Virus record (IMG/VR): IMGVR_UViG_3300002835_000006
Source of the DNA: a virus
Lineage: Duplodnaviria > Caudoviricetes
Direction: 5' to 3' (one strand)
DNA length: 64,000 bases
Positions 1-64,000 of the stretch are shown here, one piece after another (position 1 is the stretch's first letter; each line of letters starts with the position of its first letter). Below the pieces are notes generated by a model. That model was given only the letters and a program-made list of their open reading frames with translations. It ran no database searches and was not told where the DNA came from. Position numbers and translations under genes: made by a program.

Positions 1-25
1 CGTGCAAACTGTGTCCGAAACTCAT
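1..25 (-). CDS. 5' end of a gene running off the window edge (MSFGHSLH...)
   Basis: ATG at 25-23 on the minus strand, 13 nt after the GT11 stop, open to the window edge; too short to assign function. Confidence 0.35.
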
Positions 26-38
26 ATTGTTATTTTTT

Positions 39-878
39 TTATATTGGTTTAATAAGTCCTCCTTGGGTCCATTCCGTCGGAACTAAGGTCCAATTAGACT
101 CGAAAATATCTTTGGCATTCGGTCCTTTAGGTCCGAACCAAGTAGACGGGGCAATAATTTTTTTATTTTTGTTTTTGTTTAAAAAAGTTGCCCACCACGA
201 AAAAGTAGAATTTGGAATTATATGATTTTCACAAAGCCCCATAAGATACATTTCTTTCCAATCTTCATTTTCTTTTGGAAAAACAACGTTAGGAAAAGAA
301 AAATTATTCATAACGAAATCTCTACTACCAGGCCACCTTGATTCATCCTCAGTAAAAAGAAATACTGTGGAATATTCCCCAATCAATTTTAATGCTTCAG
401 AAATATATTCTATTGATATGGTTGGATGAATGTCAGGAAATTGTAAATATTCACCCCTTCTGATGTGAATAGACAGGGTTTTTGGTTGGTTCAGTTGAGG
501 ATATTTTTCTCTTAGTTCCTGAACAACATTCAATGAGGGTTGAAATGTTTCTCTTATTTTATCATCGAGACCAAACCAATTTTTGGTGCTTTGAAAGTAT
601 CCATAAAAGGATGTATTTCCTTGTAACGGGTTGATTTCGCTGTATTCAAAGGGACCTTCATGGACTGTTGTGTAGTGTTCCATTTTGTCCACGAATTTCA
701 AATTTCGGAAAACATTGTTGGTGTAATTATGTACAGGTCTTCCTTGACCAGGTGTGTTGGAATAAGGGAGAAATTCAACCTCTCTATTATGTTTCCACCC
801 TTGTGCTAATGCATGAGATGCTTGAAACAATTGATTTCCTAAACCACCCATGAAATGACAAGTAATTTTATTTCCCAT
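39..878 (-). CDS. alpha-1,2-fucosyltransferase-like glycosyltransferase (GT11)
   Basis: GGLGNQLFQ N-terminal motif, HIRRGEY (HxRRGDY) and NSTFSWW motifs typical of GT11. Confidence 0.9.
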   Translation of the reverse strand: MGNKITCHFMGGLGNQLFQASHALAQGWKHNREVEFLPYSNTPGQGRPVHNYTNNVFRNLKFVDKMEHYTTVHEGPFEYSEINPLQGNTSFYGYFQSTKNWFGLDDKIRETFQPSLNVVQELREKYPQLNQPKTLSIHIRRGEYLQFPDIHPTISIEYISEALKLIGEYSTVFLFTEDESRWPGSRDFVMNNFSFPNVVFPKENEDWKEMYLMGLCENHIIPNSTFSWWATFLNKNKNKKIIAPSTWFGPKGPNAKDIFESNWTLVPTEWTQGGLIKPI

Positions 879-892
879 AGAGTAAAATAAAT

Positions 893-1546
893 TTAATTTT
901 TATCATTTAAAAATAAAGTATCCCCCCAATTATGTGCCCATGGATGATAATATATTTTTTTATATCTTTTTGATTGCATGAAGTCTACAATGTCCTTCTC
1001 TAATTTTTGTCCTGCATACATTTCAATTTGACAAGTTTCTAATTGTATAATTCTGAAGTCAGTGGGCTGAAATAAAATTTCACTTGAATTCAAAACATCA
1101 AATTCAGAACCTTGAATATCCATATTCACATAATCAAATTCTGTCTCAAGGTTATTTTTTTTGAGAAAATCATCTATATTCACGGATTGTACCTTTACCG
1201 ACTTTATTTTTTTTATGTGGGGATATTGTTTGGAATGTTCTTTTAGTTCTAACAAAGAAGAACAACCTGTGTTACTCATATCATTACTATAAATCAGGTT
1301 GAAATCCAACTCTTTGTTTTCGTTAGATACTGCAACTTGGAAAATTTTTTGTGAAATGTGAGAATGTTTAAGAACATTTTTTTCCAAACCTTCAATCAAT
1401 TCAGGATTGGCTTCGAACCAGTAAATCAAGTCAGGATTCAATTTTAAATAAAATTCAATTTCATTTCCCAAATGTGCACCCAAATGGAGTATTTTTTTGA
1501 TTGGTCTTTCTTTGTGCAGTTCTAAAATTCTTTGATGTAAGCTCAT
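893..1546 (-). CDS. FkbM-family SAM-dependent methyltransferase
   Basis: LHLGAHLG, FEANP, SSLL and MDIQGSE (DxxGxE) motifs of the FkbM/Methyltransf_21 family. Confidence 0.85.
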   Translation of the reverse strand: MSLHQRILELHKERPIKKILHLGAHLGNEIEFYLKLNPDLIYWFEANPELIEGLEKNVLKHSHISQKIFQVAVSNENKELDFNLIYSNDMSNTGCSSLLELKEHSKQYPHIKKIKSVKVQSVNIDDFLKKNNLETEFDYVNMDIQGSEFDVLNSSEILFQPTDFRIIQLETCQIEMYAGQKLEKDIVDFMQSKRYKKIYYHPWAHNWGDTLFLNDKN

Positions 1547-1548
1547 TT

Positions 1549-2259
1549 TTATAATTCTTTATATGGTTGTTTATTTTTTAATAAATTATGATTTTCTATA
1601 ACTTTAGAGAAATTTACTTTGTGGTCGTTGATTGGGTTCCCTTCATTATAAATGTAAAGGATATCTGATATGTACCTAAAATGTTTGAGACCAGCCATTT
1701 CAACCATAGGCCAAATAAATGCAACATCTCCAGCAACAGGCCAATATACTCCATTTGGGTCTCTGAGGTCTTCGTCTTTAATTTTTTTCCATAACCAAGA
1801 TTTCCAAGTACGTAAATGGGATAATGTGAATGCTTGCTTGCGGAGATTTTCTGTTGTCTGTAATGGTCTATTAAACCCTTGACGACCGTCATGATATTTA
1901 AAAGAACCACTGGTAATCCAGACGTCTTCATCTTTATAAACTTCATCAATTTTTCCTAATACATTTGGGTTGGCTAACCAATCATCACCATTCACCTCGA
2001 CACATATCTCTTCATCAGGTAAATTTAATCCATTTATTATCTGATTGTAATTTCCGGGTGGGTAATGTTTCTCCTGATTTTCAATCAAAATGAATCTATT
2101 ATCTTTTTCGATAGCCCTTTTTATATGTTCCCGTGTATTATCTGTAGACATATCGTCGGTAATGTAACAAGTGAAATCCCTGAACCTTTGACTCATTAAA
2201 CTGAATATACATTTTTCGATATAATTTTCACAATTATATGACGCGGTTAAAATTGTCAT
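1549..2259 (-). CDS. GT2-family glycosyltransferase
   Basis: TASYNCENYI, ITDDMSTD, NGDDWL motifs; ATGA overlap with the upstream gene. Confidence 0.85.
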   Translation of the reverse strand: MTILTASYNCENYIEKCIFSLMSQRFRDFTCYITDDMSTDNTREHIKRAIEKDNRFILIENQEKHYPPGNYNQIINGLNLPDEEICVEVNGDDWLANPNVLGKIDEVYKDEDVWITSGSFKYHDGRQGFNRPLQTTENLRKQAFTLSHLRTWKSWLWKKIKDEDLRDPNGVYWPVAGDVAFIWPMVEMAGLKHFRYISDILYIYNEGNPINDHKVNFSKVIENHNLLKNKQPYKEL

Positions 2260-3887
2260 GATAAAATCTTTATATACATATTTTTTATTTCGTTAGCCAC
2301 ATTTGAACTATAGTATTTTTCAAGGTCTGTCGGAGGGTCAAATTTTTCTTTAGATGTAATTACTCCCAAAGAATCAACTTTATAAATCCACCCTGGTTTT
2401 CCCGAAAGCCAACCCTCTATGGTTGTTCTTCCAAGTTGTATTCCTGCGGTTTCGGAACAACCCTTCAAATATTTTTCAACGTTCCATGTAGAAGGAAAAT
2501 ATTTTACGTTATGTTCTCTGAGTATTGCATCTAAAAAATTACCCCTGTTTTCTCCGACAACCCATAATTCTTTATTTATTGATTGAGTATATTCAATTAG
2601 GTCCATTAAAGTTTCTCTCCTTAGATAATCTAAGGTTCCAACAAACAAAACATATCCCGACTCATTCAAATCAGATTTAACAAACTTTGATTCATCAATC
2701 GGATTGTAAATTATTTCGATATCATTTTCTGGTATTTGGAATTCGGATATTAGATTTTCTTTTATTTCAGGTCTTATTGCGATATATTTTTTTATGGAGG
2801 GGTGTATTACAGGGTTTTCCAGTTCTATTACTTCAGAATGAATTGTACAAATTTTATCAATTTCAGGATAAAAGTTTAATATTCTTTCAGCTACAGGTTT
2901 GTGTTGAATGTGAATTATATCAAAATTCACTTCGGACACCCTGTACATCATGTTCACTTGTGAAACTTTGTACCCATTACCATCATCGAATCCCCATTTA
3001 CCGTCTCCCAATTTGAAACCTGGAGCTTGTTCAAAGGACAAACATTTTATCCCATTTTTCTTAGCTAAATCTGTAAGTGGACCACCAATTTGTGACATTA
3101 CAGTTACGTCACAATTTAGTTTCTTTAGACCTCTAGCTAATTCATAGACATACAATTCAGAACCAGTGAAAGTCTTGAAATTTAGACAAGTAAGTAAAAC
3201 ATTTATTTTATCCTTATCTTTGTCGAATTGTATTTTTTGTGGTAGTTTAGAAGAATACTTTTGCACAAACAATTGTCGATTTGATTCCCATTGTTCGTTG
3301 GTCATACCAATAGATTGGTGAGTAATCCTTATGTTAGTTATTACACCAACTTTAACACCTTCCAAATAGTTTTCGAAACAAAATGGAATGTCGTAGAAAT
3401 GGAATCCTTTGAATTCTTCGTTGAAATTTTTCTTTATTCTTTTTTTGTGAATTGCTATAAATAATCCATCAACAACAACTACGGGTTTAATATCTTTACC
3501 GATGGGTTCTGAGTACTTAGATTCCCATTTTTTTGTACCTTGTTGGTGGTTTACTATCCCATACATCTTCCTACGATTTTCCCACCATTGTCCACTCTCA
3601 GGCATATGAGTTGTACCCGCAACACCTAAAATACCAAACTCTGAATTATTAAAATGTTCCAATAGTTTTGGATACCAAGCGGAGGTATCAAAGGTTATAT
3701 CGTCGTGGCATAGAACGACAATATCCGTAGTCGCTTCATTTATAATCTCATTATATATTTCTGATAGAGATTTTTCTCCGTTATTTACTTTTTCTATAAC
3801 AAGATTTTTTTTAAAACCAGAGCTTTTTATAAAATATTCTTTTAGCTTGGAATTTGATTCTCGGGTTGAATATCCTATTGTAATCAT
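2256..3887 (-). CDS. two-domain glycosyltransferase (N-terminal GT-A/GT2-like plus C-terminal GT-B/GT4-like)
   Basis: LCHDDITF and GFHFYD in the N-half; TFTGSELYVYELARGL typical of a GT4 N-terminus in the C-half. Confidence 0.75.
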   Translation of the reverse strand: MITIGYSTRESNSKLKEYFIKSSGFKKNLVIEKVNNGEKSLSEIYNEIINEATTDIVVLCHDDITFDTSAWYPKLLEHFNNSEFGILGVAGTTHMPESGQWWENRRKMYGIVNHQQGTKKWESKYSEPIGKDIKPVVVVDGLFIAIHKKRIKKNFNEEFKGFHFYDIPFCFENYLEGVKVGVITNIRITHQSIGMTNEQWESNRQLFVQKYSSKLPQKIQFDKDKDKINVLLTCLNFKTFTGSELYVYELARGLKKLNCDVTVMSQIGGPLTDLAKKNGIKCLSFEQAPGFKLGDGKWGFDDGNGYKVSQVNMMYRVSEVNFDIIHIQHKPVAERILNFYPEIDKICTIHSEVIELENPVIHPSIKKYIAIRPEIKENLISEFQIPENDIEIIYNPIDESKFVKSDLNESGYVLFVGTLDYLRRETLMDLIEYTQSINKELWVVGENRGNFLDAILREHNVKYFPSTWNVEKYLKGCSETAGIQLGRTTIEGWLSGKPGWIYKVDSLGVITSKEKFDPPTDLEKYYSSNVANEIKNMYIKILS

Positions 3888-4057
3888 TATTCTAATCTTT
3901 TTTTCTTAGATTCTTTAATTATTTCGTGTGCGGTCTTGGTCGGTTCTTTTTTTGCTAACGATATACAATCTATAATGAACTCGGCAAGAACGTGTTTTTT
4001 ATCTAATTTTTTTATTAGCTCTACGAGTGTGTCCAAATTTTCATAATATTTTCCCAT
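3887..4057 (-). CDS. small hypothetical protein (56 aa, MGKYYENLDTLVELIKKLDKKHVLAEFIIDCISLAKKEPTKTAHEIIKESKKKRLE), below the ORF-track cutoff
   Basis: Manual translation; fills the gap between dut and the GT gene, TAATG overlap with the downstream start. Confidence 0.7.
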   Translation of the reverse strand: MGKYYENLDTLVELIKKLDKKHVLAEFIIDCISLAKKEPTKTAHEIIKESKKKRLE

Positions 4058-4068
4058 AAAAAAAGTTT

Positions 4069-4674
4069 TTAAATACCTGTACTTCCAAACCCATTGTCAC
4101 CACGGTCTGTTTGGTCAAAACTTTCAACTTCTTCAATTTTCACAAAGTTACCGTTTACCACAGGACATAAGACACCCTGAGCAACTTTCATATTTTTATT
4201 TATTGTGAAAGGGGAATTGTTTGTATTAAAAATGGGAACCTTTATTTCTCCTGAATAACCTTGGTCTACTGTACCCGGTGAATTCAAAACCATAATACCT
4301 TGATTGATTGCCAATCCACTTTTTGTCCTAATTTGAATTTCATATCCTTCGGGAAACTGAAAACTCAATCCTGTCGGAATTAAAGCCCTACCAAATGCGG
4401 GTATTTCAACTTCTATTGTTGAGTATAAATCAAACCCTGAGTCCGATGGGTAATTATATGAAGGTAGAGTCGCGTCATCATTTAGTTTTTTTACTTTCAG
4501 ATGTGTTGTTTTTGATTCTTTAATAAATTCCTGACTGAGGTCATCAAATGACATAGAAACCAAAGAATCTAATTCATCTTCGGAATCAACATCCAACCCT
4601 TTTGAATTTGCTTCTGATGTTAGTTTTTCTAATAATTGTAAAAGTTCCTCAAACTCCTTATTATTTTCACTCAT
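4069..4674 (-). CDS. dut: trimeric dUTPase with acidic N-terminal extension
   Basis: Motifs SGFDL, TKSGLA, GTVDQGYSGEI, VAQ, RGDNGFGSTG. Confidence 0.92.
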   Translation of the reverse strand: MSENNKEFEELLQLLEKLTSEANSKGLDVDSEDELDSLVSMSFDDLSQEFIKESKTTHLKVKKLNDDATLPSYNYPSDSGFDLYSTIEVEIPAFGRALIPTGLSFQFPEGYEIQIRTKSGLAINQGIMVLNSPGTVDQGYSGEIKVPIFNTNNSPFTINKNMKVAQGVLCPVVNGNFVKIEEVESFDQTDRGDNGFGSTGI

Positions 4675-5372
4675 TTTAATTGATTTAATTTTTTAATAAC
4701 ATTTATCAAAGATAGGACATCTGCTTCACAGTAATTCTTGATACCTTCGTAATCTTTTTTTGTCCAAAATGCGTCATGAACTTTATTTCCTGTAACCTCC
4801 ATAGTTTTAGGTGAAGGTACCCCTAAACAAACACACATCAACTCCAAAGATGCAATAGAACCGTAACCTCCGTATTGCCATACTTCTTTAGTGTCGAGGG
4901 CTTTTATTTCCCAAGGTTTAGTATCGTGACCTGGCAAAATTTTAGGAGGTAAAATTCCATTTATTATCATTCTTTTTGCCAACACAGGAATATCAAAACC
5001 TTTTACATTATGTCCACACAGATAGAATCCGAGTTCACCCACCTTGTGTAGAATTTTCTGAACATCTAATAATAACTTTTTTTCGTCTACATCATTATGA
5101 GATTCAATTTTTACTTCTCCTTTTTTGTTTATAAAGGCAACACTTACACAAACAATTCGATTGAATTCTGGTACAAGAGCAGACTTATTGACAAACATTT
5201 CTGATATTGGTTTGTTTGCATCCTCAGGAAATCTTTTTTGAAACCAATCAAAATAGTTTTCAAATTGAAAAGAGAGAGGCTCATTATTTTTCTTTAATGA
5301 ATCCCAATCTTTTTCAACACCAACAGTTTCAATGTCTAAAAATAATAATTTGTCAATAGGAATGTTTATCAT
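4671..5372 (-). CDS. stand-alone DEDD 3'-5' exonuclease (PolB-exonuclease-related)
   Basis: FLDIETV, GHNVKGFDIP, YCEADV exo I-III motifs. Confidence 0.85.
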   Translation of the reverse strand: MINIPIDKLLFLDIETVGVEKDWDSLKKNNEPLSFQFENYFDWFQKRFPEDANKPISEMFVNKSALVPEFNRIVCVSVAFINKKGEVKIESHNDVDEKKLLLDVQKILHKVGELGFYLCGHNVKGFDIPVLAKRMIINGILPPKILPGHDTKPWEIKALDTKEVWQYGGYGSIASLELMCVCLGVPSPKTMEVTGNKVHDAFWTKKDYEGIKNYCEADVLSLINVIKKLNQLK

Positions 5373-6580
5373 ACAAGTGATTTATAAAATTCTGCTCTTT
5401 GTTTTGTAACGACTCTCAAATCGTATTTATCTTTTACTGATTCATAAAGTCTTTCTCCCAAATCTTTAACCCAATTGGGATTTTTTTGAAGTTTTTCAAT
5501 ATACTTAGCCCAATCTGAGTGATTTCTGTTTTCATCCACAAGGAGTGCATTACCATCAACAAAATTACCATTTTGAAGTGAATGTACCAAATCAATTGTA
5601 TATGGTCCTAAATTAGAGGCGATTATAGCTTTTTTATAAAATCCGGCTTCAATTACTTTCAATTGGGATTTCATTCTGTTGAACATTGTATTTTTGATTG
5701 GTGCCAAAGATACGTCAAATTTTGAATAGTTTTTTGCGTAGGATTGAACAGGTTTGGTCCAAACACGAACATAGGATTCACTCAATTCATCAACATATTC
5801 AACTTGTGAAAAGTCCAATAAATATTTTTTATATGATTCTGAAACTATTGAATAATCTTGAGTGAAAATTTTTTCATAATTGGCCCACACTGTCTCGTGA
5901 GGTAGTATGTTTCTTTTTTTATGTTCACCATTTTGAGGATTGATTTCGGTAATAGTTCCCCTAGTATCAAATCCACAAAGCACAAATTGTAAATTTTTAG
6001 ATAAAGAAGTTAGCTTACTGAATGAACCATCTAATAATTGGATGTCATGTAAATGTGAGGAGCCTCCCAACCAACCTATTCGTAATCTATCAGACTCGGT
6101 GTTTTTTTCTTTGAATTGTGACTCATCGGGATTTATTGCGTTAGGAAAAACAACCACGTTTTTATTTGTCTTTTTAATTTCATCTGCAAACAACGAAGTA
6201 GTGGTTGTAACGTACTTAGCTTCTTTCAAATTAGCAACAATCTTCTCATTTATTTTATTGAATCTAATGATATCGTGGATTGGATGTTCTTTACCGGGCA
6301 TCCAATAATCATCGATGTCATCAATTGTGATAACATCTGTAGACTGTAGTTTTTTTAACATGTCATTTGATTTCTCGAAGTCAGGGTTCAAACTTCTATG
6401 AAATGCTACGATTTGGTATTTTTTGAAAAATTCTATGTCCTCTATGGGTACATCGTAAATTATATCCACATGAAAATCATCAGGATAAAGATTTTGTAAA
6501 AAAATATGAGGGTCTACAGACCTAAATTTACCAACCCCTGTGCGGTCAGAAGGAATAACAAGTACATTGATTTTTGACAT
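5369..6580 (-). CDS. GT-B fold glycosyltransferase (GT4-like)
   Basis: DIDDYW, IGWLGGSSH, DVSLAP..FNRMKSQLKVIEAG..IIASN motifs. Confidence 0.8.
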   Translation of the reverse strand: MSKINVLVIPSDRTGVGKFRSVDPHIFLQNLYPDDFHVDIIYDVPIEDIEFFKKYQIVAFHRSLNPDFEKSNDMLKKLQSTDVITIDDIDDYWMPGKEHPIHDIIRFNKINEKIVANLKEAKYVTTTTSLFADEIKKTNKNVVVFPNAINPDESQFKEKNTESDRLRIGWLGGSSHLHDIQLLDGSFSKLTSLSKNLQFVLCGFDTRGTITEINPQNGEHKKRNILPHETVWANYEKIFTQDYSIVSESYKKYLLDFSQVEYVDELSESYVRVWTKPVQSYAKNYSKFDVSLAPIKNTMFNRMKSQLKVIEAGFYKKAIIASNLGPYTIDLVHSLQNGNFVDGNALLVDENRNHSDWAKYIEKLQKNPNWVKDLGERLYESVKDKYDLRVVTKQRAEFYKSLV

Positions 6581-6634
6581 AAAGTTTTAGTATATTGGAG
6601 AAATATAACACTTTAAGTCAAATAAGAAAAGTTG

Positions 6635-7240
6635 TTAAACTATTTTTTTAACTTTTGTAACTTTACCTTCAAAAACATGTTTACCAACTCTGAAACTGAA
6701 TTGTTCGTTGGTTTTTTCTGTGGATTCAATCAACAAATTATTTTTTCTAAGAGCCTTGTTGACCGCTTCTTCAATCATTTCTTGAATCAAGTCGTAGTCG
6801 ATTGATGATGTTTGAGGTGGAGATACCTTTTCTTTGGCACTTTCAGGAATGTAATTGCTATCTTGTTTTTTCATCAACCGTGATGCTTTTTCAATCAACT
6901 CGTTAGAAATGCTCATTTGAGGTTGTTGTGGTTGTGCAATAGGATGTTCAATCATCAATCTTTTAATCTCGTCTGGTAACTTTGAATTTTTTATTGCATC
7001 AATTGTAGGAACTCCTACAGGTTTTGTATTTTCTCTTGGTACTGAACTGAGAAGTGGTGCGGAGGAAGGCTGTTCCTGCAAGAATTCTGCTGGGATGTTG
7101 TATTTTGCGGGAGGTGCATCAAAATTTTCTAACATTTCTGAGGGTGGCAAACCAGAATTTTTATTTCTTGACACATTATTAGTTGCATCCATTATCGCTT
7201 TAGATTTCATCAGTTTTTGCATCAAATCGTCCATAATCAA
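6635..7240 (-). CDS. hypothetical protein (late operon)
   Basis: 201 aa ORF, Pro/Gln-rich middle, overlap-coupled to the WYL gene. Confidence 0.75.
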   Translation of the reverse strand: MIMDDLMQKLMKSKAIMDATNNVSRNKNSGLPPSEMLENFDAPPAKYNIPAEFLQEQPSSAPLLSSVPRENTKPVGVPTIDAIKNSKLPDEIKRLMIEHPIAQPQQPQMSISNELIEKASRLMKKQDSNYIPESAKEKVSPPQTSSIDYDLIQEMIEEAVNKALRKNNLLIESTEKTNEQFSFRVGKHVFEGKVTKVKKIV

Positions 7241-7620
7241 AATTTACTTATACATTTTATTTCTGAAGCCCTTTTATCACCATTGGGATTAAATCCGGCT
7301 TTCATTTCTGAAAAATTTTCACCTGTTGGGTTCCAAGATAAAATTTTATCAGTTCTAAATAATCTCCATCCCGGTAATACCCCATCACCTACCGCAACTT
7401 TATGTGAAGCACCTTCTCTTTCCCAGCCAGTTAGAACGGTATTACCACTATCTTTATGTATGAACAAACACACTGGTTCGATAGTTCTCAATCCTCTTCC
7501 CTTAGGTTCATCTCCATCATAGAAAATAGAAATAACCTTTTTATCGTCAATAGCATTACAGATTTCCTCCCTTGAAGCTATTTCGACAACCAAAGATTTA
7601 AAAACCTCTGTCAGTTTCAT
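7237..7620 (-). CDS. stand-alone WYL-domain protein
   Basis: ISIFY..RTIEPV..LTGW..WRLFRTDKI pattern of WYL domains; no HTH. Confidence 0.75.
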   Translation of the reverse strand: MKLTEVFKSLVVEIASREEICNAIDDKKVISIFYDGDEPKGRGLRTIEPVCLFIHKDSGNTVLTGWEREGASHKVAVGDGVLPGWRLFRTDKILSWNPTGENFSEMKAGFNPNGDKRASEIKCISKF

Positions 7621-7916
7621 ATCTGAAAGTTAGGATATTGGTTTGATGAATTATATCTGTTAGTCCTTATACCGTTTCTGCGTTCAACTACATCATCTAT
7701 AGTTCCGGCAGCAGGATTATAAACGTCCAAAAATATACCAGTTCCTCTACCCAATCTATCACCATCGGCTAAGGCGTCTTGGTTAGTTGCGGAGTATGGA
7801 TTACCAACTGCGTTGTAATCGTTTTTAGGTATAAGTTTTGCTCTCTCTAACTCAGCAATTGCTGTTAGTTGATTAGGAACGTCTTGAGATAAATCAATAG
7901 GAAGGTCGTTTGCCAT
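7617..7916 (-). CDS. hypothetical protein, possibly virion-associated
   Basis: 99 aa ORF in a tightly packed late operon. Confidence 0.7.
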   Translation of the reverse strand: MANDLPIDLSQDVPNQLTAIAELERAKLIPKNDYNAVGNPYSATNQDALADGDRLGRGTGIFLDVYNPAAGTIDDVVERRNGIRTNRYNSSNQYPNFQI

Positions 7917-7920
7917 AAAA

Positions 7921-8388
7921 TTAAATTTTTGAAATTAAATCGTTTATTTTTTTTAAACTTTCAGTCACAGCCACATCATATTTTTCTCTTGTGGATAAAT
8001 GTTTCTGAGATGGTCTAACATTTGTGAAATCCTTTTTCTCGTGTGGTTTTATAAATTGATTTTGCATTCCCGTCTCCATTTTGTTTTTCTTCACGGCTTC
8101 GGGGTTTCTTCTCATAAAATCTAACTCATAATTTACCCAATTTTTCATAGGGAAACCACCATTCAACACAAATGAAGGCTCTTTTTGTGAACCTTTGAAA
8201 TTGTCAAAAAAGTTTTTAATTCTTTTAAGTTGTTTGTAGGTAATATAATTTTTGTTCTGAAGTTCTTTATTTCTTTTATATCCCTCATCATTTTCGTTGA
8301 AATCCTTTACCTTGTAGAAACAAATTTTCAAATGCTTCCTCAAATGTTCTGGAAATTCAATTTCTTTATCGTATAAATTCTTATTCAC
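7921..8388 (-). CDS. hypothetical protein
   Basis: 155 aa ORF; basic; ends VTESLKKINDLISKI. Confidence 0.7.
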   Translation of the reverse strand: MNKNLYDKEIEFPEHLRKHLKICFYKVKDFNENDEGYKRNKELQNKNYITYKQLKRIKNFFDNFKGSQKEPSFVLNGGFPMKNWVNYELDFMRRNPEAVKKNKMETGMQNQFIKPHEKKDFTNVRPSQKHLSTREKYDVAVTESLKKINDLISKI

Positions 8389-9184
8389 TTTTCAAAAGTT
8401 TTATCAAAGAAGAAAGTGATATTCCCTCTTTTTCGGCTTGTTTTTTAAGGGATTTTAAATTTTTCTTTAAAATTTTAGACGCCTCTATTTCTTTTTTATT
8501 CAAATCTGAATTATGAGAATCTTTTGATTTCATTAAAATATCTTCAAGCATTTTGAAAACTTTTTGTTTTCTCAGTTCTTCAATTCTTTGTTTTTCCACC
8601 AACCTGATTCTCATTTTACTACCAGGTTTTTTTCCTTTATTTATTTTTACGGTTTTACCAAACTCGTTTGCTCTTTCTTTTGCATTATCAACTCCCATGT
8701 CCTTCAGAATTTTGATTGTATCTTCAGGAGTTTTACCAGATGTTTCTTCATATCCAAAGGCCTTAGATAAATCAACTTCTTCAACCTCCTCAACAGATTC
8801 ACCATAGTATGTTCTGTATCCACGTGCAATTGGGTCATTTGTAATTCTTGCGGCTGCGACGGTTTGGTCCATTGTTTTTTTAGGGTGTAATGCTGGGTCT
8901 AAAATTGGAATTTTTGAAAGAGACATCACACCATCCGAATCCACTAACTCTTCGATTTCTTTTTTTACGTCAGATGTTTTCTTAGGTGTTTTTTTCTTAG
9001 TTATTTTATTGATATATCTTTTAACCACCTCGACCTTGTCTTTAGGTACCTTTACCATTACATCATTATTTTTTGCCTCAGAAATAGTATTTTCTACAGC
9101 CATGTATAATGAATAATCTTTTCCCTTGTTTTTCAAGAAGAAATAGTACGGGGATGAATAATATTCCAAACCTTCTGTAATCAT
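8381..9184 (-). CDS. hypothetical charged protein, possible head/core protein
   Basis: 267 aa Lys/Glu-rich ORF starting MITEG; TATTTAT motif 17 nt upstream. Confidence 0.7.
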   Translation of the reverse strand: MITEGLEYYSSPYYFFLKNKGKDYSLYMAVENTISEAKNNDVMVKVPKDKVEVVKRYINKITKKKTPKKTSDVKKEIEELVDSDGVMSLSKIPILDPALHPKKTMDQTVAAARITNDPIARGYRTYYGESVEEVEEVDLSKAFGYEETSGKTPEDTIKILKDMGVDNAKERANEFGKTVKINKGKKPGSKMRIRLVEKQRIEELRKQKVFKMLEDILMKSKDSHNSDLNKKEIEASKILKKNLKSLKKQAEKEGISLSSLIKLLKSE

Positions 9185-9200
9185 CTTTTGAGTTTTATTC

Positions 9201-9229
9201 TATAAATACTCGTTGGTAATGTATTTATC
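9201..9229. promoter_or_regulatory. back-to-back putative late promoters (TATTTAT on each strand)
   Basis: tataaatac at 9201-9209 (minus) and gtatttatc at 9221-9229 (plus), between divergent genes. Confidence 0.65.
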
Positions 9230-9237
9230 ATTAGTTT

Positions 9238-11451
9238 ATGTCTTATCAGAATATTAATCAATACAATTTTAGAAAATGGAGACTTATCCCCTTCAATGAG
9301 ATTACAGACTTATGTCTTGCCAGCGATGAGAGGGATTATGACCAAGAGGTAGTTTTTTCCCCATTACTGATAGGAGAAGATGATGGAAATATAATGCCCT
9401 TTAGATTTGATTTCAATTCGTCAGCGACAACAATATGTCAGAATAATGATTGTAATTTTAGTAGTGATACAATTGTTTCAGAAAATTATTGGAACCCATT
9501 AGATATTGACCCAAATTTATGTCCTTCAGCATCCACACTTTGTGATGTTGGTCTTACAGGTATAGACAATGGTTTGGTAAAAAAAATGTCAGGAGAAACA
9601 ATCGAAATTACAACTGGTTTGTATACGAATATTTCTGATAGGTTCAGTAGATACAAGTACGATAGAAGGATGAAATTACATCCAATTACAGGATTTACAA
9701 CAACTCAAAATAGATTGTGGAATGATGATTCATATACCTATCAAATGCAATATACATATGAAAATCCTTCTGTAGGATATGTTGCGGAGTTGTTCGGGGG
9801 ATTTTTTCAAGGGTTTTACAAAATACCAGGATACGATTATCAGGTATTCCCCGAAAGAGTTGGTTTAGGATGGACTGCTGAATTTATGTTAAAACACAGA
9901 TGGTGGGGGGATACTTACGTGGGATTAAATAAAAGATACCCTGAAAACAAGGGTACATTCTTTTATATGGGCGCAAGAGCTGAAAATAAATTTTATCACT
10001 ACGCTGATGGTTCTCCAAAACAAGACACGGGTTACACGAGGGTAACTTCGGGATTGACTTGCATGCATACTTGCGAGTGTCTAAACACAGGTATAACCGC
10101 AGAACATTCCTGTATTCCTGTGTATCAACCATCAGGTGTAACATCTTACACCTGTTTGTGTGGTTGTGGTCAGCCAGTCGCCGAAGCATCTATTCCGGAA
10201 TTAGACCCGTTATACGATGGTATTTCAAACGCTCTTTCAGTCAGACTGTCGGGAGATAGTGGAAATCCAAGAATATGTGTAAAAACTTATACAATCACAG
10301 GAGCTTGTGAATTTACCGGTGTGTGTAGTTCAGGACAAACATATGTAACAGGAACATCTGTGAATGAATGGTGTTCAACAAGAGGTATATTCCACGACTG
10401 CGATAATACAAATTATATACTTCAAGAAAATTGGGTTCAAGTTGACGTCGTTTTCAGAAGAAGAGAATATTTTGAAGGGTGCGATTTGCTTGATTTAGGA
10501 GGTTTAGGATTGTTAGTTTCCGAGCAATATACTGCAACAACCGCCAATAATAGTCTGAGTTTGATAGAACCACCACTCACACATAGAGAAGTTTATGACC
10601 CTGCGACTACAGAGATTGTAAAGTTCAAGGATTCGTGGATGGAGGAAAAAAATTTCAGAATAGGTGATTTAGAAATTTATATAAACGGAAGATTGTTTAT
10701 GGTTATTTTGGATTTCGAGGAAATAATTCCAAGACTTTTGAACACACCAAAAGAAAAACAAATTGGTGTGGGTTATAATATTTCTGTTGGCGGGGGTACA
10801 CAGGGATTACATGATAATCTTACTTTTTCGGGTGGATGTCCACAAACAATAGATGATATTGTTTATCAACAAGACCCTGAATGTCTAACCACAAATGATT
10901 TAGATAATACAATTTATTCAGGACTTACCACCGATATTAAATTAGAAGAATTATTTGCCGGAAGTTTTATAGGTAATATAAGTGCATTTAGAATGTATAC
11001 TGAGCCTTTGGATGCCGCTCAAGTTGCACATAATTTTAGAGTTTTAAAAAACAGATATAACTTACTGGACCCTAATTGTCCAAATTGTGTGGTACCACCA
11101 CCATCTCCAACACCAACACCTCCTGTAACTCCAACTAATACACCAACACCTCCTGTAACTCCAACTAATACACCAACACCATCAATCACCCCTCAAGTAA
11201 TATATGGTGCTTGGTTGTGGACAAATAATGTTTGGAATAACGCTTGTAGTATGGCAGGATACGGACCAACAAACGTTTTGGTTTATTCATTTGAGCCGTT
11301 CTCTAATTTAGAACCTGGTGATTTTGTTTATGGAAATACACTTTGTAGTATCCCACCGATAAATACGAAAACTATAATAACTGATGGTAATAGATTTATA
11401 CAAATAGACCCAAGTACTGGTTTAATTGTCAACAAAGGAATATGTCCATAG
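9238..11451 (+). CDS. putative virion protein with LamG/concanavalin-like domain and Pro/Thr linker
   Basis: IYINGRL and FIGNISAFRMYTEPL LamG-type signature; PPPSPTPTPPVTPT tract; many Cys. Confidence 0.65.
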   Translation: MSYQNINQYNFRKWRLIPFNEITDLCLASDERDYDQEVVFSPLLIGEDDGNIMPFRFDFNSSATTICQNNDCNFSSDTIVSENYWNPLDIDPNLCPSASTLCDVGLTGIDNGLVKKMSGETIEITTGLYTNISDRFSRYKYDRRMKLHPITGFTTTQNRLWNDDSYTYQMQYTYENPSVGYVAELFGGFFQGFYKIPGYDYQVFPERVGLGWTAEFMLKHRWWGDTYVGLNKRYPENKGTFFYMGARAENKFYHYADGSPKQDTGYTRVTSGLTCMHTCECLNTGITAEHSCIPVYQPSGVTSYTCLCGCGQPVAEASIPELDPLYDGISNALSVRLSGDSGNPRICVKTYTITGACEFTGVCSSGQTYVTGTSVNEWCSTRGIFHDCDNTNYILQENWVQVDVVFRRREYFEGCDLLDLGGLGLLVSEQYTATTANNSLSLIEPPLTHREVYDPATTEIVKFKDSWMEEKNFRIGDLEIYINGRLFMVILDFEEIIPRLLNTPKEKQIGVGYNISVGGGTQGLHDNLTFSGGCPQTIDDIVYQQDPECLTTNDLDNTIYSGLTTDIKLEELFAGSFIGNISAFRMYTEPLDAAQVAHNFRVLKNRYNLLDPNCPNCVVPPPSPTPTPPVTPTNTPTPPVTPTNTPTPSITPQVIYGAWLWTNNVWNNACSMAGYGPTNVLVYSFEPFSNLEPGDFVYGNTLCSIPPINTKTIITDGNRFIQIDPSTGLIVNKGICP
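11111..11180 (+). repeat. 30-bp coding tandem repeat (about 2.3 copies; TPPVTPTNTP)
   Basis: caccaacacctcctgtaactccaactaata repeated in phase. Confidence 0.9.
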
Positions 11452-11495
11452 TTTCAAATTTATCAAACAAATAAAGTATTTATAAATAAAAAAAA

Positions 11496-12224
11496 ATGGG
11501 TTGTAGTAAACTTACTTTGACTAACACTGGTACAACAGTTGTTACCTTCAATTATCAAGAATGCGATAGTTCTGAATGGGAGTATCAGGTTGAGCTCAAC
11601 CCTAATGAAACAAAAAATATTTGGTTTATAACCGATACTTTTTCTTGTGCTTTTAGTTCTCAAATTATTATCGCCCAAACTGCATTTCCACCTACACCAA
11701 CACCAAGTAAAACTCCGAGTGTGACACCAACACCAACAGTTACTCCTACACCATCAACAACTCCATATTATAAAATTGATGGAATTGGTGTTTATTATTA
11801 TGCTGCAGATGACTCGAGTACAATTTCAGGTATCACAGGTAACATCTTTGCTAATGGTGTGATGATGACAAAAGAGGGACATATTGAATCGAATAAACAA
11901 GTTGCTTTCACAGGTGGTACAATCTCATACTTGGGCACAGGGTCCACATTTACTTTGATATTATCGGCTTCACCTGTTGGTGATTATTACTTAGCAAGTG
12001 ACGGTGTTAGTGGACTATATAATAAACAAATATTATCTGCATTTACTTATACTCAAACTATTACAAATACTGATTTCTTCACAGGTGTCACGAGATTTTA
12101 CTCAGGTGATACTTTATTACCTTATTCTGAAAACGGAGAAATTTCAATAAATAGAGTAAATCATCTAATTTATATCACAGGAGATTATGATACTGGATAT
12201 TTCAACATTTTGCCAAATCCTTAA
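11496..12224 (+). CDS. putative virion protein: shared N-terminal module, PT linker, variable domain
   Basis: N-terminal ~50 aa paralogous to the next gene; PPTPTPSKTPSVTPTPTVTPTPSTTP tract; TATTTAT at 11477. Confidence 0.7.
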   Translation: MGCSKLTLTNTGTTVVTFNYQECDSSEWEYQVELNPNETKNIWFITDTFSCAFSSQIIIAQTAFPPTPTPSKTPSVTPTPTVTPTPSTTPYYKIDGIGVYYYAADDSSTISGITGNIFANGVMMTKEGHIESNKQVAFTGGTISYLGTGSTFTLILSASPVGDYYLASDGVSGLYNKQILSAFTYTQTITNTDFFTGVTRFYSGDTLLPYSENGEISINRVNHLIYITGDYDTGYFNILPNP

Positions 12225-12235
12225 AAAATAAGAAA

Positions 12236-15200
12236 ATGAATTGTATAAAATATAATCTCAAAAATACGGGCGATACCGTAGTAACTTTTAACTATCAAAG
12301 ATGTGATAACGCGGAATTAGAACTTCAGGTTAAACTCGCACCTAATCAAAATAAAATTATTTGGGCAATAAAAGATACTTTGAACATCCCAAATTTTTTC
12401 AGTAATACTACTTCAGTAGAAGAAATATTAGAAACAATTTCCGAGTGTTCGACCTTGGTAAATATTTTTGGACAAGGAACTTTTTATTATAATCCATCAA
12501 CGGATGTTAGGTCTCCTCAAATGGTTATACCAAATGATATCGTACAATCATTGGATGTTGCTCACTCTGAGGAAAAATTGTGGAAACTATACAATCCTCT
12601 CCCTTTCACTTATGTGATAAGAGAATGGGGTCTCACTGGAAATCCTCCATATTTGGTATCATCAACTTATAGAGATTTAACTTTCCCTTCAAATGTTGTG
12701 ATAACTGCTCCTGCAAGCCCTGGACTTTGCCAAGCACCTAATGGTAATTTAGTTTTTATCGATTTTGAACAAAATGTTTGGGAGCTGACCGTTCCTGTAG
12801 CACCTGCAACAGTAATGACTGCAACTTTAAAATATCAGCTACCTTCAGGTTATTTTGTCGGTGGAGACTTTTTAGTAACTGTAAATAACAAATTGTTGGT
12901 TGCCTCAGATACAGAAGTCGGAGGGGTTCCATATATTGCGTTATATCAATTTGATTATAATACAGGTTCTTTTGAGTTCGAAAGTAAAACAGTTGCCATA
13001 AATAATTATTCTGCAACAGGAGGTATAGCAATATTCAACAACGAAATATACATCTATGGTGTTTATGTGTACAAAATGGATAAGACTGCACCATACGGTG
13101 GTGTCAGAACGTCATTACAAGGAGCGGGTGGCGCTTCTTCAACAATTAAATGTAATACTGCGTTTTTAATTGGTTCAGAAACTCCAACACCTACTCCTAC
13201 ATCCACAACAACACCAACTGTCACACCTACAACATTTACAGGAACAACACCAACAGCAACTGAAACAATCGGTCTGACACCGACTCCTACACCAACATCG
13301 CAAGTTTGTTATTCAAATGTGACTTTTGATATTGATTGTAATAATGCTGTGATAGAATACATTGATTGTTGTGGAGATTGCAACTATGCCGGTCCTTATT
13401 CAATAGGAACAGGATATACTTTGAGTGGTATTTGTATTCAAAATGACTCGATTACAGGTCAGCACGTTTTGAACATTCAATATAGTGGTGCTTGTAATTG
13501 TGAGGTCACCCCAACACCAACTCCAACTAATACTTCTACTCCTGAGGGTACTCCGACACCAACACCAACGGAAACTTCAATATTAGAGACACCAACCTGT
13601 ACACCTACTGTGACTCAAACACCAACTCCAACAAATACAGAAACTCCTACTCCAACTGCTACTTCAGTAATTGAGACACCAACACCTACACCTACCGAAA
13701 CCGCTACTTCAGTAATTGAGACACCAACACCTACACCTACCGAAACTGCTACTTCAGTAATTGAGACACCAACACCTACACCTACCGAAACTGCTACTTC
13801 AGTAATTGAGACACCAACACCTACACCAACAAATACAGAAACTCCTACTCCAACTGCTACTTCAGTAATTGAGACACCAACACCTACACCTACTTGTCCG
13901 TATGGAGATTGTTATCACTATGTTGAGATTACTGTTTCAGGCTTTACAGTTATAGAATGGGGACTATGTCCTGGCTCGACCTCTGCTATTATTTATTCTG
14001 CCGATACTTATCCGGCGACTTTCATAGAAGGTCCAACAATCGAATCGGATTGTTTTTCAGGTAATTCGTATACAATTTTGACGGGTTCAACACCTGTTTC
14101 TTTAAATTATTTTAACCCTTGTTGTGATGAATTGGTAACTCCTACACCTACACCAACGAACACAGAAACTCCCACACCAACCGCTACGGAGGGTATAACT
14201 CCAACACCTACACCAACTGAAGAGATAACACCAACTCCAACACCAACTTGTCCGTATGGAGATTGTTATCACTACGTTGAATTTACTATATCAGGTTACT
14301 CTGAAATTGATTGGGTATATTGTCCTGGCACTAGCTCAGGTCAGGTATATTCCGCAGAAACGTATCCTGCAACATTTTTGTTAGGACCAGGTCTTGAGGT
14401 AGATTGTTTCTCAGGTAATTCATATACGGTTGTTTCGGGTTCAACTCCTTATTCATTAAATTATTTCAATCCTTGTTGTGAAGAGTTAGTAACTCCTACA
14501 CCTACCCCATCGCAAACCTCAACTCCTCAAGTGAGTCCAACTTGTACACCAACAGAATCTGAGACACCAACTCCTACACCAGATGTCACTCCAACTTGTA
14601 CACCAACAGAATCTGAGACACCAACTCCTACACCAGATGTCACTCCAACTTGCACACCAACAGAATCTGAGACACCAACTCCTACACCAGATGTCACTCC
14701 AACTTGCACACCAACAGAATCTGAGACACCAACTCCTACACCTTCTTGTACACCAACTTTAACACCAACTTCAACACAGACTTGTTGTCAAATTACAATT
14801 TTGACCAATTCTTCAGTTGATGTGAACATAACTGATTTGACAGTAAATGGTAGTTCAGCAACTTACGTTTCTGGTCAAGCATTACCAAATACTCCTGGTA
14901 ATGGAACGATTTTGTGTTCGACAATCGTGGGCGTTGTTGATATAAGAATCTCGGTGTTAAATTCAGTTGCGGCTCAGAAGATTACTTTAACAGACAGTTT
15001 AGGTAATGTTCAGTGTTATGATATAACTGGAACTGGACCATCTAATTATGATTTCTTAGGTGTGACTTTGAATTGTACAACACCAATCACAGTATTGGCT
15101 GAGGATGGTTCATGTATCGCACCTCCAGAAACCCCGACACCAACACCAACAGCAGAAGTAACACCTACACCAACACCGACCGAAGAGGTGACTCCAACAC

Positions 15201-15667
15201 CAACAATTACACCTTCACCCTCTGAAAGTCCACTACCTGTTTCAGGATTCTCTTACAATTTGATTGCTTTACCATATAACTTGCCATCCGATGGAAATGC
15301 AATTATGAATAACGAACCTAATAATTTCGGAAGTACCGAAATAAACTTATTGGGTCTTTCATCACGAGGTTTTTATTTCAACTCTATAGACACAAGTTTA
15401 ACTGATAGAACATCTTATTATTCAGCTTTTACAGGACAAACTATAACAATTACATTTACTCAGAATGGTGACTCTGCAATATATTCAGGAGACACAGATT
15501 CTTTCAAATTTTGGTCAACTTCAGGAGATACAGGATTTGTGTTTGGTACAGGTATAGGGGTACCTCCGATACCAGAACCCTCAGGAAATGCAGTACTGAT
15601 ACAATCTGCAACAACGACATGGGTCACAGGTGACACTGTTTATGTATCGGCGGTATTGAACGTCTAA
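12236..15667 (+). CDS. mucin-like Thr/Pro-repeat, Cys-rich putative virion protein (1143 aa)
   Basis: Multiple TPTPT arrays separating beta-rich and Cys-rich modules; duplicated CPYGDCYHYVE...NPCC module. Confidence 0.75.
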   Translation: MNCIKYNLKNTGDTVVTFNYQRCDNAELELQVKLAPNQNKIIWAIKDTLNIPNFFSNTTSVEEILETISECSTLVNIFGQGTFYYNPSTDVRSPQMVIPNDIVQSLDVAHSEEKLWKLYNPLPFTYVIREWGLTGNPPYLVSSTYRDLTFPSNVVITAPASPGLCQAPNGNLVFIDFEQNVWELTVPVAPATVMTATLKYQLPSGYFVGGDFLVTVNNKLLVASDTEVGGVPYIALYQFDYNTGSFEFESKTVAINNYSATGGIAIFNNEIYIYGVYVYKMDKTAPYGGVRTSLQGAGGASSTIKCNTAFLIGSETPTPTPTSTTTPTVTPTTFTGTTPTATETIGLTPTPTPTSQVCYSNVTFDIDCNNAVIEYIDCCGDCNYAGPYSIGTGYTLSGICIQNDSITGQHVLNIQYSGACNCEVTPTPTPTNTSTPEGTPTPTPTETSILETPTCTPTVTQTPTPTNTETPTPTATSVIETPTPTPTETATSVIETPTPTPTETATSVIETPTPTPTETATSVIETPTPTPTNTETPTPTATSVIETPTPTPTCPYGDCYHYVEITVSGFTVIEWGLCPGSTSAIIYSADTYPATFIEGPTIESDCFSGNSYTILTGSTPVSLNYFNPCCDELVTPTPTPTNTETPTPTATEGITPTPTPTEEITPTPTPTCPYGDCYHYVEFTISGYSEIDWVYCPGTSSGQVYSAETYPATFLLGPGLEVDCFSGNSYTVVSGSTPYSLNYFNPCCEELVTPTPTPSQTSTPQVSPTCTPTESETPTPTPDVTPTCTPTESETPTPTPDVTPTCTPTESETPTPTPDVTPTCTPTESETPTPTPSCTPTLTPTSTQTCCQITILTNSSVDVNITDLTVNGSSATYVSGQALPNTPGNGTILCSTIVGVVDIRISVLNSVAAQKITLTDSLGNVQCYDITGTGPSNYDFLGVTLNCTTPITVLAEDGSCIAPPETPTPTPTAEVTPTPTPTEEVTPTPTITPSPSESPLPVSGFSYNLIALPYNLPSDGNAIMNNEPNNFGSTEINLLGLSSRGFYFNSIDTSLTDRTSYYSAFTGQTITITFTQNGDSAIYSGDTDSFKFWSTSGDTGFVFGTGIGVPPIPEPSGNAVLIQSATTTWVTGDTVYVSAVLNV
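13655..13894 (+). repeat. 45-bp coding tandem repeat (TATSVIETPTPTPTE, about 5 copies, one interruption)
   Basis: act/accgctacttcagtaattgagacaccaacacctacacc units starting at 13655, 13700, 13745, 13790, 13853. Confidence 0.9.
14537..14743 (+). repeat. 54-bp coding tandem repeat (PTCTPTESETPTPTPDVT, about 3.8 copies)
   Basis: Near-identical units starting at 14537, 14591, 14645, 14699. Confidence 0.9.
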
Positions 15668-15690
15668 TTTTTACAATAAATCTTATTATC

Positions 15691-15725
15691 AAACCCTCTA
15701 CTTTTGTTGAGGGTTTTTTATTTTT
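15691..15725 (+). terminator. intrinsic terminator after the mucin-like gene
   Basis: AAACCCTC-10 nt-GAGGGTTT stem followed by a T-tract. Confidence 0.8.
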
Positions 15726-15742
15726 AAAAAAAACCATTTTCA

Positions 15743-17008
15743 ATGAGCAAAATTTTTATTCAGATTGCTAGTTATCGTGACCCACAATTAGTTTTAACCA
15801 TAAAAGATATGTTAGCAAATGCAAAAAAACCAAAAAATTTGGTTATTGGTATTGCAAGACAATTTTCTGAGTCAGATAAATTTGACAATTTAGACGAATA
15901 CAAAGATGATGAACGTTTTAGAATATTAGACATTCCCTATCAAGAAGCTAAGGGGGTTTGTTGGGCAAGAAATTTAGTTCAACAATTATACTCTGGTGAA
16001 AAATATACTTTACAGATAGACTCACACATGAGATTTGTCAAAGATTGGGATGAAATCCTAATCAACATGATAAAGGGTCTTCAAAAGGATGGGTATAAGA
16101 AACCTCTACTTACGGGTTATGTACCCTCCTTTGACCCTGATAACGACCCTGCAGGAAGAGCACAAGATGCTTGGAGAATGGTGTTTGATAGATTTATTCC
16201 TGAAGGTGCAGTTTTCTTTTTACCTGAAACAATTCCTGGTTGGAGGGAAATGACAAAACCTGTACCAGCAAGATTTTATTCTGCACATTTTTGTTTTACC
16301 TTAGGTTCATTCGCAAAAGAGGTTCAACACAATCCTGAATATTATTTTCACGGTGAAGAAATCTCTATTGCTGCAAGAGCTTATACTTGGGGTTATGATT
16401 TATTTCATCCACATATTCCAGTAATTTATCACGAGTATACTCGCAAGGGTAGAACTAAACAATGGGATGATGACAAAACTTGGGGAGATAGAAATAAACA
16501 TTCACATCTTACAAACAGAAAACTGTTTGGTATGGATGGTGAAAACCAAGAGGGACATGATGGACTTTATGGTTTTGGACCTGTTAGAACACTAAGGGAC
16601 TATGAAAAGTATTCGGGTCTCTTATTCGAAAAAAGAGCTGTAGATAAGTGGTGTTTAGATAAAAACTATCCGCCAAGTCCTGCAATAGAAACTGAAGAAG
16701 ATTGGAAAAAGTCTTTCTGTACTGTTTATAAACACTGTATTGATGTTGGTTACTCCTCTGTTCCTGAAAAAGACTATGATTTTTGGGTTGTCGCATTCCA
16801 TGGACCTAATGACGAAACCCTGTATAGAAAAGATGCAGATAAATCTGAGATTACAAGACTAATGAATGACCCTGACAAATATTGTAAAATTTGGAGGGAG
16901 TTTCAAACTGATGTATTACCTAAGTATTGGGTTGTATGGCCCCATTCAGAATCAAAGGGATGGTGCGATAGATTGACGGGACAATTATCTCATAACCATG
17001 TAAGCTAA
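15743..17008 (+). CDS. GT60-family polypeptide alpha-GlcNAc-transferase homologue (Skp1 Gnt1/OGNT-like)
   Basis: IFIQIASYRD, GVCWAR, LQIDSHMRF, SAHFCF, FHGEEI..AARAYT.GYD..HP..IYHEY motifs. Confidence 0.85.
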   Translation: MSKIFIQIASYRDPQLVLTIKDMLANAKKPKNLVIGIARQFSESDKFDNLDEYKDDERFRILDIPYQEAKGVCWARNLVQQLYSGEKYTLQIDSHMRFVKDWDEILINMIKGLQKDGYKKPLLTGYVPSFDPDNDPAGRAQDAWRMVFDRFIPEGAVFFLPETIPGWREMTKPVPARFYSAHFCFTLGSFAKEVQHNPEYYFHGEEISIAARAYTWGYDLFHPHIPVIYHEYTRKGRTKQWDDDKTWGDRNKHSHLTNRKLFGMDGENQEGHDGLYGFGPVRTLRDYEKYSGLLFEKRAVDKWCLDKNYPPSPAIETEEDWKKSFCTVYKHCIDVGYSSVPEKDYDFWVVAFHGPNDETLYRKDADKSEITRLMNDPDKYCKIWREFQTDVLPKYWVVWPHSESKGWCDRLTGQLSHNHVS

Positions 17009-17751
17009 TGAAATTCCAAGAATTACCTAAGTTTGTAATAAATTTGGAATCTCGTCCCGATAGGTTAGAAGACATAAAATTTGAATTAGAATATGTTGGT
17101 TGGGATTTTGAATTATTCAACGCGATAAATAGAAATAGTTACATGGGATGTACTCTTTCTCATTTAGAAATTCTGAGAATATCTGAAGAGAGAGGATACC
17201 AAAGGGTTATGATTATCGAAGATGATTGTCAATTCATGCCTTATTGTAAATCTTTAATTCAGGACTTGGAATCACAAATATCGGACATCGAGTTCGGTGT
17301 AATGAATTTGGCACCAACATTGAATAGACCAGTAAACAAAAGTTCAAAATATGATTTATTGTTGGATATAACTAATCTTCCACCTAAACCAAACGATAGA
17401 CTGACAGAAATATTTGCAACAAATATTTTGATTTACGATTTAAAGGTGTTAGATGCTGTCAGAACAATAAAAGATTATGCATTTCAAAGCGGTGATTATG
17501 TTCTTCCAATAGACGAACATTTGGTTAAAAACGTATACCCTAAATTCCAATCTTACACTCCAATTTTACCAATAGCACCACAGAAAAATTCATATTCTGA
17601 TGTATCTCATGGGATGTATAATAATTTTTATACTCAAACATATAATTGGAATCAATACTCACCAGTAAAAATACATCACAAATTTTTGAATCAAGATACG
17701 AATAATAAATTCAAAGAAGAAAAAAAACACTTCCATTATAATGAGAATTAA
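17008..17751 (+). CDS. GT25-family glycosyltransferase
   Basis: VINLESRPDR, GCTLSH, IIEDD, PID motifs of GT25 (LgtB/Lex2B-like). Confidence 0.8.
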   Translation: MKFQELPKFVINLESRPDRLEDIKFELEYVGWDFELFNAINRNSYMGCTLSHLEILRISEERGYQRVMIIEDDCQFMPYCKSLIQDLESQISDIEFGVMNLAPTLNRPVNKSSKYDLLLDITNLPPKPNDRLTEIFATNILIYDLKVLDAVRTIKDYAFQSGDYVLPIDEHLVKNVYPKFQSYTPILPIAPQKNSYSDVSHGMYNNFYTQTYNWNQYSPVKIHHKFLNQDTNNKFKEEKKHFHYNEN

Positions 17752-18628
17752 ATTTATAACAGCAATTTATAGTGATTTGAATGGAACAGAGTTGGGGGGT
17801 AGGCCTGCCAGAGGTACTCACTATAGGTTCAGTCTTCTATCTCTTTTAAAAATGACTAATGCAGATTTTCTGTGTTATACTTCTGAAAGAGAGATAGAAT
17901 CTTTGAAAGAGTTTTTTTATAAAGAAAACAATATATCAGAAAACAAATTAAAATTTGAAATATTTGATTTGACTAATTCCAAATTCAAAGATTTAATAAA
18001 TCTTAGAAAAAATGTGGAGGACATAAAGAGAGGTGATAGATGTATTGAAATTCAATACTCTAAATTTTCTTGGTGGTGGAACGAAGATAAATCATACGAT
18101 TATTATTATTGGATAGACGCCGGATTATCACATTGTGGTTTGATACCATTGAAGTATTTGAATTTTCCTCATGGTATGAGAAGATTTTATGAGAGTACGT
18201 TGTTTAACAATTCTTTTTCAGAAAATTTAATAATCGACACAAGTGATAAATTTTTAATATTAGGGAAAGAGAATGAAAGGAATTATTGGTCTGGAACCGT
18301 GGACCAAAAATGGTATACCAACTATATAAGACAAATTCATATTATTGGTGGTTTGTTCGGTGGTCATAGAGATAGATGGGATAACATGGTTAGTACATTC
18401 GAAGATTATGTTGTAAAAATCTTGTCGGATGATTCTTGTAAGTTTTTACCTCATGAAGAACAAATAATGACTTTAATGTTTTATAACCACAACGATTTGT
18501 TTGTTAGGAAACATTTTGATATTTGGTGGTGTAGGGATAACGCACCACAAGGGACTAGTGAAGAACTATTTCTGAAAAATAAAAGTTTTTATAAAATCTT
18601 AGAGGAATTTAATAGAATATATGAATAA
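17741..18628 (+). CDS. HtrL/YibB (WlaTC)-like putative glycosyltransferase
   Basis: YYWIDAG, IGGLFGG, EEQIMT motifs shared with the next gene's N-half. Confidence 0.6.
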   Translation: MRIKFITAIYSDLNGTELGGRPARGTHYRFSLLSLLKMTNADFLCYTSEREIESLKEFFYKENNISENKLKFEIFDLTNSKFKDLINLRKNVEDIKRGDRCIEIQYSKFSWWWNEDKSYDYYYWIDAGLSHCGLIPLKYLNFPHGMRRFYESTLFNNSFSENLIIDTSDKFLILGKENERNYWSGTVDQKWYTNYIRQIHIIGGLFGGHRDRWDNMVSTFEDYVVKILSDDSCKFLPHEEQIMTLMFYNHNDLFVRKHFDIWWCRDNAPQGTSEELFLKNKSFYKILEEFNRIYE

Positions 18629-20294
18629 CATTACTTTAGTAACGGGTATTTGGGACATCGGGAGGTCTGAATTAAATGAGGGTTGGAAACGACCCTATGA
18701 ACATTATTTGGAAAAATTTGATTCTCTTTTGGATGCGTCTGAAAATATGATTATTTTCGGGGATGAGTCTTTAGAAGAATTTGTTTTTAGAAAAAGGAAT
18801 AAGGAGAATACTCAATTTATTAGAAGACCAATATCTTGGTTCAGAGAAAATGAGTTTTTTGAAAAAATACAACTGATAAGAAACAATGAAGATTGGAAAA
18901 ATCTTGCGGGGTGGCTTAGAGACTCAACTCAATCGAAATTAGAAAACTATAATCCTTTAGTCATGTCCAAAGTTTTTCTACTTCATGATGCCAAGATTAT
19001 GGACCAATTTAATTCGGAATATATGTTTTGGATTGACGGAGGTATTACAAACACCGTGCACTCCGGATATTTCACACACGACAAGGTTTTAAATAATCTT
19101 CCTAAATACATCTCAAAGTTTTCTTTTATTTGTTTTCCATATGAGGCAAATAATGAAATTCATGGATTTGAGTATTCAAGATTAAATGAGATTGCCGGTA
19201 CTAAAGTAGACAAAGTTGCAAGAGGAGGATTCTTTGGTGGACCAAAGTATACTATACCAGAAATAAATTCAATTTATTATGGTTTATTGAAATCTACATT
19301 AGACCAAGGGTTGATGGGTACCGAAGAATCTATTTTTAGTATAATGTGTTATAAACACTCAGATTTAATAAATTATTTTGAGATAGAAGGTAACGGTCTC
19401 ATAGGTAAATTTTTTGAGGGTTTGAAAAATAACAATTTAGAAGTAAAATCTGAGAGCGGATTTGTCTCACAGGAAATGTTAGATACAAATAAAGTTGGTT
19501 TATATGTTATAACATTTAACAGTCCAGAACAATTTGAAACTCTGATACAATCGATGAATTCTTATGATAAAGATTTTTTATTAAAAACTAAAAAATTTCT
19601 TTTAAATAATTCTACAGACAGGACAACAGATTTAACTTATAGTCAATTATGTGATGATTATGGTTTCGAAGAAATAAAAAAGGATAATTTAGGTATCTGC
19701 GGTGGAAGACAGTGGATTGCAGAACATTTTGACACAGAAACGGATTTAGATTATTACCTTTTCTTTGAGGACGATATGTTCTTCTATCCGAATCAAGAGG
19801 TTTGTAAAAATGGTTTCAACAGATTCACAGATAATCTTTATTCAAAATCTTTAGAAATTGTTAAAAAAGAAAATTTTGATTTTTTAAAATTAAATTTTTC
19901 AGAGTTTTTTGGTGATAATAGTACTCAATGGTCTTGGTATAATGTCCCTCAAGATGTAAGATTAAAGTTTTGGCCTGAAAAACCCCGACTCCCAAACATG
20001 GGATTAGACCCAAATGCCCCAAAAACAAAATTCACCAAAATAGATTCCCACAAAGGTATACCATATGCAACAGGTGAAATATACTATTGTAATTGGCCAC
20101 AAATAGTCTCAAGGCCCGGTAATAAAAAGATGTTTTTAGAAACAACTTGGGCTCACCCATTTGAACAAACGTGGATGAGTCATATGTATCAGCAGACTGT
20201 TGCGGGCAAACTCAAACCAGGGTTACTTCTTATGACACCAACCGAACATAATAGGTTCGACCATTACGATAGGAAGTTACGTAAAGAGTCATAA
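18621..20294 (+). CDS. HtrL/YibB-like domain fused to a C-terminal GT-A-like domain
   Basis: TLVTGIWDIGR, SKVFLLHDA, FWIDGG, GGFFGG, GTEESIF; then YLFFEDDMF. Confidence 0.65.
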   Translation: MNNITLVTGIWDIGRSELNEGWKRPYEHYLEKFDSLLDASENMIIFGDESLEEFVFRKRNKENTQFIRRPISWFRENEFFEKIQLIRNNEDWKNLAGWLRDSTQSKLENYNPLVMSKVFLLHDAKIMDQFNSEYMFWIDGGITNTVHSGYFTHDKVLNNLPKYISKFSFICFPYEANNEIHGFEYSRLNEIAGTKVDKVARGGFFGGPKYTIPEINSIYYGLLKSTLDQGLMGTEESIFSIMCYKHSDLINYFEIEGNGLIGKFFEGLKNNNLEVKSESGFVSQEMLDTNKVGLYVITFNSPEQFETLIQSMNSYDKDFLLKTKKFLLNNSTDRTTDLTYSQLCDDYGFEEIKKDNLGICGGRQWIAEHFDTETDLDYYLFFEDDMFFYPNQEVCKNGFNRFTDNLYSKSLEIVKKENFDFLKLNFSEFFGDNSTQWSWYNVPQDVRLKFWPEKPRLPNMGLDPNAPKTKFTKIDSHKGIPYATGEIYYCNWPQIVSRPGNKKMFLETTWAHPFEQTWMSHMYQQTVAGKLKPGLLLMTPTEHNRFDHYDRKLRKES

Positions 20295-20310
20295 CAGTAT
20301 ATTTATTGTT

Positions 20311-20688
20311 ATGGAATTTTTTATCAAGAAAAATGCTACTTTACCACTCTTGAAAATGCAAGTTGTAAAAGATGGTAGGGCCGGATATTTGGAGCTTATG
20401 GAGGCATTACCCATTTCAACAATCTATTTCACGATGATAAATGTTGAAACTGGTATTCCCAAAATAGTATCCGCCCCCTGTTACATAACTTCTATAACCC
20501 TTCCCTTAGGTGCAACCCCTGAGTATTATGTTTATTTCAGATTTACATCAAGAGACACAAATACCGTGGGTAGATATCAAGGTCAATTTCTCATCAAAAA
20601 CGACGAGGGTAATTTAATTCTACCGATAAGAGAGGAGTTATATATCAACGTACAAGACAGTTTTATTTCTGAAACAGGTTGTTGTTGA
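20311..20688 (+). CDS. small putative structural protein (BppU N-terminal-like beta sandwich)
   Basis: FFIKKNATLP..YFRFTSRDT..GRYQGQF..LPI pattern; TATTTAT 4 nt upstream. Confidence 0.5.
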   Translation: MEFFIKKNATLPLLKMQVVKDGRAGYLELMEALPISTIYFTMINVETGIPKIVSAPCYITSITLPLGATPEYYVYFRFTSRDTNTVGRYQGQFLIKNDEGNLILPIREELYINVQDSFISETGCC

Positions 20689-20689
20689 T

Positions 20690-20721
20690 TTTGATATTAC
20701 AGATATTCTTCGTATATTTAT
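20690..20721 (+). promoter_or_regulatory. putative promoter of DNA polymerase (TTTG-N19-TATATTTA, overlapping TATTTAT)
   Basis: Near match to the Bacteroidota -33/-7 consensus TTTG-N19-21-TAnnTTTG. Confidence 0.5.
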
Positions 20722-20783
20722 GGCTGAATGAGTAAGGTAAATTTCACAATAGTGTGAAAGCCAATAAACCACTCGAAAAATAT

Positions 20784-23582
20784 ATGATTGACCCTCAAGA
20801 AATTGAGTCGTTCTTACATGGTAACGACCCCGAAGAATTTATTGTAGCTATTGAGTTTGATTATGTTTCAAACTCCATTTTCAAAATCAAAGAAATACCC
20901 AATAAGGGTAAAGAGATTCGTAAGGATACATTTATACCATTCGCTTGGGTTGGAGACCTCCGTGGTATAAATTTCTATAACAATTCCAAAATTGCTCAGA
21001 AAGAAGCGATGTCAAAATATGGGATTGTAATTCAAAAATTAGAAACGAAAGATAATGAACGTCTTGAGAATGGTTTGACTTTCATGGTCAAGTCCCTTAA
21101 AGGTTATCGTGAACTAATTCAGTTCTTCCGTGACGGTGGTTGTGACCCGTGGGGTGAAAAAACCAAGGACAAAATTATGGTTTTACCTCCTGTTGAACAA
21201 TATCTGATATCCAAAGAAAAAAGATTGTTCAAAGGTTTTGATGATTATAATCAAGTGACGCGACTTGTATTTGACTTGGAGACAAACGCTTTGGACCCAA
21301 AAGACGGTCGTATATTCATGATTGGAATCAAAACAAATAAGGGTTACCACAGGGTAATTGAATGTCTTGATGAAAAGGATGAGAAAGATGCAATCTTAGA
21401 ATTCTTCAAAGTAATTGATGAAATTAAACCAAGTATTATCGGTGGTTATAATTCGGCGAACTTCGATTGGCACTGGATATTTGAAAGAAGTCAAAAACTA
21501 GGAATAGATTTAAGAAAGTCTATCAAATCCTTACATCCCCAACATTCTTATACAAGAAAGGAATCTATCCTAAAGTTAGCAAACGAGGTAGAAGATTATC
21601 TACAAACTTCAATTTGGGGTTATAATGTCATTGATATCATTCATGCGGTGCGTAGAGCACAAGCAATCAACTCGAACATTAAAGCTGCTGGTTTGAAATA
21701 TATTACCAAGTTTATCGGTAAAGAAGCAACTGACCGTGTCTATATTGAACACACTGATATTGGTAAAATGTATGCGGCCAAAGAAGAGTATTGGTTGAAC
21801 ATTCAGAATGGAAATTACAAAAAGGTCGGATTGGATGAGAAAATCGATACGGCTTGTAAAAAAAGACCTGATGTGTATATTGTAACAACAGGAGATAATT
21901 TGGTTGAGAGATATTTGGATGATGACTTGGAAGAAACCTTAGCCGTAGACCAAGAGTTCAATCAAGCCTCATTCTTACTAGCTTCAATGATTCCCACCAC
22001 ATATGAGAGGGTTTCTACTATGGGAACGGCAACCCTTTGGAAAATGCTAATGCTTGCGTGGTCTTATAAACACGGTTTGGCAATCCCTGAGAAACAATCA
22101 AAGACAGACTTCGTAGGAGGTCTTTCTCGACTATTAAAAGTCGGGTACAGTAAGAATGTCCTAAAGCTAGACTTCTCCTCTCTATACCCCTCTATTCAGC
22201 TCGTACACGATGTTTTCCCCGACTGTGATGTTACAGGTGCGATGAAAGGAATGTTAAAGTATTTTCGTGATACTCGTATCCGTTACAAACAACTTGCCGA
22301 AGAGTTTGAGAAAACTGACCCTCAAAAATCAGCATCTTATTCTAACAAACAATTACCCATCAAAATCTTCATCAACTCAATGTTCGGTGCTTTGTCCGCC
22401 CCTCAGGTTTTTGCTTGGGGTGATATGTACATGGGTGAACAGATTACTTGTACGGGTCGTCAGTATCTGAGACAGATGATTAAATTCTTTATGTCTCGAG
22501 GTTATACTCCCTTGGTTATGGATACTGACGGTGTAAACTTCTCAAGTCCTGATGATGTCGACAAACACAAATATATTGGTCGTGGTTTAAATTGGAAGGT
22601 CAAAGTTGGTAAAGAATATACAGGACCTGATGCGGATGTTGCTGAATATAACGATATTTTCATGAGGGGTGAAATGGCTTTGGATACTGACGGAGTTTGG
22701 CCTTCGTGTATCAATTTGGCAAGAAAAAACTACGCAGTTATGGATGCAAGAGGTAAAATCAAATTGACAGGTAATTCAATCAAGTCAAAAAAACTTCCCT
22801 TGTATATCGAAACCTTTTTGGACAAAGGAATTAAACTCCTATTAGAAGGTAGAGGTAAAGATTTTATCGAGTACTACTATGAGTATCTAAAAATAATTTT
22901 TGACCAAAAAATTCCTTTATCCCAAATTGCTCAGAGAGCCAAAGTAAAATTGACCTTGGACGAGTATAAAAAAAGGTTGACACAAAAAACCAAGGCCGGT
23001 AATAGTATGTCTCGTATGGCACACATGGAATTGGCAATACAGGAGGGTTTGAATGTAAACCTTGGTGATGTTATAATGTATGTCAATAACGGTAAAAAGG
23101 CGTCTCAAGGTGACGTACAAAAAATGACCGCTAAACAAATCAAAGATTTAAATGAATATAACAAAGTCCAAAACCCAAATTCGAAACCAGTACAAGATGG
23201 AGTAATTGTGAATTGTTATATGTTGAAGGCAGATATTTTGGAAAACAACCCCAATCTGACAGGTGAGTATAATGTTCCGAGGGCAATCGTTACTTTCAAT
23301 AAAAGAATTGAACCTTTGTTAGTGGTATTCCAACAAGAGGTTCGTGACAATTTGTTAGTGACCGACCCTGAACAAAGAGGTATATTTACAACCGCTCAAT
23401 GTGAATTGATAAACGGGATGCCATTTGAAGAGGGCGACCAAGACAAACTTAAAGAGGATGTTTTGGATATTACTGAACAGGAATTAAACTATTGGGGTAG
23501 AAGAGGTCTTAGTTCAGAATATATTTACGAATTAGCGGAAGAAGATTGGAAAATTAAATTAGGAGTTCTTGAGTCCGTCTGA
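20784..23582 (+). CDS. polB: family B DNA polymerase (start probably ATG 20784; ORF track uses GTG 20754)
   Basis: Exo FDLET, YNSANFD; polymerase DFSSLYPS, KIFINSMFG, DTDG. Confidence 0.95.
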   Translation: MIDPQEIESFLHGNDPEEFIVAIEFDYVSNSIFKIKEIPNKGKEIRKDTFIPFAWVGDLRGINFYNNSKIAQKEAMSKYGIVIQKLETKDNERLENGLTFMVKSLKGYRELIQFFRDGGCDPWGEKTKDKIMVLPPVEQYLISKEKRLFKGFDDYNQVTRLVFDLETNALDPKDGRIFMIGIKTNKGYHRVIECLDEKDEKDAILEFFKVIDEIKPSIIGGYNSANFDWHWIFERSQKLGIDLRKSIKSLHPQHSYTRKESILKLANEVEDYLQTSIWGYNVIDIIHAVRRAQAINSNIKAAGLKYITKFIGKEATDRVYIEHTDIGKMYAAKEEYWLNIQNGNYKKVGLDEKIDTACKKRPDVYIVTTGDNLVERYLDDDLEETLAVDQEFNQASFLLASMIPTTYERVSTMGTATLWKMLMLAWSYKHGLAIPEKQSKTDFVGGLSRLLKVGYSKNVLKLDFSSLYPSIQLVHDVFPDCDVTGAMKGMLKYFRDTRIRYKQLAEEFEKTDPQKSASYSNKQLPIKIFINSMFGALSAPQVFAWGDMYMGEQITCTGRQYLRQMIKFFMSRGYTPLVMDTDGVNFSSPDDVDKHKYIGRGLNWKVKVGKEYTGPDADVAEYNDIFMRGEMALDTDGVWPSCINLARKNYAVMDARGKIKLTGNSIKSKKLPLYIETFLDKGIKLLLEGRGKDFIEYYYEYLKIIFDQKIPLSQIAQRAKVKLTLDEYKKRLTQKTKAGNSMSRMAHMELAIQEGLNVNLGDVIMYVNNGKKASQGDVQKMTAKQIKDLNEYNKVQNPNSKPVQDGVIVNCYMLKADILENNPNLTGEYNVPRAIVTFNKRIEPLLVVFQQEVRDNLLVTDPEQRGIFTTAQCELINGMPFEEGDQDKLKEDVLDITEQELNYWGRRGLSSEYIYELAEEDWKIKLGVLESV

Positions 23583-23894
23583 TGAAAGAATATACCAAGT
23601 ATCTCTTATAAATTTAAATTCAACACAGGCGAACTTATCTAAATCAACCTCATCGTATTCTTCATCAATCCTATTGATATCAGGTTTCACTTTGAGATTT
23701 GTCATCGATTTAACAACAACGTGGTCTGAGGTCATAGAGTCCAAAGTCAAAGTTGCGTTTGGTACACCTCTCACAACAATCACCGCTTCTCCGTTTACTT
23801 TGTAGTCTTTTTCAGTAACGACAGCGCTGTCTGAGGTCTCTATTGCAAACCCATTTATTATTCTTTTTGATGGTATATTTTTAACTATTGCCAT
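23559..23894 (-). CDS. hypothetical, possibly neck/collar appendage protein
   Basis: Coupled to the neck gene; beta-rich, ends EFKFIRDTWYILS; overlaps the polB 3' end convergently. Confidence 0.6.
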   Translation of the reverse strand: MAIVKNIPSKRIINGFAIETSDSAVVTEKDYKVNGEAVIVVRGVPNATLTLDSMTSDHVVVKSMTNLKVKPDINRIDEEYDEVDLDKFACVEFKFIRDTWYILSSDGLKNS

Positions 23895-25027
23895 TAGATT
23901 ACGTATATTTGACGAGGCATTGCTCTGAATTTCATTTGTTTATTTAAATTTTCAGCAATTTGAGCTTCCCTTTCCATTACCTTTTCGGGTCTCAATCTCG
24001 TAAGCCATCCCTCTGCACCAATCAATTCTTCTAATAGCTTTGTTTTCTCATCTTTAGCTTCTGTTTGAAGTATTTGATAGTCCATCGTCAATTCTGAATC
24101 AGGAGTTTTCAGGTTTCCGCTATACTTACCTCTAACTCTCGATAAAGTTTCTTTTGCATATGCTGTAAACCATCTTCTAACCCATTGTTGGCCAGGTACA
24201 TTCAGTTCTTCCCAACTCAATTCAGAAATAGGAACATCTGTTGGTAATTTTATAATATCGGGATTAGCTTTCAAACAATTAGCTCTGTCATCAGGACCAA
24301 CGTCATAATACCAATACCATACGGCTTTACCTTCATACAAGCTGTAGTTATTCCAATTAAAACGACCTCCAGGGGTATTATAAAGGAATATATTTTTCTT
24401 TCCATCAGGTAAACCTGTGATTCTGTATGTTAGGGAACCTCCCAAAATTCTATTCAGGATGTTGGCTTCTTGCATTCTAATGAGATAATCAAACCCACTC
24501 ATCATAAAGTAAGAACCTTGATATCCCATCTGTGCGTATCCTGCTTCATTTGCGCCCAAACCAATTCCACCGAAACCAAATCCACCTATACCACCTAATC
24601 CGAATGCTGTCCACGGTTGATTGGAAAACCATAAAAGTTCATTCACTTCTCTACCGGCAGGGATTTCATAGTTTTGTTTGTTTCTCTCTAAAACAAAATA
24701 ATCTTTCTTCAGGACCCAAGGTCCCATAGTTTGTAGACCAACTATCTTTGAGTATGAATATGCGAATTGTTGTTCAAAATCCATCGTTCTTGTCACCAAA
24801 GCCCTTGCCACTGATTTCTCATTCATGTTCAGATTTACAAGGTTTACCCATTGACTATCAATCAACCATTGAAGAACATACTCTTCATAATCTCCAATAG
24901 ATAATTCCATTAAAGAATCTAACATTTCATCCGTCAATTCAACACTTCTTAAAGGTGCCCCTAATTGATGTTTGATTCTTGTATATATTCTACTTCTTTC
25001 TGGTTCAGGAATTACTGACATAGACAA
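23894..25027 (-). CDS. neck protein, T4 gp13-like
   Basis: RIKHQLGAPLRSVELTDEML resembles gp13 'LRRLGAPxxxVE'; TATTTAT upstream. Confidence 0.75.
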   Translation of the reverse strand: MSMSVIPEPERSRIYTRIKHQLGAPLRSVELTDEMLDSLMELSIGDYEEYVLQWLIDSQWVNLVNLNMNEKSVARALVTRTMDFEQQFAYSYSKIVGLQTMGPWVLKKDYFVLERNKQNYEIPAGREVNELLWFSNQPWTAFGLGGIGGFGFGGIGLGANEAGYAQMGYQGSYFMMSGFDYLIRMQEANILNRILGGSLTYRITGLPDGKKNIFLYNTPGGRFNWNNYSLYEGKAVWYWYYDVGPDDRANCLKANPDIIKLPTDVPISELSWEELNVPGQQWVRRWFTAYAKETLSRVRGKYSGNLKTPDSELTMDYQILQTEAKDEKTKLLEELIGAEGWLTRLRPEKVMEREAQIAENLNKQMKFRAMPRQIYVI

Positions 25028-25044
25028 GTTTTATTATATAAATA

Positions 25045-26541
25045 TCATACTAAGGTATAAATCAAACTACTCACGGGGAATATGTAAACGTTACTGCCAA
25101 AGGTTGTGGCATTATTTTCTAAAATTACGGTTTCAAACTTATTTGTGAAAATCATCCAATCTTGTTCGTATGGTAAAATTTTACCAGTTGTTTCTACGTA
25201 AACTAAATCATCTTCTATTTTGTAACTTGTAAGAGGTTTAATTTGGAAAGTGTTTATTTTTTCATTTTTTATAATTTGACCATCTAATCCTTGGTTGTCA
25301 CTTTCAGCGCCAAACCCACTTTTGATATCAACGTTTTCTTTTCCGAATTCTTTTTCTAATCTTGTTTTTGTTTGATTTTCTACCTTGTCCCCTTTGGTTT
25401 TACTATTACCTAAATTGGACATAATTTTCTGAAAAAAGGGGGAGTCTTCAACAAAAATTTTGTTTGAATATTTTTTCAAAATAGAGGTCAGTTTTTTCAC
25501 CGCCATGACCTGTTCTTTGGGAGTTCTATTCTGAAAATGAATTATTTCATGATTATTATCTTTTAACAATCTGTTTACACTTTTGGTGATTAAACAAAAA
25601 GCTCTGTAGTTACCAGCCAAAAAACTAATATTGTGTCTTTCTCCATTTTTATAAAATCCTTGCATTATATTGTTTTCAGGGTCTTTGGGTTTGAATTCTA
25701 ACCAGTCCACTTGTTTCAACGCGGCATAAATTCCCATACCATACAACTTACTTATTTCGTTGTCTTTCATTAGGTTCTGAAAAAATTTCTCATCTTCGGT
25801 TGTACAATCCACAATATAAGATTTACCTTCAGTCATTATTTGTTTGGAAATTTTATTTTCTAAAAGTTTTGTTTGAGTCTTCAGTTCGAACAATTTACTA
25901 ACAAAATCCCAATTTACGACTTTCCAAAAATTTGAAATATATTCATCTCTTTTGTTCTTATATTTCAGATAGTAAGCATGTTCCCATAGGTCAAGACCCA
26001 ACAAAGGAAATCCCCCACCCTCTATAACATTCATTAGTGGATTGTCTTGATTTGGAGTTGACATTATTTTGAGTTTGTTGTTTTTTGTTAAAACCAACCA
26101 AACCCAACCTGAACCAAATCTTTCTTTAGCGGTTTGTTCAAACTTCTTCTTGAAGTTGGAAAATGTTTTGAACTCAGAAAAAATTTTCTTTTGTAATTCT
26201 CCTTTGAGTCTGACTGGGGTCGGGGTGAGCATATTCCAAAATAATGCGTGGTTGAATGCTCCACCTGCGTTGTTTCTTATTGTTTTGTCGTATCTACTTA
26301 TGTTTTTTATAATTTTTTCTAAATCCCAATCACCCATTTTCTTTTTCGAGAGTGCCTGATTTAGTTTGTCTACGTATCCCTTATAATGTTTATTATAATG
26401 AAAATCCATAGTTTCGGCATCAATAAAGGGTTTCAGTGCTGAGTAGGAGTATGGTAATTTTTCAATTCCGATTTTTTTCATTTCCTCAATCAATATTTGT
26501 CTTTGTGATTCGGAGTTGTTTTTGTTTTCTGTGTTCATCAA
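25045..26541 (-). CDS. sodA: Mn-type superoxide dismutase fused to a C-terminal PD-(D/E)xK-like domain
   Basis: All metal ligands present (FHYNKH, GGAFNH, DLWEHAYY) and NQD; extra ~260 aa C-terminal region. Confidence 0.85.
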   Translation of the reverse strand: MMNTENKNNSESQRQILIEEMKKIGIEKLPYSYSALKPFIDAETMDFHYNKHYKGYVDKLNQALSKKKMGDWDLEKIIKNISRYDKTIRNNAGGAFNHALFWNMLTPTPVRLKGELQKKIFSEFKTFSNFKKKFEQTAKERFGSGWVWLVLTKNNKLKIMSTPNQDNPLMNVIEGGGFPLLGLDLWEHAYYLKYKNKRDEYISNFWKVVNWDFVSKLFELKTQTKLLENKISKQIMTEGKSYIVDCTTEDEKFFQNLMKDNEISKLYGMGIYAALKQVDWLEFKPKDPENNIMQGFYKNGERHNISFLAGNYRAFCLITKSVNRLLKDNNHEIIHFQNRTPKEQVMAVKKLTSILKKYSNKIFVEDSPFFQKIMSNLGNSKTKGDKVENQTKTRLEKEFGKENVDIKSGFGAESDNQGLDGQIIKNEKINTFQIKPLTSYKIEDDLVYVETTGKILPYEQDWMIFTNKFETVILENNATTFGSNVYIFPVSSLIYTLV

Positions 26542-26563
26542 GTTTTTTCTATAAATAATGAGA

Positions 26564-28312
26564 TTATCTCATTTCGTTGATTCTTTGGAGAATTTCTTCC
26601 ACGTAGTCTGCGGAATTGTTGTTGTCACCCATCACTGTGGCGATGACGTGTTTTTTCTTATTTAATATGTCGTATATGATTCCCTCAATAGTATTTTCAA
26701 ATATTGGGTAATAAACTAGTACATTACTTTTTTGTCCGTATCTGTAAGCTCTGTCTTCTGCTTGTGAGTGGTCTGAGGGTAAAAAGGATAAATCGTTCAT
26801 AATTACAGCTTCAGCGGCAGTCAAAGTAATACCAACGCCGGCTGCTTTTATGTTACCGACAAAAACTTTTATCTTATCATTTTCTTGGAATTGGTCTACT
26901 GAAAATTGTCTTTCCGCTTTGGACATGGAACCATCTAGTTTGACCGCCGTCTTCCCGAAATGTTCCAAAATTTTGTTTAGGGAATTTGTAAAATTACAGA
27001 AAATTATAACTTTCTTATCTTGTTCGATTATATTTTCTGCAAGTTCTATTGTTTGGGTTATTTTTTCATCTGCAATAATTTGTCTTACCTTAGTGAGTTT
27101 TGTAAATTGAACGGTCAAAGATTTAGACTCTTCAGGATTTTTCTCATACCAATTATAGTATTCACCCATCACCTCTTCATATTCTTTTGACTTCAGTCTT
27201 AAATAAATTGGTGTGATAATTTTATCAGGTAAATCAAGTACGTCTTCTTTTAATCTTCTAAGTGTAAGGTTCGAAGTTCTATCTCTCAGTTCTTCTAAGT
27301 TTGAGGCTCCCATAACATTCCATACTTTCCGTGGTCCAACCCTAAATTGATATCCACTACAATATCTTATAACGTAAGCCATCCAATTTTTGGCAACGGG
27401 TGAGTCAACCAAACTCAATAGATTATAATAATCAATTGGTCTTGATGTCATGGGGGTACCTGTCAATAACCAAATCCTATCTACCTTTTTTACTATATCA
27501 TTTATAAGCTTTGTTCTTTGTGCTTGAGCATTCTTGATATAGTGTGCCTCATCAACAATAACCAAATCAAAATTGGCGCTAATAATTTGCGATTCATCTT
27601 TTCTTTTAGTGTCATGGAAGTTCTTTATTATATCGTAGTTTATTATTACAAAATCGTTATTAGGGTCAAAGTTTTTACCTTCAGCTATATAGATAGATTT
27701 ATCTGAATAATTTTCGATTTCACGCTTCCAGTTTATCTTCAAGGTTGCGGGACAAATTATCAAAACCTTTTTAGCCCCACATTCCAAAGCCGCTATTATA
27801 GTTGAGGTGGTCTTTCCTAACCCCATATCATCCGCTAGAATGTATTTCTTATTTTCTACTAATTTTTGAATTGCTTCTCTTTGGTGAGATAGTGGTGGTC
27901 GATTAGAATACTTATCAAAATCTAAAACAACGTCTTTCACTGTGTTGTCTTTAATCATAGCCGCTTTTGGAATCCAAAACTCGTTGAGTTGGTCTGTTTC
28001 AAAAAACCTACCCCAAATGTGATATGCCTTTTCCTTTTCAGCTAATAGTTTTTCTACCCAAATTTTTTCGGGAATTTGGTGTAGTAATTTATCGTCTGCA
28101 AATTTTTGAGCAAAGTAAGCATCGAGTACAACCCATTTTTTTGCGACTTTGGGTTGTTTATCAAAATTGTTTATTATATATTCAGCCTGACTTCTTGTTG
28201 GGTAAAACTTTTTATTCACCTCGGATTTTCTTTTAAGTTCCAAGATGTAGTTATTAGCCCCGCTATAGGTTTCTAATAATGAAATTGCTTTTGATTCTAA
28301 AGTATTCGACAA
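26564..28312 (-). CDS. SNF2-family (SMARCAL1/HARP-like) helicase/translocase
   Basis: LADDMGLGKT, DEAH, LTGTP, QAEDRAYRYGQ. Confidence 0.9.
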   Translation of the reverse strand: MSNTLESKAISLLETYSGANNYILELKRKSEVNKKFYPTRSQAEYIINNFDKQPKVAKKWVVLDAYFAQKFADDKLLHQIPEKIWVEKLLAEKEKAYHIWGRFFETDQLNEFWIPKAAMIKDNTVKDVVLDFDKYSNRPPLSHQREAIQKLVENKKYILADDMGLGKTTSTIIAALECGAKKVLIICPATLKINWKREIENYSDKSIYIAEGKNFDPNNDFVIINYDIIKNFHDTKRKDESQIISANFDLVIVDEAHYIKNAQAQRTKLINDIVKKVDRIWLLTGTPMTSRPIDYYNLLSLVDSPVAKNWMAYVIRYCSGYQFRVGPRKVWNVMGASNLEELRDRTSNLTLRRLKEDVLDLPDKIITPIYLRLKSKEYEEVMGEYYNWYEKNPEESKSLTVQFTKLTKVRQIIADEKITQTIELAENIIEQDKKVIIFCNFTNSLNKILEHFGKTAVKLDGSMSKAERQFSVDQFQENDKIKVFVGNIKAAGVGITLTAAEAVIMNDLSFLPSDHSQAEDRAYRYGQKSNVLVYYPIFENTIEGIIYDILNKKKHVIATVMGDNNNSADYVEEILQRINEMR

Positions 28313-28323
28313 ATTAAATTTTG

Positions 28324-28689
28324 TTAAAATTGGACACCATTTCCATAATCAATGAAAAGTTCTTCACCAACTTGGATTTTTCTCAGAGATTTGAAAACAA
28401 AAACGTTTCTTTCAGTGTCTGATTCCCAACTTACGTTCGGCATTTCACTATGGTTGTAATACGACCCGTATCCTGTAACCAAAACATGATTCACCCAATT
28501 TTCTGATTTAGGCCAACAAAAAGCGTAATTTTGGAAAAAGGGTAATTTTTCTTGTCTTCGGTGTGGGAAGAGTAAAAATGGGCAAGTGTCAATAATTTCA
28601 TTATATTGTATCTCTTCGGAACAAAAAACACCCAACCCATGAGTTGTACTGTCTTTGAGATATATTTTTTTTGGTGGTCTTATTTCCAT
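28324..28689 (-). CDS. minimal SET-domain methyltransferase
   Basis: HGLGVF, GSYYNHS..PN, RKIQVGEELFIDYG. Confidence 0.85.
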   Translation of the reverse strand: MEIRPPKKIYLKDSTTHGLGVFCSEEIQYNEIIDTCPFLLFPHRRQEKLPFFQNYAFCWPKSENWVNHVLVTGYGSYYNHSEMPNVSWESDTERNVFVFKSLRKIQVGEELFIDYGNGVQF

Positions 28690-28745
28690 GGTTTATGAAA
28701 AATTTTTGCTTGTAATATAATAAAACTTAAACTATTTATCAATAT

Positions 28746-29258
28746 ATGCAAAAATTAGTTCCGATAACAAGATTAGGTAAGTTCTTTGGTGGGGAAGATT
28801 ATTCTTTGGATATTGATATGGGTGAGGAGTGGTTGATTGGTGATATGAACTTCACTGTTGTATTATACAGAATTGATAGATACAAAACTAAAACTGATGA
28901 TGTATATGGTGAGGTACTTGAGGACGGCATTCAATTTATGGCACCTGTTGAACTTAAAGGTTTGGTTCAAATATTGGCACCAACCAACAAATTGCTTGGT
29001 AACTCTAGGGTAAAACAACAGGAACCTGGTAACATGAAATTTTCTGTTTATCAAAAAACTTTGGATGATGTACAAGTCGAAGTGAACATGGGAGATTATT
29101 TAGGGTATTATGAAACGGAAGACAGAGTCAGATATTACACTGTAATAAATGACGGAAGAGTAAAATCAGACAATAAACACACATACGCTGGTTACAAGCC
29201 TTTCTATAGAACAATAGAGGCAACTTGGGTAAGTGAAAACGAATTTAGAGGAATATAA
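28746..29258 (+). CDS. neck/head-completion protein, gp14-like
   Basis: VLYRID..TKTDDVYGE..beta-rich pattern; position near gp13 and gp15; TATTTAT upstream. Confidence 0.55.
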   Translation: MQKLVPITRLGKFFGGEDYSLDIDMGEEWLIGDMNFTVVLYRIDRYKTKTDDVYGEVLEDGIQFMAPVELKGLVQILAPTNKLLGNSRVKQQEPGNMKFSVYQKTLDDVQVEVNMGDYLGYYETEDRVRYYTVINDGRVKSDNKHTYAGYKPFYRTIEATWVSENEFRGI

Positions 29259-29668
29259 TGAAATTGATAATTACAGAGTCACAATTTGACTCATTATTTA
29301 TGGGACAAAGAGTTATGGTCTACTATAACTTGAACAGGGAGACATTTTCAATTTCATATTTGGGAAAGGTTATAATGCATGCTGACTACGTTAGATTGAA
29401 AGACGTTGAGTTCAGAGTTAGACCAGGTGGAAAAGAAAGAGTTAGAGATGAGAAAAGAAAAAATGTACATGCTTTTGTCATAGGTACACTTTTGGATTTT
29501 TGTGAATTTCCTTGTGATAGAATTGAGGAACCTTATAGTGATTTGATTGTGACCTATAATCCATATGTGAATGATACATTCGTACTCAAAGGTACAGACA
29601 AGCCAGTTTATTTTGCAGAAGAAGTTGAAATGGTGAATATGAAAAATAAAATTTACATAACTCAGTAA
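29258..29668 (+). CDS. conserved phage hypothetical protein with MKLIITESQ leader
   Basis: VYYNL..FS..F.V...G.ERV..EKRKNVHAFV pattern seen in phage proteins. Confidence 0.7.
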   Translation: MKLIITESQFDSLFMGQRVMVYYNLNRETFSISYLGKVIMHADYVRLKDVEFRVRPGGKERVRDEKRKNVHAFVIGTLLDFCEFPCDRIEEPYSDLIVTYNPYVNDTFVLKGTDKPVYFAEEVEMVNMKNKIYITQ

Positions 29669-29669
29669 G

Positions 29670-30710
29670 ATGCCATTACCTAAACAAGTTAAACCAACTT
29701 TACCGTTAGTTCCAAAAAAAACTTTGTATTCTAGAAGAGAAGAACTTTTGGAATATATAAACAAAGATGGAACTTATTTACCAAAGTCAGTTTTACATGC
29801 GGACTTAGACAGAGGTATGTTGGACTTTGTTAAAAACGAATTGAAAGTAGTGACCGCTGGTAAGACAATCCCTGTTTTAGATATTATACTCACTACACAA
29901 AACTGGTCTCAATATGTTGAAACTTGGAAGTTTGTAGATTTAGATAATAATCCTGAACCTCCTTTCGTTACCGTTGTAAGAACCCCCGAAGTGAAGTACG
30001 GTACCAATCCGGCTCTTAGATGGAATATACCGAATAGAAAACAATTTTATTATGCGTCAGTTCCCACTTGGGATGGAAACATGCAGGGTATGGATATATA
30101 CACAATCCCACAACCCGTTCCTGTAGATGTTACTTATTCTGTGAAAATAATTTGTAACAGGATGAGAGAGTTGAATCAACTGAACAAAAATGTTTTACAA
30201 ACTTTTGCATCAAGACAGGCATATACTTTCATTAAAGGTCAGTATGTTCCTATAATAATGCAGAATATTTCGGATGAGTCTCAACTCAATATTGATTCTA
30301 GAAAATTTTATATTCAATCATATGAGTTCATTATGTTAGGATATTTGATAGACGAAGAAGAATTCCAAGTCAAACCCGCCATACAAAGAATGGCTCAGGT
30401 TTTTGAAATTGATGGTAGTAATCTTGGTAGGAGAAGAGAAGTTTGGCCAAAGTCACCACAATCATTCCCATCTGAACTTTTGTTTGTTGTGGGTAATACA
30501 ACTTTGACCGATAAAATTTATTTCACCGCGGACATGAAAATTATAAATCTCACGAACGTTGACTCTTACGATGTTTATATAAATGGTGATTTTTATGGAA
30601 CGAACGTTCCTTTGATTCAGGTAACCAACCAAGATATACTGGAAGTAATTGTTGTAAAACTTGATAATACTAAAGATGCTGTTATAGGTTTGGAAAACAG
30701 TCTATTTTAA
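29670..30710 (+). CDS. tail terminator / sheath stabilizer, gp15-like
   Basis: Size and position before the sheath gene; beta-rich PVPVDVTYSVKIIC region. Confidence 0.55.
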   Translation: MPLPKQVKPTLPLVPKKTLYSRREELLEYINKDGTYLPKSVLHADLDRGMLDFVKNELKVVTAGKTIPVLDIILTTQNWSQYVETWKFVDLDNNPEPPFVTVVRTPEVKYGTNPALRWNIPNRKQFYYASVPTWDGNMQGMDIYTIPQPVPVDVTYSVKIICNRMRELNQLNKNVLQTFASRQAYTFIKGQYVPIIMQNISDESQLNIDSRKFYIQSYEFIMLGYLIDEEEFQVKPAIQRMAQVFEIDGSNLGRRREVWPKSPQSFPSELLFVVGNTTLTDKIYFTADMKIINLTNVDSYDVYINGDFYGTNVPLIQVTNQDILEVIVVKLDNTKDAVIGLENSLF

Positions 30711-30868
30711 TTCTCTCCGTATATATCTTTCTTTTCTTTACACTTTTCTATTATCAAGTTTTCCAAAAACTTATAAATTTTTATTCCCCTTTTTTCACAA
30801 TAGGTTTTTAGTAAATCGTGGACAGCAGGGTCTATTTTGATATTCTTTATTTCTCGTTTCTTTTTCAT
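30707..30868 (-). CDS. ribbon-helix-helix (CopG/Arc-like) DNA-binding protein, 53 aa, not in the ORF track
   Basis: Manual translation MKKKREIKNIKIDPAVHDLLKTYCEKRGIKIYKFLENLIIEKCKEKKDIYGEN: beta strand KNIKID, helix, G-turn, helix. Confidence 0.75.
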   Translation of the reverse strand: MKKKREIKNIKIDPAVHDLLKTYCEKRGIKIYKFLENLIIEKCKEKKDIYGEN

Positions 30869-30897
30869 GGTAGAAAAAAGGTAGAATTTATTCTGCC
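30869..30897. promoter_or_regulatory. candidate operator of the RHH gene
   Basis: GGTAGAA at 30869 and 30880 (11-bp spacing) plus inverted TTCTGCC at 30891. Confidence 0.45.
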
Positions 30898-30946
30898 TAC
30901 TATCAAATAGATATTATAAATCAAAGTTTTTTCATAATTATTAGAA

Positions 30947-30953
30947 TATTTAT
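30947..30953 (+). promoter_or_regulatory. putative late promoter TATTTAT for the sheath gene
   Basis: Recurring motif; 34 nt before ATG. Confidence 0.6.
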
Positions 30954-30987
30954 CAGTAAAATAAATCTGCAATAGAATAATTTAATA

Positions 30988-33900
30988 ATGGCAACAGCAC
31001 AAGTAAATCAAAAAGTATATGTGTCACCTGGTGTCTACACTTCTGAGACCGACTTATCGTTCGTAGCTCAGAGTGTGGGGGTAACAACATTAGGTCTCGT
31101 AGGAGAGACAATAAAAGGTCCAGCATTTGAACCCATCTTCATTACAAATTACGACGAGTTCCAAGCCTATTTCGGTGGCACTGAACCGGTAAAATTTGTA
31201 AACACTCAGATACCAAAGTATGAAGCTGCTTATATAGCCAAATCTTACTTACAACAATCAAATCAACTTTTTGTTACAAGGGTATTGGGATTATCAGGTT
31301 ATGACGCGGGTCCTTCTTGGTCAATCACAACTATTGCAAACGTAGACCCTACAACCGTTGACTCAACCGGTACGACTTCGTTTACAAATACATTTACAGC
31401 AACAACGGCTACCGTGACTGTTTGGGGTAACACCTTCCCTACAGAAGTATCAAATGATTTTACAACTCAATATATCTTATCTAATGGAAACACTTCCACT
31501 TACCAAGCGAGTTTAGACAACTATATACAACAAGTCTTAGGTGATAACACTTTGAGTGCAACATCATCTTATTTTTATGGTTCTGTACCTGATGCAGATT
31601 ATAATAGTATCACATCAACTTACAGTAGTACTAACAATGCGTTCGGAGTAAATAATTTAAATTTAGCGTTCAATGACCTAAGTTCATCGGACAATGATAC
31701 ATGGTTCTATGCAACATTTGACCCAGGAGCTAATAATTCTTATGATGGTTATTCTTGGGATTTCTACATAAATGATATACAGGATATTGGTTCAGGTACC
31801 TTTACAGGTTCTGTTTCAGGAAACATATATAATTTCTCGGGTACTGCTTATCCTGATTATAATAACATGGTTGTTGCAACCTTGAGGTCGAGAGGTATTT
31901 CTTTATATACAAATAATTCAGGTCCAAATCATGGTCCAATATACGAAGTTACAGGTTCGACAGACTTAGATATGATTTGTACAAATCAATATTCAGGTGT
32001 CACACAAGACCCATTTGCAACTTTCTTACTTAGTGGTGTAACAAGAGATGGTAATACATTTTCATTTGAGAATTCATTACTTACTACCTCATCACAATTT
32101 ATCACAAAAGTTTTAGGAGTGAGTAACTTTGATAAACCAAGATTTGAGACTCCTATTTTTGTTGAAGAGTTGTATGCAGGTTCTTTAGAATATGCTTACA
32201 ACCAAAGTTATATCCGTGGCTTAAATTGTAATATGGTTGCTTTGGACTCGGCTAGAAGTTTGGCTTCAGATTCTATTGCTTGGAAATTACAAAGATATCA
32301 ATCACCAAAATCACCTTTCTTAGTTTCAGAACTTAGAGGTAATAAGGTTTATAACTTATTTAGATTTATTTCGATTTCAGATGGTGATGCGGCTAACACA
32401 GAGGTGAAGATTTCAATTGCAAATCTTTCTTTTGACAACATGACTTTTGATGTTTTGGTAAGACAGTTTTTTGATACAGATGCTAATCCTATCGTAATTG
32501 AAAAATTCCAAAACTGCGTTTTAGACCCAGCAAGTAATAATTTTATCGCTAAAAAAATTGGTTCTCAGGATGGGGAATACGCATTGATTTCAAGATATAT
32601 TATGGTTGAAATGGCTGAGAATGCTCCAGTAGACGCACTTCCTTGTGGATTCAATGGTTATTCTCAAAGAATCTATGGAAGTACAGCGGTTCAAGCACCA
32701 ATGATTTTCTATAAGACAAAATACAATTTCCCTCAAGAGGTAGTTCTTGACCCACCTTTTGGTTCTGCTGCAGGTGGTGCAAATACGGTTACTTCTCCTG
32801 GTGACGTTGTTCGTAGAACTTATCTCGGTATGTCATCCTCTTACTTATTTACTATTGAGGATGCGTTCTTGCAATACTTAGGTCAAAAGAATCCTGTTGT
32901 TGGTTTTTGTACCGCAACTGAATCGGCACCTTGGAACGGTTTAACTAAAGGTTTCCACTTGGACTCAGGTGCTACGGTGGTGACTATTGGTAATGAGTTC
33001 ACAACAAGTGGTCAAACAGCATTCGAATGTGGTGTTGCTGATTTCACTTCTAATCCAAGTAGTCAGGATAATCCATATTATTTTATTTACTCTAGAAAGT
33101 TCACACTTTGTATGGCGGGTGGTTTTGACGGTTGGGACATCTATGAAGAAAGAAGGACTAATGAAGATAGATTCGCTTTAGGTGGTACTGGTTACTTGGC
33201 AGGAGCTTGTACTTCGGCAAGATATCCAACAGCAACTGGTTTCGGTACTTTCAAAAATATCACCGTTGATGCTGACAGTCAGTCATTTGCAAATACAGAC
33301 TATTACGCATATCTTCTTGGTATTCTTACTTTTGCAAATCCAGAATCTACAAATATAAATGTTTTTGCAACTGCAAGTATCGATTACGTTTATAACCAAA
33401 CTCTTGTAGAAGCAGCAATAGATATGATTCAGTTCCAAAGAGCTGACTCAATTTACATTGTCACTACCCCTGACTATAACATGTTACTACCAGATTCAAC
33501 AGACCAAAATCAAATCATTTACCCACAAACAGCGGTAGACAATCTTGATAATACAGGTATTGATTCTAACTACACCGCAACTTATTATCCATGGATTTTA
33601 GTAAGAGATACTGTGAATAATACACAAATCTATATCCCACCAACAGGTGAAGTATGTAGAAACTTAGCTCTTACAGATAACATTTCTTTCCCATGGTTTG
33701 CATCGGCTGGTTACACAAGAGGTTTAGTAAACTCAATCAAGGCGAGAGTAAAACTTACTCAACAAGATAGAGATACACTTTATCAAGGTAGAATCAACCC
33801 AATTGCGACATTCGCTGACGTAGGAACTGTAATTTGGGGTAATAAAACCCTCCAAGTTGCTGACACAGCTTTGAACAGATTGAATGTAAGAAGATTGTTG

Positions 33901-34185
33901 TTACAAGCTCGTAAGTTGATTTCAGCTGTAGCAGTGAGATTGTTATTTGAACAAAACGACCAAATCGTAAGACAACAATTCTTGGATAGTGTAAACCCTA
34001 TACTTGACTCAATCAGAAGAGATAGAGGTTTATATGACTTCCGTGTTACTGTTTCTTCTTCACCTGAAGACTTGGACAGAAACACTCTCACAGGTAAAAT
34101 TTACCTTAAACCAACGAAGGCTTTGGAGTTCATAGATATTGAGTTCTTTATCACACCAACAGGTGCTTCGTTTGAAAATATATAA
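30988..34185 (+). CDS. contractile tail sheath protein (gp18-like, 1065 aa)
   Basis: VSPGVYTSETD N-terminus; PWFASAGYTRG, GTVIWGNKTL, LNVRRLL C-terminal sheath motifs. Confidence 0.95.
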   Translation: MATAQVNQKVYVSPGVYTSETDLSFVAQSVGVTTLGLVGETIKGPAFEPIFITNYDEFQAYFGGTEPVKFVNTQIPKYEAAYIAKSYLQQSNQLFVTRVLGLSGYDAGPSWSITTIANVDPTTVDSTGTTSFTNTFTATTATVTVWGNTFPTEVSNDFTTQYILSNGNTSTYQASLDNYIQQVLGDNTLSATSSYFYGSVPDADYNSITSTYSSTNNAFGVNNLNLAFNDLSSSDNDTWFYATFDPGANNSYDGYSWDFYINDIQDIGSGTFTGSVSGNIYNFSGTAYPDYNNMVVATLRSRGISLYTNNSGPNHGPIYEVTGSTDLDMICTNQYSGVTQDPFATFLLSGVTRDGNTFSFENSLLTTSSQFITKVLGVSNFDKPRFETPIFVEELYAGSLEYAYNQSYIRGLNCNMVALDSARSLASDSIAWKLQRYQSPKSPFLVSELRGNKVYNLFRFISISDGDAANTEVKISIANLSFDNMTFDVLVRQFFDTDANPIVIEKFQNCVLDPASNNFIAKKIGSQDGEYALISRYIMVEMAENAPVDALPCGFNGYSQRIYGSTAVQAPMIFYKTKYNFPQEVVLDPPFGSAAGGANTVTSPGDVVRRTYLGMSSSYLFTIEDAFLQYLGQKNPVVGFCTATESAPWNGLTKGFHLDSGATVVTIGNEFTTSGQTAFECGVADFTSNPSSQDNPYYFIYSRKFTLCMAGGFDGWDIYEERRTNEDRFALGGTGYLAGACTSARYPTATGFGTFKNITVDADSQSFANTDYYAYLLGILTFANPESTNINVFATASIDYVYNQTLVEAAIDMIQFQRADSIYIVTTPDYNMLLPDSTDQNQIIYPQTAVDNLDNTGIDSNYTATYYPWILVRDTVNNTQIYIPPTGEVCRNLALTDNISFPWFASAGYTRGLVNSIKARVKLTQQDRDTLYQGRINPIATFADVGTVIWGNKTLQVADTALNRLNVRRLLLQARKLISAVAVRLLFEQNDQIVRQQFLDSVNPILDSIRRDRGLYDFRVTVSSSPEDLDRNTLTGKIYLKPTKALEFIDIEFFITPTGASFENI

Positions 34186-34192
34186 TAAAAAC

Positions 34193-34219
34193 GGGGGGTC
34201 CAAAACCCCCCACTTTTTT
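34193..34219 (+). terminator. intrinsic terminator after the sheath gene
   Basis: GGGGGG-tccaaaa-CCCCCC then acTTTTTT. Confidence 0.8.
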
Positions 34220-34227
34220 ATTACCTA

Positions 34228-35055
34228 ATGAAAAAAATATTACGAGAGGGAATAAAACCCGAGGGGACACCAGATTTAAAGTATTACGCATTCGATTGGG
34301 ATGACAACATTGTCCATATGCCAACAGAAATCTATTTGTTAGATGATGATGGTAATGAGGTTGGAATGAGTACTGAAGATTTTGCTGAATATAGAAGTAA
34401 AATAGGTAAAGGACCTTTAAAATACAAAGGGAGTACAATCGTTGATTTTGCTCCAAACGCCTTCAAGGATTTTAGAGTGGATGGTGACAAACAATTTTTG
34501 ATTGATGCTATGAAAGCTAAACCTGGTCCAGCATGGAAGGATTTTGTAGAAGCGGTAAACAATGGTTCGATTTTTGCGATAATAACTGCTCGAGGACACA
34601 ACCCGAGAACTCTTAAACAAGCAGTTTACAATTATATAGTTTCCGATTTCAAAGGAATAGACAAAAACCAAGTAATTAAAAACTTAAAAAAATATAGAAC
34701 CTTCGCAGGAGAACAGGATATGACTGATGAAGAACTTATAAAAACATATTTGGAGTTAAATAAGTACCACCCCGTTTCTTTTGGTGATGATATAGGTGCC
34801 ACAAACCCCGAACACGGAAAGGTAATTGCGATGCAAGAATTTGTAGACTATATAAAAGGGATGGCTGCTTTACTAAATAAAAGAAGTTTTCTTAAAATGG
34901 ATATTGTAAATAAGTTTATTCCAGCAGTACCTACAATTGGCTTTTCAGATGACGATTTAAAGAATATAGAAGTAATGAAGAAAGCTTTTAAAGATAAACC
35001 AGAACTAGTAAAGACTTATTCAACAGCTGGAGGAATCAAAAAAGAAGTAAAATAA
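34228..35055 (+). CDS. HAD-superfamily phosphatase-like protein
   Basis: FDWDDNI (DxD), ITARG, GFSDDD motifs. Confidence 0.65.
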   Translation: MKKILREGIKPEGTPDLKYYAFDWDDNIVHMPTEIYLLDDDGNEVGMSTEDFAEYRSKIGKGPLKYKGSTIVDFAPNAFKDFRVDGDKQFLIDAMKAKPGPAWKDFVEAVNNGSIFAIITARGHNPRTLKQAVYNYIVSDFKGIDKNQVIKNLKKYRTFAGEQDMTDEELIKTYLELNKYHPVSFGDDIGATNPEHGKVIAMQEFVDYIKGMAALLNKRSFLKMDIVNKFIPAVPTIGFSDDDLKNIEVMKKAFKDKPELVKTYSTAGGIKKEVK

Positions 35056-35106
35056 AGATGAGTTTTTTAAAATAAAAGTAAATAGAAAAAATTTTCACTA
35101 ATACTA

Positions 35107-35113
35107 TATTTAT
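35107..35113 (+). promoter_or_regulatory. putative late promoter TATTTAT for the tube gene
   Basis: Recurring motif; 34 nt before ATG, same spacing as the sheath gene. Confidence 0.6.
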
Positions 35114-35147
35114 AACATATAAACACAGAAATTAAAATTTTTATAAT

Positions 35148-35636
35148 ATGGCTGATTTACTGATGAAGATGCCCTTACCCTACGAACCGAAACGGCAGAA
35201 TCGATTCATTTTAAGGTTTCCTTCTAGCATGGGTATCAATGAATGGTTTGTTGAATCTGCTTCAAGACCCTCAATTAAAATAAATTCAACCGAAATTCAA
35301 TTCTTGAATACTTCAACATTTGTTGCAGGTAGATTTAATTGGGATGAAATTCAGGTAAAATTCAGAGACCCGATTGGTCCGTCTGCGGCTCAAGCATTGA
35401 TGGAGTGGGTTCGTTTACACGCTGAATCAGTAACAGGTCGTATGGGTTATGCTGCGGGTTACAAAAAAGATGTTGACCTCGAGATGTTGGACCCAACAGG
35501 AGTAGTCGTAGAAAAATGGATTTTATACGGAACCTTCCTGACAAGTGCTAACTTTGGTTCATTAGCGTATAGCAATGATGCTTTAGCTGATATCACATGT
35601 GGATTGCGTCCAGACCGTTGTGTGTTGGTTTACTAA
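35148..35636 (+). CDS. tail tube protein (gp19-like)
   Basis: EPKRQNRF, GRFNWDEIQVKFRD, W.LYGTF.TSANFG.L.Y pattern; 162 aa. Confidence 0.9.
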   Translation: MADLLMKMPLPYEPKRQNRFILRFPSSMGINEWFVESASRPSIKINSTEIQFLNTSTFVAGRFNWDEIQVKFRDPIGPSAAQALMEWVRLHAESVTGRMGYAAGYKKDVDLEMLDPTGVVVEKWILYGTFLTSANFGSLAYSNDALADITCGLRPDRCVLVY

Positions 35637-35667
35637 TAGTATTTAAATTAAAAATAAAACTTGTATA

Positions 35668-35708
35668 TTTAACCGTGGAGACATAAACTTCACGGTTAAA
35701 TTTTTTTT
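35668..35708 (+). terminator. 13-bp hairpin plus T8 terminator after the tube gene, abutting the next ATG
   Basis: TTTAACCGTGGAG-acataaa-CTTCACGGTTAAA then tttttttt. Confidence 0.7.
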
Positions 35709-36455
35709 ATGCAAGACCAAAGTAGAGACTATGGACAACAAAATTTTTCATTACCTCACGATGTTGTAATACTTCCATCAGGAGGTAAGTTTTATAAAAA
35801 CAAAAAAAAATCAGTTAAAGTTGGGTATTTGACAGCGTCGGATGAAAACATTTTGATGAGTAATACAAGCGATATTACTGGAACTTTATTGAGAAATAAA
35901 ATTTACGAACCTGATATTAAAATAGATGATTTATTGGAAGGGGATGTTGAAGCAATTCTTATTTTTTTGAGGAACACATCATTTGGACCTAACATAATGA
36001 TGAATTTAATTGACCCACAAACAAAAAAACAATTCGAAGCTAATATTTCGTTGGAAGAGTTGAATATAAAAAAACCACTTCACGAACCAAATGAAGACGG
36101 TAGTTTTACTACAACTCTACCTGTTTCCAAAGCACAGGCGAAACTAAAATTGATGAATTATGGAGAACAAACAAATCTCCAAAATATTTTCGATAGTTAC
36201 CCCCCAACAAGACCAGCACCTAAAATCACTCTTACTTTACAAAACCAAATTTTGGAGATAAATGGAAATTCTGATAAAGCTGAAATAGCTAAATTCGTAG
36301 AGTCAATGCCAATCGCGGACTCAAAATATATTAGGAAGTTCTTACAAGATGCTGAACCAAGATTGGATTTAACCAAACAAATTATAGCCCCATCAGGAGA
36401 AAGACTAACAGTAAACGTTGGTTTTGGGGTTGAATTTTTTCGCCCTTTCTTCTGA
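35709..36455 (+). CDS. baseplate hub / tail assembly chaperone (gp26-like)
   Basis: LPSGGKFY, LTASDENIL, DVEAILIFLRNTSFG, ends GVEFFRPFF. Confidence 0.75.
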   Translation: MQDQSRDYGQQNFSLPHDVVILPSGGKFYKNKKKSVKVGYLTASDENILMSNTSDITGTLLRNKIYEPDIKIDDLLEGDVEAILIFLRNTSFGPNIMMNLIDPQTKKQFEANISLEELNIKKPLHEPNEDGSFTTTLPVSKAQAKLKLMNYGEQTNLQNIFDSYPPTRPAPKITLTLQNQILEINGNSDKAEIAKFVESMPIADSKYIRKFLQDAEPRLDLTKQIIAPSGERLTVNVGFGVEFFRPFF

Positions 36456-36594
36456 GTATAGAAAAGGACAATTAGACGAATTATATTACTTATCTACGTT
36501 GCTTCATATAAGTTATTCTGATTTTATGATTATGCCCATTTTCGTAAGAAAATATCTTTTAGATAAATGGATTGAGACTCATCAAAAGGAGTAA
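36415..36594 (+). CDS. +1-frame extension of the chaperone (gp51/G-T-like), probably made by frameshift
   Basis: Frame open 36415-36594 (..NFFALSSEYRKGQLDELYYLSTLLHISYSDFMIMPIFVRKYLLDKWIETHQKE); first ATG only at 36526. Confidence 0.6.
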   Translation, partial: TLVLGLNFFALSSEYRKGQLDELYYLSTLLHISYSDFMIMPIFVRKYLLDKWIETHQKE

Positions 36595-36629
36595 AATCAC
36601 AATTACTCTATTTATAATAAAACTAAAAT

Positions 36630-38615
36630 ATGTTTTTCCAGCAAAGTGGGGCGGAGAAAGCGCCGATAACCTCAGAAGATTTACAAATTGCTAATAGATA
36701 TTCTGAGGTTCTTAAAAAAATTAGAACCGATGTAGAGGCACTAAGAACTCCAGGAGGTTTTGCATCCACAATAACTACAGAACTCACAAACGTAGCTGAA
36801 GTTGCCGAGGCTCTGAATACGAGCTTTGTTGCTTCAAGAATGAGAATACAAGAAATGGCTAGGTCTGTTTCTGAAGCGACTCCAGGTATCGTAAAATTAG
36901 GAGGAAGTATTGAAGCAGTTGGAGGAGCAATACAAGGAATAGCTGCGGGAACTCGAAGAAATTTAGTTGCACAAAAAGAGCAAGTTGAGGAACTATATGC
37001 AACAAGTAAAATTTTGGGTACAGTAACATCGAAAATTGTCGATGAATTTACCGAGGCAGGGTATTCTTATGAAAATATTGCCAAAAAACTAGAAGAATCT
37101 ATTGTTTATGTTCAAAGAATAGGACTCAACGCTAAAGTTGTCGTCTCAGATGTATTGAATAACACAGATAAATTGGCAAGATTTAATTTCAGTGAGGGAG
37201 TTTTAGGGTTTACTAAAATGGCTGCACAAGCATCGAGATTGAGGTTTGATATGAAAGAAGTTTTCACTTTAGCCGACAAAGTTCTCAACCCTGAAGATGC
37301 AGTAAGAATGGCATCAGCTTTTCAAAGATTAGGTGTTTCAGTAGGAAATTTGACAGACCCGTTCCAACTGATGAACCAATCTATAAATGACCCATCAGGA
37401 TTACAGGATAGTATAATCAATATGGCTAAGTCTTTCACCTATTTTGATGAAAAGACTAAAAGTTTCAGAGTCAGTCCACAAGGAATTCTAACAATGAATG
37501 CTTTGGCAGCAGAAACCGACTTGAGTGCTGAGAACTTGAAAAGAACTGCATTGGCTGCTGCGGAGATGGATGATAAATTGAAAAGGATTTCTACCACAGG
37601 ATTATCTTTCAATGTTAGTGAAGAAGACAAAAAAATGATTGCTAACGTTGCAAGTATGGGAAAAGAAGGTGAATATGAGGTTTCTATAAAAGACGAAAGG
37701 GGTAATGAGTATCAAAGAAAATTAGTTGATTTACAAGAACAAGATTTCAAAAGAATTATAGAACAACAAGAAAAGGCACCAAAGACTGTACAACAGATAC
37801 AAGAAAGCCAATTAAACACCGCTGAAAAAACATATGCGGAAATTAAATTCATTAAAGAATTAGTCAAAACTTCAATTTATACACAACCAGGTTTCTTGAG
37901 AAATATGGAAGATGCTTTGAACATGACAAGAAAATCTGCTGAGGGTTTTGCTAAAGCAGTGAGAAAATCAGGTTATTTTAGAGATGCGGAAGAAATTAGA
38001 GAAAAACTCAAAGAGGCTCAAAAGTTACCCGATGCGGACCGAAAAAAGCAAGAGGACCTATTATTTAAGGAGTTAATGAATTTAACTCAAAGACTTCCAG
38101 ATGCTTTCAAGAATTATGAGATTGAAAGACAAAGACAACAAGGAGATATGGGTGATATGATGAAATCAATTCTCACAAGTACGGGTTTTGACATGTTTGG
38201 TGAACCTACGGGAAGAAGACCATTGAGAAGAGCAAGTGGAGGATTGGTGACAGGTCCCGGTACATCAACAAGCGATTCCATAGATGCCAAACTTTCGAAT
38301 GGTGAATTTGTTGTAAACGCAGCCTCAACTAAATCTTTCTTACCGATATTAAATGCTATAAATGAATCTGGGTTGAAGTCAACTTCAACAGGAATGAGCA
38401 TGAAAGTTTCTTTTGATGAAAAAACTCCGATACCTGCAGAACTTACAGTAAAACTTCCGCCAGATTTTAGTAGTATGCCATCGTATCCTGCTTTTACTGA
38501 ATACATTCTACAATCTCCTGAAACTGTTAAACAAGCACTTTTGGAAGTTACTGAGGGTGCCCTATTGAGAGCTGGTAAAATTGCAAAGAAGGGGCAATAT
38601 TCGGTAACAACATAA
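36630..38615 (+). CDS. tape measure protein
   Basis: Helical Ala-rich; ASGGLVTGPGTSTSDSI..LSNGEFVV motif common in TMP C-termini; follows the chaperone. Confidence 0.8.
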   Translation: MFFQQSGAEKAPITSEDLQIANRYSEVLKKIRTDVEALRTPGGFASTITTELTNVAEVAEALNTSFVASRMRIQEMARSVSEATPGIVKLGGSIEAVGGAIQGIAAGTRRNLVAQKEQVEELYATSKILGTVTSKIVDEFTEAGYSYENIAKKLEESIVYVQRIGLNAKVVVSDVLNNTDKLARFNFSEGVLGFTKMAAQASRLRFDMKEVFTLADKVLNPEDAVRMASAFQRLGVSVGNLTDPFQLMNQSINDPSGLQDSIINMAKSFTYFDEKTKSFRVSPQGILTMNALAAETDLSAENLKRTALAAAEMDDKLKRISTTGLSFNVSEEDKKMIANVASMGKEGEYEVSIKDERGNEYQRKLVDLQEQDFKRIIEQQEKAPKTVQQIQESQLNTAEKTYAEIKFIKELVKTSIYTQPGFLRNMEDALNMTRKSAEGFAKAVRKSGYFRDAEEIREKLKEAQKLPDADRKKQEDLLFKELMNLTQRLPDAFKNYEIERQRQQGDMGDMMKSILTSTGFDMFGEPTGRRPLRRASGGLVTGPGTSTSDSIDAKLSNGEFVVNAASTKSFLPILNAINESGLKSTSTGMSMKVSFDEKTPIPAELTVKLPPDFSSMPSYPAFTEYILQSPETVKQALLEVTEGALLRAGKIAKKGQYSVTT

Positions 38616-38676
38616 TTGTGATTTAGTTTTAAAAAAAATAATGTTTACCTATTTATTGATTAAATAGAAGTATCAA

Positions 38677-41600
38677 GTGCCAAGTCCATTAGATTATAAT
38701 AATTCGGAACGATTCAGGTCGAGATTGATGACAAGAAATCTTGCCCCTTATCCCAAGTCCCCAAATCGTCCGAATCCACCAATAACTTATGAATATCAAC
38801 AATCACAATTAGCGGTTACCGATAGTCCTGACGTACTAATTGATTCTCCAATTTTAGCTAACAGACTTTATCCATTAAATCAGTTTGGTGCGGAAGGTGG
38901 ATATAGAATTGTGGGGGATGTTGGAGGATTGAATAATACTCGTTCAAACCAAGGTGAATACGGACCAGGTCAACAAGACGCTCATATAATAGACCAAGCT
39001 CAGCCTGCATCACTTCAGTGGAAACCTAAAAACGCATATTCCAATGGTTCTCAAACAGTTCTAGATAGTGGTGAATACATAACTGAACCTGATTATATAA
39101 GAAGTGGTTCAAGAAACCTTTATAATAACCAACCTTATCCAACAACTTTTGTACCATCATCTTATAACCCCGTTCAAATCCTTTTAACAAGGGACCCACA
39201 GGGAAGTAATGGTTTACTGACACAAGATTCCTATATCGCTAGATTGGGAGCATTTACTCTTAGAAGGTCTTTCGAAGAAAGGATTGCAACTGAAATAAGA
39301 CAACAAACTTTAGGAAGAATAAATTTATTCAACATAGATAGTGGTACAGATATATTCAATCTACTAACCACACGAGTACCCCTGATTGAACCAAATTGGG
39401 TAATCACACAACCTTCAGGACCTATTTTAGCAGCAACAGACTTCGCGTTGAGATTAGCCGGAAGTATTTTGCCAACATCACCGATTCCTGGTTCTTATTT
39501 TGACCCATCTATAAATTCAGGATTCCCCACAACCATACAACAATTACAAGCGGCCTTTACTAGGTCTAATACAAGTGTAGGTAATTTCTTTGGACAATTG
39601 TTAGGGCCACCTAAATCAGGTTCTCAAATATTTTTGAACAATACAGGGGGAGGACAAAAATCGAGATTATTCGGGAGTATAAATTATAACAAGTACAAAC
39701 CTGGATATGAAAGGAATATTTTCGACAGAGTAGGGGGAGCTTTATTTGGTACTACAGTAAATAATTCTAATTACTACATTGGTTCACCAACTTCAGAACC
39801 GTCAAGAGTTTTTTCACCGACAGGAGATTTACCCAACAACGAATTTGGACAAGAAGTTCAAGCTCCTGTCTATGGTCCTCAAGAATTGGCCCAACTTTAT
39901 GAAGGACCTAGTAGAGAAATCAAACTTGGGGCCAACGGTCCTGCATATATAAATGGTGGTGGTATCGAGGGTGGATTTACTTGGGTCTCACCAAAGTATA
40001 GGGGGAATGCCGGTAAAAAAGTAGGAATTGGGGGAGAAGTTACACAATTAGATGAAGACTTTAAACCATCATCATACAATTCAACTGAGTCCGTAAATTT
40101 AGAATTCAGACAGGGTTCAATACTTGATGATACCCAAAGGATTATAAATAGTCAACCACAGGGTGGAAGAAGATTACAACATGTTGGTAATGCTATGGAC
40201 CAAGTAAGTAAAGTTTTCAACGATGGATATAAAGAACTTACTAAAGGTTCAAGAGTTTTAAGATATGTCGGTTCTTTAGGTAATGAGGTTGGAACCGAGT
40301 ATTGTAGAGTTTTTGCTAAAGATATACCATATCTTCAGTATAATGACCTTCAAAAACAAGACGGTGTTGTAAATGAAGGTAGAAGATTTTCTTATTCTGT
40401 ATTCGACAAAACATATAATTTGAATATTGCACCTAACAAACAAGAAGGAGGTCAGGCTTCATCAAACTTGATAGGAACAAATAATACTGCTTTTGCTAAG
40501 AAATATATGTTCTCATTGGAAAATTTAGCATGGAGAACATCAAATACTCCTGGTATAAATGTGAATGAGTTACCAATTTGTGAGAGAGGTCCAAATGGTG
40601 GAAGAGTGATGTGGTTCCCACCTTATGGGTTGACATTTAATGAGACTGTAAATGCGAATTGGAAGACACAAGATTTTCTTGGTAGACCTGAACCAATTTA
40701 CACTTATACAAATACAAGTAGAGGTGGTTCATTACAATGGAAAATTGTTGTTGACCATCCATCAGTTCTGAATGTTATTGTGAATAAGGTTTTGAATAAC
40801 GAAAGTAATAAAGAAAGAATTAATGGAATTTTGGAATCATTCTTTGCTGGTTGTAAAAAATACGATTTATATGAACTGGCTAAAAGATATTACACAATTC
40901 CTCCAAATGAATTACAAGATATTCAACAAGCTATTGCGTCAAAAAATCTGAGTAAAGAACAAGTAAGTGTTGCTAAAAATACTTTAGCTACGGGGGCAAG
41001 AGATACTCAAAGTAGTTCACAACCAATCACACAACCTTCACAGAACACACCACAAGACACACTGAAACAATTCCAAAACTTTGCATTGTATTTTCCCAAT
41101 GACATTCCAGCACCTCCATCAGTATCACCTGTGGTTGGAAGTTATTCACAATATTATACAGATTATATCAACCAAAGTACAACCACTTACGCGGGGCAAG
41201 GAGTTTTTATAAACAATGTTGTAACTCAGAATTACAATCACATCCAAGTAAATTTCTTCAATGAACTCAAAACAGTGATGAAGAATAACCCTTCATCTAA
41301 AGTTGTAATAGAATTATTGGGAAGTGCGTCAGCCGCGGCAAAACAAACATACAATTTAGAACTTTCACAGAGAAGAATAGATAGTGTTAAAAATTTATTT
41401 GCTTCGGACCAATTGCTAAACTCGTACATACAATCAGGTAGAATTACATTTACAGAAGTTCCAAAGGGAGAAGGTGCCGAAAAAGTGCAAGTTTTTCAGT
41501 GGGATGCTAGTTCGAATCAATTTATAACTAATACTGAATTCGAAACTTGTACTGACAACGATGACAACAATAATAGTTTGGCGGGAGCACCAATAACTAA

Positions 41601-43686
41601 CTCCACAGCTATGGCTTGTAGAAGAGTCAAAATCAAATCAATAACAGTAAGTGCACCCGAACCATCTCAATTACCTCCAAATGTTGTACCTACTCAACCG
41701 ACCACTGGTATAATCCCCCCAACTCCACCAACAACAGTTGAGCCTAAGTTTAGAAAGACTGATAATATTTCAAAAAGAATTGTGAGAGCTCTTATATCTG
41801 AATGTGACTATTTCGAAACAATCAAACAAGACTCTCCGATGTTATATGATAATCTCAAAGACAAATTGAAATTCTTTCAACCATCATTCCATTCCACAAC
41901 ACCTGAGGGTTTGAATTCTAGACTAACCTTTTTACAACAATGTATGAGACCCGGGGATACTATTCCGACTGTGAAGGCAACTGCGGGGGGTGCGTATGAA
42001 TTGGAGTATAATAATGCTGTAAATACTGCTTTTGGAACACCACCGGTCTTGATACTCAGAGTAGGTGACTTTTATAACACTAAAATAATTCCAACAAGTT
42101 TAAGTTTGAATTTTGAAGGTTTGGATATAAATCCTGAGGGTATAGGTATCCAACCTATGATTGCAAACGTCACTTTGAATTTTAATTTTGTTGGGGGTCA
42201 AGGATTGAAAACTGCGGTCGATAAATTACAAAACGCTTTGACATTCAATTACTACGCTAATACTGAGATGTGGGACGATAGAGCCGACCCAACCGACGAC
42301 TCTTTCAAAGTGTTAGATAAAGAATTTTTACAAAGTGTTGCACAACCTACCGCTCCTACCACAAATCAAATTCAGAATATAGCGGCTTTAAGTAATAGTA
42401 CTACTATAGGAGATAGACTAACGAATGTTATTACGGCAACTGACGAAACTGGTAAAATAAGTTACAAAGGCTTTATGGATACTTTTGTGTCAACAACACA
42501 AACTTACTTTACTTCTGTGTTCAATCAAAGTAAATCTATTTTTTCTCAATACAATAATGCCATGTTACAACAATGGAGCATTGAAAGAAAGTATCAGGAG
42601 GGAACTTTTTATACAGACCCGAACACAATTACTTATTTATACGGTAAGGCAGATAATCTACAAAAAAATATAAATAAAGTTTTTACCGACATGATTGCTC
42701 AAATAAATGCCGGTCAAGACCCGTGGATTGAATGGATAAATAATACTGACAAGGATTTCTCAAGAGCAGCTAAAAATCAAATGAAACAAAATTATTTGGA
42801 TTTTGTTAGGGCTAAACAAGGTACTTTTATAAATGCCGCAACAACAATTGTACAAGATGTTGTGAACACTCAACAAGCTTATCTTCAATATATTAGTAGA
42901 GCTAATATTGTACCATACTCAGGTACATCGTGGGATAACACTGACGGATTCCAAGAGACAAATGGTAATGTTGTAATTTATTGGGTGTCGGGAACAACAG
43001 GGGTAGGACCTGTGAATGCTGGAAATCCTAATCCTCCCACAACAACAAATCAGGAAATTGACCAAGATATAGATTTAATCAAAGTAAGTTTAAATGATTT
43101 CTATACTAAATTGACAAGTGACGTAAATTTCAGTGTAGGTTCTGATAGCTATACAGGAATATTGGTAAGAGTGAATAGTACAGAAATAAGTACAATCATA
43201 AATGATGTATTTTTTCCGTTCAGTAAGAACCCGTTGTTTAGTGGAAATCCTTTCAAAAGACAATATATGATTTTGTCTAACGACTTAAAGGGAGAGGCTT
43301 ATGAAAGTTTTAAAAACGCTATGATAGGAAATCTACTTGAAAATCAATCTTTAGCACCAAGAGGGGCTTCTATGAGATATTCTGAAGAGTTTGATGCGTA
43401 TTGGAGAGCGATTGTAAAACCAGCTTTTGACGAAGAGGATACTCTTACTCAAACATTCCTAAATGAGATGGAGACAAATCAGATGAAAAACTTCTTAAAC
43501 TTTACACCGTTCCCATTAGGAAAACCAAGAGAGTTTAACTACGCGAAATCAAGTGCTCCTGACCCTAACCAAGAAGTATTGATAAAATCTTTGGGGGCAA
43601 AAACAAACCAAAACACAGATAATAAATGGAACACACCAACAACGCCAGGTGGAGACGTTCTTATATCTAAAGTTAAATTGAACTAA
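38677..43686 (+). CDS. large baseplate/tube-initiator (gp48/54-like) protein with inserted OmpA-like domain
   Basis: FPPY.L.FNE...W....LGRPEP.YTY..TSR and PPVLILRVGDFY..II.TSL halves flank YNLELSQRRIDSV..CRRVKI; GTG start. Confidence 0.65.
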   Translation: MPSPLDYNNSERFRSRLMTRNLAPYPKSPNRPNPPITYEYQQSQLAVTDSPDVLIDSPILANRLYPLNQFGAEGGYRIVGDVGGLNNTRSNQGEYGPGQQDAHIIDQAQPASLQWKPKNAYSNGSQTVLDSGEYITEPDYIRSGSRNLYNNQPYPTTFVPSSYNPVQILLTRDPQGSNGLLTQDSYIARLGAFTLRRSFEERIATEIRQQTLGRINLFNIDSGTDIFNLLTTRVPLIEPNWVITQPSGPILAATDFALRLAGSILPTSPIPGSYFDPSINSGFPTTIQQLQAAFTRSNTSVGNFFGQLLGPPKSGSQIFLNNTGGGQKSRLFGSINYNKYKPGYERNIFDRVGGALFGTTVNNSNYYIGSPTSEPSRVFSPTGDLPNNEFGQEVQAPVYGPQELAQLYEGPSREIKLGANGPAYINGGGIEGGFTWVSPKYRGNAGKKVGIGGEVTQLDEDFKPSSYNSTESVNLEFRQGSILDDTQRIINSQPQGGRRLQHVGNAMDQVSKVFNDGYKELTKGSRVLRYVGSLGNEVGTEYCRVFAKDIPYLQYNDLQKQDGVVNEGRRFSYSVFDKTYNLNIAPNKQEGGQASSNLIGTNNTAFAKKYMFSLENLAWRTSNTPGINVNELPICERGPNGGRVMWFPPYGLTFNETVNANWKTQDFLGRPEPIYTYTNTSRGGSLQWKIVVDHPSVLNVIVNKVLNNESNKERINGILESFFAGCKKYDLYELAKRYYTIPPNELQDIQQAIASKNLSKEQVSVAKNTLATGARDTQSSSQPITQPSQNTPQDTLKQFQNFALYFPNDIPAPPSVSPVVGSYSQYYTDYINQSTTTYAGQGVFINNVVTQNYNHIQVNFFNELKTVMKNNPSSKVVIELLGSASAAAKQTYNLELSQRRIDSVKNLFASDQLLNSYIQSGRITFTEVPKGEGAEKVQVFQWDASSNQFITNTEFETCTDNDDNNNSLAGAPITNSTAMACRRVKIKSITVSAPEPSQLPPNVVPTQPTTGIIPPTPPTTVEPKFRKTDNISKRIVRALISECDYFETIKQDSPMLYDNLKDKLKFFQPSFHSTTPEGLNSRLTFLQQCMRPGDTIPTVKATAGGAYELEYNNAVNTAFGTPPVLILRVGDFYNTKIIPTSLSLNFEGLDINPEGIGIQPMIANVTLNFNFVGGQGLKTAVDKLQNALTFNYYANTEMWDDRADPTDDSFKVLDKEFLQSVAQPTAPTTNQIQNIAALSNSTTIGDRLTNVITATDETGKISYKGFMDTFVSTTQTYFTSVFNQSKSIFSQYNNAMLQQWSIERKYQEGTFYTDPNTITYLYGKADNLQKNINKVFTDMIAQINAGQDPWIEWINNTDKDFSRAAKNQMKQNYLDFVRAKQGTFINAATTIVQDVVNTQQAYLQYISRANIVPYSGTSWDNTDGFQETNGNVVIYWVSGTTGVGPVNAGNPNPPTTTNQEIDQDIDLIKVSLNDFYTKLTSDVNFSVGSDSYTGILVRVNSTEISTIINDVFFPFSKNPLFSGNPFKRQYMILSNDLKGEAYESFKNAMIGNLLENQSLAPRGASMRYSEEFDAYWRAIVKPAFDEEDTLTQTFLNEMETNQMKNFLNFTPFPLGKPREFNYAKSSAPDPNQEVLIKSLGAKTNQNTDNKWNTPTTPGGDVLISKVKLN

Positions 43687-44009
43687 TGTCATACCCTTAT
43701 TACAACAGATATAATGAATTTACATTCAACGGAGAACAAACTATAGTTCCTTATGTGACAATTCCTGCAAAAACTACAGACCAAACATACATCTATAAGG
43801 TAGGTCAAAGTAGATTGGATAGAATTTCACAACAATATTATAGTTCCCCTGTTTTTGGATGGTTGATTCTACAGGCTAATCCAATTTTTGGTGGACTTGA
43901 AAACTACATCTATGATGGTGCTATCTTGGTTATACCATTTCCATTGATACCATCTCTTCAAGATTATAAAACAGCTGTAGAACAATATTTTTATTATTAT
44001 GGCAGGTAG
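43686..44009 (+). CDS. baseplate LysM-like protein (gp53/tail X-like)
   Basis: SRLDRISQQYYSSPVFGWLILQANP pattern. Confidence 0.75.
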   Translation: MSYPYYNRYNEFTFNGEQTIVPYVTIPAKTTDQTYIYKVGQSRLDRISQQYYSSPVFGWLILQANPIFGGLENYIYDGAILVIPFPLIPSLQDYKTAVEQYFYYYGR

Positions 44010-47000
44010 TAATATTCAAGGAGATTTAAGTGGTCATATTTTACCTGAGTTCGATTATGATAATATTATCCTGATTGACCCTAATAAAACTATTGACAAT
44101 ACTGGTAGAATAAGTGAGAGAATTGTAGACCACGAAAATTTGGTAATGTATGCCAATTTGGAGGCACAAATTTTACCGAGAACAAAACTTGCACTCGGAG
44201 TCCAACCCAACGAAAATGTAAATACTAGCATGACTATTGCTAGAATCAATTTTCTGAAGCCCACCAAAAACAATTACATAGGTACAGGTTATTATGATGA
44301 GTTGACAGGTAAGGATGCGTTGACTACTCAGTTTTCAAACGCCAAATTAGAAAAGACTGTCACACGTGGTAACAAAGCTTATTTCGTAGACACAGTACTA
44401 GACCAACAAAACGTCACAGATAATGGGTTATTAGGAATCACCTCTATCATATGTAAACTTGGTACAAGTTTCATTCCATCAGTCTCAATGCAACTCGAAG
44501 ATGTCCAAGGGAAAGCTTTATTCCAATTAGGAGATAACTCACCTTATGCAGCATTCTTCACTTTACCATACCCTCAATTTTATTTAACACTAAAAGGTTA
44601 CTATGGTCAAGCAATAAAGTATCAACTTTACTTAGAAAAGTTTGATGCGAGATTCAATACCTCAACTGGAAATTATGCAATTACTTTAGAATTCAAAGGA
44701 TTCAAATTCAACATCTTGAATGAGATTCTTATATCTCATCTTTTAGCAACCCCTCACATGTATAACAGAAGATTTGCTACAAGTTTGGAACCTGTTGTTG
44801 CCAACCCTGCGACAAACAATCAAAGTTTACAAAACTCATCTTCAGCTCAACAAGGTGGTATTACTACAGCCACCCGCGCTGAAAATACAGTCTATGCTGA
44901 ATTTGTAACCGAAAGGGGGTATGAAAAAATTGTAGAGGTTTACAGTGAATATAAAAGTAAGGGATTGATTCCCCAAGATTTTCCTGAATTGACTCTATTA
45001 CAATTGATGAACAAACTTGAAATGTTTGAAAGGAACGTCGTCAATTCTTATCCTTTGGTCAACGTTGAGCCACTAACTAACATAAGGAACTATTTGAAAA
45101 CATTAAAAGCGTTTGTCGAGACTTTGATTGGTCCGCAAAGCAGTAGTTGGTTCCTAACTAATTTAGACCCAAGAGCGATAATTTTAGACAACAATAATAG
45201 GGTCTATTTTTTCAAAAAAGAGCTTCAAACAAATTTAGCTTCACAAACAGCCGCAATCAAAAACCTTTCCACAATTTTTGATAGGAACTTATCTGAGTTG
45301 AGGAAAAACCCAACTTTGGGTGTTGACAGCACTGAAAACATAAAGATTGATAAACTTACGCCAAATCAAATTCAGGTAACTATTGATTTGAGTCAAATAA
45401 ACAAAGATGCGACTGCGGCATCTTTTTTTAATGTAATAAGTGCGAGCGACGTTCAAAAAACTACAACCAAAAATAATTTGGATATTTTGTTGGCTAAGAA
45501 AGGGACAGTTATAAATGGCACTACCGTACAAAGTGACCCAATCTTTTTCAATTTTGACCAACAGGGTGGATTTACACAAACAGTGAATCAAATAGAAGAG
45601 GAAGTCTTGAAAAAACTCAAAGCTTATGAAACTGCGATTACTGAGGAATTAAAAATACTGATTCAAGACAAATCGACAGGTATCGGATTTAATCCAACGG
45701 TTAGAAACATGTGTGCTGTAATAATGGCAAACACTGAAGGTTTCATTAGATTATTAGATGATTGTCATACCAAAGCTTGGAGTGTGAAATATGACCCTGT
45801 TAGGTCCTTAGCAATTCATAACAACAAATCATCAGCAAGAAACACTGAGGCTCAGACTGTTGTTCAAATTACTAGTCAGGCGGCAGGAGAAAATCAAGGT
45901 ATAGTAAATGGACAGACACCTGTTTATCCTTGGCCTCAGTTTTTTGTTGAAAGTCCTGATGATAAAAAAGGCAGATATCAGTTACAATATCTTGGAGCAC
46001 CATCAGTGGTCAAAATCACCCAAGCCTCTGACTTTTCCAAGTGGCCTGAAGTTGAATTCGTTGAGGAGTATATAAAGGGTTTGATTATGAAAGACAATGT
46101 TCCTTCTACACAGACCCCTATCGAAAGTCAACTTACAACATTTGCCATTCAAATAAATGCAATAGAATATCCAACTTCAAATGTCATTTATTCAAACAAA
46201 CAGGAAGTCAGATATTTTTACGAAATATGGGAAAGAGAATATGTAACTGCAAACTATTCGAATTTTAGTAGGGCCTTACCAAATCAAGTTACACCATTCA
46301 TAACTTTGAATACAAGTGTAGAAACTAACAACATCATAGAAAGTCTCGGTGTCAATAGTCCGAGTATTACATTCAAATTAAAAAATACTAATTTGAATTC
46401 GCAGAACTACCCCACTTTCTTGAAACAAATTTCAAACAATGGAACAGGACCTTCTTACTATAATTACGAACGTGGATTCTTTGTCACATCATATCTCAAA
46501 GAACTGACTGACAACCCTTTTTCTATTTTAAAAACAACAGAGTTAGGGTTGGAACCTCTCCAAAGTGCGGATTTAAAACCTTTGGTAGATTTGACTAAAA
46601 ACGCTAGTAATGATTTTAAAATAATAGATACATACCCATTCACTTCAAGTGGTTGGGTTCAAACTAACATGTCTCAAAGTTCTAGAGCAACACTCAATAA
46701 TGTTTTCGATACAAAAAATGTTATAACAGTATTTGCGGACAGAAATATGGTTTCAAACTTTACAGATTTGTATGATTACATAAACAAAAGACCTGTTACC
46801 AATTTTGGTTACAGAACCACACCAACTCCGAGTATTGTTGTTGAAAGTCTATCAACTCAACCTAATGTAAGTACACAAACTATGAATTTGTATTACAACG
46901 GGAGTTTGAACAATACTACACGTATGGTGCCAACAGAGGGTTTTGTTCAAACGCCATCTAGTAACTACTTAGGTAAAACACAAACAACATCAATATTGAA

Positions 47001-50000
47001 CACACCATTTTTTATAAATGCGATACAAAATGGTGTTAGATTAGAAAAAAACAGAAATAGGAACCCTTACATACAAGCCGCTTACTTATTCATAAATTCT
47101 CTTCCACTCATAAGTCTGAGAGAGAGATATAAAAGTTTGGGAATAAATAATGAGTTGGATTATATGGCTTCATGTTTCAATAAATTCGGTGCCGTTCACA
47201 AAGTACCTTATGCTTGGATATTGAAGATGGGTTCAATATGGTATAGGTACAAAACATATGTAGAAACGAATAGAGATATTTTAGATGGTATATGGAACAA
47301 TTTCGATTATTTAGGCAATTTCGACCCGGTTTTTAGTGCTAAAACTACAACATACGAATTTCAATTCCCAATAACTAATCCGACCAAATATAAAGTTAGT
47401 TTAGAGAAACAAAATCAAAATCTACTCGAGATACAGACAGGTTTCTATCCCAAGCTTATGAATGATTTTGCCTATTTTTATAATGGTAGGGATTTGTTTC
47501 AAAATTATTCTAATGATGAAATACAATCTGCGGTATCTGATGGACTAAGGTTATATCAATTTCCGAATTCAGAATTCTCGGCAGAGCAAAACAACAAAGA
47601 TGTGAACGTTAGCACGTGGTCTGCACTTTTACCAAACACTTTAGTTGATGCTTATAGTACTATAAATCTTTGTGTACCGGCAAGTGATGAAGTTGAGCTT
47701 GGTACAGAGTATTATATCCTTCCGTCATTTGGTGCTAATATGAACCAAACCAATTATGAGTTAGTTACCAATCAAACTAGTAATCCAGTAACAACAACAG
47801 ATTTGGTAGATAACAAAGCTATGTATAATGGTTCTGCGAGATGTTTATGGGCTGCTTCAAACTATGGTTACTTTGATGCTAATCAAGTAATCAAACCAGA
47901 TACAGATTCGTATATGAATTTAATTTATTCTGACGGGTCTACAATAGTACCATTCCAACTTTTATCATCAAACACTTACTCTACAATGGAGGAAATCTTT
48001 GGAGTATTTGATAAAAGAGCTTTGGATTTGATGGAAAAAGAATTCCTGAATTATTGTGCACCAATCACGAACGTTAAATACGCACCAGTTCGTAGTGAAA
48101 TAAATAAAAGTGCAGTACAAATTGATGGTATTTCAAGAAATTTCCAAGCTTTCATGAGGGAGGCAATGAAACTTACACCAACTTTAGCAACGAGAACGAG
48201 TGAATTGTTTAAGGAAGCTATTACAAATCAATTCAATAATTTCTCATCACAAATAAAATCAATAATGGAATATGATGTGATTATAAGAAATGGTAATCCA
48301 TCAAAATTTAATAGAAAAGTTTGGGAGTCATATATCTCAATTGGCTTACCAACACCCACGGTAGTCGAGCCAATTACATTCCAACCTTATGTTACTAATA
48401 CCTTACCATCGGTTGGGGGAGGAATTACTTTACAACAATCTCAAAACTTAAATGGGCCAGCATGGAGAGCATTACTAACAGAGGTTGGATTTTCATCAAT
48501 AGCGGAATTGACTTATACTGATAACGGTTCGTATATTACTGACTTCTTCATCAATAACAATATAGAATTTTCATCAAGGAATGTGGTTCTTTTGGCTCCA
48601 ATTATAAAAATGTATGCAACTCAGAGATTGAATAATCCAAATCTATTGGTTACAAATTTCAGAGACAACCTTACAGCATATATAAACAACAACGAGACCT
48701 TCCAAAATGATTTATTAAATCAAGTTATTATATCTACACAAGCTAAATTACCTGATGTTCAAGAACCTCAAGAACAAACAATCCAATCAGGACTTTCAGG
48801 TTTGCAGGGTAAGGTAGAAATATATAATGTCTTTAAAGCACTGAATGACAAATGGGTTGCAGGGTATGATTATTCTCAGAGAACTTTATTTGAGGATATT
48901 TTATTCTTGGATAGGGCTTCACGCAACATAGGTGAAACAGTAGTTCTTGATATTTTCTCAATAAAAAATTTAATAAATAAGAACTCTTTGAACGAAGGAA
49001 TGAGTGTATACACTCTGCTAAGTTCAATGTTGATGCAGAATAATTTTGTTGTGATGCCACTACCCGCATACTGTAATTTTTATAATGTTCAAGAAGTCAA
49101 CGGTTTACAAAGTCCAAACACAGAGTCAACTTTAGATTTCGCAGATAATATGTGGGGGACATTCACAAATGTGGATTATAGAAAGTCTGGTCCAAAAATA
49201 GTTTGTTTTTACGTCGGTAAGCCATCTGACCAATTAGGTGTTTCAGTTAAACTTACAGGTATAGGGGATGATGGATTTGACTTGAGAAATCCTACAGGAA
49301 ACCCTCTTATTGAAAACCAACTAGGAAAAAATGACTTTGATAAATCAAATAAGGTAGTTGGATTTAATGTAGATATAGGTATAAGAAATCAGAATGTTTT
49401 TCAGACCTTCAGTGTATCTCAAGACAACGGAAAGGCAACATCCGAATCCATCGCTGCGGTATTGATGATGGCCGACCAAACTAATACAAAGAATGTTGGT
49501 ACTCAAAATGCTAGTTTGTATAATTTCTATAAAAGGAGAAGTTATCAGTGTGAAGTCAGCGCTATGGGTAACGCCCTAATTCAACCAACTATGTATTTCA
49601 ATTTGAGACACGTTCCAATGTTCAATGGTCCATATTTGATTACAGATGTTTCACATACGATAACCCCAGGTGACTTCACTACAAATTTTACAGGAGTAAG
49701 ACAGGGTATATATGATTATCCTGTGGAGGACAACTATCTTCAAAAGATAAATCAAAATCTTCTGACTCAATTAGAAAACTTAGTTATACAAAAGACAGAC
49801 CAAAACACAACAATAACCACCACAAACCAAGGAAAAGAAACAAACCTAATACAAAATTCTAATAACCTCTCTGTAGATGCCCAAAATGCTTGTAGAGCGA
49901 ATCTATCACCGCAATTTGATAGACTTGAATCAACTACAGGACAACTTACAAAATTGACCGCAACTGATTTCTCTAATAGTCTCAAAACCTATACAGGTAC

Positions 50001-50793
50001 CGCACCTAACGCAGAGCTTCAGACTATAGTTTATGTTCTATCTTATATCCGAACATTCAGTATTGCTGGTGACCCTAAAGGAGAGTTTGTTGCGTATGAT
50101 AATAACTTCAGTAATATTACTTTGGATAAACCAATAGCATCATCGCTTACACAGGATTTTGTACCTAACGTATATGCATGTATTAAAACCAAAACCATAA
50201 GTGGTGATAAATCATTACCGGCCGCGAAATTTAATGATGTAAATACCTACCTGAAATTTATGACAGGTCTTATAACACCGAGAATTTCACAGATTACAGG
50301 AGGAGTTTTTAAAGAAAAAATTATTGAATATTATTGTACTGCATTCCCTGCGGCTCAGGTTACCCTAGAATATTATGAATCAAACATAGATAGATTTTTG
50401 GGAATTTATGGTAGTATAGTTGACCAGGCAATTGCAAGTGCCGGAAGAGTGGGATTGAGGACTGATATAGGAACCGCATTCAATCAAGGAGGAGGAGGTC
50501 AACAAACAACAATACCGGCGTGTCCACCAACAGTATTATCAGGATTCTCACCACTGACAGGTACTACTGGAACTGTAATGAGTCTTTCAGGTACAAACTT
50601 AGAATACGTCAGAACTATAACGGTTGGAACAACTCAAGTGGATTTCAGAACAGTACAATTTATATCAACTAATAAAATAAAATTCTCAATACCACAAATA
50701 GTTAGTACACCACCACAACAACTACAAATATCAGTAACAACAACAGGAAATGCGGTACCTGTTACCGCACCTGGTGTATTCACTTTTATTTAA
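43999..50793 (+). CDS. giant baseplate hub protein (gp27-like halves) with C-terminal IPT/TIG domain, 2264 aa
   Basis: CEVSAMGNALIQP.MYF..GPYLITDVSHTI hub C-terminal motif; FSPLTGTTGTVMSLSGTNL IPT motif. Confidence 0.65.
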   Translation: MAGSNIQGDLSGHILPEFDYDNIILIDPNKTIDNTGRISERIVDHENLVMYANLEAQILPRTKLALGVQPNENVNTSMTIARINFLKPTKNNYIGTGYYDELTGKDALTTQFSNAKLEKTVTRGNKAYFVDTVLDQQNVTDNGLLGITSIICKLGTSFIPSVSMQLEDVQGKALFQLGDNSPYAAFFTLPYPQFYLTLKGYYGQAIKYQLYLEKFDARFNTSTGNYAITLEFKGFKFNILNEILISHLLATPHMYNRRFATSLEPVVANPATNNQSLQNSSSAQQGGITTATRAENTVYAEFVTERGYEKIVEVYSEYKSKGLIPQDFPELTLLQLMNKLEMFERNVVNSYPLVNVEPLTNIRNYLKTLKAFVETLIGPQSSSWFLTNLDPRAIILDNNNRVYFFKKELQTNLASQTAAIKNLSTIFDRNLSELRKNPTLGVDSTENIKIDKLTPNQIQVTIDLSQINKDATAASFFNVISASDVQKTTTKNNLDILLAKKGTVINGTTVQSDPIFFNFDQQGGFTQTVNQIEEEVLKKLKAYETAITEELKILIQDKSTGIGFNPTVRNMCAVIMANTEGFIRLLDDCHTKAWSVKYDPVRSLAIHNNKSSARNTEAQTVVQITSQAAGENQGIVNGQTPVYPWPQFFVESPDDKKGRYQLQYLGAPSVVKITQASDFSKWPEVEFVEEYIKGLIMKDNVPSTQTPIESQLTTFAIQINAIEYPTSNVIYSNKQEVRYFYEIWEREYVTANYSNFSRALPNQVTPFITLNTSVETNNIIESLGVNSPSITFKLKNTNLNSQNYPTFLKQISNNGTGPSYYNYERGFFVTSYLKELTDNPFSILKTTELGLEPLQSADLKPLVDLTKNASNDFKIIDTYPFTSSGWVQTNMSQSSRATLNNVFDTKNVITVFADRNMVSNFTDLYDYINKRPVTNFGYRTTPTPSIVVESLSTQPNVSTQTMNLYYNGSLNNTTRMVPTEGFVQTPSSNYLGKTQTTSILNTPFFINAIQNGVRLEKNRNRNPYIQAAYLFINSLPLISLRERYKSLGINNELDYMASCFNKFGAVHKVPYAWILKMGSIWYRYKTYVETNRDILDGIWNNFDYLGNFDPVFSAKTTTYEFQFPITNPTKYKVSLEKQNQNLLEIQTGFYPKLMNDFAYFYNGRDLFQNYSNDEIQSAVSDGLRLYQFPNSEFSAEQNNKDVNVSTWSALLPNTLVDAYSTINLCVPASDEVELGTEYYILPSFGANMNQTNYELVTNQTSNPVTTTDLVDNKAMYNGSARCLWAASNYGYFDANQVIKPDTDSYMNLIYSDGSTIVPFQLLSSNTYSTMEEIFGVFDKRALDLMEKEFLNYCAPITNVKYAPVRSEINKSAVQIDGISRNFQAFMREAMKLTPTLATRTSELFKEAITNQFNNFSSQIKSIMEYDVIIRNGNPSKFNRKVWESYISIGLPTPTVVEPITFQPYVTNTLPSVGGGITLQQSQNLNGPAWRALLTEVGFSSIAELTYTDNGSYITDFFINNNIEFSSRNVVLLAPIIKMYATQRLNNPNLLVTNFRDNLTAYINNNETFQNDLLNQVIISTQAKLPDVQEPQEQTIQSGLSGLQGKVEIYNVFKALNDKWVAGYDYSQRTLFEDILFLDRASRNIGETVVLDIFSIKNLINKNSLNEGMSVYTLLSSMLMQNNFVVMPLPAYCNFYNVQEVNGLQSPNTESTLDFADNMWGTFTNVDYRKSGPKIVCFYVGKPSDQLGVSVKLTGIGDDGFDLRNPTGNPLIENQLGKNDFDKSNKVVGFNVDIGIRNQNVFQTFSVSQDNGKATSESIAAVLMMADQTNTKNVGTQNASLYNFYKRRSYQCEVSAMGNALIQPTMYFNLRHVPMFNGPYLITDVSHTITPGDFTTNFTGVRQGIYDYPVEDNYLQKINQNLLTQLENLVIQKTDQNTTITTTNQGKETNLIQNSNNLSVDAQNACRANLSPQFDRLESTTGQLTKLTATDFSNSLKTYTGTAPNAELQTIVYVLSYIRTFSIAGDPKGEFVAYDNNFSNITLDKPIASSLTQDFVPNVYACIKTKTISGDKSLPAAKFNDVNTYLKFMTGLITPRISQITGGVFKEKIIEYYCTAFPAAQVTLEYYESNIDRFLGIYGSIVDQAIASAGRVGLRTDIGTAFNQGGGGQQTTIPACPPTVLSGFSPLTGTTGTVMSLSGTNLEYVRTITVGTTQVDFRTVQFISTNKIKFSIPQIVSTPPQQLQISVTTTGNAVPVTAPGVFTFI

Positions 50794-50821
50794 TCTAATA
50801 TATTTATATAAAAACAATTCT

Positions 50822-51046
50822 ATGAATTTAAAAACAATGCTCGACAATTATTTGGGAAAACCAGTTAGGTTTTCAGAGCAAGACAATGGGGACGGCTCCA
50901 AAGAGGTTTGTGATTTGGACACCGGTGAGTGTTATATGGTCAGAGAAAGAGATGGTCTTATTGAGAGAGCAGGTCACCAACATTTAGCCAACAGAAGAGT
51001 AAAGGTAGAAACTGCCAAAGGAATTAAACAACTTTTAAACGGGTAA
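50822..51046 (+). CDS. small hypothetical late protein (74 aa; start ATG 50822)
   Basis: TATTTAT at 50801; CDLDTGEC motif; the ORF-track start overlaps the previous gene. Confidence 0.7.
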   Translation: MNLKTMLDNYLGKPVRFSEQDNGDGSKEVCDLDTGECYMVRERDGLIERAGHQHLANRRVKVETAKGIKQLLNG

Positions 51047-51048
51047 AA

Positions 51049-51723
51049 ATGGGTATAGATAAAAAAATTCTAAGTGAAATAGAGAGATATAATTCAATTG
51101 TAAATTATATCAAAGAACAGGCTATTGAACCTCCTCCACCAGACCCAGCAGCAGATGCAGCTGCGGCTTTGGGGGCTCCAGCAACAGCACCCGCAGAAAC
51201 ACCGGCTGCAGATATCCCGAAAGGTATTCCAACACCTGAGCCTTTAGATGTTGAGTCAGACCCAGATGTAGAAAAATTGGATGATAAGGGTAAATCAACT
51301 GAGAAGAAAGATGAAGAGAGTGGAACTGAAGAATTAGAGATAACGGATTTAGTTGATGCTCAAAAAAATATCCAACAAAAACAAGACGAATACTTTGAAA
51401 ACCTTTTTGGACAATTATCTAATTTAGAGAAAAGACTTGGTGAGATGGACCAAATCATGGGTAAGTTAAACTCTTTGGAAAGTAAATTAGAAAAATATAG
51501 GTCCAAGAGTCCTGAAGAAAAATTGAATTTGAGAGTCTATGATTCATACCCTTATAACCAAAGACTCACTGATTTTTTTGATGACAAAAAAGAAGAAATG
51601 GAAAAAACGGGAAAAAATGAATATGTTTTGACTGACGACCAAGTTAGTGATATCAATGTGAACGATATAAAAAATTCATTTCAACCGAGTGGAGAGGATA
51701 GAGAAGATTTTAAATTTAAATAA
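51049..51723 (+). CDS. hypothetical acidic/coiled-coil protein, possible head-internal protein
   Basis: ILSEIERY..IKEQ leader, Pro/Ala linker, heptad region. Confidence 0.7.
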   Translation: MGIDKKILSEIERYNSIVNYIKEQAIEPPPPDPAADAAAALGAPATAPAETPAADIPKGIPTPEPLDVESDPDVEKLDDKGKSTEKKDEESGTEELEITDLVDAQKNIQQKQDEYFENLFGQLSNLEKRLGEMDQIMGKLNSLESKLEKYRSKSPEEKLNLRVYDSYPYNQRLTDFFDDKKEEMEKTGKNEYVLTDDQVSDINVNDIKNSFQPSGEDREDFKFK

Positions 51724-51725
51724 TA

Positions 51726-51749
51726 AAAAGGGACCGATTGGTCCCTTTT
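51726..51749. terminator. bidirectional-type intrinsic terminator
   Basis: AAAAGGGACC-gatt-GGTCCCTTTT perfect 10-bp stem. Confidence 0.85.
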
Positions 51750-51752
51750 AAA

Positions 51753-51784
51753 TTTGACATATAGGGAAATCCCAATTATATTTG
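51753..51784 (+). promoter_or_regulatory. host-RNAP-type promoter for the replication operon
   Basis: TTTG(51753-56)-N20-TATATTTG(51777-84), exact Bacteroidota consensus; also reads TTGACA-N17-TATATT. Confidence 0.75.
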
Positions 51785-51808
51785 CTAAACAATCTAAATT
51801 TATAAAAA

Positions 51809-52654
51809 ATGAGTAATGTATTAGACGCCGTATTGGCACAGTATGAAAAAAATCAAATGGGCGGGGCCCAATCGAAAATGTCGCAAGACGAAAGAATGAA
51901 AAAGTATTTCGCTTTAATCCTTGGTGATAAAGAGAAATCAGGTCAGAGAAGAGTGAGAATTCTTCCTACCACAGATGGTTCCTCACCATTCAAAGAGGCT
52001 TGGTATCATGAAATCCAAGTAGGTGGTCAATGGCAGAAGTTCTATGACCCAGGAAAAAATGACAACGAACGTTCACCTTTGAACGAAGTTTACGAAGAGT
52101 TGATGGCAACAGGTAAGGAATCCGATAAGGAACTTGCAAAGCAATACAAATCTCGTAAGTTTTACATCGTTAAAGTTATCGACCGTGATAACGAAGCTGA
52201 CGGTCCAAAGTTTTGGAGATTTAAACACAACTATAAGAATGAGGGTATTCTTGACAAGATTATTCCCATTTGGAGAAACAAGGGTGATATTACAGATGCT
52301 GAAAAAGGTCGTGACCTAATCATCGAGTTGGCTAAATCTAAAACTCCAAAAGGAAAAGAGTATACAACTGTTTCAGCAATCATGTACGACGACCCAACAC
52401 CTGTTCATACAGATAAAGACCAAGCTAACGAGTGGGTAAATGATGAGTTGTCTTGGACTGATGTATATAGTAAAAAACCTGTAGAGTATCTTGAAGCAAT
52501 CGCACAAGGTAAAACACCAAAGTGGGATAACGAAAAAGGTGGATATGTCTACGGTGATGATGAAGTATCTGAAACCTCAATTGGTGGTTCCAAGTCTTCT
52601 AAAGTTACTGACCCACAAGCTGACGCTGAAGCTGACACTGATTTACCATTCTAA
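51809..52654 (+). CDS. ssb: single-stranded DNA-binding protein (T4 gp32-like)
   Basis: RILP....PF.EAWYH, YIVKVIDR, GRDLII pattern; acidic tail ending DLPF. Confidence 0.8.
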   Translation: MSNVLDAVLAQYEKNQMGGAQSKMSQDERMKKYFALILGDKEKSGQRRVRILPTTDGSSPFKEAWYHEIQVGGQWQKFYDPGKNDNERSPLNEVYEELMATGKESDKELAKQYKSRKFYIVKVIDRDNEADGPKFWRFKHNYKNEGILDKIIPIWRNKGDITDAEKGRDLIIELAKSKTPKGKEYTTVSAIMYDDPTPVHTDKDQANEWVNDELSWTDVYSKKPVEYLEAIAQGKTPKWDNEKGGYVYGDDEVSETSIGGSKSSKVTDPQADAEADTDLPF

Positions 52655-52663
52655 TTTTATAAC

Positions 52664-52695
52664 AAGGGCGGGTCAAACCGCCCTTATATTTTTTT
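52664..52695 (+). terminator. intrinsic terminator after ssb
   Basis: AAGGGCGG-gtcaaa-CCGCCCTT then atattttttt. Confidence 0.8.
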
Positions 52696-52698
52696 ATA

Positions 52699-52911
52699 AT
52701 GACATTCAAAGTAAAAGAACATCCGAAAAAAGTTTTCGAAGCCGTCACCTACGATTTTACAATAATAGATAAAAACGGAAAAGAACTTCAACTCAGAAAA
52801 TGGGAAGACTCTAATGGTGGTGGGTATTTTATTTTCGAGAATGAAGATTGGCTTGAGTTTCACCCCGATGAAGAATTGGACGATTTTATAACATACGATT
52901 TAGACTTTTAA
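52699..52911 (+). CDS. small hypothetical protein
   Basis: 70 aa ORF filling the ssb-recA gap. Confidence 0.65.
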   Translation: MTFKVKEHPKKVFEAVTYDFTIIDKNGKELQLRKWEDSNGGGYFIFENEDWLEFHPDEELDDFITYDLDF

Positions 52912-52913
52912 TT

Positions 52914-53915
52914 ATGGCAATCAAGAAAAACGATTTTAGTAATCTGAAAAAGAAGTTCTCAACTTCTGCAAAATATAAACCCCAAAGATTTTTGGACTTA
53001 GGTGCCGATTTCTTGGATGCCGTTGGTTTACCTGGTCCTGCTATTGGACATATCAATATGTTTTTGGGTCACTCAGATACAGGTAAAACAACTGCAGCAA
53101 TCAAAGCTGCTGTAGATGCTCAAAAGAAAGAAATCTTACCTGTGTTCATCATTACAGAACAGAAGTGGAGTTTTGACCATGCTAAACTCATGGGGTTCCA
53201 ATGTGACGAGGTTGTTGACACCGAAACAGGTGAGTTGGATTGGGACGGATTCTTTCTATTCAATAACAACTTCAGCTACATAGAACAAATCACCGATTAC
53301 ATCAATCAACTATTGGATGCTCAAGAAAAAGGGGAATTGAACTATAGCCTATGTTTCATTTGGGATTCTGTAGGTTCAGTACCTTGTAAGATGACCTATG
53401 AGGGTAAAGGTGGTAAACAACACAACGCATCCGTTTTATCCGATAAAATCGGAATGGGTATCAACCAAAGAATTTCTGGTTCAAGAAAAGCGGATACCGA
53501 ATATGAAAATACATTGATTATCATAAATCAACCTTGGGTTGAATTACCGGACAATCCTTTCGGACAACCGAAGATTAAAGCTAAAGGTGGTGAATCTGTT
53601 TGGTTGAACTCGTCTTTGGTATTTTTGTTCGGAAATCAGAAAGGTGCTGGAACTACAAAAATTACTGCGACAAAAGACAAACGTTCCGTTAAATTTGCCG
53701 TTAGGAGTAAGATATCTGTAATGAAAAACCACATCAACGGACTCGGATTCGATGATGGGAAAATTATTGTAACACCTCATGGGTTTTTGGCGGGTAAAGA
53801 TTCAACAGAAGAAAAAGCATCTATCGAAGCATACAAAAAAGAATATGCCGACTATTGGAAGGATATTATTGGTGCTGAAGGAGATTTCACTTTGACCGAA
53901 GAGAAAGAAGAGTAA
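52914..53915 (+). CDS. recA: RecA/UvsX-like recombinase
   Basis: GHSDTGKT Walker A, IWDSVGS, INQ, GG, KNH motifs. Confidence 0.9.
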   Translation: MAIKKNDFSNLKKKFSTSAKYKPQRFLDLGADFLDAVGLPGPAIGHINMFLGHSDTGKTTAAIKAAVDAQKKEILPVFIITEQKWSFDHAKLMGFQCDEVVDTETGELDWDGFFLFNNNFSYIEQITDYINQLLDAQEKGELNYSLCFIWDSVGSVPCKMTYEGKGGKQHNASVLSDKIGMGINQRISGSRKADTEYENTLIIINQPWVELPDNPFGQPKIKAKGGESVWLNSSLVFLFGNQKGAGTTKITATKDKRSVKFAVRSKISVMKNHINGLGFDDGKIIVTPHGFLAGKDSTEEKASIEAYKKEYADYWKDIIGAEGDFTLTEEKEE

Positions 53916-53916
53916 T

Positions 53917-54318
53917 ATGGTAAACATTCCTGTAAGCGTCGGTGAACTAATTGATAAGTTATCAATTCTTCAAGTTAAAAAGAATAAAATCTCAAATCCT
54001 GAAAAATTAGATTACATCAATAAAGAATTTGAACTTCTTTATAATTTATCTTCGGAGTATTTGAACAATTTGATAATTAAAAACTTATATCATAATCTAG
54101 TCAGTACTAATTCAAATTTATGGGAAATTGAAGATATCTTGAGAATATTAGAAAAAGAAGGTAAGTTCGAAGATGAATTTATCAATTTGGCGAGAAAAGT
54201 TTATTTCACTAACGACAAAAGATTCGATTTGAAAAATCAAATCAATTCTATAACTTCGTCAGAAATCAGAGAAGTTAAAGAATATGTGGACTACAGAAAG
54301 GAAAACAATCACCTCTAA
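53917..54318 (+). CDS. DUF6165-like helical protein
   Basis: PVSVGELIDKLSILQVK, LWEIED, ARKVYFTNDKR pattern. Confidence 0.7.
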   Translation: MVNIPVSVGELIDKLSILQVKKNKISNPEKLDYINKEFELLYNLSSEYLNNLIIKNLYHNLVSTNSNLWEIEDILRILEKEGKFEDEFINLARKVYFTNDKRFDLKNQINSITSSEIREVKEYVDYRKENNHL

Positions 54319-54327
54319 ATCAAATAT

Positions 54328-55326
54328 GTGCCTAAGACTTTATTAGTAGATGGTGACAACCTTTTCAAGATTGGTTTTCACGGAGTCAAAGAACTTTATA
54401 ACGATGGTTCTCACATAGGAGGGGTATACCATTTCATCAACACTATCCGGAAATTTCTTGAAGAACACAATCATGACAAAGTTATAGTATTTTGGGACGG
54501 AGATTCGAACTCATCCGTAAGGAAAGGTTTGTATCCTCAATATAAAGGAAACCGTCGCCAAGATATGAATGAGTACAAATACGAATCTTACCTACAACAA
54601 AAGGCTAGAGTAAAGATGTATTTGGAGGAGGTTTTCGTCCGACAGGTTGAAATGAAAGATAATGAAGCCGATGACCTAATAGCTTACTATTGTCAAATTG
54701 CGACCGATGAAGACATTATAATCTTCTCAGCAGACAAAGACCTCACCCAACTTATAAGTCAAAGAGTGACTATCTATTCACCTGTGGCAAAGAGGTATTT
54801 TAAGAATGGAGATAAGATAACAATCAACAAGGTTGACATCCCACATTATAACATCACTGTTACAAAAATATTCACAGGAGACAAATCAGACAATATTGAC
54901 GGTATTGAAGGTTTGGGAGAAAAAACTTTGGTTAAACTTTTTCCGTTTATGCTTGAAAAACCATGCACTATCCAAGAAATATTGGATTATGCACGAAATA
55001 TCCAACAAAAGAAATTACCAAAATCTTTAGAAAATATTTTGACAGGACGGACCAAAAGTGGTATACTTGGAGAAGAGTTTTACGTTGTGAATCAAATGAT
55101 TGTTGACCTTCATAATCCCCTCATAAACCAAGAAGGTAAACAACTTGTTGAACAGATTCATACCGATACCATGGACCCTACTGACCGAGGTTATAAAAAC
55201 CTTATGAGGCTGATGATGGAAGACGGCCTATTTAAATACCTACCTAAAAACGACGAAGCGTGGGTAAACTTCCTAAAACCATTTATGAAACTAACAAGAA
55301 AAGAAAAACGAAACACAAAAAAATGA
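54328..55326 (+). CDS. 5'-3' exonuclease / flap endonuclease (T4 RNase H, PolI N-domain-like)
   Basis: LVDGDN, YKGNR, EADDLI, SADKDL.QL, GDKSDNIDG..G.GEKT. Confidence 0.92.
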   Translation: MPKTLLVDGDNLFKIGFHGVKELYNDGSHIGGVYHFINTIRKFLEEHNHDKVIVFWDGDSNSSVRKGLYPQYKGNRRQDMNEYKYESYLQQKARVKMYLEEVFVRQVEMKDNEADDLIAYYCQIATDEDIIIFSADKDLTQLISQRVTIYSPVAKRYFKNGDKITINKVDIPHYNITVTKIFTGDKSDNIDGIEGLGEKTLVKLFPFMLEKPCTIQEILDYARNIQQKKLPKSLENILTGRTKSGILGEEFYVVNQMIVDLHNPLINQEGKQLVEQIHTDTMDPTDRGYKNLMRLMMEDGLFKYLPKNDEAWVNFLKPFMKLTRKEKRNTKK

Positions 55327-55784
55327 AAAACATGAAAGAACACGACAGCATCAAGATGGAATTTTTGTTGACCCTGAACGACAACATCGTCGTCCAAAGA
55401 TTCTTCAACGTCAAAGGTTTCAACCCTGAAGCAAAAAACTCTACCGAGTTTTATCATTTCATCAAATCCTTATCCGAGGAGCTACAGTATTACCTCAAAA
55501 TGAAAACAGTTATCTATATGATGGATAACATGGAGGCAATCATTCATGACCCCAAGATTATGGATACGTCTTTTACCGAGGGTCCTGAAAACTTCTATCT
55601 TTCTGTGAAAGTAGGAGACCAGACAATTTGTCAGAGAATTTTCGATGGAAAAAAGTTTCCACCCAAAGTTCGTTACACCGTTGACGTAAGACCATATTTG
55701 AAGGATGTTCTTAAAGAACTGACTGACATTTTTTCAAATTCCGAATTATCTTACGAATATTGCGGAATTGATTTGAGAGATTGA
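55323..55784 (+). CDS. hypothetical protein (start ATG 55323)
   Basis: ATGA overlap with the exonuclease stop. Confidence 0.7.
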   Translation: MKNMKEHDSIKMEFLLTLNDNIVVQRFFNVKGFNPEAKNSTEFYHFIKSLSEELQYYLKMKTVIYMMDNMEAIIHDPKIMDTSFTEGPENFYLSVKVGDQTICQRIFDGKKFPPKVRYTVDVRPYLKDVLKELTDIFSNSELSYEYCGIDLRD

Positions 55785-55817
55785 TATTTAAAATAAGAGG
55801 GGATATTTTCTTTGGCT

Positions 55818-57197
55818 ATGAACAAAAACTTTGACTACTTAGGTAACACGTTTCAAATACAACTTATCAACCAACTAATAGAGGATAAAGACTTTGCATC
55901 CTCAATTGTCGACGTTCTTGAGCCATCGTATTTTGACAACAAGTATTTTAAAATCATCATTCAGATGATTAAAGAATATCATTCAAAGTATGAAGCTTCT
56001 CCTAACTTTGAAACAATTGAACAGATTGTAAGGGCTGAAGTCACCCAAGAATTGGTTGTCAAAATTGTTTTGGATACTTTAAAACAAATCAAAGATGCAC
56101 CAGTTGAAGGGGCTCAGTTTGTTCAAGAGAAAGCTTTGAAATTCTGTAAACAACAAGAGTTGAAAAAGGCTATGGACAGAGCTCAGAAAATCATCACTGA
56201 AGGTGACTTTGAGTCTTATGACAAAGTTGAGGGTTTAGTAAGAGAAGCTCTTCAAGTTGGAGAAGTTGAAAAGAATGTTACAGATATTTTCTCAGGTTTG
56301 GATACTGTTTTGGAAGATGATTACAGACATCCAATTCCTATGGGAATAACAGGTATTGATAGATTGTTAAAGGGTGGATTAGCCAAAGGTGAGATTGGGG
56401 TCATACTTGCACCCACTGGTGTTGGTAAGACCACAATCCTCACTAAAATAGCCAATACCGCATTTAATCACGGTTATAACGTTTTACAAATCTTTTTTGA
56501 AGACAATCCAAAAATTATTCAGAGAAAACACTTCACCATTTGGACAGGCGTTGAACCTGACAAATTAGCCGAACACAGAGAAAAAGTAATGGATAAAATC
56601 TCAGAGATTCAAGATACAATGAAGAACAAATTGATTCTCAAGAAATTGGCTTCAGACACTGTAACTATGAATCATATCAAAAATCAGGTGAGAAAAATGA
56701 TTGCTGAGGGAAATAAAATTGATTTGATTCTATTAGATTACATAGATTGTGTTCTACCTGAACAAAGTGCTAAAGACGAATGGAAGGCCGAAGGTTCAAT
56801 TATGAGGGCATTCGAAGCCATGTGTCACGAATTAAATCTTGTGGGATGGACTGCAACCCAAGGAAATAGAAGTTCAATTTCATCTGAAGTTGTTACAACA
56901 GACCAAATGGGTGGTTCAATCAAGAAAGCACAAGTAGGCCACGTTATTATTACTGTGGCAAAGACATTACAACAAAAAGAGATGAACCTTGCAACAATAG
57001 CCATCACTAAATCTCGTCTTGGTAAAGACGGGGTTGTTTTCGAGAACTGTAAATTCAATAATGAATTACTTGAAATCGACACTGAATCATCAATCACATT
57101 CCTAGGATTTGAAGAGCAACAAGAAGAAAGAAAAAGAGATAGGGTCAAAGAACTGTTGGAGAAAAGAAAACAACGTGAACAACAAAAAAGTCCCTAA
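55818..57197 (+). CDS. dnaB: replicative DNA helicase (DnaB/gp41-like)
   Basis: APTGVGKT, LDYID, TATQGNR, ITKSRLG motifs. Confidence 0.9.
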   Translation: MNKNFDYLGNTFQIQLINQLIEDKDFASSIVDVLEPSYFDNKYFKIIIQMIKEYHSKYEASPNFETIEQIVRAEVTQELVVKIVLDTLKQIKDAPVEGAQFVQEKALKFCKQQELKKAMDRAQKIITEGDFESYDKVEGLVREALQVGEVEKNVTDIFSGLDTVLEDDYRHPIPMGITGIDRLLKGGLAKGEIGVILAPTGVGKTTILTKIANTAFNHGYNVLQIFFEDNPKIIQRKHFTIWTGVEPDKLAEHREKVMDKISEIQDTMKNKLILKKLASDTVTMNHIKNQVRKMIAEGNKIDLILLDYIDCVLPEQSAKDEWKAEGSIMRAFEAMCHELNLVGWTATQGNRSSISSEVVTTDQMGGSIKKAQVGHVIITVAKTLQQKEMNLATIAITKSRLGKDGVVFENCKFNNELLEIDTESSITFLGFEEQQEERKRDRVKELLEKRKQREQQKSP

Positions 57198-57331
57198 TTA
57201 AATATCTACTTTTTTCAAAAAAAACTTATTTTTTTTTAATTAAATTTGTGGTCGGTTCATCGCCGACCATATATTTAATAAGAAAATCACCGATTTTTTA
57301 AATAAAATCATTTTACAAAAAAATTACAAAA

Positions 57332-59194
57332 ATGGACATTTCAAACAGAATTTTATCAGACATCACGGTGTACATGAAGTATGCAAAGTACATCCCTGAG
57401 TTAAAGAGAAGAGAGACTTGGCAAGAGTTAGTAACAAGAAACATGGAGATGCACATCAAAAAGTATCCCCAATTAGAAAAAGAAATCCGTGAGAACTACA
57501 TGTATGTTTACAAGAAACAAGTTCTCCCATCGATGAGGTCAATGCAGTTCGCAGGAAAACCAATCGAAATCTCACCAAACAGAATTTACAACTGTGCATA
57601 CGCACCCGTAGACGATTGGAGAGTATTCTCTGAAATCATGTTCTTATTACTTGGAGGTACAGGGGTTGGTTATTCCGTACAAAATCATCACGTTGAACAA
57701 CTTCCCGAAATTAGAAAACCAAGTAAGGATAGAGGTAGAAGATGGTTAGTTGCAGATTCTATTGAAGGATGGGCTGACGCTGTAAAAGTATTGGTTAAAT
57801 CCTATTTTTATGGAGGTTCTCACATTCAGTTTGATTTCAGTGACATCAGACCAAAAGGGGCTCGGTTGGTAACCTCAGGTGGTAAAGCACCTGGACCTCA
57901 ACCCCTCAAAGAGTGTCTTATAAAACTCGAAGGAATTTTGGATTCCAAGTCAGATGGTGAAAAACTAAGAGCTATTGAAGTTCATGATATGGTATGTCAT
58001 ATTGCTGACGCTGTATTGGCTGGTGGTATCAGAAGAGCGGCACTTATTTCATTATTTTCCGCAACAGATGAGGAAATGATTGGTTGTAAGAGTGGTTCTT
58101 GGTGGGAACATAACCCTCAAAGAGGACGAGCTAATAATTCCGCAGTACTAATGAGACACAAGATTACCAAAGACTATTTTATGGACCTTTGGAAAAGAAT
58201 CGAGGCTAGTGGTGCGGGAGAACCTGGAATCTACTTGAGTAACGATAAAGATTGGGGAACAAACCCATGTTGTGAAATTGCTCTAAGACCTTTCCAATTC
58301 TGTAATCTTACAGAGGTAAACGTATCGAATGTTGTATCACAGGAAGATTATGAGGACAGAGTAAAGGCTGCAACATTTATTGGAACCCTACAAGCAGGAT
58401 ATACTGATTTCCATTATCTTAGACCTATTTGGCAAAGAACAACAGAGAAAGATGCTTTGATTGGAATTTCAATGACAGGTATTGGTTCAGGAGCTGTGTT
58501 GGGTTTAAATATGAAAGCAGCGGCGAAAGTTGTTAAAGAAGAAAATAAAAGAGTTGCTGACGTTATTGGTATCAACCCTGCAGCGAGAACAACAACAGTT
58601 AAACCAGCAGGTACAACTTCACTTACATTAGGTACATCATCAGGAATCCATGCTTGGCACAATGATTATTATATAAGAAGGGTTAGAGTTGGTAAAAATG
58701 AATCAATCTATTCTTACTTAAAAGATAATCACTCAGAGTTAGTTGAGGATGAATATTTCAGACCACACGATACTGCAGTAATTGGTATTCCACAAAAAGC
58801 ACCCGAAGGGTCAATCCTGAGAAACGAATCACCAATTCAACTTCTTGAAAGAGTAAAAAGAGTTCAACAAGAGTGGATTAAACCAGGTCACAGAAGTGGT
58901 TCAAATGCTCACAACGTATCTGCAACAGTTTCCATTCGTGAACACGAGTGGCCTGCTGTAGGAGAGTGGATGTGGGAGAATAAAGAGTATTATAATGGAT
59001 TATCGGTATTACCATACGATGGAGGAACTTATATTCAAGCACCATTCGAAGATTGTTCGAAAGAAAAATACGAGGAGTTGATGAAAACGTTACACGACGT
59101 GGATTTATCAAAAATAGTAGAAGTAGATGATAATACAGACTTATCAGGCGAAGCGGCTTGTGCCGGTGGAGCTTGTGAAGTAAAATTTGTCTAA
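57332..59194 (+). CDS. nrdJ: class II (B12-dependent) ribonucleotide reductase, monomeric RTPR-like
   Basis: TNPCCEI, FCNL, TTVKPAGT, C-terminal ACAGGAC Cys pair; no beta subunit nearby. Confidence 0.88.
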   Translation: MDISNRILSDITVYMKYAKYIPELKRRETWQELVTRNMEMHIKKYPQLEKEIRENYMYVYKKQVLPSMRSMQFAGKPIEISPNRIYNCAYAPVDDWRVFSEIMFLLLGGTGVGYSVQNHHVEQLPEIRKPSKDRGRRWLVADSIEGWADAVKVLVKSYFYGGSHIQFDFSDIRPKGARLVTSGGKAPGPQPLKECLIKLEGILDSKSDGEKLRAIEVHDMVCHIADAVLAGGIRRAALISLFSATDEEMIGCKSGSWWEHNPQRGRANNSAVLMRHKITKDYFMDLWKRIEASGAGEPGIYLSNDKDWGTNPCCEIALRPFQFCNLTEVNVSNVVSQEDYEDRVKAATFIGTLQAGYTDFHYLRPIWQRTTEKDALIGISMTGIGSGAVLGLNMKAAAKVVKEENKRVADVIGINPAARTTTVKPAGTTSLTLGTSSGIHAWHNDYYIRRVRVGKNESIYSYLKDNHSELVEDEYFRPHDTAVIGIPQKAPEGSILRNESPIQLLERVKRVQQEWIKPGHRSGSNAHNVSATVSIREHEWPAVGEWMWENKEYYNGLSVLPYDGGTYIQAPFEDCSKEKYEELMKTLHDVDLSKIVEVDDNTDLSGEAACAGGACEVKFV

Positions 59195-59382
59195 TGAAAA
59201 AAAATGATAAAAATAAAGGGGAGAAGTCAGAAAAACTTCTCCCTTTGTATTATAGCGAAGGTGACAGAATAATTTTCACAGAAGAGTTCCATATTCGAAG
59301 GGGACAATGTTGTGGGAATGGATGTAGACACTGTCCATATGACCCTAAGTGGAAAAAGGGTAATACTTTAATAAAAAAATAA
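59194..59382 (+). CDS. DUF5522-like small Cys-rich protein
   Basis: FTEEFH.RRG.CCGNGCRHCPY. Confidence 0.75.
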   Translation: MKKNDKNKGEKSEKLLPLYYSEGDRIIFTEEFHIRRGQCCGNGCRHCPYDPKWKKGNTLIKK

Positions 59383-59402
59383 TCAAAGTATATTTATGGG
59401 AT

Positions 59403-59879
59403 ATGGCAGACGGAACAACCTATGGTATAAAATTCCCATTCAACGATTCTTTCAGAGGGGACTTTCTTGAGCTGACTGAGTATACCTCTCAACAAATAAG
59501 AGCTGATTTAATTCATCTTATTCTGACGAGGAAGGGTTCTAGATATTATTTACCTGAATTCGGAACTAGAATATACGAATTCGTTTTCGAACCTTTGGAC
59601 GGTTTGACATTCCAAGCTATAGAGTCAGATATAAGAGATGCGATACAAAGATTTATGCCAAATTTATTGGTGAATCAAATTACCATCGAACCGGCTGATG
59701 AATCTATGGAGGTCAACATGGAAATGGGTCAAATAACTGCGGATGAAACTGCAAGACTTTATGATGTTTACAGACTACCTGGAAGGGGTACAGCCGAGTA
59801 TACTGCAAAAATAAAAATAGATTATTCCACAAATGCTCAAACATTTGCCGAAAGTGATTTTATAATTATCAATATTTAA
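59403..59879 (+). CDS. baseplate wedge protein gp25-like
   Basis: GIKFPF, LILTRKGSR...PEFGT.I..F.FEP. Confidence 0.9.
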   Translation: MADGTTYGIKFPFNDSFRGDFLELTEYTSQQIRADLIHLILTRKGSRYYLPEFGTRIYEFVFEPLDGLTFQAIESDIRDAIQRFMPNLLVNQITIEPADESMEVNMEMGQITADETARLYDVYRLPGRGTAEYTAKIKIDYSTNAQTFAESDFIIINI

Positions 59880-59884
59880 AAATA

Positions 59885-61723
59885 ATGGCTAACCGTCAAA
59901 TATCATATACGTCAAGGGACTTTGCGTCAATCAGGGTTGAACTACAAAATTACGTAAGGACTTATTACCCTGAACTGATTCAAGATTTCAATGATGCATC
60001 AGTATTTTCTGTATTCTTAGATTTGAATGCTGCGGTTGCCGATAACTTACATTACCATATAGATAGAAGTATTCAAGAGACTGTTCTACAATACGCACAA
60101 CAAAAAACTTCTATATATAACATAGCGAGAACCTACGGTTTGAAAATCCCTGGTATGAGACCATCGGTATCATTAGTGGATTTTTCAATTACGGTTCCGG
60201 CGTTTGGAGATAAAGAAGATGAGAGATACTTAGGAACTTTGGTGAGAGGTTCTCAAATTATAGGTTCTGGATTGGTATTTGAAAATGTTGAGGATATTGA
60301 TTTCTCATCTCCGTACAATTCTCAAGGTTTTCCCAATAGAGTTAAAATACCAAATTTCAATAGTAATGGGATTTTAGTAAACTATACCATCACCAAAAGA
60401 GAAATAGTTGTAAACGGAATTACAAAAGTATTCAAAAGAGTAATAACACCAAGTGATGTGAAACCATTCTTTGAATTGTTCCTACCTGAAAAAAATGTTT
60501 TGGGTATTACAAGTGTATTGTTGAAGGATGGAACACAATATACAAACATTCCTACAACAGCTGAGTTTCTTGGTGCTGCAAATAGATGGTATGAAGTTGA
60601 CGCCCTAGCTGAGGATAGAGTATTTGTAGAAGACCCTACTAAAGTATCAGACCAACCAGGAATCAAAGTTGGAAGATATATACAAACTCAAAATAGGTTT
60701 ATTACCGAATACACCTCTGAGGGTTTTAAAAAAATGACTTTCGGTGGTGGTACAAATACTGCACAGGATGCCTTGGACCAATTCACTACGTTAGGTACCA
60801 CTTTGAATATCCAAAAGTATTCTAATAATATTTCCTTAGGTGCAGCTTTGAGACCTAATTCCACTTTGTTCATTCAGTATAGAGTGGGTGGAGGATTGAA
60901 TACTAACTTAGGTACAAATGTAATCAATCAAGTTGGCACAGTTTCATTTTTTGTGAACGGTCCATCTGAAACAATCAATACAGCTGTTGTAAACTCTTTG
61001 AGATGTACAAACGTAACTGCGGCAATCGGTGGGGCTAACATGCCAAGCACCGATGAGATTCGTAACTATGTATCATTCAATTTTTCTGCACAAAAAAGAG
61101 CTGTAACAGTTCAAGACTATGAATCCATAATCAGGAATATGCCTTCACAATTTGGTGCACCGGCTAAAGTATCAATAACAGAAAACGATAATAAAATATT
61201 GATTCAAATTCTATCGTATGATACACAGGGTAAACTTACGAATATTGTCTCCAATACCTTAAAACAAAATATTGCGAATTATTTGTCAAATTATAGAATG
61301 ATGAATGATTATATATCAATTTTCAGTGCTGAGGTGATTGATTTGAGTGTAGATGTATCTATTGTTTTGGATTCGGCTCAAAACTCAGGACAAGTGATTT
61401 CTTCTGTAATCGATAAAGTATCTACATATTTCAATCCACAGTTACGACAATTAGGTCAAAATGTTTATTTGTCTGAGTTGAGAAGTCAAATACAAAATAC
61501 TAATGGAGTTTTAACCGTGGCAGGACTAGATATTTTCAACGAGGTTGGTGGACAATATTCTTCAGCTGAAACTTCCATGAGATATTCAGACCCTGAGACA
61601 AGACAAATAGAACCTGTTGATGACACTATCTTTGCACAACCTAATCAGGTTTATCAAATTAGATTCCCTAATAAAGACATTCGAGTGTCAGTGAAGAACT
61701 TCCAAACAATTACATTCTCCTAA
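59885..61723 (+). CDS. baseplate wedge protein gp6/J-like
   Basis: YTSRDF.SIR, YRVGGG..TN, QKRAVTVQDY motifs. Confidence 0.85.
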   Translation: MANRQISYTSRDFASIRVELQNYVRTYYPELIQDFNDASVFSVFLDLNAAVADNLHYHIDRSIQETVLQYAQQKTSIYNIARTYGLKIPGMRPSVSLVDFSITVPAFGDKEDERYLGTLVRGSQIIGSGLVFENVEDIDFSSPYNSQGFPNRVKIPNFNSNGILVNYTITKREIVVNGITKVFKRVITPSDVKPFFELFLPEKNVLGITSVLLKDGTQYTNIPTTAEFLGAANRWYEVDALAEDRVFVEDPTKVSDQPGIKVGRYIQTQNRFITEYTSEGFKKMTFGGGTNTAQDALDQFTTLGTTLNIQKYSNNISLGAALRPNSTLFIQYRVGGGLNTNLGTNVINQVGTVSFFVNGPSETINTAVVNSLRCTNVTAAIGGANMPSTDEIRNYVSFNFSAQKRAVTVQDYESIIRNMPSQFGAPAKVSITENDNKILIQILSYDTQGKLTNIVSNTLKQNIANYLSNYRMMNDYISIFSAEVIDLSVDVSIVLDSAQNSGQVISSVIDKVSTYFNPQLRQLGQNVYLSELRSQIQNTNGVLTVAGLDIFNEVGGQYSSAETSMRYSDPETRQIEPVDDTIFAQPNQVYQIRFPNKDIRVSVKNFQTITFS

Positions 61724-61812
61724 CAAGTTTATTTTCCCTTGAGATAATCTATAATTAGGTTGTGTGTATTTTGTAAAAATACCACAATAACTATTTATCA
61801 TAAAAGTATTTG

Positions 61813-64000
61813 ATGGGTCAATCTTATCGTATAAGGACCGAGCTTGGTATTACAAAAACAATAAATGTAGAGCTTACTCAAGAATTTGAATTCTTAGAAA
61901 TTCTATCTCTTAAACTCCAACAACAAGATGTCTATTCAAGATTGTGTGCGGACTATGGTGTTGTTGTAGGAAGAGTTACTGCAAACAATGGCTTGGGTAT
62001 ACCAAATGCCAGAGTTGCTATTTTTGTTCCAATAGAACAAATTGACCAATCAAATCCTGTTATATCGTCCATATATCCTTACAATTCACCGTCTGACAGG
62101 AATGAGGATGGGTATAGGTATAATCTTCTACCTTACGAACCATCTTATACAGGCCATGCAGCCACAGGTACTTTACCATCAAGATTAGACGTGTTGACAG
62201 GACAAACCGCTGTTGAAATTTATGACAAATATTACAAACTAACTGCAAAAACTAATGACAGTGGGGATTACATGATTATGGGAGTTCCTCTTGGTGAGCA
62301 AACCATAGTAATGGATGTTGATTTATCTGACATAGGAGAATTCTCTCTTACACCTCAAGACCTTATTAGAATGGGTCTAGCGACAGAGGCCCAAGTCGCG
62401 GGAAATAGATTCAGAACATCTGCAGATTTGAACTCCCTACCTCAGATTATAAATTTAACAAAAGTTGTTGAAGTTTCTCCACTTTGGGGTGAACCTGCTG
62501 TTTGTCAAATAGCTATAAACAGAGTTGACTTTGATTTAAGAAATGAAGCTAACGTTGACATTCAACCCACAGCAGTTTTCATGGGTTCAATTTTTTCAAC
62601 TTCAGAACAATACGCAATCAAAAGAAATTCCAAACCCAAAGATGATTTTGGTAATCTTTGTCAGTTAGAAACAGGTCCAGGTCAAATTTTGGCTATACGT
62701 CAAACATTACAAGTTGATTTAAGTGGTAACCCTTTTTTAGAACAATATGAGATAGAAAAAAATGGTAATGTAATCGATGGTAACGGTGCTTGGTTGATTG
62801 AGTTACCTATGAATTTGGAGTATCTAGTAACAAATGAATTTGGAGAAAGGATAATTTCATACGACCCATCAATAGGAATACCAACAAAATCGAAGTATAG
62901 GTTTAAGATTAAATGGCAACAATCTTCTAATGCGTCTGAGCAATATAGAAGGGCGTATTATTTGATTCCTAACATAAGAGAATTCGGTTGGCCAAGTGAT
63001 ATACAAGACCCGAATCTCAGTAACATATTCAACTCTCAACTACAAAGTTCGTATTATTTTGGACTGGACTGGAGTGGATATACCTCAGGATTACAAGGGC
63101 AAGAAGCGGTTGATAAATTGGACCAAATTATAAATTGTGAAGACACTTTTTACGAATTTGAATATAACAGGGTTTATACGGTTTCAGGTTTAATAGACCA
63201 ATATAAAGATGGTTCAAGAGGTAGGTTTATAGGAATTAAAGAAATAGATAACAATTCTTGTGAGGAAACAGTAAACAAAGTTCCAGTGAATGAAGGATTC
63301 AGAAATTTCGACCTTCTTTTCTTTGTTTATAGTATATTACTACAAATATTACAGATTGTAGGTGTCCCACTTCTTATTACATATCACCTTATTGCCGCAC
63401 TTTGGAACTTTGTTGTTGATATTAGAAACGGTTTGACAACATTAGGATATGCAATTGGTGGTCTCATGACTTTAGTCGGTGCAATTGAGGTTATATTTGC
63501 CGGTACCCAATTCTCCTCAATTTTTACAAATCCAGGTGGGTTAGCCGGAGGTTTGGTTGTATTAAAAAAGGCTATCGCATTTACAACAACAGGTCTTACA
63601 ATATTAGGGATAACTATAGGTATTGATATATTGACAAGACTTTTGAGGAGAAGGTCGTTCAACAGATTTTATCTTCCAATTCTTACTTACCCCGATTGTT
63701 CATCCTGCTCTTGTGGTGAATCATTTTCAGATTCAGATGTGGGAGGTTCTAAAGTTTCTTTATTGACACAATTTTCAAGTAGTTTTTTTTATTATGAGAA
63801 AATTTTACAATCTCTAACCTCTCAATATTCAAGTGAAGATGCTCAAATCGTTGCACTTTCATTCTCTCAAGCAATGGGAACTGTGGGTGGTGATGAGGCT
63901 GCGGATAATTATAAAACTACCGTGTCACCTGAAACAAATTTAGTGGATGGTAATGATAGGTTTTTTGCTTATTCGCCAGACCTACCTTTTGGTGAAAGAA
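61813..64000 (+). CDS. large baseplate-associated protein (gp7 position), truncated by the window end; absent from the ORF track
   Basis: Manual translation open for 729 codons (MGQSYRIRTELG...); G.V....G.GIPNA.V and TNDSGDY carboxypeptidase-regulatory-like motifs; TATTTAT at 61792. Confidence 0.85.
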   Translation, partial: MGQSYRIRTELGITKTINVELTQEFEFLEILSLKLQQQDVYSRLCADYGVVVGRVTANNGLGIPNARVAIFVPIEQIDQSNPVISSIYPYNSPSDRNEDGYRYNLLPYEPSYTGHAATGTLPSRLDVLTGQTAVEIYDKYYKLTAKTNDSGDYMIMGVPLGEQTIVMDVDLSDIGEFSLTPQDLIRMGLATEAQVAGNRFRTSADLNSLPQIINLTKVVEVSPLWGEPAVCQIAINRVDFDLRNEANVDIQPTAVFMGSIFSTSEQYAIKRNSKPKDDFGNLCQLETGPGQILAIRQTLQVDLSGNPFLEQYEIEKNGNVIDGNGAWLIELPMNLEYLVTNEFGERIISYDPSIGIPTKSKYRFKIKWQQSSNASEQYRRAYYLIPNIREFGWPSDIQDPNLSNIFNSQLQSSYYFGLDWSGYTSGLQGQEAVDKLDQIINCEDTFYEFEYNRVYTVSGLIDQYKDGSRGRFIGIKEIDNNSCEETVNKVPVNEGFRNFDLLFFVYSILLQILQIVGVPLLITYHLIAALWNFVVDIRNGLTTLGYAIGGLMTLVGAIEVIFAGTQFSSIFTNPGGLAGGLVVLKKAIAFTTTGLTILGITIGIDILTRLLRRRSFNRFYLPILTYPDCSSCSCGESFSDSDVGGSKVSLLTQFSSSFFYYEKILQSLTSQYSSEDAQIVALSFSQAMGTVGGDEAADNYKTTVSPETNLVDGNDRFFAYSPDLPFGER

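What the first reader, a model, noticed from the sequence alone, without database searches (positions are those of the whole stretch)
9238..20294. Candidate phage 'mucin + O-glycosylation' system: Thr/Pro-repeat virion proteins next to a GT60 initiating transferase, GT25 and HtrL-like enzymes
Seen: three consecutive late genes with long TPTPT tracts, then a tightly overlapping four-gene cluster (GT60, GT25, HtrL-like, HtrL+GT-A). Known: GT60 enzymes transfer alpha-GlcNAc directly to protein (hydroxyproline of Dictyostelium Skp1; Thr of trypanosome mucins); GT25 members are mostly beta-galactosyltransferases acting on GlcNAc/Glc. Inference: the phage starts O-glycans on its own Thr-rich linkers and extends them, giving a glycosylated, mucin-like virion coat for shielding, adhesion or host mimicry. 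Virion glycosylation is known in a few phages and giant viruses, but I do not know of a GT60/mucin-type pathway in a jumbo myophage.
Basis: partly seen in the sequence, partly recalled or inferred. Interest (0 to 1): 0.9.

Follow-up and report, generated by a model that had tools for sequence, protein, structure and literature searches.

The report
Phage mucin-like proteins beside GT60 glycosyltransferase
A freshwater jumbo phage encodes modular proteins with long Thr-Pro "mucin-like" tracts directly next to an enzyme of the family that starts mucin-type sugar chains on proteins in protists, so the phage probably sugar-coats its own proteins, but no experiment shows this yet.

Summary
Three consecutive genes (9238-15667) carry Thr/Pro tracts. 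P0003 has 367 of 1143 residues in such tracts, and no other large ORF in the window has one. They are followed by four overlapping genes: a GT60 (PF11397, E 7e-67), a GT25, an HtrL-like protein and an HtrL fusion.

The folded GT60 is closest to Dictyostelium Gnt1 (E 9.6e-25). After that come the animal mucin-initiating ppGalNAc-transferases (Z 20-22). It keeps an invariant D-x-H...H set.

The module is syntenic in 65 of 66 close metagenomic relatives. GT60 next to a TP-tract protein recurs, in other gene orders, in lineages down to 37% GT60 identity.

Caveats:
- TP-tract genes also lie at other loci in these genomes.
- 28 of 70 intermediate relatives have none within 10 kb of GT60.
- Virion location and late expression of the TP proteins are inferred only.

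Partial precedent: phage XacN1 carries a GT60 homologue and many TP-linker genes. Its virions contain PAS-staining glycoproteins (PMC5852040).

Verdict: a plausible, untested phage-encoded mucin-type O-glycosylation system. It is a new variant of known virion glycosylation. The first stage of this scan also flagged this stretch in overlapping windows.

The parts
9238..11451 (+). P0001: a conserved 615-aa body with ConA/LamG-like features, then a 35-aa Pro/Thr tract (aa 620-654), then an ~85-aa C-terminal cargo domain
   Evidence: Translation. Atlas neighbours carry Laminin_G_3. In 120 homologues the first 615 aa are 72-81% identical, nearly all are followed by a PT tract, and the variable cargo gives total lengths of 654-1273 aa. 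A TATTTAT motif lies 16 nt upstream.
11496..12224 (+). P0002: a ~50-aa N-terminal module shared with P0003, a 36-aa PT tract, and a C-terminal domain
   Evidence: (60% identity over the first 50 aa, E 2e-16). A TATTTAT motif lies upstream.
12236..15667 (+). P0003: the same N-terminal module, then six PT tracts (367 aa, 137 Thr) linking Cys-rich globular modules, with recent tandem expansions
15690..15725 (+). Hairpin plus T-run, an intrinsic-terminator-like site between P0003 and the GT60 gene
   Evidence: -13.3 kcal/mol, z -2.9. No TATTTAT motif precedes the GT60 gene.
15743..17008 (+). P0004: GT60-family (PF11397) GT-A glycosyltransferase with a ~100-aa C-terminal beta domain; the candidate initiating polypeptide GlcNAc-transferase
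   Evidence: invariant D93, H95, H230; pLDDT 94.8.
17008..17751 (+). P0005: GT25-family glycosyltransferase; candidate extender
   Evidence: PF01755, 43.8 bits against a cut-off of 24. It is replaced by other genes in some relatives.
17741..18628 (+). P0006: probable HtrL/WlaTC-like glycosyltransferase, weakly supported
   Evidence: It is 28-34% identical to XacN1, Xoo-sp13 and RAS14 genes in the same cluster position.
18621..20294 (+). P0007: HtrL_YibB domain (aa 3-255) fused to a second domain that may be GT2-like
   Evidence: This is the partner that most constantly accompanies GT60: 40-44% identity in XacN1-like phages, and HtrL genes lie next to GT60 in distant contigs.
39..3887 (-). Further glycan genes that may feed the same pathway: GT11, FkbM methyltransferase, GT2, and a GT2+GT4 fusion
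   Evidence: An earlier first-stage note, e1-5405795, says this operon continues beyond the window edge; I did not check that part.

Best explanation
This is a phage-encoded, cytoplasmic, mucin-type protein O-glycosylation module. P0004 is a soluble GT60 enzyme, a relative of protist polypeptide alpha-GlcNAc-transferases and of animal GT27 ppGalNAc-transferases. It attaches the first sugar, most likely GlcNAc from host UDP-GlcNAc, to residues in the Pro/Thr tracts of a family of modular phage proteins. The acceptor residue is most likely Thr, or possibly hydroxyproline. These proteins include the three encoded directly upstream and paralogues elsewhere in the genome. P0005 (GT25), P0006 and P0007 (HtrL-type) then extend the chain, perhaps with the upstream GT11/GT2/GT4/methyltransferase genes. 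The extension set is swapped between related phages, which would diversify the glycan. The substrates have a conserved N-terminal body or module, a PT stalk of variable length, and exchangeable Cys-rich or lectin-like cargo. They are probably exposed fibres or decorations of the virion, so the result would be a glycosylated, mucin-like surface.

Shown: the family and fold of the enzymes, an intact catalytic motif, the tracts themselves, and synteny with recurrence. Inferred: the donor sugar, the acceptor residue, that the PT tracts are the acceptors, and that the proteins are in the virion.
For: (1) P0004 belongs to GT60. PF11397 scores 226.8 bits against a cut-off of 21. Its high-confidence model is closest to Dictyostelium Skp1-HyPro GlcNAc-transferase, with E 9.6e-25 against about 1e-10 for the next hits. 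Among solved structures, 29 ppGalNAc-T entries lead at Z 19.3-22.3, and other GT-A enzymes reach at most 16.9. D93-x-H95 and H230 are invariant across 40 homologues down to 35% identity. All characterised GT60 and GT27 enzymes glycosylate polypeptides, typically Ser/Thr/Pro-rich mucin domains (PMC8724618).

(2) The PT tracts are large, Thr-dominated, confined to three of about 44 window ORFs, and actively expanding.

(3) In 65 of 66 close relatives with enough upstream DNA, TP-rich ORFs lie directly upstream of GT60 on the same strand.

(4) The pairing recurs in different arrangements in diverged lineages. In L163 (37% GT60 identity) GT60 is immediately followed by a 537-aa (TP)n protein. In L093 (48%) a (TP)6 Cys-rich ORF lies two genes upstream, next to tail genes. 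In XacN1, Xoo-sp13 and RAS14 (44-49%) the cluster converges on a giant protein of about 3300 aa with TP linkers.

(5) The pairing also holds at genome level. XacN1 has 29 TPTPTP-coding hits against 0 for the control pattern, and RAS14 has 19 against 1. XacN1 virions contain at least two PAS-positive glycoproteins.

(6) GT60 is the most conserved gene of the cluster (83-93% identity). The genes between it and P0007 vary and include GT10, GT2-like and methyltransferase genes. This fits a fixed initiator with a variable glycan.

(7) Elsewhere GT60 is tied to peptide-directed functions. It sits next to a PqqD peptide-recognition element and is fused to prolyl-hydroxylase-type oxygenase domains in a bacterial protein.

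(8) For a virion role: P0001 and P0002 carry the TATTTAT motif that precedes the sheath, tube, baseplate and adaptor genes. In a complete relative, one TP-rich paralogue lies beside an 1805-aa collagen-like tail-fibre gene.
Against: There is no biochemical or proteomic data for this phage. TP-tract genes occur at four to five loci per about 320-kb genome. Roughly 30% of such a genome therefore lies within 10 kb of one, and adjacency in close relatives is inherited synteny rather than independent evidence. Of 70 intermediate relatives, 28 have no TP-run ORF within 10 kb of GT60. Two partial genomes (54% and 74% complete) have none at all. PT linkers are common unglycosylated spacers in bacterial proteins (general knowledge). 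A terminator-like hairpin separates P0003 from the GT60 gene, and GT60 lacks the promoter motif of the TP genes. GT25 and HtrL are best known from lipopolysaccharide loci. The TP proteins have no homologue in any isolated phage, and P0001 could not be folded, so their virion location is unproven. The TATTTAT motif also precedes the polymerase gene, so it is not strictly a structural-gene mark.
Confidence: 0.5

Rival explanations
1. The glycosyltransferase cluster glycosylates phage or host proteins other than the PT tracts, for example specific sites on capsid, sheath or fibre proteins as in mycobacteriophages. On this reading the PT tracts are plain, unglycosylated spacers, and their adjacency is inherited gene order.
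For: The GT60 fold points to a polypeptide acceptor but does not say which one. TP genes lie at several unlinked loci. In 28 of 70 loci no TP gene is near GT60, and G005 and G006 have none in the captured part. A terminator-like site and a different promoter context separate the two gene sets.
Against: GT60 next to a TP-tract protein recurs in rearranged form in lineages at 37-49% GT60 identity. Characterised GT60 and GT27 enzymes prefer exactly such Thr/Pro-rich sequences.
Confidence: 0.2
2. The cluster, together with the upstream GT11/GT2/GT4 genes, builds or alters a host envelope glycan such as lipopolysaccharide, capsule or S-layer glycan during infection. The purpose would be, for example, to block superinfection. 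It does not act on phage proteins.
For: GT25 and HtrL_YibB are typical of LPS core loci (family descriptions). A comparative study of jumbo phages reads similar phage GT clusters as modifying host outer polysaccharides (PMC7824862). Fucosyltransferase-type and FkbM genes are common in O-antigen loci.
Against: The anchor gene of the cluster is a GT60 whose nearest structural relatives all act on polypeptides. No lipid-carrier transferase, flippase or polymerase was seen among the annotated window genes. XacN1, which has the same core cluster, has glycosylated virion proteins.
Confidence: 0.17
3. The enzymes glycosylate modified bases in phage DNA to evade restriction.
For: The cluster lies next to the DNA polymerase and near dUTPase/dCTP-deaminase-like and exonuclease genes. 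Phage glycosyltransferases that hypermodify DNA are well known (cited in PMC12619734). Complete relatives encode a long thymidylate-synthase-family protein.
Against: The thymidylate-synthase-family gene lies about 90 kb from the cluster (GT60 is at about 69 kb in G002). GT60, GT25, HtrL, GT10 and GT11 are not the families known for DNA glycosylation. The fold match is to polypeptide transferases.
Confidence: 0.04

Closest known systems
Protist GT60 polypeptide alpha-GlcNAc-transferases (Dictyostelium Gnt1 acting on Skp1 hydroxyproline; Dictyostelium and T. cruzi mucin-type pp-alphaGlcNAcTs acting on Thr)
   Same: Same Pfam/CAZy family by HMM. Gnt1 is the closest predicted structure (25% identity, TM 0.64). 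P0004 is soluble, with no signal peptide or membrane anchor, like cytoplasmic Gnt1. Thr/Pro-rich candidate acceptors are encoded next door.
   Different: This one is viral and prokaryotic in setting. It carries an extra ~100-aa C-terminal beta domain that is conserved in the phage clade. The acceptor and donor are untested. The extension enzymes (GT25, HtrL) differ from the Skp1 pathway (GT2/GT74/GT77, from general knowledge).
Animal mucin-type O-glycosylation (GT27 ppGalNAc-transferases acting on PTS domains)
   Same: GT27 enzymes are the best solved-structure match to the catalytic domain (Z 20-22, rmsd 3.3-3.7 A over about 270 residues). The D-x-H plus distal His arrangement is shared; the spacing is like GalNAc-T2 D224/H226/H359, which I recall from memory. 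The substrates are Pro/Thr/Ser tandem repeats of variable length.
   Different: Sequence identity is only 11-16%. There is no ricin-type lectin domain. The setting is cytoplasmic, not Golgi. The likely sugar is GlcNAc, not GalNAc.
Xanthomonas jumbo phage XacN1 and relatives (Xoo-sp13, CM1, RAS14)
   Same: Shared core cluster: GT60 homologue at 44-49% identity, P0006-like gene, and P0007-like gene at 40-44% identity. The cluster is near the DNA polymerase. These genomes have many TP-linker genes. PAS-positive virion glycoproteins were reported, and the authors proposed that the phage glycosyltransferases make them (PMC5852040).
   Different: XacN1 has a carbamoyltransferase in place of GT25. 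Its TP tracts are short linkers rather than tracts of hundreds of residues. Neither the enzyme family nor the glycosylated proteins were identified there.
Mycobacteriophage virion glycosylation (Freeman et al. 2023, cited) and giant-virus capsid or fibril glycosylation (PBCV-1, cited)
   Same: Virus-encoded glycosyltransferases modify the virus's own structural proteins independently of host protein-glycosylation machinery.
   Different: As summarised, the mycobacteriophage glycans sit on the C-termini of capsid and tail-tube subunits, not on PT tandem repeats. No GT60 is reported there.

Membership tests
CAZy GT60 / Pfam PF11397 (GlcNAc) | Match to the family HMM above the curated threshold | tested here: met
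   226.8 bits against a cut-off of 21, E 7.2e-67.
CAZy GT60 / Pfam PF11397 (GlcNAc) | GT-A fold closest to a characterised family member | tested here: met
   The model has pLDDT 94.8. The top Swiss-Prot structural hit is Dictyostelium Gnt1, E 9.6e-25 and TM 0.64, well ahead of the GT27 enzymes.
CAZy GT60 / Pfam PF11397 (GlcNAc) | Metal-binding D-x-H motif plus a distal His, shared with GT27 | tested here: met
   D93, H95 and H230 are invariant in 40 homologues. Their role as metal ligands is inferred from GT27, which I recall from memory.
CAZy GT60 / Pfam PF11397 (GlcNAc) | Retaining transfer of GlcNAc from UDP-GlcNAc to Thr or Hyp of a polypeptide | not testable with these tools
   Needs an enzyme assay.
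Mucin-type O-glycosylation system | Acceptor proteins with Pro/Thr/Ser-rich tandem-repeat domains | tested here: met
Mucin-type O-glycosylation system | Dense O-glycans actually present on those domains | not testable with these tools
   Needs glycoproteomics. The only experimental hint is PAS-positive virion bands in the distant relative XacN1.
Phage virion glycosylation | The glycosylated substrates are virion components | tested here: inconclusive
   The TP proteins share a promoter-like motif with tail genes, and one TP paralogue lies beside a tail-fibre gene in a relative. They have no homologue in isolated phages and no usable fold for P0001.
GT25 (PF01755) | Match to the family HMM above threshold | tested here: met
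   P0005 scores 43.8 bits against 24, but the best stretch covers only residues 46-106.
HtrL_YibB / WlaTC (PF09612) | Match to the family HMM above threshold | tested here: met
   P0007 residues 3-255 score 74 bits against 24.1. The match is far below the NCBIfam equivalog cut-off, so P0007 is a family member and not a YibB orthologue.
HtrL_YibB / WlaTC (PF09612) | P0006 belongs to the same family | tested here: inconclusive
   No Pfam hit. Atlas feature neighbours carry HtrL_YibB in 51% of members. BLASTP against the P0007 N-terminal half gives E 0.001 over 51 residues.

The most novel reading that the evidence does not exclude
A very abundant clade of freshwater jumbo phages, together with the XacN1-like phages, makes a true mucin-like glycocalyx. 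A cytoplasmic GT60 starts O-GlcNAc chains on Thr, or on Pro hydroxylated by phage P4H-like oxygenases, within hypervariable PT stalks of plug-in fibre or decoration proteins. A swappable cassette of extension enzymes diversifies the glycan between strains. This would be the first mucin-type protein O-glycosylation pathway in a virus of bacteria.
Probability: 0.35. Interest if true: 0.85.

Novelty: new variant of a known kind. Interest (0 to 1): 0.7.

Why it matters
Glycosylation of phage particles is known from only a few cases, and its enzymology is largely unmapped. This finding names a candidate initiating enzyme family, candidate acceptor sequences and a variable extension cassette. It does so in a phage group that is extremely common in lake metagenomes: 368 IMG/VR loci, and thousands of near-identical proteins in public data.

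If the reading is true, several things follow:
- Mucin-type O-glycosylation, thought of as a eukaryotic trait, would have a counterpart in bacterial viruses.
- It would explain the unidentified glycoproteins of XacN1 virions.
- It would give a tractable system, recombinant GT60 plus PT peptides, for studying how glycans affect phage adhesion, stability and recognition.

Tried and rejected
- Sequence searches of P0004 (alone and as a profile), P0001 and P0007 against solved structures gave nothing useful. No GT60 structure seems to be deposited.
- The AlphaFold model of the P0001 body failed (mean pLDDT 32.5). No fold-based statement about it is possible.
- The complex prediction of P0004 with a 41-residue PT peptide and Mn gave no verdict (score 0.00, controls not run). 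It counts neither for nor against.
- Nucleotide search of the GT cluster, and protein searches of the P0001 body and the P0003 N-terminal region, found nothing in isolated phages.
- Pfam and NCBIfam found nothing for the globular parts of P0001-P0003 or for the P0007 C-terminal half.
- I guessed that the window's baseplate genes adjoin the TP-rich gene at the start of relative G002. A tblastn check did not bear this out, and I dropped it.
- I looked for a P4H-like oxygenase in the window at the position where relative G002 has one. It is absent there.
- The XacN1 paper and its supplement do not say which virion proteins are glycosylated, or whether its TP-linker proteins are in the virion.
- No whole genome is held for this window. 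Genome-wide statements therefore come from complete relatives.


Full report
**What the window is.** The 64-kb window has about 34% G+C. It carries a 1065-aa tail sheath, tail tube, baseplate hub and wedge genes, a head-tail adaptor-like gene, family-B DNA polymerase, an SNF2 helicase, gp32-like and DnaB-like genes, and ribonucleotide reductase. It is therefore part of a large myophage. No whole genome is held for it. Complete relatives in IMG/VR are 317-326 kb, one of them with direct terminal repeats.

**Checking the observation.** P0001 has one Pro/Thr tract of 35 residues and P0002 one of 36. P0003 has six tracts totalling 367 of its 1143 residues, with 137 Thr, 23 Ser and 90 Pro. None of the other 41 large ORFs in the window has even one run of three (S/T)P units. 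The tracts contain near-perfect DNA tandem repeats (45 nt x3.9 at 98% match, 54 nt x3.8 at 99%, 30 nt x2.4 at 100%), so they are still expanding. P0002 and P0003 share a 50-residue N-terminal module (60% identity, E 2e-16).

**The enzymes.** P0004 matches PF11397, the Pfam family of CAZy GT60, at E 7.2e-67, and phrog_24687 at E 8.5e-165. P0005 matches GT25 at E 3.4e-11. P0007 residues 3-255 match HtrL_YibB at E 1.9e-20.

P0006 has no Pfam hit. Its language-model neighbours are HtrL-like, and it shares a GG(L/F)FGG...EE motif with P0007 (E 0.001). The C-terminal half of P0007 has only a feature-based lead to GT2.

**The GT60 in more detail.** Sequence searches found no solved structure for this family. 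I therefore aligned P0004 with 39 homologues down to 35% identity and folded it, obtaining pLDDT 94.8 and pTM 0.90.

- Among reviewed UniProt models, the top hit is Dictyostelium Gnt1, the Skp1-hydroxyproline GlcNAc-transferase that founded GT60. It scores E 9.6e-25, 25% identity and TM 0.64. The next 29 hits are all polypeptide GalNAc-transferases at about 1e-10.
- Among solved structures, the first 29 entries are ppGalNAc-transferases, the GT27 enzymes that start mucin-type O-glycans in animals. They score Z 19.3-22.3 with rmsd 3.3-3.7 A over about 270 residues. The best other GT-A enzyme reaches Z 16.9.
- D93, H95 and H230 are invariant in the alignment. The D-x-H plus distal His arrangement and its spacing match the Mn site of GalNAc-T2 as I recall it.
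- A review states that GT60 pp-alphaGlcNAc-transferases are related to GT27 and initiate mucin-type glycans on Ser/Thr-rich domains in protists (PMC8724618).

So P0004 is a well-supported GT60 member with an intact active site, and every characterised relative acts on polypeptides. It also has a conserved ~100-residue C-terminal beta domain of unknown role.

**Is the pairing with TP proteins more than gene order?** P0004 has 368 related loci in IMG/VR, and the 80 best are 83-93% identical. In these, GT60 and P0007 are always present. P0001's first 612 residues are conserved at 67-92% identity (mostly 70-77%). One or more ORFs beginning with the shared N-terminal module follow. Of the 66 loci with at least 1.5 kb of upstream sequence, 65 have TP-rich ORFs directly upstream of GT60 on the same strand. 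Only two loci have a TP-rich ORF anywhere else in the fetched flanks. These phages are close kin, so this shows conserved synteny and not independent association.

More distant cases carry more weight:

- In XacN1, Xoo-sp13 and RAS14 (GT60 44-49% identical) the cluster reads GT60, carbamoyltransferase, a P0006-like gene, a ~246-aa ORF (present in XacN1 and Xoo-sp13, absent in RAS14), and a P0007-like gene. It converges on a giant protein that follows the baseplate wedge genes and carries TP linkers near its C-terminus.
- A small phage contig (L093, 48%) has a Cys-rich ORF with (TP)6 two genes upstream of GT60, downstream of tail genes.
- In L163 (37%) GT60 is immediately followed by a 537-aa protein in which four (TP)n tracts, up to (TP)11, link Cys-rich modules.
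- At genome level, XacN1 has 29 TPTPTP-coding sites at eight or more loci against 0 for the reversed control pattern. RAS14 has 19 against 1.

**Counter-evidence on the pairing.** Complete relatives carry TP-tract genes at four or five separate loci. About 30% of such a genome therefore lies within 10 kb of one. In a second set of 70 loci (GT60 37-79% identical to P0004), 42 have a TP-run ORF within 10 kb and 28 do not. One of the latter genomes has its TP genes only at remote loci. Two partial genomes (54% and 74% complete) have none in the captured part. One of those two has an STAA-repeat ORF 3 kb upstream instead. The link is therefore recurrent but neither exclusive nor universal.

**Architecture of the putative substrates.** In 120 homologues of P0001, the first 615 residues are 72-81% identical. 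This body is followed in nearly all by a Thr/Pro tract of very variable length, and then by different cargo domains. Total lengths run from 654 to 1273 residues, and some homologues carry an extra Laminin_G_3 domain. The body itself has ConA/LamG-like features by language-model neighbours. A conserved anchor, a stalk and exchangeable distal domains are what one expects of fibres or decoration proteins, but that is an inference.

Context gives some further support:

- A TATTTAT motif lies within 70 nt upstream of 11 plus-strand gene starts, which accounts for 11 of its 19 forward occurrences. These include P0001, P0002, the sheath, the tube, a baseplate wedge gene and large tail-module ORFs. 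On the other strand it precedes the adaptor-like gene. It also precedes the polymerase.
- In relative G002, a 495-aa TP-rich gene sits beside an 1805-aa collagen-like tail-fibre gene.
- The TP proteins have no homologue in isolated phages, and the P0001 model failed.

**Transcription context.** A hairpin with a T-run (-13.3 kcal/mol, z -2.9) lies between P0003 and the GT60 gene, and no TATTTAT precedes the GT cluster. The enzymes may therefore be expressed separately from their proposed substrates. That is compatible with the model but does not support it.

**The glycan side.** GT60 is the most conserved gene of the cluster. GT25 and P0006 are more variable (49-93% and 58-93% identity), and in about eight loci they are replaced by three to seven other small genes. 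These include GT10-type fucosyltransferase, GT2-like and methyltransferase genes. The window also carries GT11, FkbM, GT2 and a GT2+GT4 fusion at 39-3887. A first-stage note says this operon continues upstream; I did not check that.

In distant contigs, GT60 again travels with HtrL genes, carbamoyltransferase, FkbM and a sulfotransferase-like gene. Two other contexts tie the family to peptides. In one contig GT60 genes flank a PqqD peptide-recognition element. A 2461-aa bacterial protein fuses several GT60 domains to prolyl-hydroxylase-type 2OG-Fe(II) oxygenase domains. Complete relatives of this phage encode three such oxygenases each, though none lies at the syntenic spot in this window. Hydroxyproline therefore remains a possible acceptor alongside Thr.

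**Precedent.** The XacN1 paper reported at least two PAS-staining glycoproteins in virions. It proposed that the phage's two annotated glycosyltransferases make them; one of these, ORF334, is the GT60 homologue. The paper identified neither the enzyme family nor the modified proteins (PMC5852040). Full-text searches for GT60 or PF11397 together with phages found nothing relevant. A 2025 paper on freshwater 'moraphages' lists four core glycosyltransferase groups and mentions virion glycosylation only as a possibility. I could not verify that it is the same lineage.

- The enzyme is very likely a polypeptide glycosyltransferase, and PT tracts are its most plausible acceptors.
- The acceptor, the sugar, and the virion location of the substrates are unproven.
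- The main rivals are another protein acceptor (0.2), a host envelope glycan (0.17) and DNA (0.04).

It is a new variant of a known kind, namely virus-encoded glycosylation of the virus's own proteins. The enzyme family and substrate type have not been described for phages before.

Noticed in passing
window 25045-26541 (-): A complete Fe/Mn superoxide dismutase (both Pfam domains, E 1e-25 to 1e-40) fused to about 270 further residues with no family match. It lies between the adaptor-like gene and the SNF2 helicase and is preceded by the TATTTAT motif.
   Followed up: no
window, 14 sites (e.g. 9222, 11477, 20300, 30947, 35107, 36609, 38650, 59391, 61792; minus strand 9202, 25038, 26551): A TATTTAT motif lies 10-45 nt upstream of many start codons. 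Of its 19 forward occurrences, 11 fall within 70 nt upstream of plus-strand starts. It is a likely phage promoter element, mostly before structural genes but also before the DNA polymerase.
   Followed up: partly
window 39-3887 (-) and 5369-6580 (-): A second set of glycan genes: GT11 fucosyltransferase-type, FkbM methyltransferase, GT2, a GT2+GT4 fusion and a weak GT1-like gene. It is interrupted by dUTPase and exonuclease genes and runs off the window edge.
   Followed up: partly
L092:10001-17386: A bacterial chromosomal gene for a 2461-aa protein that combines several GT60 domains with prolyl-4-hydroxylase-type 2OG-Fe(II) oxygenase and AhpC-TSA domains. It resembles a fused version of the hydroxylate-then-GlcNAc logic of the Skp1 pathway.
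   Followed up: no
L091:14-3117: Two GT60 genes flank a PqqD (peptide-recognition element) gene and an ScmC-family gene. This suggests a peptide-glycosylating, RiPP-like cluster.
   Followed up: no
L167 (XacN1 124048-133104, ORF232-237): Six tandem hypothetical genes (401-746 aa); five of them (ORF232-236) contain TPTPTP-coding sites, ORF237 has none. This is a paralogous array of TP-linker proteins in an isolated phage that has PAS-positive virions. ORF384 (2823 aa, annotated as a glycerophosphodiester phosphodiesterase) also has several.
   Followed up: partly
L032:3664-8400, L061:2755-7792 and six other loci: The segment between GT60 and the P0007 homologue is a swap site. GT25 and P0006 are replaced there by three to seven different small genes, including GT10-type and GT2-like transferases and methyltransferases.
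   Followed up: partly
G001-G003 (e.g. G002:28772-29065, 152970-153233, 162023-162214): Each complete relative encodes three 2OG-FeII_Oxy_3 (P4H-like) oxygenases. The one next to the DnaB-like gene in G002 has no counterpart at the syntenic position in this window.
   Followed up: partly
L099:5444-6904: In a GT60-bearing relative without TP tracts, a 486-aa ORF 3 kb upstream of GT60 carries an (STAA)n repeat. This could be an alternative Ser/Thr-rich acceptor.
   Followed up: no
window 7237-7620 (-): A small ORF with a weak WYL-domain match (E 4e-4) lies between the glycan genes and the TP-protein genes.
   Followed up: no
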